64,000 nucleotides of DNA, taken from positions 2,332 through 66,331 of IMG/VR virus record IMGVR_UViG_2833692911_000002. One strand, written 5' to 3'. This document shows, in pieces, positions 1 through 64,000 of the stretch (positions within the stretch are counted from its first letter, which is position 1; each line of letters begins with the position of its first letter). The notes under the pieces were generated by a model that had not been told where the DNA came from, made no database searches, and worked only from the letters and a program-made list of their open reading frames with translations. Both the position numbers and the translations under genes were made by a program. This stretch comes from a virus (lineage: Duplodnaviria; Caudoviricetes).

Positions 1-7924: not shown

Positions 7925-8698
7925 ATGGCTATTTCACTTAGCAGCCTGAAGTCGACGAAGAGAGCCGACCCGCCAGTCATCTTGCTCTACGGCGTCGACG
8001 GTATCGGCAAAACCAGCCTTGCCGCCGAATTTCCTGACGCACTATATCTGCCGACGGAAGGCGAGCGCACACCGTCCGATGTCGAGCTTGTCACGCCCGG
8101 CACCATTGAAAGCTTCGACGAGCTTCTCGACGTATTCGGTGAACTTCTCACCGATGAACACGATCGAAAAACGGTCATTCTAGACAGTCTCGATGGCCTT
8201 GAGCCGCTTGTCTGGGCGGCAACCTGCCGCCGCATCGGGGTGGCCTCTATCGAAGAAGCTGGCTTCGGCAAGGGATACGTTGAGGCCGATGCTGAATGGA
8301 ATGAGCTGATGGCCGCCGTGTCTGCTCTCGCGCAACGAGGCATCTGCGTCGTGATGCTAGCGCATCCTGAAATCGTCCGTTTCGACAGTCCAGTCACCGA
8401 CCCATACAGCCGGTATCAGCCGAAGCTGCACAAGCGCGCCAATGCACTTGTCCGCGAGAAGTCTGACATCGTCGCGTTTATGAACTACCGCATCTCTATC
8501 AAGGAGAAGGAAGTCGCTCGCCAAACCAAAGTCGCGCACGCTGAGGGCGGCAAGGAGCGTCAAGTGCATTTGTCGGAAGGCGCTGGCTTCAACGCGAAGA
8601 ATCGCTACAGCATGCCGGATGCCGTGCCTTACCGAAAAGGGCAGGGCTATGCCGAACTGGCGAAGCACTTCCCGGCGCCGACGGGAGTGGCCACGTGA
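7925..8698 (+). CDS. AAA_24 / Sak4-like ATPase (recombinase)
   Basis: Walker A GVDGIGKT, Walker B VILDSLD, AKNRY motif. Confidence 0.85.
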   Translation: MAISLSSLKSTKRADPPVILLYGVDGIGKTSLAAEFPDALYLPTEGERTPSDVELVTPGTIESFDELLDVFGELLTDEHDRKTVILDSLDGLEPLVWAATCRRIGVASIEEAGFGKGYVEADAEWNELMAAVSALAQRGICVVMLAHPEIVRFDSPVTDPYSRYQPKLHKRANALVREKSDIVAFMNYRISIKEKEVARQTKVAHAEGGKERQVHLSEGAGFNAKNRYSMPDAVPYRKGQGYAELAKHFPAPTGVAT

Positions 8699-8850
8699 CC
8701 ATGTTCCGAGGCGAATCGTGGTTCGCGTGGCATCCGGTAAAAGCCCGCACCCGCTCCGGCCAACTCATTTGGGTTTGGCTTACTCATGTCTGGCGCGATC
8801 AGGCATCGACGCAATTCGGTAGGGGACCTTTCCGCTACTACCTCCGCTAA
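8695..8850 (+). CDS. Small Trp-rich phage protein (51 aa, not in ORF track)
   Basis: GTG start overlapping upstream stop; MTMFRGESWFAWHPVKAR...YYLR. Confidence 0.55.
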   Translation: MTMFRGESWFAWHPVKARTRSGQLIWVWLTHVWRDQASTQFGRGPFRYYLR

Positions 8851-8880
8851 CCACCAAATCACACCACAAGGAGACTACGC

Positions 8881-9459
8881 ATGGCCAAGATTGGCGTCAG
8901 AGTTGAAGCGACCGAAGAGAACACCCAGCAGCGCGATTTCACCAACCTGCCGAATGGCGACTACCAGCTTGAGATCAGCGCGTCCGAGATCAAGGAAAAG
9001 AACAAGGATACCCGCGACCACGCCATCAATCTGAGCGTGACAATAGACGTCCTTGCTCCCGAGGAACTCAAAGGCCGCAAGGTCTTCAACAACTACAATC
9101 TGCAGCATCCAAATCCTCAGACGCAGGAGATCGGCCAGCGCCAATTTGCCTGCCTACTGCGCTCACTCGGCCTCAACGAGGCTCCTGAAGATTCTGATGA
9201 ATTGCATTTCATCTCGTTCTTTGCCCGCATCGGAATGGGCAAGGACAGCAAGGAGAAAAATGCCGACGGTACCCCGAAGTACGCGGCGCGCAACGAGTTG
9301 AAGAAGTACTATTACCCTGATGAGGGCAACCTGCCTGAGCCGAAGGTCGATGCTGCGCCAGCCGCAGCCAACGACAATCGCCGCACCGCAGCCAGCAACG
9401 ACAACAAGCCTGCCGCTGCGGCCGCTGGCACGACGCGCCGGCCCTGGGGCAGCAAGTAA
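8881..9459 (+). CDS. DUF669-like ssDNA-binding protein
   Basis: LPNGDYQLEI...GRKVFNNYNL...RNELK; Ala-rich tail ending PW; sits next to Sak4. Confidence 0.75.
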   Translation: MAKIGVRVEATEENTQQRDFTNLPNGDYQLEISASEIKEKNKDTRDHAINLSVTIDVLAPEELKGRKVFNNYNLQHPNPQTQEIGQRQFACLLRSLGLNEAPEDSDELHFISFFARIGMGKDSKEKNADGTPKYAARNELKKYYYPDEGNLPEPKVDAAPAAANDNRRTAASNDNKPAAAAAGTTRRPWGSK

Positions 9460-9522
9460 CCCACACCAACGCGGGCTGCCTCACCAGCGGCCCGCTACTC
9501 CACCACATTTGAGGAGACACCC

Positions 9523-10572
9523 ATGCACCTTGTCGTCCACAAGGAAGACCTGACGCGTGCGCTTGCGGCCACAACGAAGGTCGTCGAGGCAAGATCCACC
9601 ATTCCCATCCTGTCGAGCGTGCAAGTTGCGGCCGCAGGTGAGGGCCTTGCGATCACCGCAACTGACCTCGATATTGTCGCCACCGCAGGCGTACCTGCTG
9701 AGGTCAGCAAGCCAGGCAACATCTGCGTCAGCGCGAAGCTGCTCAACGACATCGCACGCAAGGCAACCGGCGACATCACCATGACGCTGGATGGTGACAA
9801 GCTTCTGGTGAAGTCCGGACGGTCGCGCTTTTCTCTTGCTACGCTGTCAGCAGATGACTTCCCAACGCTCGGCAACGAAAAGTTCGACGCTGAATTCGAG
9901 ATCGATTTGGCCGCGCTGTTCGCGCCGGTTTCGTTTGCGATCTCGACAGAGGAAACACGCTATTATCTGAACGGCGTGTTCTTCAGGGGCGGCAAGTCAG
10001 AAGCGGTCGCCACCGATGGCCACCGTCTCGGGCGTCACATCGGCCCGGATCTGCCAGCCTTCGAGGGCATTATCGTCCCGCGCAAGACAGTCGGCTTGCT
10101 TCCGAAGGGCAAGGTGCAGGTCGCAGTCAGCCAGCAGAAAATCCGCATTGTGTCGGACGACGTGCGCATTACGTCAAAGCTGATCGACGGCACATTCCCC
10201 GACTACGAGCGTGTCATTCCGAAGAGCAACAAACGCGTCGTTACCGTCGACCGGGACGCGCTCATGAAGGCGTCGGATCGCGTGTCGACCGTGTCGTCTG
10301 AGCGTGGCCGTGCCGTAAAGTTCAGCATTGCGCCAGGTAGCATCGCGCTTGCTGTTGCGGCCGGCGAGGCATCAGCAAATGACGAAGTCGAAGCGGAGTA
10401 CAGCGGCGAGCCGATGGATATCGGTTTCAACGCCGCCTACGTCCGCGACGTTCTGAGCGTATTGCCATCGGGTCCTGTCAAGCTGGCTTTGCAGGATGGT
10501 GGCACACCGGGGCTGATCACGTCCGACGGCTTCGAGGGGCTGACGCTCGTTTGCATGCCGATGAGGGTGTAG
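9523..10572 (+). CDS. dnaN: DNA polymerase III beta sliding clamp (phage copy)
   Basis: ATDLD, ETRYYLNGV, ATDGHRL, LIDGTFPDYERVIP, IGFNAAYV, MPMRV. Confidence 0.95.
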   Translation: MHLVVHKEDLTRALAATTKVVEARSTIPILSSVQVAAAGEGLAITATDLDIVATAGVPAEVSKPGNICVSAKLLNDIARKATGDITMTLDGDKLLVKSGRSRFSLATLSADDFPTLGNEKFDAEFEIDLAALFAPVSFAISTEETRYYLNGVFFRGGKSEAVATDGHRLGRHIGPDLPAFEGIIVPRKTVGLLPKGKVQVAVSQQKIRIVSDDVRITSKLIDGTFPDYERVIPKSNKRVVTVDRDALMKASDRVSTVSSERGRAVKFSIAPGSIALAVAAGEASANDEVEAEYSGEPMDIGFNAAYVRDVLSVLPSGPVKLALQDGGTPGLITSDGFEGLTLVCMPMRV

Positions 10573-10616
10573 ACGATGGCCGCCATTATATTTTTCGCGT
10601 CTGGAGTGGGGTCATA

Positions 10617-11546
10617 ATGGCTCCATTACCACGCGCCGAATCCAGCACGGTAAGAGCGATCTACGCTGCCTACGAAGCCGCAGCCTCGTCATGGGATAGC
10701 CTCGGCATATCCGTTGGCGAGGCTAATAATCCATGTGATCGCGCCCTTTGGTACGCGTTCCGCTGGGCTTCACCGCTGGAAAAGCACCACGGCCGCCAGC
10801 TGCGTCTGTTCGAAACTGGCAACATTGAGGAAGACCGGCTTGTCGCCGACCTCGAGCGTATCGGCGTCGATGTCTACGGCCAGCAAGCCAAGATCAGGCT
10901 GGTGCAGGGCCACGTCCGAGGCAAGTGCGACGGCAAAGCCATGGGCGTCGTTGAGGCGCCGAAGACTGAGCATCTGCTCGAATTCAAATCGAGCAACGCC
11001 AAGAGCATGAAGGAGATCGTTAAGAAGGGCTGCAAGGAAGCCAAGCCGCTTCACTACGGCCAGTGCCAGCTTGGGATGCATGCCTTCGGTCTGTCACGCT
11101 GCCTCTACCTGGTCAGCTGCAAAGATGACGATACGCTCTATGCCGAGCGCATCGAATACGATCCTGAGTTCTGTCTGCGCCTTCTGGCGCGGTTAGAGCA
11201 CATCATCAATTCGCCTGAGCCACCGTCTCGCATCAACGAGGCCGCAGACTGGTTCGAATGCACTTTCTGCAAGCACAAGCCTGTCTGCAAGGAGAGCGCT
11301 TGGCCTCGCGTCACATGCAGGTCGTGCATCCACTCGTCACCAGAGATGGGCGGCGACGGGCACTGGTCCTGCGCGCGATGGGCAAAGCCGATCTCGTTCG
11401 ACGAGCAGAAGGAAGGCTGCCCGACGCATCTGACGATCCCGGCGCTCGTGCCCGGCGAACAAACGGATTGCGACGAGGAAGCCGAGACGATCACGTATGT
11501 GCTGCGAGACGGCACGACATGGATTGATGGCGCCACCAACGCCTGA
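10617..11546 (+). CDS. Cas4-like PD-(D/E)xK exonuclease
   Basis: CDRALWY...GKCDG...LLEFKS...QCQLGM; C-terminal CxxCxxxxxC cluster. Confidence 0.8.
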   Translation: MAPLPRAESSTVRAIYAAYEAAASSWDSLGISVGEANNPCDRALWYAFRWASPLEKHHGRQLRLFETGNIEEDRLVADLERIGVDVYGQQAKIRLVQGHVRGKCDGKAMGVVEAPKTEHLLEFKSSNAKSMKEIVKKGCKEAKPLHYGQCQLGMHAFGLSRCLYLVSCKDDDTLYAERIEYDPEFCLRLLARLEHIINSPEPPSRINEAADWFECTFCKHKPVCKESAWPRVTCRSCIHSSPEMGGDGHWSCARWAKPISFDEQKEGCPTHLTIPALVPGEQTDCDEEAETITYVLRDGTTWIDGATNA

Positions 11547-11569
11547 CGACACCACATGAGGAGACCACC

Positions 11570-12106
11570 ATGCCGCTTGTAGCACGCACGCCGCTTGTCG
11601 CTGCCAACGACAACAACCCGCGCAGTCCCGAGTTCGACCGCAAGCTGCTGGCTTACGAGCCGGCTTTGCGAAGACTGGCACGAAAGATCACCAAGAACGA
11701 CGACGCGGCAGACGAGCTGTTTCAGTCGGCGATGGTCGTCATGTTGCGCCGTCATCGCGAATGCCGCATCGAGACCTTCTGGACGTGGGCGGTCCTCTGC
11801 GTTCGGGGGACCGCGCAGGAGTTCGTTCGCACCAATTCCACCAAGTCGCGCTCTGCAGAAATCTGCAGTCTCTCGGCATTCGAAGAATTGCCGGGTTCCA
11901 CTGATCCGCATCAGGAGGAGGGCACCGACTTGTCGCGCGTTGTCTCCCTGCTGGAAGGCCGCAATGGCACTATGCTGATGCGCAGGGCGATGGGTGAGAC
12001 GCTGGAAGCCATTGGCAACGACCATGGCCTCACAAAGGAGCGCGTGCGCCAGATCGTCATCAATGAGCGGGCGAGGGTGCTTGGGCTGCTGCGGGAGGTG
12101 GCTTGA
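11570..12106 (+). CDS. Sigma-70 family (ECF-like) factor
   Basis: Region 2-like DDAADELFQ; region 4 GETLEAIGNDHGLTKERVRQI. Confidence 0.75.
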   Translation: MPLVARTPLVAANDNNPRSPEFDRKLLAYEPALRRLARKITKNDDAADELFQSAMVVMLRRHRECRIETFWTWAVLCVRGTAQEFVRTNSTKSRSAEICSLSAFEELPGSTDPHQEEGTDLSRVVSLLEGRNGTMLMRRAMGETLEAIGNDHGLTKERVRQIVINERARVLGLLREVA

Positions 12107-12451
12107 ATGCGCGTGGTGGTTACAGGCGGGCGCGATTATTGCGAGACCGAGCGCACCTTTGCCGCTCTTGATGCGGTGCATGAGCGGACGCCTATCACAG
12201 TCCTTATCGAGGGCGAGGCTCGCGGCCTTGATGTCAGAGCCAAGGCGTGGGCGGTACGTCGCGGAGTGCCTTACGAAGCATATCCAGCCGACTGGGAAAC
12301 TCTCGGCAAGGCTGCTGGCGGAATCAGGAACCAGCAGATGATCGACCAAGGAAAGCCTGACTATGGCGTCGTCTTCCCAGGTGGACGCGGCACAGCAGAT
12401 ATGCGCGGCCGGTTGATAGCGGTCGGCATCCCGTTCGAAGAGGTGAAGTAA
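12107..12451 (+). CDS. DUF2493 / SLOG family protein
   Basis: RVVVTGGRDY...EGEARGLD...AGGIRNQQM...FPGGRGTADM. Confidence 0.85.
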   Translation: MRVVVTGGRDYCETERTFAALDAVHERTPITVLIEGEARGLDVRAKAWAVRRGVPYEAYPADWETLGKAAGGIRNQQMIDQGKPDYGVVFPGGRGTADMRGRLIAVGIPFEEVK

Positions 12452-14205
12452 TGCTTTCCTTACGCCACTACCAGGAAGAAGCAGAAAACGCCGTTTTCGA
12501 CTATTGGTCAACGACTGCTGGCAATCCGCTCGTTGATCTTGCGACCGGCTGCGGCAAGTCGCTGCTCATGGCTTCGCTCATCAAGAGGCTGGTCGAAGGC
12601 TGGCCGGACATGCGCATCCTTGTCGCTACCCACGTCGCTGAACTGATCGAGCAAAATTACCTTGAACTGCTCGGCATTTGGCCGTTTGCGCCGGCGGGGA
12701 TTTTCTCTGCTGGCCTTGGTCGTCGTGACGCGCGTAGCCAGATCATCTTCGCAGGCATCCAGACCGTGCACAGCAAAGCTTCGCTCATCGGGCATATCGA
12801 CGTGCTGATGGTGGACGAGTGCCATTTGATCCCTGCCAACAGCAACACCATGTACGGCCGCTTTATCGCGGCCCTGCGCGCCATCAATCCAGACATGAAG
12901 ATCCTGGGGCTCACCGCCACGCCTTACCGGCTGGACACAGGCCGGCTGGATGAGGGCGACGATCGGCTGTTCGACCAGATCGTCTACACCTACGGAATCG
13001 CCGACGGTGTTGCTGACGGATATCTTGCGCCGCTTTCGTCCAAGGCTACTGCCACGACGTTCGACATGAAGGGCGTCGGCAGGCAGGGCGGCGATTACAA
13101 GCAGTCAGCGTTGCAGGCTGCCGTGGACAAGATGGACGTCACTCGCTCCGCCGTAGATGAGATCGTTGCCAAAGGCGCCGACCGCAAGTCGTGGCTTTGC
13201 TTCTGCTCGGGTGTCGAGCACGCCGAGCACGTGCGGGACGAGATCCGTTCGCGTGGCATCTCCTGCGAAATGATTAGCGGCGAAACGCCGAAGGACGAGC
13301 GCCGGCGCATCATCGAGGACTTCAAGTCTTACAAGATCCGTGCGCTCACCAACAACTCGGTGCTGACGACCGGCTTTAACCACAAGGGCGTTGATCTGAT
13401 CGCAGCCCTTCGCCCGACGTTGTCGGTGTCGCTTTACGTGCAGATGATGGGCCGCGGCACCCGCGTGATATACGCGCCAGGCATGCCGCTGGACACGCCT
13501 CAGGAGCGCATTGCTGCGATCAAGGCCGGTCCGAAACCGTCGTGCCTCGTGCTGGATTTCGCCGGGCTCGTTGACAAGCATGGACCGGTCGACATGGTGC
13601 AGCCAAAGACGCCCAACAAGGGCGACGGAGAGGCGCCTGTGAAGGTGTGCCCGTTCGACGTCGAGGATAAGAACGGACGTTTTGGCTGTGGCGAGAAGGT
13701 GCACGCCTCCGCACGTTCGTGCTCTTGCTGTGGATATGAGTTCGACATCGATGACAGCCCGAAGATTACTGCGACGGCGGCCGACACGCCAATCATGTCA
13801 ACGGCTGAGCCAGAACCCCGCACCGTCACGTCGCGCAGCTTCTACTACCACGAAGGGAAGGGCGACAAGCCGCCGTCGGTGAAGGTCAGCTACATGGTTG
13901 GCATGACGGCGATCAACGAGTGGGTTTGTCCGCAACATAGCGGATTCCCGAAGTCGAAGGCCGACCGATACTGGCGCGCGCACGGCGGCAAGATGCCGTT
14001 TCCAAAGACGGTGCTGGAATGGATCGAGCGTCAGTCCGAACTGGCCGACACGGTCGAGATCACGGTGAAGCCACGCCAGAAGTATTGGGACGTCGTGGGG
14101 CACGTGGTTGGTGCGGCAAATGATAACAGGGTGTCGCCGGCTAATGACAATGTGCCGGAAGACGAGGATTGGCGGGTGCTGATGGACGATGACGTGCCTT
14201 TTTGA
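12451..14205 (+). CDS. Superfamily II DExH helicase
   Basis: ATGCGKS, DECH, LTATP, QMMGRGTR; zinc ribbon; two ANDN motifs in tail. Confidence 0.92.
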   Translation: MLSLRHYQEEAENAVFDYWSTTAGNPLVDLATGCGKSLLMASLIKRLVEGWPDMRILVATHVAELIEQNYLELLGIWPFAPAGIFSAGLGRRDARSQIIFAGIQTVHSKASLIGHIDVLMVDECHLIPANSNTMYGRFIAALRAINPDMKILGLTATPYRLDTGRLDEGDDRLFDQIVYTYGIADGVADGYLAPLSSKATATTFDMKGVGRQGGDYKQSALQAAVDKMDVTRSAVDEIVAKGADRKSWLCFCSGVEHAEHVRDEIRSRGISCEMISGETPKDERRRIIEDFKSYKIRALTNNSVLTTGFNHKGVDLIAALRPTLSVSLYVQMMGRGTRVIYAPGMPLDTPQERIAAIKAGPKPSCLVLDFAGLVDKHGPVDMVQPKTPNKGDGEAPVKVCPFDVEDKNGRFGCGEKVHASARSCSCCGYEFDIDDSPKITATAADTPIMSTAEPEPRTVTSRSFYYHEGKGDKPPSVKVSYMVGMTAINEWVCPQHSGFPKSKADRYWRAHGGKMPFPKTVLEWIERQSELADTVEITVKPRQKYWDVVGHVVGAANDNRVSPANDNVPEDEDWRVLMDDDVPF

Positions 14206-14219
14206 CTGCGGCGCAAGTC

Positions 14220-14248
14220 TTGACAAATTTGTAAAAACGGTTTAGCTT
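14220..14248 (+). promoter_or_regulatory. Early promoter with ACAAATTTGT operator (copy 2)
   Basis: TTGACA-17-TAGCTT; palindrome 14223-14232. Confidence 0.8.
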
Positions 14249-14295
14249 CAAATTCTACGCCACACCAATGGCGTCACCACATTGAGGAGATAAGA

Positions 14296-14802
14296 ATGAG
14301 CAGAAGAAACATCTGGTTCATCAGTGATACCCATTTCGGGCACAACAACATTATTGGATATTGCCGCCTGCACTTTTCGTCAGTGGATGAAATGGAAAGC
14401 GCGATCATCGAGAACTGGAACAATGCAGTGAGGCCTGATGATCTTGTTTATCATCTTGGCGACTTCGCTTGGAAAACTGCCGACGCGAAACGCGTTCGCC
14501 CACTGCTGAATGGTGCAATTCGTCTCATCGTGGGTAATCACGATGACATACCATCGCTTGCTGCAGCGGGTCTGTTCCAACGCATCTATCTATGGAAGCA
14601 ATTCCGCGACCTCGGCTTTACCGCTTCCCATATTCCCATGCGCCTCGATCAGCTTCGCCATGGCGCGAAAAACCTGCACGGCCATGTGCACGGCGATCTC
14701 ACCGGGCTAGAACCATTCCATCGCGATGTTTCGGTTGAGAGCATCGGCTACAAGCCGGTGCATATGGACGAGATCGTTGCATGGGCAGGAGCCACAGCAT
14801 GA
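14296..14802 (+). CDS. Calcineurin-like metallophosphoesterase
   Basis: SDTHFGH, HLGD, GNHD, HGHVH. Confidence 0.9.
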   Translation: MSRRNIWFISDTHFGHNNIIGYCRLHFSSVDEMESAIIENWNNAVRPDDLVYHLGDFAWKTADAKRVRPLLNGAIRLIVGNHDDIPSLAAAGLFQRIYLWKQFRDLGFTASHIPMRLDQLRHGAKNLHGHVHGDLTGLEPFHRDVSVESIGYKPVHMDEIVAWAGATA

Positions 14803-15320
14803 CCAAACCAGCCAACGACAACTATTTGGCCGCCGACGTCGCCAACCTAGAAGCGCTTTTCGCCGATATGCTCGCCGCCTATCCGGAGTTGGAGGCGGAT
14901 GAAGAACTTCGCGCTGATATGCTGGAAGGCGAAACCAACTTCCACGCTGTCCTGACGCGCCTTGTCAATGGCGAGCGCGATGCCGATAGCCTGGCAAAGG
15001 CCGTGGCCGGCCGCATCTCCGACCTGCAAGCGCGGAAGTCTCGCGCCGAGCGCCGCAAGGAGGCCATGCGCAGCTTGATGTTCAAGCTGCTGAAAGCCGC
15101 AGGGGTACCGCGCGTGCCGCTCGCCGAGGCAACAATCTCCATCGGCAAGAAAGCTGCATCTGTTGAGATCATCGACGAGGCGCTGCTGCCTGCGGAAGTG
15201 GTGCGCATCACCACCGCGCCGGACAAGAAGGCCACCGCCGACCTTCTCAAGGCGGGCACAGACGTGCCGGGAGCAAAGATAGGTGAGGCGGGTGAGCAGC
15301 TGTCGGTCCGCGTCGCATGA
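14799..15320 (+). CDS. Siphovirus Gp157 family protein
   Basis: Coiled coil then VEIIDEALLP...PDKKA...VPGA. Confidence 0.75.
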   Translation: MTKPANDNYLAADVANLEALFADMLAAYPELEADEELRADMLEGETNFHAVLTRLVNGERDADSLAKAVAGRISDLQARKSRAERRKEAMRSLMFKLLKAAGVPRVPLAEATISIGKKAASVEIIDEALLPAEVVRITTAPDKKATADLLKAGTDVPGAKIGEAGEQLSVRVA

Positions 15321-15592
15321 CGAGCAAGAGACACGAGGAAATAAAAGACGAGGGCGTTTGCCCTCGCTGTGATGAGCATGAGCTTTACCGCGAAAGCGCG
15401 GACGTTGGAGTTGGTATTATCTATGGTCCGTGGGGATGCCCATGCTGTGGGTGGTCGGAGTCAGAGCAGTACGACTTGGAATTCGGAGGAGGCCTGCAAG
15501 AAAACGGGTCCTACCTTGATCCATATGGCGGCCTCACACCCGCAGAAAATCCCATCGCAAAGATGCTCGCTGCGGAGGCAAAAACCGCATGA
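15317..15592 (+). CDS. Zinc-ribbon hypothetical protein
   Basis: CPRC...CPCC; ATGA coupling. Confidence 0.7.
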   Translation: MTSKRHEEIKDEGVCPRCDEHELYRESADVGVGIIYGPWGCPCCGWSESEQYDLEFGGGLQENGSYLDPYGGLTPAENPIAKMLAAEAKTA

Positions 15593-15873
15593 CCAAAACC
15601 ATCATGATCGCCCACGGTAGTGCAGCTGTTCAGGCTGCGCGCATCATCGCGGCAGTAGCGAAGGAACGCGAAGATAAAGCGCGCGGCTATGAGTTGGCCG
15701 CGCAGTGGCATGACAAGCAGGAGAAGGCTTGCCGTGAGATTGCCGGCGATGACCCTCGCATTGATGCATCGATGAGAGCGAAGGCTGCCGTAGCGGCCAT
15801 TCATCATGGGGCGAGTGCGGCTGGCCTTCGTAATGCGGCGTCAGACATTCGGAGGAAAAGCCTCAATGAGTAG
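15589..15873 (+). CDS. Hypothetical protein
   Basis: Translationally coupled ORF. Confidence 0.65.
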   Translation: MTKTIMIAHGSAAVQAARIIAAVAKEREDKARGYELAAQWHDKQEKACREIAGDDPRIDASMRAKAAVAAIHHGASAAGLRNAASDIRRKSLNE

Positions 15874-16090
15874 TAGCCATTACATCATCGTGGCCCGCAA
15901 CGACGAGACCGGTGAAGTCCAACTACCGCTCGAGAACATGACGCTCTACGGCATGGGAAAAGACCCTGAAACAGGCGAGTACGAGGAGGAGAGCTTGGTC
16001 CGAACATGCGCCGCAACATATGGGCATGAGTGGACGCTAACACTCTACGGTCCTATCGGCGCATCGTATGGCGGCACCGCCAAAAGCTGA
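15866..16090 (+). CDS. Hypothetical protein
   Basis: ATG after GGAGG, overlaps upstream stop. Confidence 0.6.
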   Translation: MSSSHYIIVARNDETGEVQLPLENMTLYGMGKDPETGEYEEESLVRTCAATYGHEWTLTLYGPIGASYGGTAKS

Positions 16091-16178
16091 CCAATATCTG
16101 CATACATTTTTTGGACACCCGCCGCGCCACCAACGCGGCTTCCGCTTCGGCGGGAACACCACAGTCCGAGGAGACAAT

Positions 16179-16745
16179 ATGAACCCATTACCAGAGGGGC
16201 GCTTTGGCGCCATACTGGCGGACCCGCCTTGGTCTTTCAGAACCTACGCCAACGACAATGTCGCGCCCGCTCGAGGTGCGCAGCCTTATGCCGTGATGTC
16301 GCTTGCCGATATTGCGGCGCTGCCCATTTCCGACGTCGCTGCAAAGGACTGCCTGCTCTTCATGTGGACGGTCAGTCACCTCCAGCGTGAAGCTTTTGAT
16401 GTTGCAGCATCGTGGGGCTTCAAGCCTGTCTCGTTGGCTTTCATCTGGGATAAGGGCCGCATGGGAATGGGCTACTGGACCCGGCAGGAGGTCGAGGTCT
16501 GCCATCTTTTCAAGCGCGGCAAGCCGAAGCGGCTGAGCCGCGGAGTGCGGTCGGTCATCCGCGCGCCTCGCCGCGAACATTCCCGCAAGCCTGATGAGCA
16601 GTACGGGCGCATCCAATCCTTGGTCGCTGGTCCGTATCTTGAGCTGTTTGCGAGACAGGCGTGGCCAGGTTGGTCTGCCTGGGGCAATCAGGTGGGGAAG
16701 TTTGAAGCGGCCAAAGATAACGCGGAGATGCAGGCATGCGCGTGA
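16179..16745 (+). CDS. MT-A70 family N6-adenine methyltransferase
   Basis: ILADPPW, LFMW, HSRKP, YLELFAR, WGNQ; start set by CACCAC-GAGGAGA leader. Confidence 0.9.
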   Translation: MNPLPEGRFGAILADPPWSFRTYANDNVAPARGAQPYAVMSLADIAALPISDVAAKDCLLFMWTVSHLQREAFDVAASWGFKPVSLAFIWDKGRMGMGYWTRQEVEVCHLFKRGKPKRLSRGVRSVIRAPRREHSRKPDEQYGRIQSLVAGPYLELFARQAWPGWSAWGNQVGKFEAAKDNAEMQACA

Positions 16746-17728
16746 GCACGGATGCACGAATGCATTATCACCCGGCCGCGACACTAGACCTCTTTTATAC
16801 CTACCTCTGGCGTGATGCTTCAGGAGTGCCTTTTTATGTCGGCAAGGGTAAAGGAAGGCGCGCTTGGGTCACAACCCAGCGATCGAAGTTGTTCAAGGAA
16901 ATACACGCGCGGGGCGGATGCACGGTAGAGATAATTGACTACTTCATCCACGAGTCGCAGGCCCATGCTCATGAAATGGCGTTGATTTCGCGCTACGGTA
17001 GACTGGACAACGATTCCGGAAGCTTGGTCAATCTAACAGATGGCGGAGAGGGTAACTCTGGATGGGTTGCTAGTGAAGAGACGCGAGCCAAAATATCAAA
17101 GGCTGCTATTGGAAGGACTGCCTCTGTCTCCACAAAAGCGCTTATTTCCGCCGCCCACAAAGGACGAAAACTACGGCCAGAGCATGTGGCAAAAATAGCA
17201 AGAGCGAACACTGGAAGAAGGCACACAGAAGAGGCGAAAGCAAAAGTTAGCGCTGCCAACCTAGGGAATACATATGCGCTAGGGACTGTTCGTAGCGCAG
17301 ACACTAGAGCCAAGATATCGGCGTCGAAGAAAGGGCAAGCCTCAAGAACGGGGGCGATCCTGTCTACCGAGACCCGCGCCAAGATAGCCGCGTCACTTCG
17401 AGGTCGCAAATTAAGCGAGGACCATCGCGCGAAACTCTCAGCTGTAGGTTCAGGCGTGCCGAAAACATCCGAACATGTCTCAAGCGTGATGATGGCGCTC
17501 CATCTGGTTCCTCCTCGGGCTGATAGTTCGTCCGGGTACAAAGGAGTTTCCAGCCAGCGTGGTCGGTGGGCTGCAAGGATTACCGTTAATGGAGTTCGAC
17601 GGAACGTTGGGCGCTACGGCTCTGCTGAAGATGCCGCTAGAGCTTATGATTCAGCAGCTATCGAAGCATGGGGGCGAGGGAATTGCTATCTGAATTTTCC
17701 TGACGATCACGTGGGGGAAAAAGCATGA
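16736..17728 (+). CDS. Free-standing homing endonuclease, GIY-YIG-like + NUMOD3 repeats + AP2 domain
   Basis: FYTYLW...FYVGKG; repeated ETRAKIS; SGYKGV...WAARI...AARAYD...LNFP. Confidence 0.85.
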   Translation: MRVSTDARMHYHPAATLDLFYTYLWRDASGVPFYVGKGKGRRAWVTTQRSKLFKEIHARGGCTVEIIDYFIHESQAHAHEMALISRYGRLDNDSGSLVNLTDGGEGNSGWVASEETRAKISKAAIGRTASVSTKALISAAHKGRKLRPEHVAKIARANTGRRHTEEAKAKVSAANLGNTYALGTVRSADTRAKISASKKGQASRTGAILSTETRAKIAASLRGRKLSEDHRAKLSAVGSGVPKTSEHVSSVMMALHLVPPRADSSSGYKGVSSQRGRWAARITVNGVRRNVGRYGSAEDAARAYDSAAIEAWGRGNCYLNFPDDHVGEKA

Positions 17729-18108
17729 CCAAACTCCCAGGACAGCCAGTTCTGCCAATAACGCCAACAGCCGACGAAAATGACAATCCAACCACCTGCA
17801 TGTGCTGTGGTCGCATTGCGATCGGCATTGGCCGCGCCATCAAACAGGGTGCGCGCGTCATCGACAACGGATTTCTCTGCAAACAATGCATCGTAGCCGT
17901 GGGGGATTTATCCAAGATGGACAGATTGTCAATCTACGAACTCAAGGCACTTGATGCCGGCGTTGATGCTGTTGGTGAATACATTGCCGAGCACGGCGTT
18001 ACGGAACTCGCACATTTCGATGAGCTCATGCAGCGGATGATGGTGAAGGCGGCGATCACCGGTTTTGCCAAGGGCGTGCGTGAGGCCCTCAAGGAGGCGC
18101 CGTTTTGA
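17725..18108 (+). CDS. Hypothetical zinc-finger protein
   Basis: CMCC...CKQC; ends EAPF. Confidence 0.7.
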   Translation: MTKLPGQPVLPITPTADENDNPTTCMCCGRIAIGIGRAIKQGARVIDNGFLCKQCIVAVGDLSKMDRLSIYELKALDAGVDAVGEYIAEHGVTELAHFDELMQRMMVKAAITGFAKGVREALKEAPF

Positions 18109-19349
18109 TGGAGGGTAAGATGCAGCACGCAAATGATAATCGTAACGGCCTGCGCTTTCTGTCCGTATGTTCGGGCATTGAGGCCGCGTCGGTCGCTTGG
18201 CACCCACTCGGCTGGAGAGCCGTGGCGTTCTCGGAGATCGAGAAATTCCCGTCAGCCGTACTGAAGCACCATTATCCGGATGTGCCCAACCTTGGCGACT
18301 TCACCAAGATCGACACCAAGACGCTCGGCCGCGTCGATATTCTCGCTGGCGGCACGCCTTGCCAAGCATTCAGCGTTGCCGGCCTACGCCAATCTCTCGC
18401 CGACGCGCGAGGCAACTTGTCACTCGAATTCGTGAGGCTTGCGCATGAGCTTGCAGCTAACAATGGACTTCGGAACGTCGTCTGGGAAAACGTCGTCGGC
18501 GTTCTCAGCACCAAAGACAACGCCTTCGGCTGCTTCCTCGCCGGACTTGTGGGAGCAGATTCCCCCATCGAACCACCGAGAAGAGGTAAGTGGGCGCGTC
18601 ACGGTATGGTCTCTGGACCTAAAGGACGGGCCGCGTGGGCTGTCAAAGATGGGCAATTTTTCGGAGTGGCCCAACGACGCCGCCGTGTGCTCGTTGTCGC
18701 AGATTTTGGAAACGGGGCAGATCCCGCAGCGGTTCTTTTTGAGCCCGAAAGCATGTTCAGGGATACTCCGCCGAGCCGAGAAGCGGGGAAAGGTATTACC
18801 CACCCAGTTGCACCAAGCCTTGTTAGCAGCGGCCGGGGAATAGAGCGACCTGGGGACCCTCGCGGGCAGGATCCGGTTGTTGCTGTCACTGTCGCCATCC
18901 GAGGTCGCGACGGCGGTTCGACAGCAGAACTAGGTGGAGATATTGCTACTGCATTGCGTGCTAGCCAGGGTGGTGGTGACAAACCGCATGTGTTGGCGTT
19001 CGATTGCAAGGCGTCAGGCCAAAGCGGCTTTGGTGTCGGTGAAATCGCAGGCACTCAGCGGGCGATGGGACACAAGGACAGCCACACCAATGGAGGAGGG
19101 CATCAGGCCGCCATGGTGGGCTCAGCTGTCCGCCGCCTAACGCCCGTCGAGTGCGAGCGTCTACAGGGCTTCCCCGACGGCTACACCGACATCCCATGGC
19201 GCGGCAAGCCAACGAGCCCGGACGGCCCACGATACAAGGCGCTCGGCAACAGCTGGGCAGTGCCGAAGTTCGTCTGGCTCGGTCAGCGCATCGCGCGGTT
19301 CATGCCAGCCAACGACAATCAGGAGACCCCCATTGCAAACGCCGCTTGA
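18105..19349 (+). CDS. DNA cytosine-5 methyltransferase
   Basis: SVCSGI, GGTPCQ, WENV, QRRRR, RLTPVECERLQGFP, LGNS. Confidence 0.93.
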   Translation: MMEGKMQHANDNRNGLRFLSVCSGIEAASVAWHPLGWRAVAFSEIEKFPSAVLKHHYPDVPNLGDFTKIDTKTLGRVDILAGGTPCQAFSVAGLRQSLADARGNLSLEFVRLAHELAANNGLRNVVWENVVGVLSTKDNAFGCFLAGLVGADSPIEPPRRGKWARHGMVSGPKGRAAWAVKDGQFFGVAQRRRRVLVVADFGNGADPAAVLFEPESMFRDTPPSREAGKGITHPVAPSLVSSGRGIERPGDPRGQDPVVAVTVAIRGRDGGSTAELGGDIATALRASQGGGDKPHVLAFDCKASGQSGFGVGEIAGTQRAMGHKDSHTNGGGHQAAMVGSAVRRLTPVECERLQGFPDGYTDIPWRGKPTSPDGPRYKALGNSWAVPKFVWLGQRIARFMPANDNQETPIANAA

Positions 19350-21534
19350 ACTAGCGCAACACTACGCCGCCGAAGGATGGCCGGTGTTTCCATGCCGTTC
19401 GCACGCCGAGGAGCATGTCGACCAGGCCACCGGCGAGATCATCACGCTCGGCGAAAAGACGCCTTTGACTCCAAATGGCTTTAAGGCAGCAACGCGCTTT
19501 CCGCGCATCATCGAGAGATGGTGGTCGGACTGGCCGGATGCTGCCGTTGGTTTGCCGACAGGCGAAAAGACCGGCTTCTTCGCGCTCGACATCGACAACA
19601 AGCCGGGCGGTGCAAACGGCTTCGACTGGCTGGCGGAAATGGAAGCAGAGCATGGCCCGCTGCCCGATACGGCGCGCGTGACGAGCCCGAATGGTGGCCT
19701 TCATATATACTTCAAGTACGTCGTCGGCACGCGCAACCGTGGCGCTCTTGGTGCTGGCGTGGATATCCGGTCAGAGGGTGGTTACGTGCTGGCCGCTGGA
19801 AGCACGATGGCCAACGGCCGGTCCTACAAGTGGGAAACGGACACGCGCGAGATCGCGGACGCACCGGCGTGGCTGCTCGACCTGCTGTTGCCGAAGTCGG
19901 CGCCTGCTCACACCCAGTACAGTCTGTCGGCCGCGACCAACAACGCCTATGTGGATGCGGCCGTCGATCGCGAGCTGGCAGACCTTGCCGGCGCGCCTAT
20001 GGGCACGCGCAACAATGCGCTCAACGACGCCGCGTTCTCGATCGGCACTATCGTAGGCGCCGGCGCGCTCGGCGAGGCCGAGGCACGCGCCATGCTGCAG
20101 GACGTAGCTCGCGGCTGGGGCAGGGACTGGTCACGCTGCTGCAAGACGATTGAGAACGGCCTAAAGGCTGGTATCCAGAACCCGCGCAACATTCCGGAGC
20201 CTGACTTCCCGGCGCAGGACAACACGCGCCTGGTGGACATCACGCGGATGATCCAGCGGGGGCTTGAGAAAGGCAGGCTGCGTGAGCAGGCGGCTGCGGT
20301 GGATGAGAATGTTGTGGTGGAAGCCGCACCGCCGAAAGAGGAGTCACCGATTGGCGACATTGATCCTGCCAACGACAACGCGCCTCCGTCCTCACCAATC
20401 ACAGCCACTGCATTCAAGTGGATCGATCCCAAGACCCTGCCGCGGCGCGAGTTCGCCTACGGCTCGCACTTCATCCGCAAATATGTGTCCGTCACGGTAT
20501 CGCCGGGCGGGCTTGGTAAGACGTCGAGCAGCATCGCCGAGGCGCTCGCCATGGTGTCGGGCAGGGCGCTGCTTGGCACGAAGCCCCCGAAGCGTCTGCG
20601 CACGTGGATATTCAACGCCGAGGATCCGCGTGACGAAATGGAGCGGCGTATCATGGCCGCGTGCATCCACTACAAGCTGAAGCCTGCTGACCTCGAAGGG
20701 CATCTCTTCCTGGACAGCGGCCGCGAGCAGGAGCTTTGCGTCGCCATCGAAGACAAGAAGGCTGGCGTTCGCATCCAGCAGCCGATTGTTGAGGCGGTGG
20801 TCGAGCAGATCGAGCGCAACGTCATTGACGTGATGATTGTAGACCCGTTCGTTTCCACGCATGGCGTCAACGAGAACGACAACGGCGCGATCGACAAGGT
20901 GGCAAAGCTCTGGGCGCAGATTGCCGACTACACCAACTGCTCGATCGACATCGTGCACCATCTGCGCAAGGTGGCCGACCGAGAAGCCACTGTCGAAGAT
21001 GCCCGTGGTGCGGTGTCACTGATCGGTGCGGCGCGTTCAGTCCGGGTGCTCAACCGCATGTCCGAAGAGCAGGCAGGAGAGGCTGGCATCGATAAAGCTG
21101 ACCGCTTCGGCTATTTCTATACCACATACGGGAAGTCCAATCTGACGCCGCTTTCGCACAAGGCAGAGTGGCGGCATCTGGTCTCGACGCCACTCGGAAA
21201 CGGGACGGGCCTTGCTCAGCCGCAGGACTTTGCGCCTGTCGTAACCGAATGGCAGTGGCCTAGCGCCGAGGATGTCGCGGGCGACCTCACAGAAGACCAG
21301 CGCGCGTCCATTCTCGCGGCCGTGAGCGCGTCCGACTACAAGAAGTCACCGAAGGCCAAGAACTGGGTCGGAGGCGCTGTAGCGTACGCTGTGGGGCTGG
21401 ATTTGGACGATAACGTGGAGCGCAAGCGAGCGGCCAGCCTTGTGACTGCCCTGATGCGTGAGGGCGCGCTTGTCGAGCGGGAGGAACGGGACCCGGTGCG
21501 GCGAGAGCTGGCGGTGTTTGTGAGGGCGGCTTAG
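19333..21534 (+). CDS. Bifunctional primase-polymerase fused to AAA_25 (RepA-like) helicase
   Basis: WPVFPC, ALDID, GGLHIYF, DIRSEGGYV; Walker A PGGLGKT; IVDP; HHLRK. Confidence 0.9.
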   Translation: MQTPLELAQHYAAEGWPVFPCRSHAEEHVDQATGEIITLGEKTPLTPNGFKAATRFPRIIERWWSDWPDAAVGLPTGEKTGFFALDIDNKPGGANGFDWLAEMEAEHGPLPDTARVTSPNGGLHIYFKYVVGTRNRGALGAGVDIRSEGGYVLAAGSTMANGRSYKWETDTREIADAPAWLLDLLLPKSAPAHTQYSLSAATNNAYVDAAVDRELADLAGAPMGTRNNALNDAAFSIGTIVGAGALGEAEARAMLQDVARGWGRDWSRCCKTIENGLKAGIQNPRNIPEPDFPAQDNTRLVDITRMIQRGLEKGRLREQAAAVDENVVVEAAPPKEESPIGDIDPANDNAPPSSPITATAFKWIDPKTLPRREFAYGSHFIRKYVSVTVSPGGLGKTSSSIAEALAMVSGRALLGTKPPKRLRTWIFNAEDPRDEMERRIMAACIHYKLKPADLEGHLFLDSGREQELCVAIEDKKAGVRIQQPIVEAVVEQIERNVIDVMIVDPFVSTHGVNENDNGAIDKVAKLWAQIADYTNCSIDIVHHLRKVADREATVEDARGAVSLIGAARSVRVLNRMSEEQAGEAGIDKADRFGYFYTTYGKSNLTPLSHKAEWRHLVSTPLGNGTGLAQPQDFAPVVTEWQWPSAEDVAGDLTEDQRASILAAVSASDYKKSPKAKNWVGGAVAYAVGLDLDDNVERKRAASLVTALMREGALVEREERDPVRRELAVFVRAA

Positions 21535-21635
21535 GCCGCCTCGCAGGCTCATCTGTATGCGGGCCGCTGAGAACGTGCGCATCCTTTTGGAATCCCACGC
21601 GTTGTCCTTTCTCAATGTGAGCGAGGAGAGATTTC

Positions 21636-21815
21636 ATGTCCAAGAGAGAGCTAATCGACACCGGCACTGACAAGCGCTACGTACGTCGCGACGAAAAAGG
21701 CCAGTTCAAGGAAAGCGTCGATGTCGGCCGGTCGCTGTCCGCTGACAAGCGGCACACGGCGAAGCATGACGCCAAGCCCGGCGAGGGTGATCGAGGCGAC
21801 CACAAGAAGCACTGA
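21636..21815 (+). CDS. Small hydrophilic protein (59 aa, not in ORF track), stress-protein-like moron
   Basis: MSKRELIDTGTDKRYVRRDEKGQFKESVDVGRSLSADKR...GDRGDHKKH; SD GAGGAG. Confidence 0.75.
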   Translation: MSKRELIDTGTDKRYVRRDEKGQFKESVDVGRSLSADKRHTAKHDAKPGEGDRGDHKKH

Positions 21816-21825
21816 GGGCACGGCT

Positions 21826-22020
21826 ATGCAGAGTGAAATCGGTATCGAGCTAGAGCAACTTGTCGACAGGTTTGTTCAGAAGGGCCACGCGGCCCCAGAC
21901 ATTATCGCTGCCATCCAGGAAGAACTCTACCGGCTGACGACTTCCTATCAAGAGGACCCGGACCCGTCAGACGACCCGAAGCAGCTAGATGAGCCGGCCA
22001 ACGATTGGCCGGGCGCATGA
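21826..22020 (+). CDS. Small hypothetical protein
   Basis: SD GAGGG; MQSEIG...DEPANDWPGA. Confidence 0.6.
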   Translation: MQSEIGIELEQLVDRFVQKGHAAPDIIAAIQEELYRLTTSYQEDPDPSDDPKQLDEPANDWPGA

Positions 22021-22108
22021 CTGGAACCAATGGCGAAGTCGGGAGTTATGTGGCCAGACAGCTTGCGCACTGACCACGGATGTACTGGCAGAGGCGATAG
22101 CTACAGGA

Positions 22109-22140
22109 AGGCTGGGGCAGCGATGCACCGGCCTTTTTTG
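22109..22140 (+). terminator. Intrinsic terminator
   Basis: AGGCTGG...CCGGCCT followed by a T-run. Confidence 0.55.
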
Positions 22141-22156
22141 TTGTGCACGTCTTTCG

Positions 22157-23407
22157 CTAGATGTCCTCCGTGATATCCAGTTCAATTTCATCTTGTACCG
22201 GCTCGACGGCGGATTCCAATAGATCCAGCAATTCATTTGGCAGCTCATCAATTGGCTTCATCGGAGCTCCTGCGATGAGTTTGTCTACCCACGCCTTATT
22301 GTAGGTGTAGTCCTTGTGTGCTGCGTGATATATGCAATAGCTTTTGTCTGTCTTCTCGGGTGCGCTCGCTTCCTTGCTTGGTCTAACTTTGTACTTTTTC
22401 CACGCGTTCGTGTGGTCGCTTGTGGTAAATAATCTGCCTGCCTTCTGAACTTCTCTGACGACATCGTGTGGCTTGAATGGGTACATTTCGTCTGCAACGC
22501 GATACTTTTGAAGTACATTATGAATGTCTTTGCCTTCTTGCGATTCAGGGCTGACGAACTGGATATGTGCCTTGTTTTTCGACGCGCTATCGAGCGTGTA
22601 GACGACCTTGAATTGATACTCGATGTCGTCCAATTCGGCTTCTGTTTTGCCTTCAATCAAACTTGCGTCCAGCGCAGCGATGTTCGGCGGTATGTCATAA
22701 GCGTGGATTTGGGAGGCCTGATCAATAGACATTTTTCCGAACTGGAGCGCTACAGATAAATCGTTTTGAAGACTTACCCGTTCTCCATGCCAATCGACGA
22801 TCGTCTTATCGAAATTCAGGCAGCATGCCTGGAAGATCGCGAGCCAGTTTCCGTCGCTGCGGCCGAACAAACGGTGCTCAACTTCGTCTCTGATCGCTTT
22901 TACCGCCCTCAGGTTGCTCCTGATCCCACTTGATAGTGGGCAGTCACCTTTCTCTATCATATAGCTCAGCGCCCATGTCGTGCCGTCCGAATTTGTCGGA
23001 CTGATGCCCTTCCTCTCGTAGTAGTCGTGCATCAAATAGCACCATGCGACGTTCGAAAGCATGGAAAAGACTTCGGTTTTGAAGCGGTAGGATGCGTTGT
23101 TAAATATTGAAACCGCAAGGATCATTGCCTCGCGGGACCTAATCAGCTTCTCGTCGGTGTATGGGTTGAGACCAGTCGCTGGATCGAAGCTGCGCTTCAT
23201 CTGCTTGTACTTCGCAACCTCATCGGGAGTGGCTGCTTTGACGTTCGGCGCCTTGGCAGAACCAATGCGGCCGTGGTTTACCGTCGGATGCCGACCGTGA
23301 TTGATCAGGACATGAATGTCTTGGCTTCTCTCACCAGCATCCAGCATGGCCTTTACGAGGCTTTTCTCCTCCGGCGTAAGACCCGCACCTGTACTGCCCT
23401 TGGCCAT
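22157..23407 (-). CDS. DUF3644-like moron protein (candidate defence factor)
   Basis: SREAMILAVSIFN...AWCYLMH...IRDEVEH; counter-oriented to the replication operon. Confidence 0.7.
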   Translation of the reverse strand: MAKGSTGAGLTPEEKSLVKAMLDAGERSQDIHVLINHGRHPTVNHGRIGSAKAPNVKAATPDEVAKYKQMKRSFDPATGLNPYTDEKLIRSREAMILAVSIFNNASYRFKTEVFSMLSNVAWCYLMHDYYERKGISPTNSDGTTWALSYMIEKGDCPLSSGIRSNLRAVKAIRDEVEHRLFGRSDGNWLAIFQACCLNFDKTIVDWHGERVSLQNDLSVALQFGKMSIDQASQIHAYDIPPNIAALDASLIEGKTEAELDDIEYQFKVVYTLDSASKNKAHIQFVSPESQEGKDIHNVLQKYRVADEMYPFKPHDVVREVQKAGRLFTTSDHTNAWKKYKVRPSKEASAPEKTDKSYCIYHAAHKDYTYNKAWVDKLIAGAPMKPIDELPNELLDLLESAVEPVQDEIELDITEDI

Positions 23408-23751
23408 ATAATCCCCCATGTGCCGCCAAGCCAATACAACCAAATCACCGCGCACAATTCAACTTCTAATACCGCCCGGATAGAGCATTTTTTATCCGTG
23501 CACTATCTGTGCACATCCGTGCGTTCACACCTGCACAGCTCTGCCCGGTTGGTGCACGTTTAGGGGTATATATATTTTTAAATATATACCCTACTCGTGC
23601 AACCGTGCAGGGCGGTGTGCTGGCTGCACGGTTCTTGAGGTTTTTTATTCGGGCAACGTGCAGCGGGCAAAGGGGCGGTCCGGATACAACCTGCCTTTTG
23701 ACTGGAACTCGAATCAGGGTGGTCGCATTTTCGGGTCAAAAGGAGGGCGCA

Positions 23752-23913
23752 ATGCCAGACAACGAAATGCAGCCATACACCGTCGAGCAACTGCAACAGG
23801 AATACTCGGTAAGTCTGCCAAAGGCCGTCGAGGTCATGGATCGCTTCGGCGGAGATCGGCGGACGATCAAAAAGCTAATGAAGCGATGTCCGCAGCGCGG
23901 CGACGAGCACTAG
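23752..23913 (+). CDS. Small hypothetical moron protein
   Basis: SD AGGAGG; preceded by GGAAC-N16-GCATTT; followed by terminator. Confidence 0.65.
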   Translation: MPDNEMQPYTVEQLQQEYSVSLPKAVEVMDRFGGDRRTIKKLMKRCPQRGDEH

Positions 23914-23919
23914 ACCAAA

Positions 23920-23948
23920 GGGCCGGCATTTAGCCGGTCTTTTCTTTT
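23920..23948 (+). terminator. Intrinsic terminator
   Basis: GGCCGGC-ATTTA-GCCGGTC then T-rich tail. Confidence 0.65.
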
Positions 23949-24045
23949 GGCCAAAAAATATTTCCAAAATCCACTACCCGTTTTCGCTCCTCTCTCGGAA
24001 AGTATGTGTGTCGCCACCACGACACCGCACCACGAGGAGACCGCC

Positions 24046-24519
24046 ATGCCCAAAGCCACCAGCCAAACCACCCGCATCAACGGCAAACGTGTCGTCATCC
24101 GTACTTCGCCGAAAGGCAAGGTTACCGTTGCAGACGCGCCCATCAAGGAAAGCGAAGGGCAGGCGGCTCAGGTTCGCGCCCTGCGGTCCCTGCCAGAGTT
24201 CGGCCGCCAGTTCCTGCTTGCTGGTGACATGAACAGCGCAAAGCGCGGGCCACGTGCCCAGGTGGATGCGATCGCAACCGGCATGACGCCGGGTGAAGCT
24301 GACCTGCGGATCTACATCAGAGGTGGCAAGCTGCGGATGATCGAGAACAAGGTCGGCAAGGGCAGGCTATCTCCGGCACAGGTTGAGCGTCATGCATCGC
24401 TGGCGCGGCTCGGGCATCCAGTTGAGGTGGTGCGGTTCACATCAACGGCAGAAGCGGCAAGCAAGGCGGTGGCGCTGGTCAAAGGCTGGCTCGCCGATAA
24501 CGACAATCACCCAACGTAA
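24046..24519 (+). CDS. VRR-NUC domain nuclease
   Basis: GMTPGEADL...IENKVGKGRLSPAQ. Confidence 0.85.
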   Translation: MPKATSQTTRINGKRVVIRTSPKGKVTVADAPIKESEGQAAQVRALRSLPEFGRQFLLAGDMNSAKRGPRAQVDAIATGMTPGEADLRIYIRGGKLRMIENKVGKGRLSPAQVERHASLARLGHPVEVVRFTSTAEAASKAVALVKGWLADNDNHPT

Positions 24520-24553
24520 GCGCAGCAGCAGTAACACCACAGGGGAGACGAGA

Positions 24554-25498
24554 ATGGACGAAGAAGACCAGATTATCGACGCCACTGGCAGGGTAGCCTT
24601 CACCGGAGACCAGCCGCATCCATATAGGACTAACACCCGCTTCCGTAAGGTGGATGGGAAGTGGGAGCCGATCGAGGAAACAAAAACAAGAGACGTTCTC
24701 AAAACCCCGCCGACTGCACAGGAGAGGGCCGATGGCCGAGAGAGAGCAAAAACCAAGGCGGCAGACGAGGCGAGACAAATGGCGAAGGTTCGGAGGGCGA
24801 TAGTGAAGCGACAGTCAATTGGCGATCCCTCTTGCATTCAGAGCCGTGGCGAGGATTTCCCGTTGCTTGAGGCGCTTCGCCGTGATGAGCGCGAGGATCT
24901 TGTAGCGGTCGTCCTTCGCTATCGTCGGCTTGTGGCGCTCTGTGAGGCCGAGCCGTTGAAGGGTTTGGACTACAGCAAGGCTGACGGCGGCGAAGTAGTA
25001 AGGGAAACTAAACGCCTCACACCAGAAGCGGACATTGACCGAGCCGCCGCTTGCGACTGGAAGGAAATCCCGAGTGGCGAAATCAAAATCTCTACGAAGG
25101 TCAAGAAGAGCAAAGGATCGCATTCGATACCGCCACGGAGGACTGTGGTCGTAGCCAACGACAACGTGGCTTCAGGTAGCGTGATCAAGACGGAAAGCCT
25201 ACACGTGAAGATCACCGATGAAATCTTGAACCAACACATCGATGCCAAACCGATACTGGCCGAACTCCGGTCATCCCTTGGCCCGCTGGTCGAACCTTTC
25301 GAGGACGCTGTGCTGGGAGGGCAAACGTATACCGAGATCGGCAAGAAGGCCGGTGAGCGGACACAGCCGTCGGTCGCCGGTAGGGCTGTAGTCGGCACCG
25401 CGATCGGCTTCATCAGCGTTAAGTGGCAGGAGATTGATAGGCGAGAGGCGCGGCTTGCCGAGCTGGCCCTAAGCCGCTTCCGAAACCGCGCAGCATAG
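24554..25498 (+). CDS. Hypothetical protein, candidate late-gene regulator
   Basis: Last gene before tRNA/packaging region; C-terminal HTH-like GQTYTEIGKKAG. Confidence 0.55.
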   Translation: MDEEDQIIDATGRVAFTGDQPHPYRTNTRFRKVDGKWEPIEETKTRDVLKTPPTAQERADGRERAKTKAADEARQMAKVRRAIVKRQSIGDPSCIQSRGEDFPLLEALRRDEREDLVAVVLRYRRLVALCEAEPLKGLDYSKADGGEVVRETKRLTPEADIDRAAACDWKEIPSGEIKISTKVKKSKGSHSIPPRRTVVVANDNVASGSVIKTESLHVKITDEILNQHIDAKPILAELRSSLGPLVEPFEDAVLGGQTYTEIGKKAGERTQPSVAGRAVVGTAIGFISVKWQEIDRREARLAELALSRFRNRAA

Positions 25499-25633
25499 GA
25501 CCGTATGCCACGCGCATTCAAATCCCCGAGGGGTGAGAGGGTATCGAAAGATACCTTCGCCCCTTTGCGGTTACGACCGCCCCGCCGTCATGCTGCATTC
25601 GGTGCAGCCGCTGAACGCAGCGGGTAACTATCA

Positions 25634-25710
25634 CGTGGAGTAGAGCAGTCTGGTAGCTCGTCAGGCTCATAACCTGAAGGCCGTGAGTTCAAATCTCACC
25701 TCCGCAACCA
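25634..25710 (+). tRNA. tRNA-fMet (CAT)
   Basis: Cloverleaf; C1-A72 mismatch; TCAGG-CTCATAA-CCTGA anticodon arm; encoded CCA. Confidence 0.93.
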
Positions 25711-25931
25711 ATCCCATGCGCGTTCTCCTCCGCTTGCATGGTGATCGTGCGGCTGGTTGAGTGTGACCCTGTTAGCGAAAGCTTGGCAGGTCGTGCACGC
25801 TCCCAGCCGCTTTGAGTTTCACAGCCTCGCGTCCGTCCTGCGCAGATGCCACTGAATGACCGCTTGTGTTTCCTGATAGGAGCAAGCGCCATGGGTGGAT
25901 TGGACAGCCCTTGGGCAAGGCAAACTTTCAA

Positions 25932-26007
25932 GCCGGCATAGCTCAGTAGGTAGAGCGCCTCCTTTGTAACGAGGATGTCGTGGGTTCAATTCCTGCTGCC
26001 GGCACCA
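25932..26007 (+). tRNA. tRNA-Thr (TGT)
   Basis: GCCGGCA/TGCCGGC acceptor stem, TTTGTAA loop, GGTTCAATTCC, ACCA. Confidence 0.9.
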
Positions 26008-26011
26008 ATCT

Positions 26012-26089
26012 CTGTGTGTAGCTCAGTCTGGTCAGAGTACCGCACTTGGACTGCGGGAGCCGCTGGTTCGAATCCAGCCACGCAGACCA
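26012..26089 (+). tRNA. tRNA-Pro (TGG)
   Basis: CTGTGTG/CACGCAG acceptor stem, CCGCA-CTTGGAC-TGCGG, GGTTCGAATCC, ACCA. Confidence 0.88.
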
Positions 26090-26106
26090 ATCACTAGGCA
26101 ACGCCT

Positions 26107-26424
26107 ATGCCCAAGCCATACGGTCGCTCAGCCGAAGCTGCTCAATATCGTCGCCTTTATCGAACGGCCAGATGGCAGCGATTGCGAGAGGCCCAGCTTG
26201 CTGCTGAGCCACTGTGCCGCTTCTGCCTGGCTATCGAGGATGTGACCGAGGCAACGACGTGCGACCATGTGCGCCCACATAAGGGTGACGAGGCGCTGTT
26301 CTACGATCCTGACAATCTGCAATCGTTGTGCGCTCCATGTCACGACAAGCTGAAGGCTCGCATCGAGCGAGGCCAGCAGGCCGTGGTCATTGGCGTTGAT
26401 GGATACCCAATAGAGGTGGGCTGA
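26107..26424 (+). CDS. Packaging-associated HNH endonuclease (HK97 gp74-like)
   Basis: PLCRFC...CDHVRPH...NLQSLCAPCH upstream of terS. Confidence 0.9.
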   Translation: MPKPYGRSAEAAQYRRLYRTARWQRLREAQLAAEPLCRFCLAIEDVTEATTCDHVRPHKGDEALFYDPDNLQSLCAPCHDKLKARIERGQQAVVIGVDGYPIEVG

Positions 26425-26747
26425 TGATGCGAGGCACTGGCAAGACCAGGGCCATGGTAATGGCGCTTCCCACCGATGGCGCATGCGTCGTGGTTCATAA
26501 CGCAGCCATGGTCCGGTACGTCGAGCGAATGATCTGTGACTTGCGGGGAAAGGACATGATGAAGCTCTGCAAGGTGTTGCGCGTAGAGAGCCAAAGAGAT
26601 GCTGTTCGTCTTCATGGTCTTAACATTCGGACGTTCGTCGACCACGCCTTCTGGGATTTGACGCGTGATAAGCACGTAGCGCGGTACGTCAATCTTCTCG
26701 TTGATCGCATCAACATGCAGTTTCCCGATATGAAGGCGGCGGCCTGA
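26424..26747 (+). CDS. Hypothetical protein
   Basis: Coupled ORF; N-terminal RGTGKT. Confidence 0.6.
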   Translation: MMRGTGKTRAMVMALPTDGACVVVHNAAMVRYVERMICDLRGKDMMKLCKVLRVESQRDAVRLHGLNIRTFVDHAFWDLTRDKHVARYVNLLVDRINMQFPDMKAAA

Positions 26748-26873
26748 CCCTCCGGGGGCGCCTCGAAAGTGGCCGACCGACCGGCGCAGGACCGGTGGGG
26801 TAACGCAACGCATGTGCAAACACAGATTTTTGCCTAGCGCGTGCGCAAGCGCGCGTGCGCGAGGGGATTTCGC

Positions 26874-27329
26874 ATGTCAGAGAAGAAGAACCGCGTCGAC
26901 AGCGTTGACGAGGCCATAAGGATCGCTTCGGCGGCGTCTGAGGATGTCCAGTTTCCCGAGAACGTCCCGCTCGACGATGGCGACGTCCCATTTTTCAAGA
27001 ACGTCATTGCCGAATACGCCCGCGCCGATTGGTCGGCGCACCAGCTTGAGATTGCCGCGATGCTTGCCCGCACGATGGCCGACCTTGTGAGGGAGCAGGA
27101 CCTTCTCCGCACGGAGGGTTCGGTCGCCGTTACCGAAAAAGGCACGCCGGTCGCCAATCCACGCAAGTCGGTCGTCCAGATGCACGCGTCCTCGATCCTT
27201 TCGTTCCGCCGGTCGCTGGCGCTGCATGCACGCGCCGTACAGGGCGAGGCGAGGGACGCAGCCAAGCGGCGCGACCAGGCCAAGGAGATTGAGGCGGGCG
27301 TCAGATCAGACAGCGATTTGCTTGCGTAG
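26874..27329 (+). CDS. terS: Terminase small subunit
   Basis: EGSVAVTEKGTPVANP (P27-like); position before terL. Confidence 0.8.
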   Translation: MSEKKNRVDSVDEAIRIASAASEDVQFPENVPLDDGDVPFFKNVIAEYARADWSAHQLEIAAMLARTMADLVREQDLLRTEGSVAVTEKGTPVANPRKSVVQMHASSILSFRRSLALHARAVQGEARDAAKRRDQAKEIEAGVRSDSDLLA

Positions 27330-27338
27330 GAGTTTCGT

Positions 27339-27962
27339 TTGCCGAAAGGTGTGGATAGCAAAACTGGCAACGGCACTCGGTTCAAAGACCGATCCGGGAC
27401 TAAAAACGGCCGCTTAACATTCACGCGATGCGTAGGCGAAACGGTTCACCGTCACAAAATATGGGAAGCTGTTTGCGACTGTGGAAACACAACCACCACC
27501 TCCTCTCCACACCTGACCAAGTCGTGCGGGTGCCTGCAAAAAGAAGTTGCCGCTGAGATATTGCGTTCGCGATCTCTCCCAGAGGATGAGCGGTTCGCGA
27601 GGGTGCTGAAGAACAGAACGAGACAGCGACAGCGACGAAAATTAGACCCCAGATCTGCTATGCAGGCCCGTTTGAGCAGATTGCACCGCCACGCCCTCTC
27701 TAGGGTTGGGGCGATCAAGACCTCCAAGACGTTCGAACAACTCGGATACACTGTCGATGAATTTGTTCGTCATGTCGAGCGCCAATTTCACTCGGGTATG
27801 GGATGGCACAACATGAGTGAATGGCAGGTTGATCACATCCTCCCTGCAAGCTCGGCCCGAAACTTGGAGGACGTCATCGCGCTCAACCAGCTTTCGAACC
27901 TGCGCCCAATGTGGGCCGAGGAAAACAACAAAAAGAAGAACAGCAGGACAAGCCTCCTTTGA
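27339..27962 (+). CDS. HNH homing endonuclease inserted between terS and terL
   Basis: WEAVCDCGN...TKSCGC; WQVDHILP...NLRPMWAEENNKK. Confidence 0.8.
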   Translation: MPKGVDSKTGNGTRFKDRSGTKNGRLTFTRCVGETVHRHKIWEAVCDCGNTTTTSSPHLTKSCGCLQKEVAAEILRSRSLPEDERFARVLKNRTRQRQRRKLDPRSAMQARLSRLHRHALSRVGAIKTSKTFEQLGYTVDEFVRHVERQFHSGMGWHNMSEWQVDHILPASSARNLEDVIALNQLSNLRPMWAEENNKKKNSRTSLL

Positions 27963-27988
27963 ATGGCGCGCTTGCCCTTTGAGGGCGG

Positions 27989-29653
27989 ATGATGAACGGC
28001 CAAAATCTGAGTTGGCCGCCAAGTGTTTTGGAGGCGATTAAGAGCGGTCCCATCCCAGTAAGGCGGGACTGGCGCAGACTTCCGGTCGGCGAGCTTACGC
28101 GAGGCGAGAAGGTATGCCGATTTATCGAGGGCTTTTTGGTTGTCCCAGAGGGGGATCTTGTCGGCCAACCTATCAGGCTTCTTGACTTTCAAGAGTGCTT
28201 TATCCTGGCGGTTTACGACAACCCTCATGGAACGGGCAGGGCGTACCTGTCGATTGCACGCAAGAATTCGAAGACGGCAACAATAGCATGTCTTCTGTTG
28301 GCTCATATCGTGGGGCCTGAGGCGTTTCCAAACAGCCGCATGATGTCGGGCGCTCGGTCGCGCAAACAAGCGGCAGAGGTCTACAATTACGCCAGCAAGA
28401 TGCTTCTGCTGTCTCCTGAGCTCAACAAAAAATACAGACTTGTGCCGTCCAGCAAGACAATTGTTGGCCTGAGTAAAGCGGTAGAATACCAGGCCAGCTC
28501 GGCGGAAGCCAAGAGCGCGCACGGTGGTTCGCCACTGGTCGCCATCCTCGATGAGGTTGGCCAGATCAAGGGCCCGCACGACGACTTCGTCGAAGCAATC
28601 GTGACGTCGCAAGGCGCCTACGGCGACAAGGCGATGATCTTCGCTATCTCGACGCAGGCAGCGACTGACGGCGACCTCTTTTCGCGATGGCTGGACGATG
28701 CCGAGACATCAAAAGCGCCACGAACGGTTTCGCACCTTTACACGGCTCCGGCTGATTGCGACGTCCTCGACGAGGAAGCGTGGCAGGCAGCGAACCCTGC
28801 GCTTGGCAAGTTCAAGTCAGTTTCATCTGTGAGAGACGACGCAGAGCGCGCGGCACGTATGCCGACTGAGGAGGCCAGCTTTCGTTGGCTGCATCTCAAC
28901 CAAAGGATCGATGCCAATGCTCCGTTTGTGTCGCCGGCTATTTGGCGAGCGTGCAACGCTCGAGTTGTGGACTTTGATGGTCTCCCTGTCTTTGGTGGGC
29001 TCGACCTTTCTGAGGTGAGCGACCTGACTGCTCTGGTGCTGATGGCGCCGAAAGAGCAGGGCGGAAAGACCACCTGGCACGTGAAGCCAACCTTCTGGCT
29101 CCCCGGCGAAGGGATTCGCGCGAAGGCAAAGGCTGACCGCGTGCCGTACGATGTCTGGCATAAGGATGGCCACCTCGAAGCCGCCCCAGGTAGAACCGTC
29201 GACTACGAGTTCGTTGCGTATTACCTGCGCGACCGGTTCGAAGAAATGGATATCCGCAAGATTGCGTTCGACCGCTGGAATTTCAGGCACCTCAAGCCAT
29301 GGCTACAGAAGGCTGGCTTTACTGACGATCAGCTTGAAGGCGACGACGCTGTTTTCCAGCCTTTTGGGCAGGGATTCCAGTCGATGTCTCCGGCTCTCCG
29401 TGAGCTAGAAAGCATCATCCTGAACGGCAACCTCGCCCACGGCGATCATCCGGTGCTGACGATGTGCATGATGAATGCCACCGTCAAGCCAGATCCAGCC
29501 GGCAATCGAAAACTCGTCAAACATAACCGCGAGCGCCGCATCGACGGCGCAGTCGCCTTGGCAATGGCAACGGCGATGGCCGGAACCTACGAGGGCGTCG
29601 ATAGCGGCAACTTGGACGACTTCGTCAACAACATCATCTCTGTCACCTGGTGA
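27989..29653 (+). CDS. terL: Terminase large subunit
   Basis: IARKNSKT, ILDEVG, GGLDLS, RIDGAVA. Confidence 0.95.
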   Translation: MMNGQNLSWPPSVLEAIKSGPIPVRRDWRRLPVGELTRGEKVCRFIEGFLVVPEGDLVGQPIRLLDFQECFILAVYDNPHGTGRAYLSIARKNSKTATIACLLLAHIVGPEAFPNSRMMSGARSRKQAAEVYNYASKMLLLSPELNKKYRLVPSSKTIVGLSKAVEYQASSAEAKSAHGGSPLVAILDEVGQIKGPHDDFVEAIVTSQGAYGDKAMIFAISTQAATDGDLFSRWLDDAETSKAPRTVSHLYTAPADCDVLDEEAWQAANPALGKFKSVSSVRDDAERAARMPTEEASFRWLHLNQRIDANAPFVSPAIWRACNARVVDFDGLPVFGGLDLSEVSDLTALVLMAPKEQGGKTTWHVKPTFWLPGEGIRAKAKADRVPYDVWHKDGHLEAAPGRTVDYEFVAYYLRDRFEEMDIRKIAFDRWNFRHLKPWLQKAGFTDDQLEGDDAVFQPFGQGFQSMSPALRELESIILNGNLAHGDHPVLTMCMMNATVKPDPAGNRKLVKHNRERRIDGAVALAMATAMAGTYEGVDSGNLDDFVNNIISVTW

Positions 29654-29677
29654 CGGGCAACCTAGTGGTGAGGCCTG

Positions 29678-30907
29678 ATGGGCTTTTTTGAGAGATGGGT
29701 CGGAAGGCCTATCAAGCTCACCGACGGCGAGTTCTGGCGGGGCTTCTTTGGCCTCGGCACCACGTCCGGGGAGACAGTCACGATTGAGAGCGCCCTGTCG
29801 CTTGATGCGGTTTGGGCATGCGTCAACCTCGTGCAAAACGCGGCCGGCACGCTTCCGTGCATCGTTTACGGCGAGGACGGCGTGACGGTCGATAAGAACG
29901 CTCCTCTTTACGAACTTCTGCACGATATGCCGAACATGGACGACACGGCGCCAGAATTCTGGTCGATGGCGGCGATGTGCTTGCTGCTAGACGGCAACTT
30001 CTTCGCGGAAAAGAAGATGAACGGCGAGCGCCTCGTGGCGCTCAATCCCCTTCACCCTCTGAGCGTTGATGTGTGCCGGTCGAAAGACGGCCGGAACACG
30101 CGTTACTACGAGGTGACGGAAGACGGCAAAAAGCGCCGAGTGCCCGAAGGCAAGATGTTTCACGTCCGCGGCGTCCGGCTGCCGGGCTGCGATCGTGGCA
30201 TGTCGCCGATTGCTGTTGTGCGCAATACCGTCGGTAGTGCATTGGCAGGCGAAAAAGTCGCCGGCCGGATGTTCAAGAACGGCCTGCTTTCTTCGCTCAT
30301 AGTCAGCTCGGATCAGATCCTGAAGCCTGAGCAGCGCAAGCAGATCTCCGACACGCTGACGCAGTTCGCCGGCGCCGAGAAGGCTGGCGGGGTGACGGTG
30401 TTGGAGGCTGGCTTTAAGCCGTACCCAATGTCGATCAACCCGAAGGACGCTCAGTTCCTTGAGGCGAGGCAGTACAGTGTAGAGCAAATTTGCCGCATCT
30501 TCGGCGTGCCGCCCGTTATGATCGGGCACGCCGCCAACGGTACCACGACCTGGGGCAGCGGCATCGAGCAGCTGATCCTCCAATTCACCAAGACCTGCAT
30601 GCGGCCGATGCTGAAGCGCATCGAGGCGGCAATCTATCGTGACCTGCTGGACGCAAAGACCAGAAAGACCACGAAGGTGAAATTCAACATGGAAGAACTC
30701 TTGCGCGGCGATAGCACGGCGCGGGCAGAATTCCTGTCGAAGATGGTCACGAACGGCATCTACCTCGTCGATGAGGCTCGATCTTACGAAGACAAGGCGC
30801 CAGTGGACGGCGGCAACAAGGCCATCGTTAATGGCACGATGACGCGCCTCGATACGCTCGGCAAGACCGAAACACCGGCGCCAACGCCAGCAGCGCGCGC
30901 TGCATAA
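29678..30907 (+). CDS. HK97-family portal protein
   Basis: AVWACV, GNFFA, ICRIFGVPP, LLRGD. Confidence 0.95.
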   Translation: MGFFERWVGRPIKLTDGEFWRGFFGLGTTSGETVTIESALSLDAVWACVNLVQNAAGTLPCIVYGEDGVTVDKNAPLYELLHDMPNMDDTAPEFWSMAAMCLLLDGNFFAEKKMNGERLVALNPLHPLSVDVCRSKDGRNTRYYEVTEDGKKRRVPEGKMFHVRGVRLPGCDRGMSPIAVVRNTVGSALAGEKVAGRMFKNGLLSSLIVSSDQILKPEQRKQISDTLTQFAGAEKAGGVTVLEAGFKPYPMSINPKDAQFLEARQYSVEQICRIFGVPPVMIGHAANGTTTWGSGIEQLILQFTKTCMRPMLKRIEAAIYRDLLDAKTRKTTKVKFNMEELLRGDSTARAEFLSKMVTNGIYLVDEARSYEDKAPVDGGNKAIVNGTMTRLDTLGKTETPAPTPAARAA

Positions 30908-30916
30908 GGGAAAATC

Positions 30917-32035
30917 ATGAAGTTTGAACACCTGATTTCGGCCTTTTTGGCCGAACCTTGGGCTATTCAGCGCGAAAAACTGGGCGTTTTGGCTGATGTT
31001 TTGGTGGCGCGGGCCGAAGGGGAGAAGCTGTTTTCGTCCGAGTTCGCGGCATCGATCGACGATGCGCGCGCCAAGGAAATTGCTGAAACCAGCGGCAGCG
31101 TCGCCGTAATCCCGGTTTATGGGGTTCTGGCCGATAAAATGGACCTGTTTTCCGCGATGAGCGGCGGCACTTCATACGCTGGGATCAAGAGAGCGCTGCA
31201 CAAGGCGCTTTCGAACGAAGATATCAAGGCTGTCGTGCTCGACATCGACAGCCCCGGCGGCACGGTGCCAGGTACAGACGAGCTTGCGACCGAAATTCGC
31301 AAGCTGCGCGGCGGCGAAAAGCCAATCATCGCACAGGTCAACAGCCTTGCGGCAAGCGCTGCTTACTGGATTGCGGCATCGACCGACGAAATAGTTGTGA
31401 CGCCCTCCGGACGTGCCGGTTCAATCGGCGTTTACACGGCGCACGATGACATGTCTGCTGCCCTTGAGCAGCGAGGCATCAAGCGAACGTACATTTCAGC
31501 CGGCAAGCACAAGGTCGAAGGCAACGAGACCGAGCCGCTTGGCAAGGACACGCTTGCGCATGTGCAGGACGGTGTGAACCGGTCCTACAATCGCTTCGTC
31601 GCGTCCGTTGCCGAGGGGCGCGGCGTGACCGTCAGCAAGGTTGAGGACAACTACGGTCAGGGCCGCGTTTTCTACGCAGAAGCTCTAATGGACCGCGGCA
31701 TGGTCGACCGCATCGCGACGCTTGACGAGACTCTGGCACGCTACGGCGCGGACGTTGAACCTGCGCCTGTGAGACGTATCAAAGCCGCCAACGCTGCGAA
31801 GGCTGATGCAGCGCAGACGCTGGTCGAGAAGATGTCTGCCGGCGAGCAAATCACAAAACGCGAGTTCGAAAACGGCATCAGGGGACTGATGGGGTTGTCG
31901 GGCTCTGAGGCAGAGCGGGCCGCTCGGCTCTACCTCAAAGATGGTCAGGGGGCTCCTGACGTCGAGACGGATGCTGCTGCTTTGGCAGCCATTGACCGGC
32001 TTATCGCCGAAGCAAAATCACCACTCATTCGATAA
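30917..32035 (+). CDS. S49 (SppA/ClpP-like) head maturation protease
   Basis: LDIDSPGG, AASAAYWIA, GSIGV. Confidence 0.9.
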   Translation: MKFEHLISAFLAEPWAIQREKLGVLADVLVARAEGEKLFSSEFAASIDDARAKEIAETSGSVAVIPVYGVLADKMDLFSAMSGGTSYAGIKRALHKALSNEDIKAVVLDIDSPGGTVPGTDELATEIRKLRGGEKPIIAQVNSLAASAAYWIAASTDEIVVTPSGRAGSIGVYTAHDDMSAALEQRGIKRTYISAGKHKVEGNETEPLGKDTLAHVQDGVNRSYNRFVASVAEGRGVTVSKVEDNYGQGRVFYAEALMDRGMVDRIATLDETLARYGADVEPAPVRRIKAANAAKADAAQTLVEKMSAGEQITKREFENGIRGLMGLSGSEAERAARLYLKDGQGAPDVETDAAALAAIDRLIAEAKSPLIR

Positions 32036-32047
32036 AAGGAGCCACTC

Positions 32048-33256
32048 ATGGCTGATAATCAACTTGCCGATAAGATCGGCGAGCTCGGTACTTCGCTTGC
32101 GTCCATCAAGGAGCAGGTGGGCAATCTTGCAACCGACTTCACTTCGAAGCTTGCTGCAAACGGCGAAGTTTCCGCTGAGCTGAAGGAAAAGACCGACAAG
32201 GCGCTCTCCGAGTTCGGCGACGTTACGACCCGCCTCGGCGACCTTGAGAAGCGAGCCGCTCGCGAAAACGAAATCGGCGAAAATGAGCAGAAGTCGCTTG
32301 GCGATCTCGTCATCGACTCTGCCGAGTTCAAGGCTGGCATGCTCACCGGTGCATCTCGCGGCTCAATCCGCGTGAAGGCTGATCGCGCTGCCATTACCTC
32401 TGCCAACACCACTGTCGGCGCTGGCCGCTCTCAGGGCACCTCTCTGGTTCCCGGCGCGCGCGTGCCCGGCATCTTTGGTCTGCCTGAGCGCCAGCTGACG
32501 ATCCGCGACCTCGTTCTGCCTGGTCAGACTGCTTCGAGCTCGATCGAGTACGTCAAGGAAACGGGATATACGAACAACGCTGCACCAGTCGCTGAAACGA
32601 CTGCGAAGCCTTATTCGGATCTGACGTTCGACATGACGTCCGCGCCGGTTCGCACCATCGCCCACCTGTTCAAGGCCTCCCGCCAGATCCTGGATGACGC
32701 GCCCGCGCTTCGCTCCTACATCGACGGACGCGCTCGCTACGGTCTGCGCTTTGCCGAAGAAAATCAGCTGCTGAACGGCTCTGGCACCGGCCAGAACATT
32801 CACGGTCTGGTTCCGCAGGCTACCGCGTTCAACCCGGCATTCGCCGCAGCAGACGAAACGGGAATCGACCGTCTCCGTCTCGCTGTTCTGCAGGTCGTTC
32901 TCGCCGAGTATCCGGCAACCGCGTTCGTGCTGAACCCCATCGACTGGGCGAAGATCGAACTGACCAAGGATGCTGGCGGCAACTACATCATCGGCAATCC
33001 GCAGGGCTCGCTCACTCCGACGCTCTGGAACCTGCCGGTTGTTTCGACGCAGGCCATGGCCGCAGGCGAGTTCCTCACCGGCGCGTTCAGCTTCGCAGCC
33101 CAGATCTTCGACCGCATGGAAATCGAGGTTCTGCTGTCCAGCGAGAACGTCGACGACTTCGAGAAGAATATGTTCACCATCCGCGCCGAAGAGCGCCTGG
33201 CGTTCGCAGTCTATCGCCCTGAGTCCTTTGTGACTGGCGATGTCGAAGGCGCCTGA
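32048..33256 (+). CDS. HK97-family major capsid protein
   Basis: N-terminal coiled-coil delta domain; ASRQILDD, EENQLLNGSG, IRAEERL. Confidence 0.95.
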   Translation: MADNQLADKIGELGTSLASIKEQVGNLATDFTSKLAANGEVSAELKEKTDKALSEFGDVTTRLGDLEKRAARENEIGENEQKSLGDLVIDSAEFKAGMLTGASRGSIRVKADRAAITSANTTVGAGRSQGTSLVPGARVPGIFGLPERQLTIRDLVLPGQTASSSIEYVKETGYTNNAAPVAETTAKPYSDLTFDMTSAPVRTIAHLFKASRQILDDAPALRSYIDGRARYGLRFAEENQLLNGSGTGQNIHGLVPQATAFNPAFAAADETGIDRLRLAVLQVVLAEYPATAFVLNPIDWAKIELTKDAGGNYIIGNPQGSLTPTLWNLPVVSTQAMAAGEFLTGAFSFAAQIFDRMEIEVLLSSENVDDFEKNMFTIRAEERLAFAVYRPESFVTGDVEGA

Positions 33257-33263
33257 TTGACCT

Positions 33264-33290
33264 AAGGGGAGCTTCGGCTCCCCTTCCTTA
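33264..33290 (+). terminator. Terminator-like hairpin after capsid gene
   Basis: AAGGGGAGC-TTCG-GCTCCCCTT. Confidence 0.7.
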
Positions 33291-33296
33291 AAAGGG

Positions 33297-33563
33297 ATGA
33301 GCATGACCGATTTTCTGGAAGTGAAGGCCAAGCGCACGTTCGCCGTTGGCAAAGAACTGAAGACCAAAAAGAGCGATCCGTTCAAGGTCGAGGCAGGCGA
33401 GGCGAAGCAGCTCGAGGCGCAGGGTCTTGTCGACATCGTGGGCGAGGCAAAGGCCGCCATTGAAGGCGACGCCGCGGATGAAGCCGACGACAAGCCGGTG
33501 ATCTCCTCCGCTCGCTCGACGAAGAAGAAGGACAAACCCGATGCTGTCAACGAAGGTTCGTAA
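33297..33563 (+). CDS. Hypothetical head-region protein
   Basis: Position after capsid gene. Confidence 0.7.
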   Translation: MSMTDFLEVKAKRTFAVGKELKTKKSDPFKVEAGEAKQLEAQGLVDIVGEAKAAIEGDAADEADDKPVISSARSTKKKDKPDAVNEGS

Positions 33564-33882
33564 GCGCAGGGTCGCGTCCTACATCGGCGCCGGTATCGTC
33601 AACGGTATCGGCTCACCGGTGAATTCGGTTGCACCTGCCATCACAGGCACGGCGCAGGTCGGCCAGACGCTGACATCGACCACGGGCACATGGTCCGGCT
33701 CGCCGACTTACGCGCGGCAGTGGTTTGCTGCTGGCGTCGCGATTTCTGGCGCTACGGCCGCGACTTACGTTCCAGTTGTGGGCGACGTTGGAAAGGCCAT
33801 CACGGTCCGCGTCACGGCCACGAATGACAAGGGCAGCGTGCCAGTCACAAGCGCACCGACGGCCGCAGTAGTGGCAGCCTGA
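33541..33882 (+). CDS. Ig-like virion decoration protein
   Basis: PAITGTAQVGQTLT...YARQW...DVGKAITVRVTATN. Confidence 0.75.
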   Translation: MLSTKVRKRRVASYIGAGIVNGIGSPVNSVAPAITGTAQVGQTLTSTTGTWSGSPTYARQWFAAGVAISGATAATYVPVVGDVGKAITVRVTATNDKGSVPVTSAPTAAVVAA

Positions 33883-33883
33883 T

Positions 33884-34231
33884 ATGCCGATCGTCGATCT
33901 CGAAACCGTAAAGAAGCATCTCCGTGTCTTTCATGAAGATGAAGATACGGAGATCGGCCTCTATCGCGACGCCGCCGAAAGCATCGTGGCGCAGCATCTT
34001 GATCGTGAAGTCGTAGCTGCCGGTGAAACGCCTACGGCTGCTGATGGGATTGAGGCAACGCCCGCAATCGTGTCGGCGATCCTTCTCGTTACCGGCGATC
34101 TCTACGAGGTGCGCGAGCCGGACCCAAAAGCAACGGGCGACGCAGTGCTCCCGCGTGCAGTGCGGATGCTTTTGGCGCCGTGGCGTGTCTGGCGAACAGT
34201 GGCAGACGACTATGTGGCTCCGCTTCCATAA
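33884..34231 (+). CDS. Head-tail connector (gp6-like)
   Basis: LETVKKHLRV...AILLVTGDLYEVRE. Confidence 0.88.
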   Translation: MPIVDLETVKKHLRVFHEDEDTEIGLYRDAAESIVAQHLDREVVAAGETPTAADGIEATPAIVSAILLVTGDLYEVREPDPKATGDAVLPRAVRMLLAPWRVWRTVADDYVAPLP

Positions 34232-34397
34232 AGCCTTCGACTGGCGTCAGCCAGGTTTCACGATCGCCTATCCAGTCGGTCTCTACAACGTCACGCGCAA
34301 GTGCGCCGCGGCTGCGATAGCGGCTAAGGCTGCCGAACCCACCAAGGATCGACCGAATGCCAAAACGCAAAAGGGCGGGCGCAGGCTCGCTGAGTGA
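34212..34397 (+). CDS. Small hypothetical virion-region protein
   Basis: MWLRFHKAFDW... fills the gap between connector and closure genes. Confidence 0.55.
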   Translation: MWLRFHKAFDWRQPGFTIAYPVGLYNVTRKCAAAAIAAKAAEPTKDRPNAKTQKGGRRLAE

Positions 34398-34713
34398 GCG
34401 CATCGGCTTTGAGGCCGAGGTTGAAGGCGATGATGGGTATGGTGGTGTAGTGGTCGGCTTCGCGGAGCAATTCGTTGAGCCAGCCCGCCTTGAACCGCGC
34501 GTCGGTAGCGAGACGGTAATCGCCAGCCGCCTGCAAGGCTTGCAACCGTACACCATGACTGTCCGCAGCAACGAACGCACGCGCACTATTACGCCGGCTT
34601 GGCAGGCGCGGAACAAGCGCACCGGCGTGGTCTACGCGATCAAGGCTGCGGTCAATATCGACGAACGCAACCAGTGGATCGAGCTGCTTGTGGTGCAAGG
34701 GGAGGCGGGGTGA
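34357..34713 (+). CDS. Head closure / head-tail adaptor
   Basis: AGSLSERIGF...DDGYGG; synteny. Confidence 0.8.
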   Translation: MPKRKRAGAGSLSERIGFEAEVEGDDGYGGVVVGFAEQFVEPARLEPRVGSETVIASRLQGLQPYTMTVRSNERTRTITPAWQARNKRTGVVYAIKAAVNIDERNQWIELLVVQGEAG

Positions 34714-35204
34714 TCAAGGCAAAGGTTCTGGGCCGCGAAGCGCTGACGAAAAAGCTTAATCAGGTCGCTCCGCTCGCCAACAAGTACGCCGCCGAAGCGA
34801 AGCTACAGATCGCTACCGAAGCCGCCGATAAGATCTCCGACCGAGCGCCGATAAGCAACAGCGCAACGGCTGGCGACTACGCTGCCTCTATACAGGGCGC
34901 CAAGATTTCTGACAGACCGACTGCGAAAGCGCTTGTCGGTGCATCGGCCAGCAAGGATCCGGATGCGACTGGCGTTTTCGCTGCGTGGATTTGGCATTTT
35001 TTGGAGTTCGGCACACGGCCGCATAACGTTGCGAAGGGTGGCGGTACGGTTGCCGGCAAGAAGCAGGCGGCCGGCGCAAAGATGCACCCTGGCACGCGGG
35101 CGCAACCGCATATTTTTCCGACGTGGCGAGCATTTAGGGCAAAAGCGAAGAAGCGCATCAACGACGCCGTCTGGCGTGGCGTAAGGGAGGCCATGAAAAA
35201 GTAA
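34710..35204 (+). CDS. HK97 gp10-like tail component
   Basis: WHFLEFGT...AQPHIFP. Confidence 0.85.
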   Translation: MIKAKVLGREALTKKLNQVAPLANKYAAEAKLQIATEAADKISDRAPISNSATAGDYAASIQGAKISDRPTAKALVGASASKDPDATGVFAAWIWHFLEFGTRPHNVAKGGGTVAGKKQAAGAKMHPGTRAQPHIFPTWRAFRAKAKKRINDAVWRGVREAMKK

Positions 35205-35614
35205 TGGCTAACCCAGATCTAGAACTCCAAGGTGCCATCGTTGCGAGGATGAAGGCGCGAGCAGGTCTGACGGCGAAGGTGGCGCAAAGAATTTATGACA
35301 GACCGCCGACCAACGCACCGTTCCCATACGTCGAATACGGCGAAAGCCAAGTCATCAGGGATGATGTCGACTGCCTGAAGGCGAACCTCATCTACGTGAC
35401 GATTCACGTTTGGTCGCAATACTCCGGAGGCTTTAAGGAGCTGAAGGAAATCATTCACGAGGTCGTCGAGGCTCTGGATGAAGCGCCATTAGTACTGCCC
35501 TCACATAGATTGATATCGATCACGCGCCAAGACACCCGTCATTTCAAAGACCCGGACGAAGTTACGACCCACGGTGTCGTCAAGTTTGTCGCGCGCGTCG
35601 AGACACCGGCCTGA
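35204..35614 (+). CDS. DUF3168 tail terminator
   Basis: RIYDRPP...FPYV...IHVWS...THGV. Confidence 0.85.
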   Translation: MANPDLELQGAIVARMKARAGLTAKVAQRIYDRPPTNAPFPYVEYGESQVIRDDVDCLKANLIYVTIHVWSQYSGGFKELKEIIHEVVEALDEAPLVLPSHRLISITRQDTRHFKDPDEVTTHGVVKFVARVETPA

Positions 35615-35648
35615 TTGGCCACCAACCCCTAGTTTTTGAGGTTTACAA

Positions 35649-36080
35649 ATGGCCGACGGTCAACAGATTGGTCGTACGCTGCTCATCCAGATCGGTGACG
35701 GCGAAACTCCTGAAGTGTTTTCTAATTTGTGCGGCCTGACGACCCGCAGCTTCAATATGTCCGCAAACGAGGTCGACACGACCATCACGGACTGCGTCAA
35801 TCCAGAGAATACGCCGCAGAAAACAGCAGAGCCGGGCATCAAGAACCGCACGTTCTCTGGTTCTGGCAAGTTCGTTAAGAGCGCCTCGAACACCGCGTTC
35901 ATGACGCACGTCAACGACGCGACCAAATTCAATGCCAAGGTGATCGTTCCTGGTCTGGGTACTTACACCGGCCCTTGGTTCGTTTCTGAATTCGAGTTCA
36001 GCGGCGAGATGGAGGGCAACATGGAATTCACGGCCACGTTCGTTGCTGCCGGAGTTCTGACGTTCGTTGCGGAGGTGTAA
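35649..36080 (+). CDS. Major tail tube protein
   Basis: GTA/TP901-like tube sequence; synteny. Confidence 0.85.
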   Translation: MADGQQIGRTLLIQIGDGETPEVFSNLCGLTTRSFNMSANEVDTTITDCVNPENTPQKTAEPGIKNRTFSGSGKFVKSASNTAFMTHVNDATKFNAKVIVPGLGTYTGPWFVSEFEFSGEMEGNMEFTATFVAAGVLTFVAEV

Positions 36081-36081
36081 T

Positions 36082-36441
36082 TTGGCTGATGCTGAAAAGC
36101 CGTTCCCGCTTGAAGTGAATGGCGCGCGGGGCGAAGTCGGCCTGTTCGTTGGCAAGGTGCCGCTGGTTATCGTTGCCGAGATGGGCGGTCTTGCCGCTGT
36201 GTCTTCGCGTCTTTCCTGCAAGAGCATGTCTGATCTGTTTCTTCGCCTTTCAGGCGTCGAGCCGGCCGCTGCTGTGGCCGCACTCGACCTGCTTACCGTG
36301 CGCGGCGATAAAGTAGCTGCTATTGGAGCGCTGAAGCTCAAGCACTTCGGCGCCGTCGCCAAGGCGATCTCTGAGGCGTTGTCTCATCATTTCGATGAGG
36401 ACGACGAGGGAAACGGGGAAGCCGCTCAAAAGGCGGCATAG
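36082..36441 (+). CDS. Tail assembly chaperone (G)
   Basis: TTG start after GGAGG; between tube and tape measure genes. Confidence 0.75.
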   Translation: MADAEKPFPLEVNGARGEVGLFVGKVPLVIVAEMGGLAAVSSRLSCKSMSDLFLRLSGVEPAAAVAALDLLTVRGDKVAAIGALKLKHFGAVAKAISEALSHHFDEDDEGNGEAAQKAA

Positions 36442-36641
36442 AAGAACCTTTCCCTTGGCGCGATTGGCAAAAGATCGCATTCGGCGGCCTCGGCTGGACC
36501 CCAGGAATATTCTGGGCGTCTAGCTTGACCGAGTTCACCCTTGCGGTGAAGGGCAAGGCCGAAGCGAACGGAGCCAAAAAGTCCGTGGCCCCACCATCTG
36601 ACGAAGAGATGGATGAGTTGATCAAGAAGTATGGTGGTTAG
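36408..36641 (+). CDS. Tail assembly chaperone GT extension via -1 frameshift
   Basis: Slippery G GGA AAC at 36408-36414; -1 frame open to TAG at 36641 (PFPWRDW...LGWTPGIFW). Confidence 0.8.
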   Translation, partial: GKRGSRSKGGIEEPFPWRDWQKIAFGGLGWTPGIFWASSLTEFTLAVKGKAEANGAKKSVAPPSDEEMDELIKKYGG

Positions 36642-36723
36642 GCTGGCTTCAGCTTGACCGCTGTACCCGTGGCGGCGACGAACTCTCTTCGAAGGCGTCT
36701 GGAAACTTGCTTTCAAAAGCAAG

Positions 36724-37434
36724 TTACGGAGTTTTCGAAGCGTTTCGTTTATCTCGCGATTCGCGGGCCTTCAAAAATCGCTCGGCTAACTTATCTTGGT
36801 TTACACCCCTTGCGCGCCTCTGCGACACAAACCGCTCAAGGATAGCGTATTCTTCATCGTAGCTTTTTTGCTTTTTGTAAAAGTCCGCAAGCGCTTTGTA
36901 TGATCTGGCCGCTACACCACCGCCCGATTTTTTCGCCTCAATCTCCTCCTTGTCAATGTCGGCGAGCAGCGCTTTTACAGCTTCAACATCGTTTCCAGCC
37001 TCCATGAGTTTCTTGGCGGTCGATACTGGTGTTATCCGTGGCGGGGAGTATTGTGCGTACCCATCTTTGGGGCCGACGATTTGGTACATAATCTCGACGT
37101 AGTCGTCTTCGCCGACATATGTTTTGAGTATTCGTGGAAGAATATCGTTTTGAATACCCAATGCAGCTATCTTACTAGCTGTGTCTGCGTCTACGTATCC
37201 CAGTATTTTAACCTTCGTACCCCACAGACCTTTCCATCGGCCCATGATTCTGATTGCGTTCCTATCGTAAGGATTGGCCGCATCCAGATCGAAATAGATG
37301 GCTTTCTCTCTGGATCTGCAAAACGAAATAGCATCCTTCCGATAATGGTGAATACCAGCGATGGATAGCCGCTCTTCGTAGATGCGGTGAGTGTCGGGAT
37401 AGGTGGAGTTTTCCAGGTGGTATTGCTTATGCAT
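36724..37434 (-). CDS. HIRAN-like domain moron protein
   Basis: SIAGIHHY...NPYDRNAIRI...LGYV; counter-oriented, AT-richer. Confidence 0.7.
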   Translation of the reverse strand: MHKQYHLENSTYPDTHRIYEERLSIAGIHHYRKDAISFCRSREKAIYFDLDAANPYDRNAIRIMGRWKGLWGTKVKILGYVDADTASKIAALGIQNDILPRILKTYVGEDDYVEIMYQIVGPKDGYAQYSPPRITPVSTAKKLMEAGNDVEAVKALLADIDKEEIEAKKSGGGVAARSYKALADFYKKQKSYDEEYAILERFVSQRRARGVNQDKLAERFLKARESRDKRNASKTP

Positions 37435-37610
37435 GTTGCGCCCCCATTCATTTGTCGAGGATGTAAAATTCAATGATGGGTTGTCTAGCCAGATTCTGTG
37501 TTGAGCCCCGAATGACGACGATCACCATGGCAAAACATGGAGTGGAGATAGGGTTGCGTCCCCCAGGATGGGTCAAGTTGACGGCGGGCAACAGTTTGCC
37601 GTCTTGTCCA

Positions 37611-37946
37611 TCAGAACACGCCAGCCATATCAAGTGCTTGCCTCCACGTCGGGTCGAACATTTGGAGGTCATCGCATATAGATAAGTCGCCGTTATACTT
37701 TGTCGTCTTAACCGGCTCGCCTTTTTTGTCTGGCAGGGTTTCTTTCGCCATCCTGATGCACTCAGCTGCCGAAAATTTGGATTTTAATAGCGTCGCCTGA
37801 TTCTCAAGTGAGGCTTCGCGGTTAGACTTCTCGCGACGTTCGTTCTCGCGTTGGTGGGCACTGTACTCTCCCCAAGCATAATAGCCGCCGCCAGAAATGA
37901 TGACGACGCACGCGCACGCAACGAGCGCCTTCAACCAGTTATCCAT
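37611..37946 (-). CDS. Membrane-anchored moron protein
   Basis: N-terminal TM segment; SD GGAGG. Confidence 0.7.
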   Translation of the reverse strand: MDNWLKALVACACVVIISGGGYYAWGEYSAHQRENERREKSNREASLENQATLLKSKFSAAECIRMAKETLPDKKGEPVKTTKYNGDLSICDDLQMFDPTWRQALDMAGVF

Positions 37947-37959
37947 TGGATCGCCTCCC

Positions 37960-37982
37960 AGCTCGCCATTGGCGGGCTTTTT
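37960..37982 (+). terminator. Terminator-like hairpin just upstream of tape measure gene
   Basis: AGCTCGCC-ATT-GGCGGGCT followed by Ts. Confidence 0.5.
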
Positions 37983-37999
37983 CACGTTAGGACACCGAC

Positions 38000-40345
38000 T
38001 TGGCCGGCAACAACAGTGATGATCTGATTATCTCAATCAGCACCGATCTTGCAACCGTAAAGCGTGCGCTAAATCGGCTGGTGTCGGACGTAGGCGCAGC
38101 ATCCAACGGCATTGAGAAACGTTTTGCCGCTACCGGTAAGTCGATCAACAACTCGCTCACCACCTCTATGCAGGATCGCATCAACAGCATGGTGGGGATA
38201 GGTACGACGGCAGCAAAAGAATGGAACGGGGTTCTCGCTGATCAGCAGAAAGAGCTTGATCGCCTCCGCGCCAAATACAGCCCGTTGTTCGCAACAATTT
38301 CGAATTATAAGAACGCGGTCGCCGAAATTAGGCAGGCCCATGCCGCTGGCGCAATTTCTGCCAACGAGATGGCGTCTGCGATCCAGAGAGAGCGACAGGC
38401 GGCGCTTGCGTCGACCGCGGCCATCAAGGGTCGCAATGCCGCTCTGAAGGCTACGGTCACGACGAGCAGCGGCAACAGCTTCAATACCGCAAACATTGCC
38501 GCTCAGTTCCAGGACATCGGCGTGACCGCAGCGATGGGGATGTCTCCCATCCAGATCGCCCTGCAGCAGGGCACCCAGCTTTCGGCCGTCCTGCAGCAAA
38601 TTAAAGATAGCGGGCAGGGCGTCGGCCAAGGTCTCGCGGCAGCTTTCGCGTCGGTTATTTCTCCGTTGTCGCTGGTAACGATTGGCGTCATCGCCGCAGG
38701 CACAGCGGCATTTCAGTATTTTTCGACGATTATGAGCGAAGGCGATAAGTCAGCCGAAGTGCTCAAAGAGCAAGCTGCGCTAATTGCTGCCGTCGCCGAA
38801 CGCTGGGGCGATGCCGTTCCCGCTTTACGCGACTACGCCGACCAGCTGAAACGGGCGCAAGACAATGCCGACCTCACCAAGGGCGCCGACATTGTAAATA
38901 CCAACACGCTCGCTGACGTCCGCAAAGAGGTCGAAAGTACGCGCGCCACCATTGCCGATCTGGTTTCGCAACTTCAGTCTGCAGGTGAAGAAGCTGACGT
39001 TATCAAGAACCTCCAGTCAGCATTCAATGACTTCGCGAAGGCTGCCGAAGAAGGAAAGGCACAGACTGAAGATGTCGACCGTGTGCAGGCCGCTCTAAGT
39101 GCGGCGATCAACAGCACCGGCATCCCCGCGCTCGCTGAGTTCGCCAAATACTTCTCCACACTGTCGGCGGCAGCGCTGACTGCCGCGGATAGCGTCCAAA
39201 AGGTCAATGAAGTCACATCTGTTGCGACCTCCAGGATCAATGATCCGAGGACGTGGCGCGGAGCAGGCCAGCAAGATTCCCAATTCGGCGCTGACGCCAC
39301 AATCCAAGGAACGCAGTTTCCACTACCGGATAGCGGCCCTACACCAGAACGCCGTCCATCCGATCTGGATACAGACAAAAACAGAGGTTTCGGTACGCCG
39401 AAGCGGGCACGGGCTCCCAAAAAGACCGCGTCTGACCGCTTCGCAGAAGACCTTCAGGCTGTCCGAGATAGGACTGAGGCGTTGCGCCAGGAAATGAACC
39501 TTATTGGCTTGTCCAATGAGGCTCAAGTTAAGCGCCGTACAGCGCTAGACCTGGAGCAGAAGGCGCTGGCCGACCTTCGCGAAGAGGCTCGCAAGAAGGG
39601 CGAAAAAGACCTCGAAAGCATCACGCTGTCGCCCGACAAGATTGCTGCAATCGAACAGGAGTCTGCCGCATATGCTCGGCAATCCGAAGCGCTTAGGAAA
39701 GCGCAAGAGGAACAGCAGAAGCTGAACGAGTGGAACAACGTCGCGAGAGACGCAACGCGCGGATTCATCGACGATTTGATCCATGGCGAGAGTGCCGCTG
39801 ATGCATTTGCTGGCGCTCTCAGCCGCATTGCAGATGCCCTCCTGGACGATGTGCTCAATAGCATCTTCAAGGTCAACAACGCTGCTGGTGGCGGTGGCGG
39901 GTTCTTGAGCGGCCTATTCAGTCTGTTTGGCGGTGGGGCATCTCGGTATGCTGGCCTGTCAGGCGGGCTTTTCTCAGAAGGCGGCTTCACTGGTCCAGGC
40001 GGCAAATACCAACCTGCTGGCATCGTGCACAAAGGCGAGGTCGTTTGGTCGCAATCCGACGTGGCGCGGGCCGGTGGAGTAGGGGCAGTTGAAGCGCTGC
40101 GCAAAGGCTACGCCAACGGCGGCCCGGTCGGAATCTCGGTTCCGAGCGTTCCGAGTTTGCGATCCATGTCAGCGCAATCTGCCGGTGTCGTCGTCAACTT
40201 CAATCCCGTCATCGACAATCGCGGCGCATCTGTTGAAGCCGTCGCCAGACAGGAAAAGGCGCTGGCCAAGATGCAAGGCGAACTGCAAAGCCGGGTTGAG
40301 GCCGCCGTTCGGTCCGCTCAGAAGCGAAACGTGAAGTTGGGGTAA
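38000..40345 (+). CDS. Tail tape measure protein
   Basis: NIAAQFQDI...IALQQGTQ; Ala-rich helical; GGFTGPGGKYQPAGIVHKGE. Confidence 0.92.
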   Translation: MAGNNSDDLIISISTDLATVKRALNRLVSDVGAASNGIEKRFAATGKSINNSLTTSMQDRINSMVGIGTTAAKEWNGVLADQQKELDRLRAKYSPLFATISNYKNAVAEIRQAHAAGAISANEMASAIQRERQAALASTAAIKGRNAALKATVTTSSGNSFNTANIAAQFQDIGVTAAMGMSPIQIALQQGTQLSAVLQQIKDSGQGVGQGLAAAFASVISPLSLVTIGVIAAGTAAFQYFSTIMSEGDKSAEVLKEQAALIAAVAERWGDAVPALRDYADQLKRAQDNADLTKGADIVNTNTLADVRKEVESTRATIADLVSQLQSAGEEADVIKNLQSAFNDFAKAAEEGKAQTEDVDRVQAALSAAINSTGIPALAEFAKYFSTLSAAALTAADSVQKVNEVTSVATSRINDPRTWRGAGQQDSQFGADATIQGTQFPLPDSGPTPERRPSDLDTDKNRGFGTPKRARAPKKTASDRFAEDLQAVRDRTEALRQEMNLIGLSNEAQVKRRTALDLEQKALADLREEARKKGEKDLESITLSPDKIAAIEQESAAYARQSEALRKAQEEQQKLNEWNNVARDATRGFIDDLIHGESAADAFAGALSRIADALLDDVLNSIFKVNNAAGGGGGFLSGLFSLFGGGASRYAGLSGGLFSEGGFTGPGGKYQPAGIVHKGEVVWSQSDVARAGGVGAVEALRKGYANGGPVGISVPSVPSLRSMSAQSAGVVVNFNPVIDNRGASVEAVARQEKALAKMQGELQSRVEAAVRSAQKRNVKLG

Positions 40346-40348
40346 GGC

Positions 40349-40993
40349 ATGACAATCACATACCCGCTCCCAACTTCGTTTTTCGATGAGTTCCCAGGCT
40401 GGTCGACGGAGTTCAATCTGCTTTGGCGACAAGAACAGTCGCGCACAGCAGGCGGCCAGACGGTCGTCAAGGACATGGGGTCACCACTCTGGCAGATGAC
40501 GGCGCAATCGCGATCAATGAAGCCGAACGAGCTAGACTACTGGCGAGCGCGGCTGACGAGCTTGGAAAACGGGCTCAAGACCTTCCGCGCATTCCCGAAG
40601 TCGCGCTGTTTCCCGGTGGCGTATCCGAATGGCAGCTGGCCGACCGGAGGCGCATTCGCCGGGGTGGGGCAGGTGGCTACGATTGCGAGTAACCGCAAGG
40701 CAATCTCCCTGTCGGGCCTGCCCGCTGGCTACAAGGTTTCGGTCGGCGATTACATCCAGATCGGCGACAAAGACCTGCATATGGCGATGGAGCCTATGAC
40801 GGCCAGTGGCGGCGGCGTGACAACGCAGTTTGAGGTTCGCCCGCATCTTTGGCCAGGTGTTACGGCGCCTGTCGCCGCAACGCTGGTCAAGCCTTCCTGC
40901 ATCATGGCGATCGTGCCTGGCTCGATCTCGACCACTGCCGACATGGCGACGGGTCGCGGCACGGTCACGTTTCAGGCGATTGAAGCCCGGTAG
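40349..40993 (+). CDS. Distal tail protein-like
   Basis: Follows tape measure; synteny. Confidence 0.7.
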   Translation: MTITYPLPTSFFDEFPGWSTEFNLLWRQEQSRTAGGQTVVKDMGSPLWQMTAQSRSMKPNELDYWRARLTSLENGLKTFRAFPKSRCFPVAYPNGSWPTGGAFAGVGQVATIASNRKAISLSGLPAGYKVSVGDYIQIGDKDLHMAMEPMTASGGGVTTQFEVRPHLWPGVTAPVAATLVKPSCIMAIVPGSISTTADMATGRGTVTFQAIEAR

Positions 40994-41227
40994 TCATTGA
41001 AGCTTTACGCCAAAATGTGCGGCAATCATCTTCGATTCCCGCGTGCCCTTGGCAACTTCACGATCAACGCACTTCGCGTACTGCTCGGTGCCCTTCTTGT
41101 CACGGCAAGAGCGTTCGGCGTTCCTGTTGACTGCTTTTCTCCAATCGAACGGCTCTGACTTTACGATCGGTCCTTGTTGGCATGCAGTCAGGCACGCGGC
41201 CGATAGCGCGAAGATTAAGCACTTCAT
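40994..41227 (-). CDS. Small lipoprotein moron
   Basis: Lipobox LTAC; counter-oriented. Confidence 0.7.
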   Translation of the reverse strand: MKCLIFALSAACLTACQQGPIVKSEPFDWRKAVNRNAERSCRDKKGTEQYAKCVDREVAKGTRESKMIAAHFGVKLQ

Positions 41228-41781
41228 GAAATTTCCGGCTCCTGCCTACTGAATACAATGAACTTGATCCAGCTTATGAACTTCACAAGGGGATCGGTTG
41301 CGCCGAAATAGAAGAATGCGACGAGAAGGGTAGACGCCGACGAGTTGCTGAACGGACTGGCATAAAACGTGAGGCCGCGCCTGCTGGGTCCATCGCCGAA
41401 TGGAAGAAGTAAGCCAACAAGCACCACTGGGACAATCATTGCGTGAACGACGGAAATTCCCCAGTTAAACGTGTTTTTGGGTCTGTTCAACTCCAATAGA
41501 AGCAAGGCGAGAAATCTGCAAATCATCAGGGAACTTGCGATGTAGTTGGAAAGTAAAAAGGTATTCCATCCGTTGAGGCTGCCAAAGTGGGCTTCGATCT
41601 GGCTAATGTAGTACAGATTGACGGGCCATATCAGCCAATAGTCAGCAGCAGCGAACTCGACCACCTTCTTCGCGAGAAAAAGCGGAGCAACCCATGCCCC
41701 GAAAAATGCCGCCGCGAACGTGGTAAGCGACACCGCCATAAACCTTTTCTCAAAATCCAAGACAGACTTTTCAATCACCAC
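41224..41781 (-). CDS. Multi-pass membrane moron protein
   Basis: About four hydrophobic segments; coupled to the lipoprotein gene. Confidence 0.65.
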   Translation of the reverse strand: MVIEKSVLDFEKRFMAVSLTTFAAAFFGAWVAPLFLAKKVVEFAAADYWLIWPVNLYYISQIEAHFGSLNGWNTFLLSNYIASSLMICRFLALLLLELNRPKNTFNWGISVVHAMIVPVVLVGLLLPFGDGPSRRGLTFYASPFSNSSASTLLVAFFYFGATDPLVKFISWIKFIVFSRQEPEIS

Positions 41782-41984
41782 TGCGCGGTTCCCATCGCAT
41801 TTGTTGAATTCGCGAGCTTACATCTCTGTCCGGTAGAAATGGAATGTCGGCGTTGCTTCTCGATACTCGAGCGCAGCTACGAAAGCACAATATTCCCCAG
41901 CAGTAGCGGGATTATGCTCAACTTTAAGTCTGTGTCTAGGCCACCTCAGGTGGCTTGTTGGCGCCAGATCCACACGGGAAATCA

Positions 41985-42650
41985 ATGAGAAACATCTCAG
42001 CAGAAAACCTTGCTGCGCTTGAGGCGCGGCAACTGGTGGCGCGTGACTTCCTCTGGTTTGTTGCGCGCGATCGAGCGACTGGTGCGCCGGTCACCGACGG
42101 CATGTGGTCTGACGTCGGAAACGTGTCTGCGGCCATCGTGCACCCAGATACAGGCTTGCCGGTCACGCGTGACTGGTACGGCTCCGGGACGCTCGTCCAG
42201 ATCGATGACATTCCGCTCGTTGCCAACCTTTCGGTGCAGAACGTCAATATCCGCTTGTCTCAAGTGAGTGAGCACGTGCAGACGCTCGTGCGGCAATACG
42301 ATTGCCGTCAGGCCCGCGTTGAGATTTATCGAGGCCTGTTCGATCCGGATAGCCGCCAGATGGTGGCGCCGGCTGAATGCCGCTTCGTTGGCTTTGTCGA
42401 CACCATCACGATCAACACTCCTTCCGAAAATGAGGAAGGCAGTGTGACGATGGTTTGCGCTAGCCATACGCAGGAGATGACGCGGTCCAACCCGTCAACG
42501 CGCAGTCACGCCACGCAGGTGCTTAGACAGGCTGGCGACGCCTTCTACACCGATGCTGACACCTCGTCCGAGTGGGAGTTCTTCTGGGGCTCCGAGAAGG
42601 GCAAGGTCGCCACGCAGCCGAAGAAGAAAAAGTTTCTAGGTTTGTTTTGA
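41985..42650 (+). CDS. Minor tail protein
   Basis: Position in tail-tip module. Confidence 0.7.
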   Translation: MRNISAENLAALEARQLVARDFLWFVARDRATGAPVTDGMWSDVGNVSAAIVHPDTGLPVTRDWYGSGTLVQIDDIPLVANLSVQNVNIRLSQVSEHVQTLVRQYDCRQARVEIYRGLFDPDSRQMVAPAECRFVGFVDTITINTPSENEEGSVTMVCASHTQEMTRSNPSTRSHATQVLRQAGDAFYTDADTSSEWEFFWGSEKGKVATQPKKKKFLGLF

Positions 42651-43078
42651 TGGGCGTGCGCTTCGCAACTACGCAGGACCGCGACCGTGTCGTGGCGCTC
42701 CTGCGTGAGAGCCATGAGGCCGCCGGCTTCACCTTTCCATTTCAGGCTGCGTACGCCGATCGGTTGTTTCAACAGCATCTGGCGTCGGACAAGGCCTGCG
42801 TTCTGGTCGCAGGGGATCCCGCACAAGGGGTGCTGATGGCCTGCGCTTTCGAGCATCCCTTCGGCGCTGGCCAAATCGCCAAGGAAACTGTCTGGTTCGT
42901 AACGCCAGAAGCGCGAGGCCGAGGTGCCACCAAGATGCTTGATGCCTACGAGGCGTGGGCGCGATCGGTCGGCTGCGTCTCTGCCGGCATGGCGTCTCTG
43001 GCAACCAATGACGTTTCTCGCCTCTACGAGCGGCGCGGCTATAGCGCTGTCGAAACTCATTTCATGAAGCCGCTCTAG
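42650..43078 (+). CDS. GNAT family acetyltransferase
   Basis: WFVTPEARGRG...LYERRGY. Confidence 0.85.
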   Translation: MGVRFATTQDRDRVVALLRESHEAAGFTFPFQAAYADRLFQQHLASDKACVLVAGDPAQGVLMACAFEHPFGAGQIAKETVWFVTPEARGRGATKMLDAYEAWARSVGCVSAGMASLATNDVSRLYERRGYSAVETHFMKPL

Positions 43079-43122
43079 CGGCTGACGCGCGCGTATAGCG
43101 CAGCGCACCCCAAGGAAAATCG

Positions 43123-46002
43123 ATGGCTATTTTTTCTGGTATCGCAGCCGCGATATCCGGCGTGGTATCGGCTGTCTCCGGTTTCATTGGCGGCCTTGGC
43201 GTTGTCGGCTCATTCCTGCTGAAGACTGCCGTTGGTGTCGGAGTGAGCCTTCTTGCTCAGTCGCTTGCCGGCAAGCCGAAAGACCCGACGTTCTCCATAA
43301 ACGGCACACTGCAGGGCGGCGGGGATGTTGCTCGCTCCTTCATCATGGGCCGCACCGCTACCGCTGGTTCGCTCGTGTTCGTCAACACGTGGGGGCAGGA
43401 TGGCGACACTCCGAACGCCTATCTGACGCAGGTTATCGCTCTGTCGGATCTGCCCGTGCGAGGCCTTGCCGAGGTCTGGGTCAATGGCGAGCTGGTGACG
43501 CTCGGCGTGCTGACGGATCGCGGCTATGCCGTCAACCAGTATCCGGACAGCCTCTGGGTCAAGTTCTACGACGGCACGCAGACGACGGCTGACAGCTTCC
43601 TGTTCACGTCGGTTTCCAACGGCAACAGGTGGTGGAACCCGGACCGCGTCGGACGCGGCGTTGCTTACGCCATCGTCACTGCTCGCGTTTCGAAGAACAT
43701 GTTTTCGGGCGTGCCGTCCTTCAAGTTCGTACTCGAAGGGCTGCGCCTCTACGATATCTCGCGTGACAGCACGCAAGGCGGCGTTGGTCCGCAGCGTTTT
43801 GCCGATCCGGCGACGTGGGGCGGCGACGGTGATTTCCTGCCAGCAGTCCAGATCTACAATCTGCTGCGAGGCATCACCTATAACGGCCAGTGGTTCTATG
43901 GCCTGCAAAACCTGTCCTCGTCTCGCCTGCCTGCCGCAGCGTGGATCGCCCAGATCGAGAAGCATCGCGCCGGTACGCTGGAATCAACCGGATGGGTAAA
44001 CACCTACCGCAGCGGCGGAGAAATTCAGGTCGATGCACCGCTGACCTCCGCCGTCGAGGCATTGCTGACGGCGTGCCAGGGCAGGATATCGGAAGTCGGG
44101 GGCGTCTATTATCTGCACTCCGGTGCACCTGATGCTCCCGTTATCGCCTTTACCGACGATGATATCCTGTCGACGGAAGAGCAGGAGTTTACACCGTTCC
44201 TCGGGCTCGCGGATACCATCAACGGCGTTTCCGCAAATTATCCGTCCCCTGCTGATGGCTGGGTCGCCAAGACCGCACCGCCGCTCTATCGGACAGACCT
44301 TGAGGCGATCGACGGCAACCGCCGCCTGATGGCTGACGTCGACCTGAACTTCGTTCCCTATCCGGAGCAGGTTCAGCGCTTGATGAAGTCGGCGCTGGAG
44401 GAGGCTCGACGCTTCCGCAGGCATACGATTGTCCTGCCGCCAAAGTTCTGGGCCTACGCGACGCCGGGAACGGTGTTCTCGTGGACGTCAGAGCGCAACG
44501 GCTATATCGCCAAACTGATGCGGATCGACGGCGTTGCCGATCGCGCCAACCTCGATGTGATGATTGACATTACTGAGGTTGATCCTGCCGATTATGACTG
44601 GAGCAGCGATACCGAATTTAAGCCGCCGGTTGACGGCCAGCTTGGGGTCATTCGTCCGACGCCGCAGCCTATTGTCGACTGGTTTGCAGAACCGGCCACG
44701 GTCAAGGACAGCTCCGGCGAGGATCGCCGACCCGCTATTCGGCTGACATGGGATAACAGCGATGGCCGCCTCGATGACGTGATCGGCATCGAATACGAGG
44801 TGCGGCTACAAGCTACGCTGGAGAAGGTCTCCGAAGGCCGCACAGACCAGCCGCAGGTCGGCTCGATGCTTATCTCGCAAAGCCTCCTGCCGGCTGAAAG
44901 CTACGTTGTCCGCGGGCGATACATCCCCGGCGGCGACAGGCCCGTGCTGTGGTCTGGGTTCATTCCTGTCATCACGCCGAATGTCTTGCTGACCGACAAG
45001 GACGTCTTCGTTGACGTCGATTTGACCGGAGTTGAAGAAGCGCTGGGTTGGCTCCGCAATAGCACCCGAACCGCACAGGACGCCATTGACGGTATCCTTG
45101 CGGGAATGATGGAGCTTTCGGTTGTTGCCTACAAGGACACGAGAAACCTTGCCAGAGAGTTTTCTGTCGAACTCGGCGCGGCACGGGCTGAATATCGCGA
45201 GGATATCCAGCTTGCCGTAAACGAAACCATGGCCGTGGCTGGAAAGGTCGAAACGCTGACGGCGGCGCTGGGCGGCAGTTCGGCGTTCGTCAATGTGGCC
45301 TGGGCAGCTCTCGCAACGCCGGCAGGGTATGCTGCGCGGTACGGCGTGACGGCCGCAGTGAATGACGGTCAATATCGCTCGGCGTCATTGCTGTTGGATG
45401 TCCCGTCGAACCCGTCCAGCCCAACACGGCTTGTGGGCTTCGCTGACCAGTTTGTCATCGCCAGCGGAGACATGTCGGTCATCAAGCAGCCGTTCGTTGT
45501 TCAGGATGGCATCCTCTATGCCAAGGACATCAGGGCTAACAGTCTTTCTGCGTTCTCGGCCGTGCTTGGCAACGTCGACATTTCGAGCGCCTACATCGGG
45601 ACCCTGACTGTTGGCACATCGAATATCGATCCAGGCGCTATCACCGCAGCGGCATCCGATGTTCTTCCCGGAAACGGGTCTGTCGACATCACGCTTACGC
45701 ACGGCCTTGGCTCTCCGCGTGTTCAGGTCGATGTGGTGGGGAAGGTGTTTTCTGGAACGTCAACCGATCAGCAGTACGTGAGCTTCACTCTGCGAAACGT
45801 CACCGACAACGCCGACATCGAAACCTTCCTGGTGTTCTCGAAAACGACACCGGCCGCCGGTGCTGCGCGCCTCCTTGGGGCAACCACGTATCTGTTCAAC
45901 CCGCCAAGCGGGCGAACTCAAACCACGTTCAGGCTGACCGCAACGCCATTCGGGGCAACGCCTGTCAATTCCACAATCGTTGCTCAAGCATTCAAGAGGT
46001 AA
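43123..46002 (+). CDS. Central tail tip / host-specificity protein
   Basis: 959 aa; RGVAYAIV; DUF1983-like ADQFVI...PFVV region. Confidence 0.85.
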   Translation: MAIFSGIAAAISGVVSAVSGFIGGLGVVGSFLLKTAVGVGVSLLAQSLAGKPKDPTFSINGTLQGGGDVARSFIMGRTATAGSLVFVNTWGQDGDTPNAYLTQVIALSDLPVRGLAEVWVNGELVTLGVLTDRGYAVNQYPDSLWVKFYDGTQTTADSFLFTSVSNGNRWWNPDRVGRGVAYAIVTARVSKNMFSGVPSFKFVLEGLRLYDISRDSTQGGVGPQRFADPATWGGDGDFLPAVQIYNLLRGITYNGQWFYGLQNLSSSRLPAAAWIAQIEKHRAGTLESTGWVNTYRSGGEIQVDAPLTSAVEALLTACQGRISEVGGVYYLHSGAPDAPVIAFTDDDILSTEEQEFTPFLGLADTINGVSANYPSPADGWVAKTAPPLYRTDLEAIDGNRRLMADVDLNFVPYPEQVQRLMKSALEEARRFRRHTIVLPPKFWAYATPGTVFSWTSERNGYIAKLMRIDGVADRANLDVMIDITEVDPADYDWSSDTEFKPPVDGQLGVIRPTPQPIVDWFAEPATVKDSSGEDRRPAIRLTWDNSDGRLDDVIGIEYEVRLQATLEKVSEGRTDQPQVGSMLISQSLLPAESYVVRGRYIPGGDRPVLWSGFIPVITPNVLLTDKDVFVDVDLTGVEEALGWLRNSTRTAQDAIDGILAGMMELSVVAYKDTRNLAREFSVELGAARAEYREDIQLAVNETMAVAGKVETLTAALGGSSAFVNVAWAALATPAGYAARYGVTAAVNDGQYRSASLLLDVPSNPSSPTRLVGFADQFVIASGDMSVIKQPFVVQDGILYAKDIRANSLSAFSAVLGNVDISSAYIGTLTVGTSNIDPGAITAAASDVLPGNGSVDITLTHGLGSPRVQVDVVGKVFSGTSTDQQYVSFTLRNVTDNADIETFLVFSKTTPAAGAARLLGATTYLFNPPSGRTQTTFRLTATPFGATPVNSTIVAQAFKR

Positions 46003-46005
46003 TCC

Positions 46006-46233
46006 ATGACAGCCGGAAATCAGATGCAGGTTGACGCCTCCGTCATCCTGCATGAGGCGGAACTGCGCGAAACGTTCCTGAAGAACCGCACGCTTCTGCT
46101 CTCACAGCAGCTTCTGATGCAAAAGCAGGAGAACCAGATCCTTCTCGACAAGATCAACGGCCTTGAAGCCGATCTGCGCCTCGCGAAAGGTGAGGGCGAT
46201 CCCGTCGATAACGGTAACGGAGCATCCGAATAA
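46006..46233 (+). CDS. Small coiled-coil tail-region protein
   Basis: SD GAGG; coupled to fibre gene. Confidence 0.65.
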   Translation: MTAGNQMQVDASVILHEAELRETFLKNRTLLLSQQLLMQKQENQILLDKINGLEADLRLAKGEGDPVDNGNGASE

Positions 46234-48083
46234 TGGCTAACACCACTTGGTACGGCGACGGCACGGCAACCGTCGCTGTCGGCTCTCGCAATGTGACCGG
46301 CACGGACACGGGCTGGCTGACGGAAGTAGCTGGCCTGACCCCGATCAAGGTCGGTGATAAGTTCGGCATTCACGTTGGCCGCCCGATCGTCATCGAGCAG
46401 ATCATCAGCGATACGGAACTGTTGCTTGCTGACGACTGGCCCGGTCCCGCGCAGACGGACGCGCCTTATAAGGTCGAGCTGACGTCGCCAACGATTGCCG
46501 CTGTTGAAGCGATGCGCCGACTGCTGGCTTCGTTGTCGAATGGCAATCTGGACAGCCTTTCTGAAATCTCGGTTGGCACCGACGATATTCCGATTGGCAT
46601 TGGCCCGGGTGTTTTCGGCACCATCAACAAAGCGGCTCTGGTTCAAGGCGTCCAGTATGACGCGTGGGTAGCAAACCTTGCTGGCAGGGCGGCTTACAAT
46701 GGCGCTGCTGCGGGTTTCTCCGTCCTCGTTATCGACATTGGAGACGGTCGCTCTGCGCTTTACTTCAAGAACTCGGCGACGTCGGTAGATTGGAGTGCAC
46801 CGTCTTATGTAACCGGTCCCGTTGGTCTGGCTGGCGTCAATCAGCGCGGCAACTACAGTGCGGGCACGGCATACGCGATCCGAGATATCGTGCAGTACGG
46901 CGGTTCGACGTGGATCGCCAAGGTCGCGACGACCGGCAACGCGCCGCCGGCTCTTCCGACGATCGAGAACACGCAGTGGCTCTTGTTCGCTCGGTCCGGC
47001 ACTCCGGGTGTTGTCGATCGCGGCGTATATAGTGCAGCGACTGCCTATGAGGCGAACGACATTGTTCTCAATAACGGCTCGACGTGGCTTGCGCTTCAGC
47101 CAACTACAGGCAATCCGCCTCCGACATTGCCGACCGAAAGTAATGCCTACTGGCGCCTGTTGGCGCGCAAAGGGACGGATGGCTCGGGGACGGGTGATGT
47201 TGTTGGGCCGGCGGGGGCGGGTGACAGCTCGATCGTCGGGTACGACGGGACAACAGGAAAACTGGTAAAGCAGCTCACACCCCTTCAGGCTCAGGCAGCC
47301 TCTGGGGTGCGTGAGGTTCTGACCGCGAACCGGGTGTATTATGTGAGAACGGGGGGCAGTAACTCAAACAACGGGTTGACAAATACCGATGCTGGAGCAT
47401 TTGCGACACTTCAGTATGCTTACGATTTTGTTGCAAAAAAACTAGACATGAATGGTTTCAGCGTAACCATAAACATGGCGGATGGATATCACACGACTGG
47501 CCTCAACGCCTCGATCGGGCTTACAGGTGGCAATGTGATATTCATCCGAGGAAACACAACAACTCCCGGGAACTGCTTTCTTGAAGTTACAAATTCGCAC
47601 GGCATACTGAACAGGGCGAGAAATCTAACCATAAACGTTGGCGGCCTTAGGCTTTCAGCCTTAATCGCTGGAACCTGTCTCTGGGCAAGCGGAGGCAACA
47701 TAGAACTTGGTGCCAATTGCCTTTTTGCGATTGCGGCTAACGGAGACCATTTCTTAGCGACAGATGGGGGGAACATAGTTGTAAGTGCTGACTATTCTGT
47801 TGCTGGTAATTGTGTCAATCATTGGCACGCTTATGGTCAGGGGCAGATTACATGCCAGAACAGAACAATAACCGTAAGCGCTGCTGTTTCAATGACCCGA
47901 TGGTGCGGAGTAGCAACAGCACTCTTAACGTCCACCGGATGCACATTTACAGGTAAAGCAAATGTTTCCGGCGCAACATATTTGGTGCATAGAAATGGTG
48001 TTATAATCGTTGAAGGTTCGGGAGCAAACTATTTCCCCGGAACCGCGGCGGGGACTGTGCAGACTGGAGGGCAATATGTGTGA
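46233..48083 (+). CDS. Tail fibre / receptor-binding protein
   Basis: Two CBM-like repeats (RGNYSAGTAY...GSTWIA; RGVYSAATAY...GSTWLA); AT-richer beta-helix-like C-terminus. Confidence 0.85.
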   Translation: MANTTWYGDGTATVAVGSRNVTGTDTGWLTEVAGLTPIKVGDKFGIHVGRPIVIEQIISDTELLLADDWPGPAQTDAPYKVELTSPTIAAVEAMRRLLASLSNGNLDSLSEISVGTDDIPIGIGPGVFGTINKAALVQGVQYDAWVANLAGRAAYNGAAAGFSVLVIDIGDGRSALYFKNSATSVDWSAPSYVTGPVGLAGVNQRGNYSAGTAYAIRDIVQYGGSTWIAKVATTGNAPPALPTIENTQWLLFARSGTPGVVDRGVYSAATAYEANDIVLNNGSTWLALQPTTGNPPPTLPTESNAYWRLLARKGTDGSGTGDVVGPAGAGDSSIVGYDGTTGKLVKQLTPLQAQAASGVREVLTANRVYYVRTGGSNSNNGLTNTDAGAFATLQYAYDFVAKKLDMNGFSVTINMADGYHTTGLNASIGLTGGNVIFIRGNTTTPGNCFLEVTNSHGILNRARNLTINVGGLRLSALIAGTCLWASGGNIELGANCLFAIAANGDHFLATDGGNIVVSADYSVAGNCVNHWHAYGQGQITCQNRTITVSAAVSMTRWCGVATALLTSTGCTFTGKANVSGATYLVHRNGVIIVEGSGANYFPGTAAGTVQTGGQYV

Positions 48084-48309
48084 TGCTCACGGAGTCTTAT
48101 AGGTACCGTAAACTGGGGAGGTTGTCGGCGGAGACATGTTCATTTTTGTAGAACCGCCCCCGTTGTCGCTGCAAATCTCCCACGGCCATTGAGAACCGGC
48201 TTGCGGTTTCGGGCAGACGTTTTCCTTATCCCCCGGCAGGAAGAAGGCGGCCGCTATACCTACGAGGACAGCAACGAACGCGGTCGTAGCAACAGGGACG
48301 TCGATTGAG

Positions 48310-49419
48310 TCATGCATGCGCTGTCCTCTTTGACGAGATGTTGGCGATCAGCTTACGTCCGAAGACGCGGCCTGGTACTTCAATGCGGGTATATATCAGC
48401 CATGCGGCGAAAATTGAAGCGGCTACAGCTGCAATAAAGCCGAAGGTGAAACCTGCAAAGGGCTGCACCTTGTCCATGACGAACCAGCCAACGGGAACAT
48501 GGATCAGGTAGAGCGAATAGCTGATGTCAGCAAGGAAGCTAACGGCCTTCGGCATGGTCTTTGGGTTCCAGAGCATGCATCCATAAAAAATTACGATTGC
48601 AAGGGGGTATGTCCAAGCCTTCCGAGGATCGTTCCACATCTGATCAGGCCAGATCGCATCAAACATGCCGTACATCATCAGAAGTGAACCGGCGACGAAC
48701 ACAATCGCAACATCGTGCCGCATCTTGCCCCCTTGGAGAAGGAAGAATACGCGACCGATGATGAACATCGGCAAATAACCAAGGTGAGAGGTGTGTGACG
48801 GTGCGTGTCCGAAAGCGTTTGTTGCCACAGCCACGCCACAGCAAGCGACAGCCAGAGCGAACGTTGATGCAACCGGTCTGGACTTTATGAGAGGCATGAA
48901 CAAGCAAACGATGGCGTAAAAGACCACCTCTGGAAATAGCGTCCAAGTCACCTGGAGAACGGTTGCACTGGGCCAAAAGAACTGATCGAGCAAGAACATG
49001 CTCAGCAGGTAATCAGTCACTTTGATGTGGGGACGGGAAATAGATCCAATGGTGTTGAGGATCGAAAGGATAATGATGGCAGCGATCAGGGCTGGCAGCA
49101 GCCGGAAGACGCGCTTGACGGCGAATGGCATTCGCTCCTCACGCTCGGCCACAAAGCTGATGATGTAACCGGAGATCAGGAAAAACACCATAACACCCAA
49201 ATGGCCGCCGGACTGATAGAGATGCAGTGGTCCGGCCACCATCCGGTCAAACAGCGTCAGCGGCAACCATGTGCCGTGGTACTGCCACTCGGCCATAAGA
49301 GCGAGATGCGCCCACATCACCGGCAAGGGTGCCATTGCGCGGAGGATGTGGATGAACGGTATTTGCTGCTCGTGGTTCTGCATCGTTGCCCAAAAAAACT
49401 GGTGAAAGTAGGAAATCAT
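48310..49419 (-). CDS. Acyltransferase-3 (OafA/Oac-like) membrane O-acyltransferase
   Basis: LRAMA...H, GVMVFFLISGY, KRVFRLLP, WTLFPEVVFY, SYSLYLIH. Confidence 0.9.
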   Translation of the reverse strand: MISYFHQFFWATMQNHEQQIPFIHILRAMAPLPVMWAHLALMAEWQYHGTWLPLTLFDRMVAGPLHLYQSGGHLGVMVFFLISGYIISFVAEREERMPFAVKRVFRLLPALIAAIIILSILNTIGSISRPHIKVTDYLLSMFLLDQFFWPSATVLQVTWTLFPEVVFYAIVCLFMPLIKSRPVASTFALAVACCGVAVATNAFGHAPSHTSHLGYLPMFIIGRVFFLLQGGKMRHDVAIVFVAGSLLMMYGMFDAIWPDQMWNDPRKAWTYPLAIVIFYGCMLWNPKTMPKAVSFLADISYSLYLIHVPVGWFVMDKVQPFAGFTFGFIAAVAASIFAAWLIYTRIEVPGRVFGRKLIANISSKRTAHA

Positions 49420-49509
49420 TATCGGTGGGGGTGAGGTGTGTCTAGGCGCGTTGGTTGAACACCAACCGATTCTGTGCGACCTGTTGCGCGGGGAACTACA
49501 GGAGAATGC

Positions 49510-50439
49510 ATGAATTCCGCGACTTTCTGGTCAGCCGCGTATTTCGATACCAATGCTATACGGTCCGAGTGGCAAGCTCACCCGATGTCGCTTGAGCGAC
49601 TGCATCGATTGCAGGGAGGGGATTTTCGGGAAGACTGGTTCTTTAAGCGGTATCTGAACTCTGCTCCAATTGAACGAGCGGCAAGCGTCGGGGCAGGCAG
49701 AGCGGAAACTGAAGTTCAGATGATCCTAAAGGGTCATGTTCATCACTTCGATCTCTATGACATTTCGCCGGATGGAATCAATTCTGCCAAGGTAACGCTT
49801 GAACAGCACGGCCTTGCGGATCGTGTCACATGTCACGTGGTGGAGCCTGGCGTGCCGGCGTTGCCTCGGTCGCAATACGATCTGGTCATGTTCGTCGCTT
49901 CGCTGCACCATATGCCAGAGCTACCGAAAACGCTGGTGGCGGCGGTCGATGGATTACGAGAAAACGGTTATCTCTGGTGCGTGAACGAATATATTGGGCC
50001 AGATCGGTTCAACTATCCAGCTCACCATGTTGATGTAGCCGCTCGGGTTCATTCCAGGCTGCCGGCAGAGTTTCGGAAGCATCAATTGGACTTCATCGAG
50101 TTGCCCACTCCTGAGGAGGTGGCGGCAGCAGACCCAAGCGAGGCGCCAACTTCATCCCAAATCCTGCCGACGATGCGGGCCATGTTCCCGAAGATGGAAG
50201 TTAAGGATCTCTACGGCGCTTTTGCTTTTATCATTTTCTGGGGGCTTCAGCACGATGCCCTTTACGACACCGAAGAGGGCCGGGTTTTGGTCCGGCACCT
50301 CTTGGAAATTGATGAGGTCCTTGGCGAAAGTGGGTTCTTGCCAAGTTACTTTGCGCACTTGGTTGTCAAAAGGCCTAAGAACTTCAATCGTCTATCGACG
50401 ATTATACGGTTCAAGGCTAGGGCGCTTCTTGGTTTCTGA
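49510..50439 (+). CDS. Class I SAM-dependent methyltransferase
   Basis: SVGAGRA, YDIS, YDLV...SLHH, NEYIGP. Confidence 0.85.
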   Translation: MNSATFWSAAYFDTNAIRSEWQAHPMSLERLHRLQGGDFREDWFFKRYLNSAPIERAASVGAGRAETEVQMILKGHVHHFDLYDISPDGINSAKVTLEQHGLADRVTCHVVEPGVPALPRSQYDLVMFVASLHHMPELPKTLVAAVDGLRENGYLWCVNEYIGPDRFNYPAHHVDVAARVHSRLPAEFRKHQLDFIELPTPEEVAAADPSEAPTSSQILPTMRAMFPKMEVKDLYGAFAFIIFWGLQHDALYDTEEGRVLVRHLLEIDEVLGESGFLPSYFAHLVVKRPKNFNRLSTIIRFKARALLGF

Positions 50440-50442
50440 CGC

Positions 50443-52005
50443 CTATCGCAAAATGCGCAAGCGCTTAAGAAGTCGGAAAGGAATTGAGGATTTGATTGTC
50501 CCGAGCTCCCTGGTTGCAAGATCGTATTTCGCGATCGCTTTAGTTTTCTCGGAAGCTAGTATTCTCTGTTCCATAAGCATCCGAGAGCGCTCATTTAAAA
50601 GCCTGTCTCTCTCGATCATGAGAGCGTCCCTCTCGGTGAGCAATTTGTTTTGCTCAACAAGTAACGATTTTCTTTCTTCGAGGATAGAGGGCTCGCCTTG
50701 AAAATCCTTTTCCAGCTTGGCGATGTACTGCTTCTGCTCAAGGGTCTCCAATTTGAGTTCAGCAAATTGGACGGGTGCTCGTTGCGGACCGGGAAAGTCG
50801 ACGGACAGCTTTCTGCTGTCGGCAGAAGGAGGAAAGGGTACTGTGCCCCATTGGTGTTTTGGCTCTGATCGGTATGCATCCGAGTGACACCTGGCAATTT
50901 CCGAAAGTGGTGGGCTCGTAAGTCGCCAAGAGTAGTAGTCGAAATCAAAAAGAAGATCGAAGGGTATCAGATAACAAAGGGCAAACCATTCCAGAAACAG
51001 GTCGCGTTCGGCGGTCTGTAAGATGTCGATGGGCTTGATCGGGCTATCACCAAAAATTCGCGCGCTTTTGCCCCAGAATATGGCCTCTATCCCGAGGCTG
51101 GAATTGACGGTCCAGACCTCGTCCACGCTAGCCAAAAATTCGAGCGGTGACGGGCGTAAATCAATTTTGCCGGGATAGATGGCAGCGCCGCCCGGATGCA
51201 GGCGTAGAAGCGCCGTCTCCGCGTCAGCCGAGCGCCTGGCGTGATTGATGAGCGAGAGGTTGTTCCAGCCGTTCCCGTAGGCCAGCGCATTCGAGTCTGT
51301 TTCTACCTGCAAGGCAAGTCCGATTTTTGCCTGTGGTTCTGACCCTCTGATGATCTGCGCGCTCAGCGGATCCGCCAAGAGCAATCGAAGGTCTTCTGTA
51401 GATCCTCCATCTGGATACGCCGAATTTCGCCACGCGGTGAATTCAGCTTTTTCGTGCTGCCAACGTTTCTCAACTTCAGTTTCGCCGTTCACTCCGTGTC
51501 GATCCCAATAGGCAGTCGGTCGATAGTATGGCTTTCGGAATGGGCCGAATTCATTGAATACGAGCGGACAGTCTTCAGAATACGCGGCTGACCGCAGGGA
51601 AGCGTTGTTGAGCCAGGTGACCACCCCAACAGGCTCACTGGCCTTCTCTTTAATCTCCCTCAGGGCTTCGACGTAAAATTGCTTCAGGGCTGGGATGTCC
51701 TGACCGATCAACTCAACAAACTCGGTAGTTGGAGGGCGATCAGCCGACGATGAAGAGGAGTGAGGATAAAGGATGACGTCTGTGGTCTGGCTGATGCTGC
51801 TGGATGGCAAAAACTGGTTGAAGTTTATGCTCTGCTCGGACAGCTCCCACCTTGTATTATCGCCAAGGGCCGTGACGTAGGCCTCGGGCATTATGATCGT
51901 TGTCTTCTTGTCTCTTGTTTCGTGCATCCATTTTTGGAGCACCCAGAAATAATAGGTTTCATGTCCGGTCGCAGAGACCGGAGGGACCACGAAAACAAAA
52001 TGCAC
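50443..52005 (-). CDS. Polysaccharide-modifying glycosyltransferase (KpsS/GT99 Kdo-transferase-like) with C-terminal coiled coil
   Basis: EFGPFR...AYWDRHGVNG, LQVETDSN, RLHP, TVNSSLGIEA; heptad repeats LTERDALMIERDRLLNERS. Confidence 0.7.
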   Translation of the reverse strand: MHFVFVVPPVSATGHETYYFWVLQKWMHETRDKKTTIIMPEAYVTALGDNTRWELSEQSINFNQFLPSSSISQTTDVILYPHSSSSSADRPPTTEFVELIGQDIPALKQFYVEALREIKEKASEPVGVVTWLNNASLRSAAYSEDCPLVFNEFGPFRKPYYRPTAYWDRHGVNGETEVEKRWQHEKAEFTAWRNSAYPDGGSTEDLRLLLADPLSAQIIRGSEPQAKIGLALQVETDSNALAYGNGWNNLSLINHARRSADAETALLRLHPGGAAIYPGKIDLRPSPLEFLASVDEVWTVNSSLGIEAIFWGKSARIFGDSPIKPIDILQTAERDLFLEWFALCYLIPFDLLFDFDYYSWRLTSPPLSEIARCHSDAYRSEPKHQWGTVPFPPSADSRKLSVDFPGPQRAPVQFAELKLETLEQKQYIAKLEKDFQGEPSILEERKSLLVEQNKLLTERDALMIERDRLLNERSRMLMEQRILASEKTKAIAKYDLATRELGTIKSSIPFRLLKRLRILR

Positions 52006-52119
52006 CTTAAACCCTCGTTTTCATCGCTGTCTCAGTAGAGCGCGGACGTTTTATCCGGCTGTTTTAGTCAAGCTGGATAGAAGCGGCAAACGGAAATCAA
52101 TCACAATCAGCTGAACAAT

Positions 52120-52175
52120 ATGGCTCGGGAAACGCTTCCCGTCGCTGTCGACCTATGTTTGGTCACGAGGGCGGC
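52120..52175 (+). pseudogene. Frameshifted N-terminal remnant of a GH108-type lysozyme
   Basis: MARETLPVAVDL then MFGHEGG in a shifted frame; upstream of the intact endolysin. Confidence 0.5.
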
Positions 52176-52612
52176 CGTTCCGGATCAGTGCAGTCCGACC
52201 AAACTAAGACGGTCAACACGAACGGAAACCGCGCCCATCGCTTGGCCGGTAGCGCAACCCGGCACTTCATGGCGGGGAGCTAAAAGAGGCTCGCACGGTG
52301 GCTGGGGGGTGTTGAGCGCGAGCCTCAGTGCTGTGAACAAGATACAATGCACAGCGCGATACAATGCGCGACATTTGAAATCGTTCCATTATACGGAGGC
52401 CCGTCGCTCCTCGTAAGCGCCTGGGCCTCCACGCCGCAGCCTGTTTCAGGGGACATGCGGCGCTTCCTCATAATGGCAGGAAACCAAAAACAAAAGACCC
52501 GCGCAACGGGGGACGTTTGCGCGGGTCTTTAGGCCATAAGCTGGGGAAATGGCGCGGTCTAAACGCGCCGGCCGCCAGAATGTTCCCGGCCCACTCCTCA
52601 AAAGGAAAATCA

Positions 52613-53539
52613 ATGCCAATCACCCAAATCTCCACACAGGGGAGGGCTTTCGTGCGCCTGCATGAGGGCAATCCGCTGACCGCCTATCTCGATCCTGTCG
52701 GGGTGCCGACTATTGGAACCGGCTTCACAATGCGGAGCGATTCAGTGCGTCGCGAGCTGGCCAAGATCGGCATCACCAAGCTCGTGCCTGGCAAGACCAA
52801 GATCACGGCCGCGCAGAGCGACGCCATCCTCGATGCCGTGCTTGCCGCTGAATACGTGCCCGCTGTTGTTGCCGGCTCTCCATCCGACCGCAAGCAGCAC
52901 GAGATCGACGCGGCGGCCTCCGTGACGTTCAATCTTGGCGTTGGCGCCATGAAGTGGACGTGGGCCGACTACTGGCGCAAAGGCCAGATCAAGAAGGCCG
53001 CAGCTCATCTCGCATCCAACTACAATACGGCTAAAGGCAAGAAGCTGCCGGGTCTCGTGCGCCGCCGCAAGGAGGAGGCCCTGCTTTTTGAGAAGGGCAT
53101 CTACACCGGCGTAGCTGGCGCGACGAAGGAAGCCACCACCGAGCCGCCTGAGCAGCCTGATCCAGTTGTGAAGGAAGCGCAGGAGCTGCTGACGGCGGCT
53201 GGCCTCAATCCCGGCGCTATCGACGGCTGGATGGGCGAGAAGACCAAGGCCGCAGTAATTGCTTACCAGAAGGCGCACCCACACCTCATCGCCGATGGCA
53301 TCATTGGTCCTGCCACGCTCGCTCAGCTGCGGCGCGACGCCTCGGCCGCAAGGGAAGTCGTGACGAAGGGTGTCGGCTCAGCTGCAAGCTCAGGCTTACT
53401 CGCTTTCGTGGCTGGCCTTCCTTGGGGGTGGATCGTCGCCGGCGTCGCTGTCGCTGCTGTTGCGTATGTCGCCTATCGCAATCGCGATGTCATCGCTCGC
53501 CGCTGGAATAGCTGGCGCGGGAAGGAGGTGGTGGTTTGA
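52613..53539 (+). CDS. Endolysin: GH24 lysozyme + peptidoglycan-binding domain + C-terminal TM
   Basis: HEG...YLDPVGVPTIGTG, FNLG, LPGLVRRRKEE; IDGWMGEKT...DGIIGPAT. Confidence 0.92.
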   Translation: MPITQISTQGRAFVRLHEGNPLTAYLDPVGVPTIGTGFTMRSDSVRRELAKIGITKLVPGKTKITAAQSDAILDAVLAAEYVPAVVAGSPSDRKQHEIDAAASVTFNLGVGAMKWTWADYWRKGQIKKAAAHLASNYNTAKGKKLPGLVRRRKEEALLFEKGIYTGVAGATKEATTEPPEQPDPVVKEAQELLTAAGLNPGAIDGWMGEKTKAAVIAYQKAHPHLIADGIIGPATLAQLRRDASAAREVVTKGVGSAASSGLLAFVAGLPWGWIVAGVAVAAVAYVAYRNRDVIARRWNSWRGKEVVV

Positions 53540-53775
53540 TCCTCTTGTGGGCAAAACTCAAAGGCTACCTAGCCGCAATCGGTACGGCGCTCGCGATCCT
53601 CGCGGGCGTCTTTTTGTATGGCCAGAGGGCAGGGCGCTCCGCGGCAAAAGACGAACAGGCCGCAGCAAATGCCAAGGCCACCAAGAAGGCCGGGGATGTC
53701 GAAAATGAAATCAGGAATTTGGATGACGCTGGCGTTGATGACGCTCTTGGCAAGTGGATGCGCGACAAGCGGTAG
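53536..53775 (+). CDS. Inner-membrane spanin (Rz-like)
   Basis: N-terminal TM plus helix; follows endolysin. Confidence 0.7.
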   Translation: MILLWAKLKGYLAAIGTALAILAGVFLYGQRAGRSAAKDEQAAANAKATKKAGDVENEIRNLDDAGVDDALGKWMRDKR

Positions 53776-53896
53776 CTACTGCGATATCGCGCGCCCGGTG
53801 CGTCCTTCTGTCGATGACCAGATGACGCCAGAAACCAAGCGGCAAATCTTGGCTGAGAATGAGAAGCTGATGAAGCTGTGCGGGGTGAAACCGTGA
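53705..53896 (+). CDS. Outer-membrane spanin lipoprotein (Rz1-like)
   Basis: Lipobox LASGC; overlaps i-spanin in another frame. Confidence 0.75.
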   Translation: MKSGIWMTLALMTLLASGCATSGSYCDIARPVRPSVDDQMTPETKRQILAENEKLMKLCGVKP

Positions 53897-54237
53897 CCGG
53901 CGCCGAGATCATGGCGGTTGCGGGTTTCTTCGTGATGCTCTTCGGTTTCTTCTTCGGGCTGTGGAAGTACGTCGACGCGAAGATCAGTGCAGCAAAGACC
54001 GAAGCATCCGCAGCGGCGTCGGCGGCCTCGGCGATGGCATCTCTGGCGAGGGAAGAACTCGCGGCGCACCGGCTGCACGTGGCCGAAACGTATGTTTCCA
54101 AGTCCGGCCTTCGGGAGCAGACGGAGCAGATCATGGGCGCTATTGGCGCCGTGAAGGATGCCGTCGACAAGATGACTATGCGCGTCGATCGGATTGTCGA
54201 AAATCAGTCGAAGCCGCGGACGACGAGGTCTGGGTAA
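53893..54237 (+). CDS. Membrane protein of lysis cassette (holin/antiholin candidate)
   Basis: One N-terminal TM plus coiled coil. Confidence 0.55.
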   Translation: MTGAEIMAVAGFFVMLFGFFFGLWKYVDAKISAAKTEASAAASAASAMASLAREELAAHRLHVAETYVSKSGLREQTEQIMGAIGAVKDAVDKMTMRVDRIVENQSKPRTTRSG

Positions 54238-54241
54238 AAAG

Positions 54242-54270
54242 AAAAAGCCCGACACTAAGGCCGGGCTTTT
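54242..54270. terminator. Bidirectional terminator
   Basis: AAAAGCCCG...CGGGCTTTT between convergent genes. Confidence 0.7.
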
Positions 54271-54291
54271 CATGCTTGTAGCGAATGGCTA

Positions 54292-54954
54292 TCAGAACTT
54301 TACGCCGAGGCCGACGCGGATAGCGTGCTGGTCGATATCAGAGTTGATGGTGCCGCCACCTGTGCCGGCGAAATCGAAGGTCTTGTCGCCGAAGTCGGTG
54401 TAGCGATATTCCACGCGGGCGAACACGTTGTCCGTGAAGGCATAATCCAGACCAACGCCGAGGGTGTAGCCGTTGAACGTTTCTTTCTCTTCACCGAAGC
54501 CTGCTACGTCAGCATAGCCGCGAGCATAAGCCCAGCCGGCAGTACCGTACACGAGAGCGCGGTCAAAGGCGTAGCCAACGCGGCCGCGAACCGAACCCTG
54601 CCAGTCGAAGCCGTAGTCGAGAGCGCCGCCGAACGCAGTGTTGTCTGCCCAGTTCTTGTCGAAATCAGCCTCGAGACCGACCACCCAGCTGTTGCCGAAA
54701 TCATAGTTGTAACCAACGAAGCCGCCGAGGATTCCGCCGTCGAAATCCTCCGAGAAGCTACCTGCGGTGCCGCTAATTTCGATGTCCTGGTTGTTCCAGT
54801 TGTAGCCACCCTGAACACCAATGGTGAAACCAGTCCAGCTGAACACTGGCGCCACATCAGCAACAGGCGCTGCGGGTACTTCAGAAACCGCGTCAGCAGC
54901 CATAGCGGTGGACGCTGCCAAAACAAAAGCCAGGGTCGCGAATGTCTTTTTCAT
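54292..54954 (-). CDS. Omp25/RopB family outer-membrane beta-barrel
   Basis: Signal peptide, FSWTG, GSVRGRVGYAFDRALVYGTAG, RVEYRYTDFG, terminal F. Confidence 0.92.
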   Translation of the reverse strand: MKKTFATLAFVLAASTAMAADAVSEVPAAPVADVAPVFSWTGFTIGVQGGYNWNNQDIEISGTAGSFSEDFDGGILGGFVGYNYDFGNSWVVGLEADFDKNWADNTAFGGALDYGFDWQGSVRGRVGYAFDRALVYGTAGWAYARGYADVAGFGEEKETFNGYTLGVGLDYAFTDNVFARVEYRYTDFGDKTFDFAGTGGGTINSDIDQHAIRVGLGVKF

Positions 54955-55138
54955 GGTCTGAACTCCTAAATTTGAGTATCAACTAAATAACAATTCTCTG
55001 AAAAATGCTGTAGCACATGGGCAACACTCGCAACCCAAGCGTATCTGGGGTGGGATGTTGCTCCTCAGGAGTGTCGAATTCACGCGGACGTGTATCAATT
55101 TTATCTGTAAGTTTGACGCTTCGGTGTTATTGCGCCCC

Positions 55139-55405
55139 ATGAGCGAATTCAGAATAGAGCCAATCACGATCAATTGGGGTAATTTCGAAACCCTCGAAAC
55201 TGCCACTGATCTCGCGCGGGTTCTTCTTCACAAATGGCCAGGTGGCACAGAAGCGCAGGCATACGTTACTGCGCTCATGGTCTGCTCAGCCGTTCTCGAA
55301 AATGGGTTGGATGACCGACCTGAGGATGCGCGTCTAGCTTTTGTCGAAGCCGTTCATGAGGCAGGGCTGTCGGTTTCTCCGGATGATGACGAGCTCGACT
55401 TGTGA
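55139..55405 (+). CDS. DUF982 family protein
   Basis: LLHKWP...Y..AL..C..VL...EDARLAFVEA. Confidence 0.8.
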   Translation: MSEFRIEPITINWGNFETLETATDLARVLLHKWPGGTEAQAYVTALMVCSAVLENGLDDRPEDARLAFVEAVHEAGLSVSPDDDELDL

Positions 55406-55427
55406 AGGAAGGCTGGTTTATCGGGCC

Positions 55428-55646
55428 TCAGTCTCCCACCACTTTCAAGACCGGTGGCGCGCCTTCGGCTCTAAATGTCTTGATGTCCACCTGCGTCAAC
55501 GGCCCGCGCGACGTCATCATCTGCAGAGTGGAGACTTCTACATCTAGGCCAGTCTTGTGTATTTCTTTTATGGCATCATTCATTTGGCGAAGCGCCATGC
55601 CCAGCCGCTGCTCCGCGTTCTTCTGTCTGGTGATGCGGGTTATCAT
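55428..55646 (-). CDS. Small hypothetical protein
   Basis: SD AAGGAG before MITRITRQ. Confidence 0.6.
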   Translation of the reverse strand: MITRITRQKNAEQRLGMALRQMNDAIKEIHKTGLDVEVSTLQMMTSRGPLTQVDIKTFRAEGAPPVLKVVGD

Positions 55647-55809
55647 CGGGGTGGCTCCTTGTGCGGATAATGCTCCCAGCAATGCCAGGATGACCTTTCG
55701 ATTTTGTTTCGGCTAAAGCCAAACCCACCCCATTTACGACACCCCGGATGCTCACACCAGTGGTTCTCGTGGATGCCGTCGCCGGCCTTGTTGGTCTGGT
55801 CGCTCATGC

Positions 55810-56286
55810 TTACCTCGGCATCTTGGCTATGGTGATTTTCACATCACCCTTCACGCTGCATCGTTTGCATTTCAGTCGCTTGGCAATTTCGTCCACTGTA
55901 GTGTCCGTCTTCGCCGCGCGGTTCAGTTGCCAGTGCGGGATATTTGAAACGTGGCCGCAGTAGTTGCACTTGGCAACGACAATCTCCCAATTCCGAATTT
56001 CCTTCACTCTAACGGCCGGCGGCTTTGCTTGTTTCATCGCCTCGATCTGGCTGCCGGAGCGTGAGTGGTAGTGAAGCATGCAGCGACCGGAATAACCTTC
56101 CATTGGCCTAGCGCACTTGATGACTTCTTGGGAAATGCGCCGCAGCATCGTCGGCATCGACAGATCGCCAAACTCAATCATGAGCTCGCCAGAGCTGATG
56201 AATTTTAGCAGTTCGCATTCCTCACATATGACACCGACAGGCTCGCCGCCGTAGTCCGAAAGCAGATAAGCTCCTTCACCTGGCAT
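55810..56286 (-). CDS. Double zinc-ribbon protein
   Basis: CEEC...C...C and CNYC...CKRC. Confidence 0.7.
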   Translation of the reverse strand: MPGEGAYLLSDYGGEPVGVICEECELLKFISSGELMIEFGDLSMPTMLRRISQEVIKCARPMEGYSGRCMLHYHSRSGSQIEAMKQAKPPAVRVKEIRNWEIVVAKCNYCGHVSNIPHWQLNRAAKTDTTVDEIAKRLKCKRCSVKGDVKITIAKMPR

Positions 56287-56476
56287 TTCTGTCGGCGTCC
56301 GGTTTCCATCCCCTCGTGAAACCGGTTCCCATGGCGGCAGTCGCCAGCGCAAGCTGGAGCCGCAAATGTTGGATGTCTTCCATCAGCGTCTCGATCGCGG
56401 CCCGGCTGTCGCCGTCGTGCCATGCAATGATGTGGTCGACCGGATCGGCTTGGGGTTCTCTTGATTGTGGGCGCAC
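56276..56476 (-). CDS. Small conserved rhizobial-type hypothetical protein
   Basis: HDGDSRAAIETL...GFTRGW; CACCAC-GAGGA leader. Confidence 0.7.
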   Translation of the reverse strand: MRPQSREPQADPVDHIIAWHDGDSRAAIETLMEDIQHLRLQLALATAAMGTGFTRGWKPDADRNAR

Positions 56477-56480
56477 GGGG

Positions 56481-56684
56481 CTATCCTCTTGTGGTGCTTA
56501 CTAGTCTTTCAAGCTTCCAGCCGCACGACGGCGGACTGGCGAGGAACTTTGCTGCACGTTGGTCGAGCTTCGCCGTGGCAGCGATTTTTGCGTGGGCGAC
56601 GGTGGGTGCTCGCACTGTTACGATCCAGCGCCCAGCCTGAAATCTGTACTGTTTCATCGTTTGTGTATGCATCTTGTGGGGCAT
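56481..56684 (-). CDS. Small basic protein, first gene of SOS-box operon
   Basis: Immediately downstream of LexA box promoter; exact start uncertain. Confidence 0.55.
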   Translation of the reverse strand: MPHKMHTQTMKQYRFQAGRWIVTVRAPTVAHAKIAATAKLDQRAAKFLASPPSCGWKLERLVSTTRG

Positions 56685-56687
56685 GAT

Positions 56688-56721
56688 GTTCTTATTATGT
56701 TCTCATGCGCGAAAGAGTCAA
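56688..56721 (-). promoter_or_regulatory. LexA (SOS) box over leftward promoter
   Basis: GTTC-N7-GTTC at 56688-56702 overlapping CATAAT -10; TTGACT -35 at 56721-56716. Confidence 0.75.
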
Positions 56722-56747
56722 TCTGGATTCTGTGGCAAGCGCAAATC

Positions 56748-56776
56748 TTGACAAATTTGTAAAAACAGTATAGCTT
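56748..56776 (+). promoter_or_regulatory. Early promoter with ACAAATTTGT operator (copy 3)
   Basis: TTGACA-17-TAGCTT; palindrome 56751-56760. Confidence 0.8.
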
Positions 56777-56852
56777 GATTATCGGCCTTACCAGCCTGCT
56801 TTACCAGAGCACCACCACATTGGCGCACGGTCGCCAGAAAGAGGGGATAATC

Positions 56853-57512
56853 ATGCTCAGACGATTCCTGCGGCGTATTGTGTCGCCACGCGCATTCCTC
56901 GTTGCCTTATTCCTCGTCATCGCCGCAACCTCCGCGGCCGCATATGCGCTCCTTCCTCCGCCAGCGTCTGCCGCGACCGAAGCGGCCACCGTTAAGATCC
57001 AACTCGAAAACGGCCACGGTTCTGGCGTTCATATTGGAGATGGATTTATCGTCACTGCTGCGCACGTCGTCGGCGATGCGAAGGAAGTTCAGCTGAAAGC
57101 GAAGGCGGGCGCTCTTCGCAAGGCCGATGTCCTTTGGGTCAACAAAGCCAATGACATTGCACTGCTGCGCACGTCGTCGGACGGCCTCGGCGTCGCAAAA
57201 CTGGCCTGCCACGCTGTGAAGACTGGCGATCCTATTGTCGCTTACGGCAATCCGTTGAAAATCGAATTCGTTGCTGCCTACGGGAAGATTGCCGGCGAAC
57301 CTCGCGAAACAGGTCCCTGGAAATCGGTCTACGTGACCGACATCACGACTGTGATGGGGCAATCGGGTGGCGGAACCTTTGCGGAGAACGGCGACTTGAT
57401 CGGCATTACCGTCGGCGTGATGGCCGCGCCGATTGGCTTCTCTGGTTCGCTGGTTGGCTATGGCTACGTCGTGCCTTCGACTGCGGTCTGTGAGTTGTTG
57501 GCGCGGAAGTAA
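56853..57512 (+). CDS. Exported trypsin-like (S1) serine protease
   Basis: Signal/TM; VTAAHVV, DIALL, GQSGG. Confidence 0.88.
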   Translation: MLRRFLRRIVSPRAFLVALFLVIAATSAAAYALLPPPASAATEAATVKIQLENGHGSGVHIGDGFIVTAAHVVGDAKEVQLKAKAGALRKADVLWVNKANDIALLRTSSDGLGVAKLACHAVKTGDPIVAYGNPLKIEFVAAYGKIAGEPRETGPWKSVYVTDITTVMGQSGGGTFAENGDLIGITVGVMAAPIGFSGSLVGYGYVVPSTAVCELLARK

Positions 57513-57565
57513 AATCAATCAGGCCGCCCACCAAGCGGCCTCAACCACCACATCGAGGAGACTGC

Positions 57566-58819
57566 ATGCCTCTACCCATCGAAGAACTACGCCGAAGAGC
57601 CGACGCCTACAAAGAGCACGGCACGTTGAAGAAAGCTGCTGCTGCCCTTGGGATCGGCAAGTCCGCGCTGCACGACAGCATCAAACGCGCCGCTGAGGCT
57701 GGCCTCCTCGGCACGGAGCCTGTTTTGCCCGGCTTCCGCATCAGCAAGATCAGCAACACACCAAGTGGCACGTTCATCCAGCAGACGCAGGAGCGCGGCG
57801 AGAAGTTTGCCGTACCCAATGGCCATGTTGTCAAAGGCGTGTCGGCGCTCGTCGATGGTGAAGGCCGTGTTATCCAGCAGTGGCAGAAGACGGCAGTCGG
57901 TGCAGAGGGCCAAATAGCGGCTTTCCAGGCGATGGTCGACGGCCTGAAGGAAGACCTGCCGCGGGTTACGATCATGCCAGCGCCGGCGCATGTCGAGGAA
58001 GACCTTCTGAACCAGTTCGTTGTCACCGACAGCCATTTCGGTATGCTGGCCCATCGCGAAGAAACAGGCGCCGACTATGACCTGAGGCTGGCCGAGCAAT
58101 TGCTGCTGGATTGGTTTGCCGCCGCTGTGGCGGGTGCTCCGCAAGCGCACACAGCGGTTTTAGCGCAGCTCGGCGACCTGTTGCACCATGACGCCCTCGA
58201 AAGCGTGACGCCAGCGCACAAGCACGTCCTCGATGCCGATTCTCGCCTTCATAAAGTTGTTCGCGTCGTCATTCGCACACTGCGGCGTGTCGTCGACATG
58301 CTGCTTCAGAAGCACAAGCATGTCCATGTCGTCATGGCGTCGGGAAACCACGACCCAGCCTCATCGGTATGGGTGCGCGAACTGCTGGCGACGATTTATG
58401 AGAACGAGCCGCGCGTGACCGTCGATACCAGCCCGATGCTCTACTACGCATACAAGTGGGGAGACACGGCGCTGTTCTATCATCACGGTCATAAGCGCGG
58501 CGTGGCCCAGGTCGACGCAACGCTCGCAGGCATGTTCCGTGAGATGTTCGGTCAGTCGAAATATGCCTTCGCGCATGTCGGCCACCTGCACAGCGACGAG
58601 GGCCGCAAGTCGGCCCTGATGTATGTCGAGCGCCACGAAACGCTTGCAGCGCCTGACGCCTATGCTGCCGGTGGTGGCTGGCTGTCCGGGCGATCAGCCA
58701 AGGTCATCACATATTCGCGCCGCTACGGCGAGGTGGCGCGCTCCACGCTGCGTCCGGAGATGGTTGCGGGTCGGTATTCGGCTGCGAATGACAATGAGCC
58801 GGTGAGGGCGGTGGCGTGA
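57566..58819 (+). CDS. HTH plus calcineurin-like phosphoesterase
   Basis: KAAAALGIGKSAL; DSHFG, LGDLLH, GNHD, HHGH, GHLH. Confidence 0.85.
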   Translation: MPLPIEELRRRADAYKEHGTLKKAAAALGIGKSALHDSIKRAAEAGLLGTEPVLPGFRISKISNTPSGTFIQQTQERGEKFAVPNGHVVKGVSALVDGEGRVIQQWQKTAVGAEGQIAAFQAMVDGLKEDLPRVTIMPAPAHVEEDLLNQFVVTDSHFGMLAHREETGADYDLRLAEQLLLDWFAAAVAGAPQAHTAVLAQLGDLLHHDALESVTPAHKHVLDADSRLHKVVRVVIRTLRRVVDMLLQKHKHVHVVMASGNHDPASSVWVRELLATIYENEPRVTVDTSPMLYYAYKWGDTALFYHHGHKRGVAQVDATLAGMFREMFGQSKYAFAHVGHLHSDEGRKSALMYVERHETLAAPDAYAAGGGWLSGRSAKVITYSRRYGEVARSTLRPEMVAGRYSAANDNEPVRAVA

Positions 58820-59043
58820 GCGATTACGCTATTGAGTTGGTAGCAATCGAACTACACAAGCAGTCGCAGTCTGTGGAGCTAGGGCGCAGAAAAATAAAGT
58901 GGCTTCAACTTTCTGCCTGTCAAAGACAATGGTGGAGAGATGCGGCTAGACGCGTCGCCTCGGAGCAGTAGGCAGTTCAGGAATAACCATGACGCCGCTG
59001 GCGACCAACCGGCGGCAAACACCACTACAAGAGGAGATTGAAC

Positions 59044-59514
59044 ATGATACCTGACGCAAAAACGGACAGAGAATACCAATCCTACGAAGGCGAGCGCCAG
59101 ACAAGGAGCCTGGCCAACGACAACAAACCCCACAACCACGCCGCAGCCATTAACCTATTTGCAGCCGACTGCCACGCAGCGAGCCGCAGGGCAGGATGGT
59201 ACACGGACCTCGCCACTGGCAAGGCGCTGGACCGCAACGTGCCCGAAATGCTTTGCCTGATACACAGCGAGATCAGCGAAGCGATGGAAGGCTATCGCAA
59301 GTCCAAGCCAGGCAAGGCGCTGATGGACGACAAGCTGCCGCACCGCCCTATGGCTGAGGTCGAGCTTGCCGACGCCATGATCCGCATCGGTGATCTGGCA
59401 GCGTTCCTTGGCTATGACCTCGGTGGCGCGATCGTGGAGAAGATGGCATTCAACGCCAACCGTCCCGACCATAAGATCGAGAACCGGCTTAAGGCTGGTG
59501 GGAAGGCGTTTTGA
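59044..59514 (+). CDS. MazG-like nucleotide pyrophosphohydrolase
   Basis: LIHSEISEAME...EVELADAMIRIGD...EKMAFN. Confidence 0.85.
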   Translation: MIPDAKTDREYQSYEGERQTRSLANDNKPHNHAAAINLFAADCHAASRRAGWYTDLATGKALDRNVPEMLCLIHSEISEAMEGYRKSKPGKALMDDKLPHRPMAEVELADAMIRIGDLAAFLGYDLGGAIVEKMAFNANRPDHKIENRLKAGGKAF

Positions 59515-59792
59515 TGAGCATTGAGCAAATTGCGAGAGATCAATACCGCGAAGGAATGAGTTCTGGGGCGTTGGCTCGGCATGTGGCCGGAATACTACCT
59601 GCGGATAGCCTTGTCCGTTGGATGCTGGAGGACATGCTCGGCGCATCTAACTTTGCAAGCTATGACCGGCATATGATCTTTTTGGATTTTGAGAAGGTCA
59701 GCTCAAATGACGCTCTGTCGTCAAAGATGAGAAGCTTCCATCGCGTCAATAGGCGCAAAGTCGACTCTGCGCCAGTAAGGGAGGCCGTGTGA
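59511..59792 (+). CDS. Hypothetical protein
   Basis: Coupled ORF. Confidence 0.55.
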   Translation: MMSIEQIARDQYREGMSSGALARHVAGILPADSLVRWMLEDMLGASNFASYDRHMIFLDFEKVSSNDALSSKMRSFHRVNRRKVDSAPVREAV

Positions 59793-61324
59793 TGGAGCTT
59801 CACCAACTCATGGAATACAGCCCGATTGAAACCACCACCTTCGGCCCGCTCGACAAATACGTGGCCGCGAATGACAACGTGCTAGGCGCAAAATCTGTCG
59901 CACTAAACCACCTTGTCGCATCCTGTCCTGTGTCCCAGGACAACGGACAATACATCGGCCTGACCCGCAACAGGCCGGCCGAACCACCCCGCACCGGCGA
60001 CTTTATGCAAACATATACCGGCCGCCAATACTGGCCGATGGACCCGCGCCCGCACGAAGTGTACATCGAGGACATTGCGCATTCGCTCAGCCTGCAATGC
60101 CGATATGCAGGTCACGTGAAAAAATTCTACTGCCCAACACCGGACCAACGGGTACTGACTGACGATCTGCGGTGGGTTCCAGCTGGTGACCTAAAGGTTG
60201 GCGACGGACTATTGGCTTTTGACGAAGAGCCTAGTCGCGTGGGAGGCTTCGGCAAGAACAGGCGTCGTCTAAAGCCAGCGAGCGTTACGATCGCGCAAGC
60301 AGAGAAGCGTCGCACCATTCGTTTAGTTATGAGCGATGGTTCGGACGTAGTCTCATCAGATGAGCATCCTTGGCTGGTAGCGACTAAAGTCTCTGGCAAT
60401 CAAAAGTGGCTCACTGCTGGCGCAATCGCGGACGACTTAAGGCTTGGCCGAAAGAGGCACATGCATAAGTTCTTCGAACCTTGGGCTGCGCGCAGTGGGC
60501 GGGAAGCTGGCTGGCTAGCCGGCATATATGACGGTGAGGGATATCTTTCTATCAAGAATAGACGAGGAACGCAGCTTGGCGTCGCACAGAAGCCAGGAGT
60601 TGTACTCTCCGAGATTGAGCGGCTACTCAAGAACTTCGGTTACAGCAACTACCGATATGCGCAGACGGGCAATGCAGGTTCTGGCGTGATTAGCCTCCAG
60701 AGCCAGGGTGGATTTGCCACAATTGCGCACCTTCTGGGCAGCCTGCAGCCTATACGGCTAGTATCGAAGTTTGTGAATTCTCTTCGCTCTGGGGAATTTG
60801 ACAAGCAGCTTCAAAGCGACGGCGTCCCTCTTGAAATTGTTGCCGCATATGACGAAGGCGAGCAGTGGGTTGCCGGACTTGAAACAAGCTCGCACACCTA
60901 TTTCTGCGAGGGATTCGGCGCGCACAATTGCGTCGCCGAGCACTCCGTCCTCATCGCTCGCTATCTCGCGGCCAAGCACGCGCCTGAGGTTGCCTTGGCT
61001 GGCCTTCTGCACGATGCACCGGAGGCGTACTGCGTGGATATTCCGAGACCGCTCAAGCCCTACCTGACGAACTACCGGGCGATCGAGCAGGACAACTGGC
61101 TGGCTATCGCTGCACGGTTTGATTTGCCGAAGGAGTTGCCGAGGGCGGTGCATGACGCAGACAACCGCATCATCGCCGACGAGCTTGTTAACCTGCGCGA
61201 TATGCCATGGCACGCAAAGCACGACAGGCCGCTTGGCGTGAAGCTGCGGTACTGGTCGCCGGAGGAAGCTGAGCTCGAATTCCTGGCGACCTTTGATGCG
61301 TTGATGGCGGGGAGGGCAGCTTGA
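59789..61324 (+). CDS. HD-domain phosphohydrolase (YfbR-like) interrupted by an intein
   Basis: IEDIAHSLS..CRYAGH..FY / CVAEHS...LLHDAPEAY..D. Confidence 0.88.
   Translation: MMELHQLMEYSPIETTTFGPLDKYVAANDNVLGAKSVALNHLVASCPVSQDNGQYIGLTRNRPAEPPRTGDFMQTYTGRQYWPMDPRPHEVYIEDIAHSLSLQCRYAGHVKKFYCPTPDQRVLTDDLRWVPAGDLKVGDGLLAFDEEPSRVGGFGKNRRRLKPASVTIAQAEKRRTIRLVMSDGSDVVSSDEHPWLVATKVSGNQKWLTAGAIADDLRLGRKRHMHKFFEPWAARSGREAGWLAGIYDGEGYLSIKNRRGTQLGVAQKPGVVLSEIERLLKNFGYSNYRYAQTGNAGSGVISLQSQGGFATIAHLLGSLQPIRLVSKFVNSLRSGEFDKQLQSDGVPLEIVAAYDEGEQWVAGLETSSHTYFCEGFGAHNCVAEHSVLIARYLAAKHAPEVALAGLLHDAPEAYCVDIPRPLKPYLTNYRAIEQDNWLAIAARFDLPKELPRAVHDADNRIIADELVNLRDMPWHAKHDRPLGVKLRYWSPEEAELEFLATFDALMAGRAA
60131..60928 (+). 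mobile_element. Intein (266 aa) with LAGLIDADG motif
   Basis: N-terminal Cys (CPTPDQRVLT), block B SDEHPW, LAGIYDGEG, C-terminal HN followed by Cys+1. Confidence 0.9.
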
Positions 61325-61503
61325 GCGAAGACACAAAGGTTGCGGCTTTCTGGCTGTCCTATATCGCTGTCGCTTTGGTTGCGCTCGGATACTTCGTCGG
61401 CACTTTCGCTGCCAAGGGACCGATTGCGGTCATTTTTGGAATGGGCGTTGCGGCCCTCTGGCCCGCCTCTGGTCTCATCTGGTTGGGGGTGTGGCTGTCA
61501 TGA
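61321..61503 (+). CDS. Small membrane protein
   Basis: Two TM segments; coupled. Confidence 0.65.
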   Translation: MSEDTKVAAFWLSYIAVALVALGYFVGTFAAKGPIAVIFGMGVAALWPASGLIWLGVWLS

Positions 61504-61892
61504 CCCCTGATAACGACAATCACGTCAGCAGATGGGGCGGCATCCCTCAGGCAAAGCTCACCGAGTTCAATCGTAGAGCTATTGGCCTTTTGTGCTCAGG
61601 TTTCGGGCTTGGTCCCTGGAACATTCCGGTCAATTGGGATCGCGTCGAGTGGGGTAGCGAGCGCTACACTAAGTTCGTCACCTCGGCGCACGGGCTGGCG
61701 ACATGGGACTTCAATCGCCTAACGCGACTGGTGATTGGTGCGCATGATGAATGCATACGTGTCGAGATTTCGCCGTGTGCATTTCGATACCTGAAGATTG
61801 AGATGTGGCCGCGAGAAGGACGAGAGGGCTGCATGACGCGCCGCCACCCGACAATCGAGCAGGCTATTGAAAGCTACCGGAGGGCAGCATGA
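61500..61892 (+). CDS. Hypothetical phage protein
   Basis: LATWDFNRLTRLV..AHD.CIRVEI; N-terminal PDNDN. Confidence 0.7.
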   Translation: MTPDNDNHVSRWGGIPQAKLTEFNRRAIGLLCSGFGLGPWNIPVNWDRVEWGSERYTKFVTSAHGLATWDFNRLTRLVIGAHDECIRVEISPCAFRYLKIEMWPREGREGCMTRRHPTIEQAIESYRRAA

Positions 61893-62016
61893 ACGGATGG
61901 ACATTCGCAACGGTGTTTTTGTTGCTTTGGGTGGGCACTGTTGATCCGATTAGATCGCAGGTCAGCTGCTACGTCGGTGTGCAGCAAGCCTGCCTTCACT
62001 TAGAGAAGGACTATCG

Positions 62017-62295
62017 ATGACCATCAAACCCGGCGACGAAGTCATCTGCATCGATGACACCACCCTTCCAGAGCAATACCTCGGCATTCGTGCCGGGGAG
62101 ATTTACACGGCAACGTGGGTAGGCATGTGCCGTACGTATCTCGGCGGTGACTACGCTGGCATCAGGCTGGCGGGCGTGAGCCGGGGAGTGTGCCCGCAGT
62201 TTGGTGATGAGGATCCACCATTTGCGCTGCATCGGTTCAGGCCGGTGGTGAAGCCGAAGGTGGAGAGCAAGAAGAAGATTGAGGAGACGGTATGA
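62017..62295 (+). CDS. Hypothetical phage protein
   Basis: KPGDEVICID...RFRPV. Confidence 0.7.
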   Translation: MTIKPGDEVICIDDTTLPEQYLGIRAGEIYTATWVGMCRTYLGGDYAGIRLAGVSRGVCPQFGDEDPPFALHRFRPVVKPKVESKKKIEETV

Positions 62296-62612
62296 GCGAG
62301 ATGATTGAACGTGTGGCGCGGGCTATTGCAAAGGCCGACTCCACGGTCAAAGGGCAGTTTGATGATACGGAGATGGGAGACATCTTCTGGGATGAGTGGA
62401 AACATCTCTACATCCCTATGGCCCGCGCCGCCCTCGAAGCCATGCGCGAGCCCACCAAGGCGCAGCTTGAGGCCGCTGAAGACATAGTTGTGGGTTATGA
62501 CGACTTCGCCACCGGAGACGGCAACATCTATCTCGGCATCCCAGGCTACCCGCAGAAGGCCCGCGACGTTTGGACTGCCCTTGTCGACGCAGCATTGAAG
62601 GAGAAGGCATGA
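62292..62612 (+). CDS. Hypothetical phage protein
   Basis: MIERVARAI...ARAALEAMREPT. Confidence 0.75.
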   Translation: MSEMIERVARAIAKADSTVKGQFDDTEMGDIFWDEWKHLYIPMARAALEAMREPTKAQLEAAEDIVVGYDDFATGDGNIYLGIPGYPQKARDVWTALVDAALKEKA

Positions 62613-62824
62613 AGCCCTACCGCGTTCGAGTGCGAAAGCTTTGTTTCGGCCATTATGCAATCGAGCAGCGCTCCTGGCCTTGGAGCCTTTGGCGTGAATG
62701 CCACGACTGGCGAGACAGGACCGCAGATCAAGCAGAGGCAATCCGCAGGGCCGCGTATTTGCTCAGCGGTGGGGAATTCATTCCTCACCGCGATATAGCT
62801 GCACGATTGAGGGCGACGGCATGA
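62609..62824 (+). CDS. Hypothetical protein
   Basis: ATGA-coupled. Confidence 0.55.
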   Translation: MKPYRVRVRKLCFGHYAIEQRSWPWSLWRECHDWRDRTADQAEAIRRAAYLLSGGEFIPHRDIAARLRATA

Positions 62825-63084
62825 CGGAGCGGATAGCTGCCGCAGCAATCCAGTTTGGCGCAACTATCTCGCTGCCGCCACCAGCCCGGCACCACACCAT
62901 CATCCAGACGATGGACGCTCAGATGAGCATCGATGGCGCTGTGGCGACGCCGCAGGCGCAAGGTTTCATTACCGACAAGGGCCGCTTCGTGAACCGCGTC
63001 GAGGCCTACTATCTCGCTCATGCCGCAGGGCAGATCATATCGGCCACCAATGGGCCTCAGCTTTATTCGGAGGATTTATGGTAG
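62821..63084 (+). CDS. Hypothetical phage protein
   Basis: RHH...QGFITDKGRFVNRVEA...LYSEDLW. Confidence 0.75.
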   Translation: MTERIAAAAIQFGATISLPPPARHHTIIQTMDAQMSIDGAVATPQAQGFITDKGRFVNRVEAYYLAHAAGQIISATNGPQLYSEDLW

Positions 63085-63737
63085 ACGCAATCACATCCAA
63101 AGATACCGGTTGCCTAACAGCCGTTCCTGCCAATGATAACGTGCCTGCAGAGCTGCGCTCACTCGGCGCGGCGATTGGTAAGGCCATCACAGCCATCCTC
63201 CCGCCAGTCATCGCGCTCACCGGTCTTGCTGGCAGCGGCAAGAGCACGGCCAGCAAGTACCTGGTCGAAAATCACGGCTATCAGCTGGTGAAGTTCGCAG
63301 GGCCGTTGAAAGATATGTGTCGCGCCGTGGGTATGACGGAGGATGAGATAGAGGGCAGCTACAAGGAGGTTCCTCTGTCCTATCTATGCGGCAAGTCGCC
63401 GCGCCAATTCATGCAGCTACTCGGAACACAGTTCGGTAGAGACTGCATTGGCAAGAATTTCTGGACGGGCCTCTGGATTCGTGCAGTCGGTAGTATTCTG
63501 GCCGCAGGCGGCCGCGTGGTCGTCGATGACTGCCGATTCCCGAATGAAGCGGACGAGGTTCGCAAGCTCGGCGGCGTGGTCTGGCGGCTTGTCGGCCGTG
63601 GCGGCATTGCCGGCGCGCACGAAAGCGAGGCGGGGTGTGGGGAGCCTGATCTCGAGATCAGCAATATCCGCGCAATCGCGGACTTGCATCGCCAGCTAGA
63701 TGCGTTCGTACATTGGCATTTGGAGGATGCAGCATGA
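63078..63737 (+). CDS. Deoxynucleoside monophosphate kinase
   Basis: GLAGSGKST, FAGPLK, PRQFMQLLGT, DDCRFPNE. Confidence 0.9.
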   Translation: MVDAITSKDTGCLTAVPANDNVPAELRSLGAAIGKAITAILPPVIALTGLAGSGKSTASKYLVENHGYQLVKFAGPLKDMCRAVGMTEDEIEGSYKEVPLSYLCGKSPRQFMQLLGTQFGRDCIGKNFWTGLWIRAVGSILAAGGRVVVDDCRFPNEADEVRKLGGVVWRLVGRGGIAGAHESEAGCGEPDLEISNIRAIADLHRQLDAFVHWHLEDAA

Positions 63738-64000
63738 GCGCGCTCGATGACTTTATAAAGACATTTCCCGAAGACATACAGGAGTTAGCCTGGGCGGAGG
63801 TCAACGGCTCTCATGGCTATCTCGATTCGACGGAGGGTGCGGTGGCCATAGCACGAGCCATCCTCGCCGAGCGCGAACGCTGCGCTGATGTGGCCCGCCG
63901 CTATTTGGAGGACATTGCCGGCTGCAACATGAATGAAGATGAGCCAGACAAGATCGCGGCTGCCATCATGGATCCGAAATGGGAACCGCCTCCGCTGTAA
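63734..64000 (+). CDS. Hypothetical phage protein
   Basis: AILAERERCA motif; ATGA-coupled. Confidence 0.7.
   Translation: MSALDDFIKTFPEDIQELAWAEVNGSHGYLDSTEGAVAIARAILAERERCADVARRYLEDIAGCNMNEDEPDKIAAAIMDPKWEPPPL

Follow-up and report, generated by a model that had tools for sequence, protein, structure and literature searches.

The window, that is, the whole stretch of 64,000 nucleotides analysed here, codes for four proteins whose C-termini had been described in a preliminary description as ssrA-like tags, and translation of the ORFs returned all four tails with the residues and at the positions given there (Table 1). The first belongs to a C5 DNA methylase (414-aa ORF; PF00145, C-5 DNA methylase, E 1.3e-31), which does end in ANDN plus nine residues closing with AA. 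The second belongs to a 417-aa SbcD/Mre11-like exonuclease (phrog_704 'DNA repair exonuclease', E 8.6e-129), previously called a phosphoesterase, as its orthologues in E. coli phages are annotated. The third is that of an MT-A70 methylase (PF05063, E 2.4e-22), and the fourth that of a 116-aa protein ending in AVNDYALRSERVAA-stop. The HTH label of the fourth protein is weak (HTH_23, E 0.0055, under the Pfam cut-off), and it is called HTH-like below.

Table 1. Positions of the C-terminal tails and of further ANDN motifs in the window (gene coordinates in brackets)
Feature	Position	Strand	Remarks
Excisionase-like HTH protein (1-306), two PANDN motifs	238-249 and 55-66 (55..249)	-	
70-aa protein, ANDN four residues from the end	1670..1681	-	AANDNGRRR-stop; basic, not Ala-Ala, end
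HTH-like protein (5565-5915), mid-protein ANDN	5727..5738	+	PANDNNPDR
HTH-like protein, tail AANDNADDLAAGQAVNDYALRSERVAA-stop	5835..5915	+	exact AANDN, then conserved VN[DE]YALR...VAA element
DUF669 protein (8881-9459), C-terminal tail	9367..9378	+	AAANDN, then ASNDN
Sigma-70-like factor (11570-12106), residue 12	11603..11614	+	AANDN
SNF2/ResIII helicase (12451-14205), C-terminal tail	14116..14151	+	tandem AANDNRVSPANDN; protein ends DDDVPF
Gp157-family protein (14781-15320), residue 11	14811..14822	+	PANDN
MT-A70 methylase (16068-16745), residue 61	16248..16259	+	internal ANDN inside the MT-A70 domain; one of the four non-terminal copies
MT-A70 methylase, tail AAKDNAEMQACA-stop	16707..16745	+	AKDN
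C5 DNA methylase (18105-19349), residue 9	18129..18140	+	second ANDN (MQHANDN...), just before catalytic motif I
C5 DNA methylase, tail PANDNQETPIANAA-stop	19305..19349	+	ANDN + 9 residues ending Ala-Ala
Primase (19333-21534), Prim-Pol/AAA_25 linker	20368..20379	+	PANDN; protein ends VRAA
Unassigned 371-aa protein (24383-25498), residue 258	25154..25165	+	VANDN; protein ends NRAA
SbcD/Mre11-like exonuclease (57566-58819), tail AANDNEPVRAVA-stop	58781..58819	+	
MazG-like pyrophosphatase (59038-59514), residue 26	59113..59124	+	LANDN
dNMP phosphatase with LAGLIDADG insert (59789-61324), residue 27	59867..59878	+	AANDN; protein ends GRAA
dNMP kinase (63078-63737), residue 18	63129..63140	+	PANDN; protein ends EDAA

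Conservation of the four tails

At the level of sequence, the exact tag layout is present in two of the four tails, those of the C5 methylase and the SbcD-like exonuclease, both of which carry [P/A]ANDN. The MT-A70 and HTH-like tails depart from the start of the host tag with AKDN and VNDY, respectively, so that the terms 'complete tags' and 'full degrons' used earlier for all four apply strictly to the former two. The C5 tail ends in NAA and the HTH-like tail in VAA, and the AVA of the SbcD-like protein and the ACA of the MT-A70 methylase are variants of the Ala-Ala end.

The C5 tail matches the Agrobacterium tmRNA tag ANDNNAKEYALAA in length. Of 120 homologues of the methylase, 74 show ANDN within their last 20 residues; 92 end in AA, and the second ANDN is likewise recurrent, being found in the first 30 residues of 75. 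The C5 methylase is the one of the four proteins that was modelled: in its AF2 model (413-aa form) the last helix spans residues 384-398 and pLDDT is below 50 at residues 404-413 and 1-12, hence at both ANDN sites, which suggests an unstructured and accessible tail. Bases 19321-19335 of the tail also hold a Shine-Dalgarno-like AGGAGA and the TTG start (19333) of the downstream prim-pol ORF, and this overlap with the ribosome-binding site and start of the next gene may explain part of the conservation of the C5 tail.

The SbcD-like tail overlaps no other gene. ANDN is present in 21 and a final Ala in 26 of 30 unique orthologous sequences (33 Rhizobiales genome loci), and the residues following ANDN vary. 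The element is absent from the Pseudomonas prophage and E. coli phage orthologues; that of E. coli phage J8-65, for example, stops at ...SPEMLE and has no tail. Orthologues of the MT-A70 methylase end in AA in 9 cases out of 13 and in Ala in 12, with tails such as VANDNAEVRACA, AANDNYPAAPAQAGAA and AANDNSADLFERVA. Because VANDNAEVRACA stands at the same place in orthologues, the AKDN of the window is a decayed ANDN (N to K). Finally, the last element of the HTH-like protein reads VNDY, and an exact AANDN lies 22 residues before its end; all 34 orthologues harbor ANDN and 32 of them end in AA, and the tail is a conserved variant of the tag layout.

ANDN as a protein-level signal in the window

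The window contains 19 matches to GCNAAYGAYAAY, the codons for Ala-Asn-Asp-Asn, whereas 100 dinucleotide-preserving shuffles gave 0.24 on average and never more than 2. All 19 lie in frame on the coding strand of stop-to-stop ORFs of 89-797 codons, and none in a non-coding frame. In a crude set of 91 genes of the window, ANDN is the most enriched tetrapeptide (14 observed, 0.13 expected, Poisson 3e-24). Most copies (15 of 19, binomial 1e-7) lie within 30 residues of a protein terminus, the other four being non-terminal, and the 33-kb structural module (25.2-58.7 kb of the window) has no ANDN. In a count that reached beyond the window, near variants are scarce: ANDN occurs 406 times, the next ANDx 30 times and SNDN 46 times. 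In relatives, [A/P]ANDN accounts for 297 of the 368 unique contexts.

A signal in the DNA or RNA, be it a protein-binding or modification site, a mobile short repeat or a by-product of composition or of overlapping starts, would account for the fact that 9 of the 19 copies read GCCAACGACAA[CT], for the mild skew of the Ala and Asp codons of the motif (GCC 52% vs 32%, GAC 83% vs 64%) and for the overlap of the C5 tail with the start of the prim-pol ORF. However, all third codon positions vary synonymously among the window copies, and the two Asn codons are used at background frequency (AAC/AAT 65/35 and 64/36, background 65/35). Moreover, a count over the genome and 79 loci places 446 copies in ORFs of 60 codons or more and only 4 in shorter ones, which, like the in-frame position of every window copy and the low expectation from the shuffles, speaks against such a signal. 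Overlap with a next gene covers only the residues after ANDN, and only in some genes, the SbcD-like tail being free of it. This reading is already close to refuted, and we give it a negligible chance of being right. ANDN is a genuine motif, and the selection on it acts on the protein.

The preliminary description had regarded the tails as a means of keeping potentially toxic enzymes short-lived, which is too narrow, since the motif is also present on the sigma factor, the excisionase-like protein, an ssDNA-binding-type protein, the helicase, the primase and the nucleotide-metabolism enzymes, mostly at their N-termini or in linkers. It is conserved in many orthologues of these further proteins, for example in 12 of 13 for the excisionase-like protein, 11 of 12 for the 70-aa protein, 45 of 51 for the DUF669 protein, 26 of 42 for the sigma-70-like factor and 13 of 15 for the dNMP kinase. 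The helicase orthologues have it in 42 cases out of 52, 27 of them twice, and those of the Gp157-family protein in 25 out of 28, where a final Ala is found in 26. The xis of phage 16-3 starts with MRVAANDN. By comparison, ANDN is rare in orthologues of proteins that lack the motif in the window, namely the clamp (1/71), the Cas4 exonuclease (3/55) and AAA_24 (3/49). The presence of the motif on the sigma factor, helicase, primase and other proteins indicates that the four tails are one subset of a family-wide motif system, and to judge from the relatives this system is used throughout the 16-3-like temperate phages of Rhizobiales.

Lineage range, host tag and adaptor

The phage encodes its own beta clamp (9523-10572), and identity to this protein delimits the range of the motif. 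Of the 53 loci with a clamp at least 47% identical to that of the window, 46 have three or more ANDN copies, whereas the 23 loci in which the clamp is more distant have none. Among the relatives, phage 16-3 has 18 copies and NV1.1.1 has 20. In distant relatives from other hosts, with a clamp of at most 45% identity, neither ANDN nor any enriched ANDx was found. RHph_X2_26 shares the DUF669, helicase, primase, Cas4 exonuclease, AAA_24 and SbcD-like genes, and the 50 kb of it that were read contain neither a match to the clamp of the window nor ANDN. Two rhizobiophages outside this lineage carry no copy in 50 kb and a single one in 36 kb, respectively, and a Caulobacter temperate phage shows 2 over 50 kb, both of which fall in the tape-measure protein; the hosts of these three phages are expected to share the same tag system. 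RHph_TM3_3_9 and DMCA stood outside the shared-gene ORF comparison, their ANDN being counted separately. The motif is restricted to a single lineage, that of the 16-3-like temperate phages of Rhizobiales.

This confinement would fit equally well with ANDN docking on a lineage-specific phage partner, such as an unassigned early protein or another site of the beta clamp, the likeness to ssrA being coincidental or secondary. The tie to the clamp, the lack of ANDN in RHph_X2_26 despite its shared genes, the few copies (0-2) in phages whose hosts are expected to have the same tag and the predominance of DNA-transaction proteins among the bearers all agree with such a partner. However, nucleotide-metabolism enzymes and the excisionase-like protein also bear the motif, a hub motif would leave native tag length and Ala-Ala ends without explanation, and chance would hardly produce a four-residue match to all the host tags checked. 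In addition, relatives' methylase tails have distinct clamp motifs (QADLF, QLSLF, DLPLFG, ADMF) beside ANDN, the first three of them adjoining it as separate elements in 28 tails. We therefore consider a phage partner improbable. The clamp-binding consensus is a hydrophobic pentapeptide of the QL[SD]LF type, and ANDN contains no hydrophobic residue; since the clamp motifs lie separately, on either side of ANDN, the latter is not itself a motif for the clamp pocket, and the reading of ANDN as a beta-clamp-binding motif was dropped as primary explanation, QADLF-type motifs being separate neighbours. A regex search of the window for clamp motifs gave no convincing match.

The tmRNA tags of five host genomes read ANDNKAQGYALAA, ANDNNAKEYALAA, ANDNYAEARLAA (two genomes) and ANDNNKAPVALAA. 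All five begin with ANDN, followed by 8-9 residues ending in LAA. The adaptor SspB (PF04386) is encoded in all five of these genomes, which carry related prophages (E 1e-46 to 4e-48, over the cut-off), and in four of them sspB lies within about 300 bp of ssrA. No SspB domain was found in the phage itself, so that a phage-encoded adaptor was discarded, and ARAGORN detected no tmRNA gene in the window. By extrapolation from E. coli, SspB of Caulobacter and other alphaproteobacteria would read the ANDN part of the tag. SspB structures have been solved for Agrobacterium (2NYS) and Caulobacter (2QAS, 2QAZ). In E. coli, the first seven tag residues are bound by SspB and the C-terminal ones by ClpX (PMC9963277); the Caulobacter tag is AANDNFAEEFAVAA, and deletion of sspB slows the loss of an ssrA-tagged protein (PMC9393093).

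The coupling of the motif to Ala ends follows the layout of these tags. In the phage proteins, spacings of 7, 8 and 9 residues between ANDN and the stop are the most frequent (27, 23 and 19 tails). Where 6-12 residues follow ANDN (89 tails), 59 end in AA, 16 in VA or CA, and 80 in Ala; by comparison, in a 400-kb host sample, only 11 of 362 genes (3%) end in AA and 57 in Ala, and ANDN does not occur in the 128,145 amino acids of that sample. Among protein clusters, AA ends characterize 10 of the 17 in which ANDN is in the majority against 6 of the 51 others (Fisher P 2.6e-4). Rather than products of chance, the tails look like host tmRNA tags copied into the genome and kept by selection. The likeness to ssrA put forward in the preliminary description is thus borne out by the ANDN...LAA host tags, by the SspB of the hosts and by the tails of the orthologues, and degradation is what we infer from it.

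We lean towards the view that the four tails are genome-encoded mimics of the host tmRNA (ssrA) tag, serving SspB-assisted turnover by ClpXP; SspB binding, degradation by ClpXP and purpose are the conjectural parts of this explanation. [Ala/Pro]-Ala-Asn-Asp-Asn would copy the first residues of the host tag; in each genome some 15 early, replication and regulatory proteins have it in predicted disordered segments, at the N-terminus, at the C-terminus or in a linker. A terminal Ala-Ala (VAA, AAA, EAA, RAA, NAA; sometimes VA or CA) would copy the part read by the ClpX pore. A C-terminus that has both at a spacing of 7-9 residues, such as that of the C5 methylase or the SbcD-like protein, would amount to a complete tag of native length. 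Host SspB would dock on ANDN and tether the protein to ClpX, after which ClpXP would engage the Ala-ended C-terminus. Docking and engagement together would, as we propose, make the early proteins short-lived, which could lessen the damage from leaky prophage expression and sharpen the switch from early to late genes.

Self-destruction may nevertheless not be the main role of a motif bound by host SspB. Some 15 abundant early proteins, each with one or two copies, could saturate SspB and make ClpXP queue, or could rely on SspB just to be tethered to ClpX and remodelled; either way, other ClpXP substrates, whether of the phage or of the host, would be stabilised during infection. Most window copies are indeed N-terminal or internal, far from any C-terminal degron, 7 of the 17 ANDN-majority clusters lack an Ala-Ala end, and two copies in tandem are found in 27 of the 52 helicase orthologues. 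The ends of the helicase (DDDVPF), the DUF669 protein (WGSK) and the 70-aa protein (GRRR) imply that ANDN cannot serve there in a C-terminal AA degron. Proteolytic queueing at ClpXP-SspB is, moreover, an established effect in E. coli (PMC12013620). We still regard this alternative as unlikely, since the strong coupling of ANDN to Ala-Ala ends and the native spacing point to real degradation for a large subset of the proteins.

Turnover through host SspB and ClpXP could also be extended, quite tentatively, to the adaptor-binding half as an address label for the proteome: about 15 early proteins per genome would dock on host SspB through [A/P]ANDN, and one adaptor would control the lifetime of the early programme. 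DNA methylases of relatives, belonging to at least three Pfam families (N6_N4_Mtase, MTS small-domain and MT-A70), combine ANDN, QADLF and an Ala-Ala end. In these enzymes, clamp binding and delivery to ClpXP might be mutually exclusive, the methylase persisting for only as long as it stays on the clamp ('use it or lose it'). Whether SspB reads the motif can be put to a direct test, since phage 16-3 and Sinorhizobium meliloti form an established laboratory pair.

Comparison with known systems

Hard-coded ssrA-like degrons are already known on one or two phage regulators. In mycobacteriophages with integration-dependent immunity, integrase and repressor carry ssrA-like tags (Broussard et al. 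2013, as described in PMC9635641). Both cases concern phage-encoded, ssrA-like C-terminal degradation tags, which there destabilise regulators through host ClpXP. That account has two tagged proteins and a tag removed by integration inside the repressor gene, whereas about 15 proteins bear the adaptor-type motif here; the candidate integrase (363-aa ORF, -1044 to 47 in window numbering, minus strand, assigned by its position beside the excisionase-like gene) ends in ...NKKPA and not in AA. To our knowledge, mycobacteria are not reported to use SspB. A literature search returned no description of a phage lineage that repeats the adaptor half of the host tag about a hundred-fold above expectation, on some fifteen proteins unrelated to one another and at their N- as well as C-terminal ends. 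Should SspB read the motif, the alphaproteobacterial adaptor would have its first large set of natural clients other than ssrA, and engineered adaptor-dependent degrons a natural counterpart; unstable phage proteins in Rhizobiales could then be predicted by a simple rule.

The beta-clamp motif, likewise short and linear, is found in many DNA-transaction proteins within disordered tails, but it is hydrophobic, whereas ANDN is polar. A further close likeness is with the tmRNA (ssrA) tag recognized by SspB and ClpXP (AANDENYALAA in E. coli and, as given above, AANDNFAEEFAVAA in Caulobacter), which has the same two-part layout of (A)ANDN and Ala-Ala and the same length, the host tags having 8-9 residues after ANDN and the phage tails peaking at 7-9. 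Unlike tags added by tmRNA through trans-translation on stalled chains, the phage tails are read in frame to the genes' own stops and are thus present on every molecule. Their middle residues are unrelated to those of the host tag, and they mostly end in VAA (22 tails), AAA (13) and EAA (8) rather than in the LAA of the host, which is rare among them. Finally, these phages also use the ANDN half alone, at N-termini and in linkers.

ANDN in the proteins of the window

The window (bases 2332-66331 of one 66,331-bp record, classed by IMG/VR as a complete provirus) contains 19 occurrences of the codon pattern for ANDN, the tetrapeptide with which the host tmRNA (ssrA) tag opens; 0.24 would be expected, and no more than 2 turned up in any of 100 shuffles. 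All 19 copies lie in frame in long coding-strand ORFs, and no other tetrapeptide of a crude gene set comes near the enrichment of ANDN (14 observed, 0.13 expected). Fifteen of the 19 stand at most 30 residues from a protein end (P ~1e-7), and both ANDN sites of the C5 methylase fall in segments of its AlphaFold model with pLDDT <50. The motif is borne by an excisionase-like protein, a 70-aa protein, an HTH protein, DUF669, a sigma-70-like factor, Gp157, an SNF2-type helicase, both methylases, a prim-pol primase, an SbcD-like exonuclease, a dNMP phosphatase, a dNMP kinase, a MazG-like pyrophosphatase and a 371-aa protein without assignment. The structural module (25.2-58.7 kb) holds no copy.

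The third codon positions of ANDN vary freely, and across relatives both Asn residues use AAC/AAT at background frequency, so selection acts on the peptide; a nucleic-acid or compositional artefact is barely credible. The residue before the motif is Ala or Pro in 297 of the 368 unique contexts, and the second residue past it is Pro in 128 of the 368. ANDN occurs 406 times, and no other ANDx exceeds 30 occurrences.

Tail geometry and the host tag system

The tmRNA tags of five host genomes, identified with ARAGORN from permuted genes, are ANDNKAQGYALAA, ANDNNAKEYALAA, ANDNYAEARLAA (two genomes) and ANDNNKAPVALAA. The adaptor SspB is encoded in all five, within about 300 bp of ssrA in four and about 14 kb away in the fifth, and the PDB has structures of the SspB of Agrobacterium (2NYS) and of Caulobacter (2QAS, 2QAZ). 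The ANDN end of the tag is reportedly read by SspB-alpha, as Lessner and Chien are said to have described in 2007. For E. coli, a passage in PMC9963277 describes SspB as bound to the seven residues that open the tag and ClpX to the final ones; for Caulobacter, whose tag is AANDNFAEEFAVAA, a passage in PMC9393093 describes slower removal of an ssrA-tagged protein without sspB.

Distances of 7, 8 and 9 residues between ANDN and the stop are the commonest (27, 23 and 19 unique tails); in host tags the distance is 8-9. Among 89 tails with 6-12 residues past ANDN, 59 end in AA, 16 in VA or CA, and 80 in Ala; genes of a 400-kb Agrobacterium host sample end in AA in 3.0% and in Ala in 15.7% of cases. 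When crudely called genes of 80 aa or more are counted, Ala ends 14/31 genes of the early region of the window versus 3/39 of the structural region. Moreover, of 68 protein clusters of the relatives, AA ends 10 of the 17 with an ANDN majority versus 6 of the 51 others (P 2.6e-4), so the two halves of the tag travel together in unrelated proteins, even where ANDN lies at the opposite end. Judged from sequence, the tails and motifs are probably encoded ssrA mimics: ANDN would dock on host SspB, ClpX would engage the Ala-ended C-terminus, and early proteins would thus stay short-lived. The 7 of 17 ANDN clusters without an Ala-Ala end speak against this reading. It is unlikely that SspB binding by ANDN serves titration or tethering rather than self-destruction.

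The preliminary description had taken four tails, those of the C5 methylase, SbcD-like protein, MT-A70 methylase and HTH protein, for genetically fixed full degrons that keep potentially toxic enzymes short-lived. Translation of the genes confirms all four. The degron interpretation is partly supported, being right in kind (an encoded ssrA mimic) but too narrow, as most ANDN copies are not full C-terminal tags, and proteins other than toxic enzymes carry the label too.

Among the 120 best homologues of the C5 methylase, ANDN lies within the last 20 residues in 74 and the first 30 in 75, while 92 end in AA and 108 in Ala. Its terminal QETPIANAA is unusually conserved and is found behind differing upstream sequences in relatives. 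Its overlap with an AGGAGA sequence and with the TTG at which the prim-pol ORF starts may explain this; ANDN precedes the overlapping part. Unique SbcD-like orthologues retain ANDN in 21/30 and a terminal Ala in 26/30 cases with variable intervening residues, and some without ANDN still end in AAAA, GAAA or RQAA; a Pseudomonas prophage copy ends in KVGAA, and that of E. coli phage J8-65 has no tail. Orthologues of MT-A70 (terminal AA in 9/13) show VANDNAEVRACA, AANDNYPAAPAQAGAA and AANDNSADLFERVA at the equivalent position, so that AKDN in the window represents a one-residue decay of ANDN. Finally, HTH orthologues conserve VN[DE]YALR...VAA, and 32/34 end in AA.

Features of the window (positions in the window)
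Feature	Position	Strand	Assignment or remark	C-terminus
70-aa protein	1655-1867	-		AANDNGRRR
HTH protein, 116 aa	5565-5915		weak HTH_23 match	AVNDYALRSERVAA
Early protein, 385 aa	6190-7347	+	phrog_4317; no assigned function	Ala-Ala
Sliding clamp, DnaN-type	9523-10572	+	phage's own; three Pfam beta-clamp domains	
SNF2-type helicase, terminus	14185-14205	+		...WRVLMDDDVPF
MT-A70 methylase	16068-16745			AAKDNAEMQACA
Homing-endonuclease-like gene	16736-17728	+	NUMOD3/AP2 domains; between C5 and MT-A70 methylase genes; ATG overlaps MT-A70 tail by 10 bases	
C5 methylase	18105-19349		PF00145	PANDNQETPIANAA
C5 tail/prim-pol overlap	19321-19335		AGGAGA and TTG start	
tRNA genes	25634-26089	+	Met-CAT, Thr-TGT, Pro-TGG; between early and structural modules	
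SbcD-like protein, 417 aa	57566-58819		phrog_704 'DNA repair exonuclease'; 'phosphoesterase' in E. coli phage records	AANDNEPVRAVA
dNMP phosphatase	59789-61324	+	split by LAGLIDADG domain (residues 239-297) resembling an intein or homing-endonuclease insertion; phrog_318 matches both ends	

Distribution among relatives, other phages and hosts

Among named phages, Sinorhizobium phage NV1.1.1 (20 ANDN copies) and 16-3, a classic temperate phage of Rhizobium (Sinorhizobium) with 18 copies, are closest to the window. Copies in 16-3 lie, among other places, at the N-terminus of xis and in the tails of p044, p085 (a Cas4-type exonuclease) and p096 (a methylase). Related prophages occur in Agrobacterium, Sinorhizobium, Rhizobium, Brucella/Ochrobactrum, Mesorhizobium, Devosia and other Hyphomicrobiales, the closest being from Agrobacterium (93% identity in the SbcD-like protein). 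Of 53 viral loci with a clamp sharing 47% identity or more with that of the window, 46 have at least 3 ANDN copies, usually as the top tetrapeptide; the 23 loci with more distant clamps have no copy at all. Orthologues of bearers keep the motif (HTH 34/34, DUF669 45/51, helicase 42/52, Gp157 25/28); it appears in 1/71 orthologues of the motif-free clamp and 3/55 of the Cas4 exonuclease. Outside the lineage, 50 kb of RHph_X2_26 contain no copy and 36 kb of RHph_TM3_3_9 a single one; 50 kb of Caulobacter phage DMCA contain two, both of which fall within the tape-measure protein.

ANDN is absent from the 128,145 residues of the 400-kb Agrobacterium chromosome sample. The codon pattern occurs 35-64 times in each of the five host genomes (3.9-8.4 Mb), many matches forming runs of 5-15 over ~8-55 kb, taken to be prophage regions; in four of the five, one match is the tmRNA gene.

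This limitation to one phage lineage, though its hosts are common to other phages, counts against an ssrA mimic. A lineage-specific phage partner that reads ANDN is unlikely, and the canonical pocket of the clamp is an unlikely candidate for it because QADLF-type motifs are separate neighbours of ANDN.

Further terminal signals and precedents

In relatives, some DNA methylases have a composite tail in which a canonical clamp-binding motif (QADLF, QLSLF, DLPLFG or ADMF) and ANDN, in varying order, are followed by Ala-Ala. Of six whose Pfam family was checked, five match N6_N4_Mtase and one MTS small-domain, and one MT-A70 orthologue has a tail of this kind as well; no such clamp-binding motif was found in tails of the window's proteins. 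The bacterial SSB has an acidic-aromatic C-terminal tip, which the helicase terminus DDDVPF resembles (DDEVPF, DDFIPF or EWGEIPF in relatives). In the 70-aa protein, ANDN is combined with a basic ending instead of Ala-Ala and is kept in 11/12 orthologues; this tail may represent another type of C-terminal signal. The phrog_4317 protein ends in Ala-Ala in all 32 unique orthologues as well, mostly without ANDN (present in 4/32). In addition, LHTVTA/TVTA recurs 3-5 times per locus in two loci with distant clamps and no ANDN (L059, L064), and may be another lineage-specific linear motif.

A search of mainly open-access papers found none that connects ssrA-like tags or SspB with phage 16-3 or rhizobiophages, so an earlier report may exist. 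Two precedents come nearest: the tmRNA tag itself, and mycobacteriophages with integration-dependent immunity, for which a passage in PMC9635641 describes ssrA-like tags on integrase and repressor.
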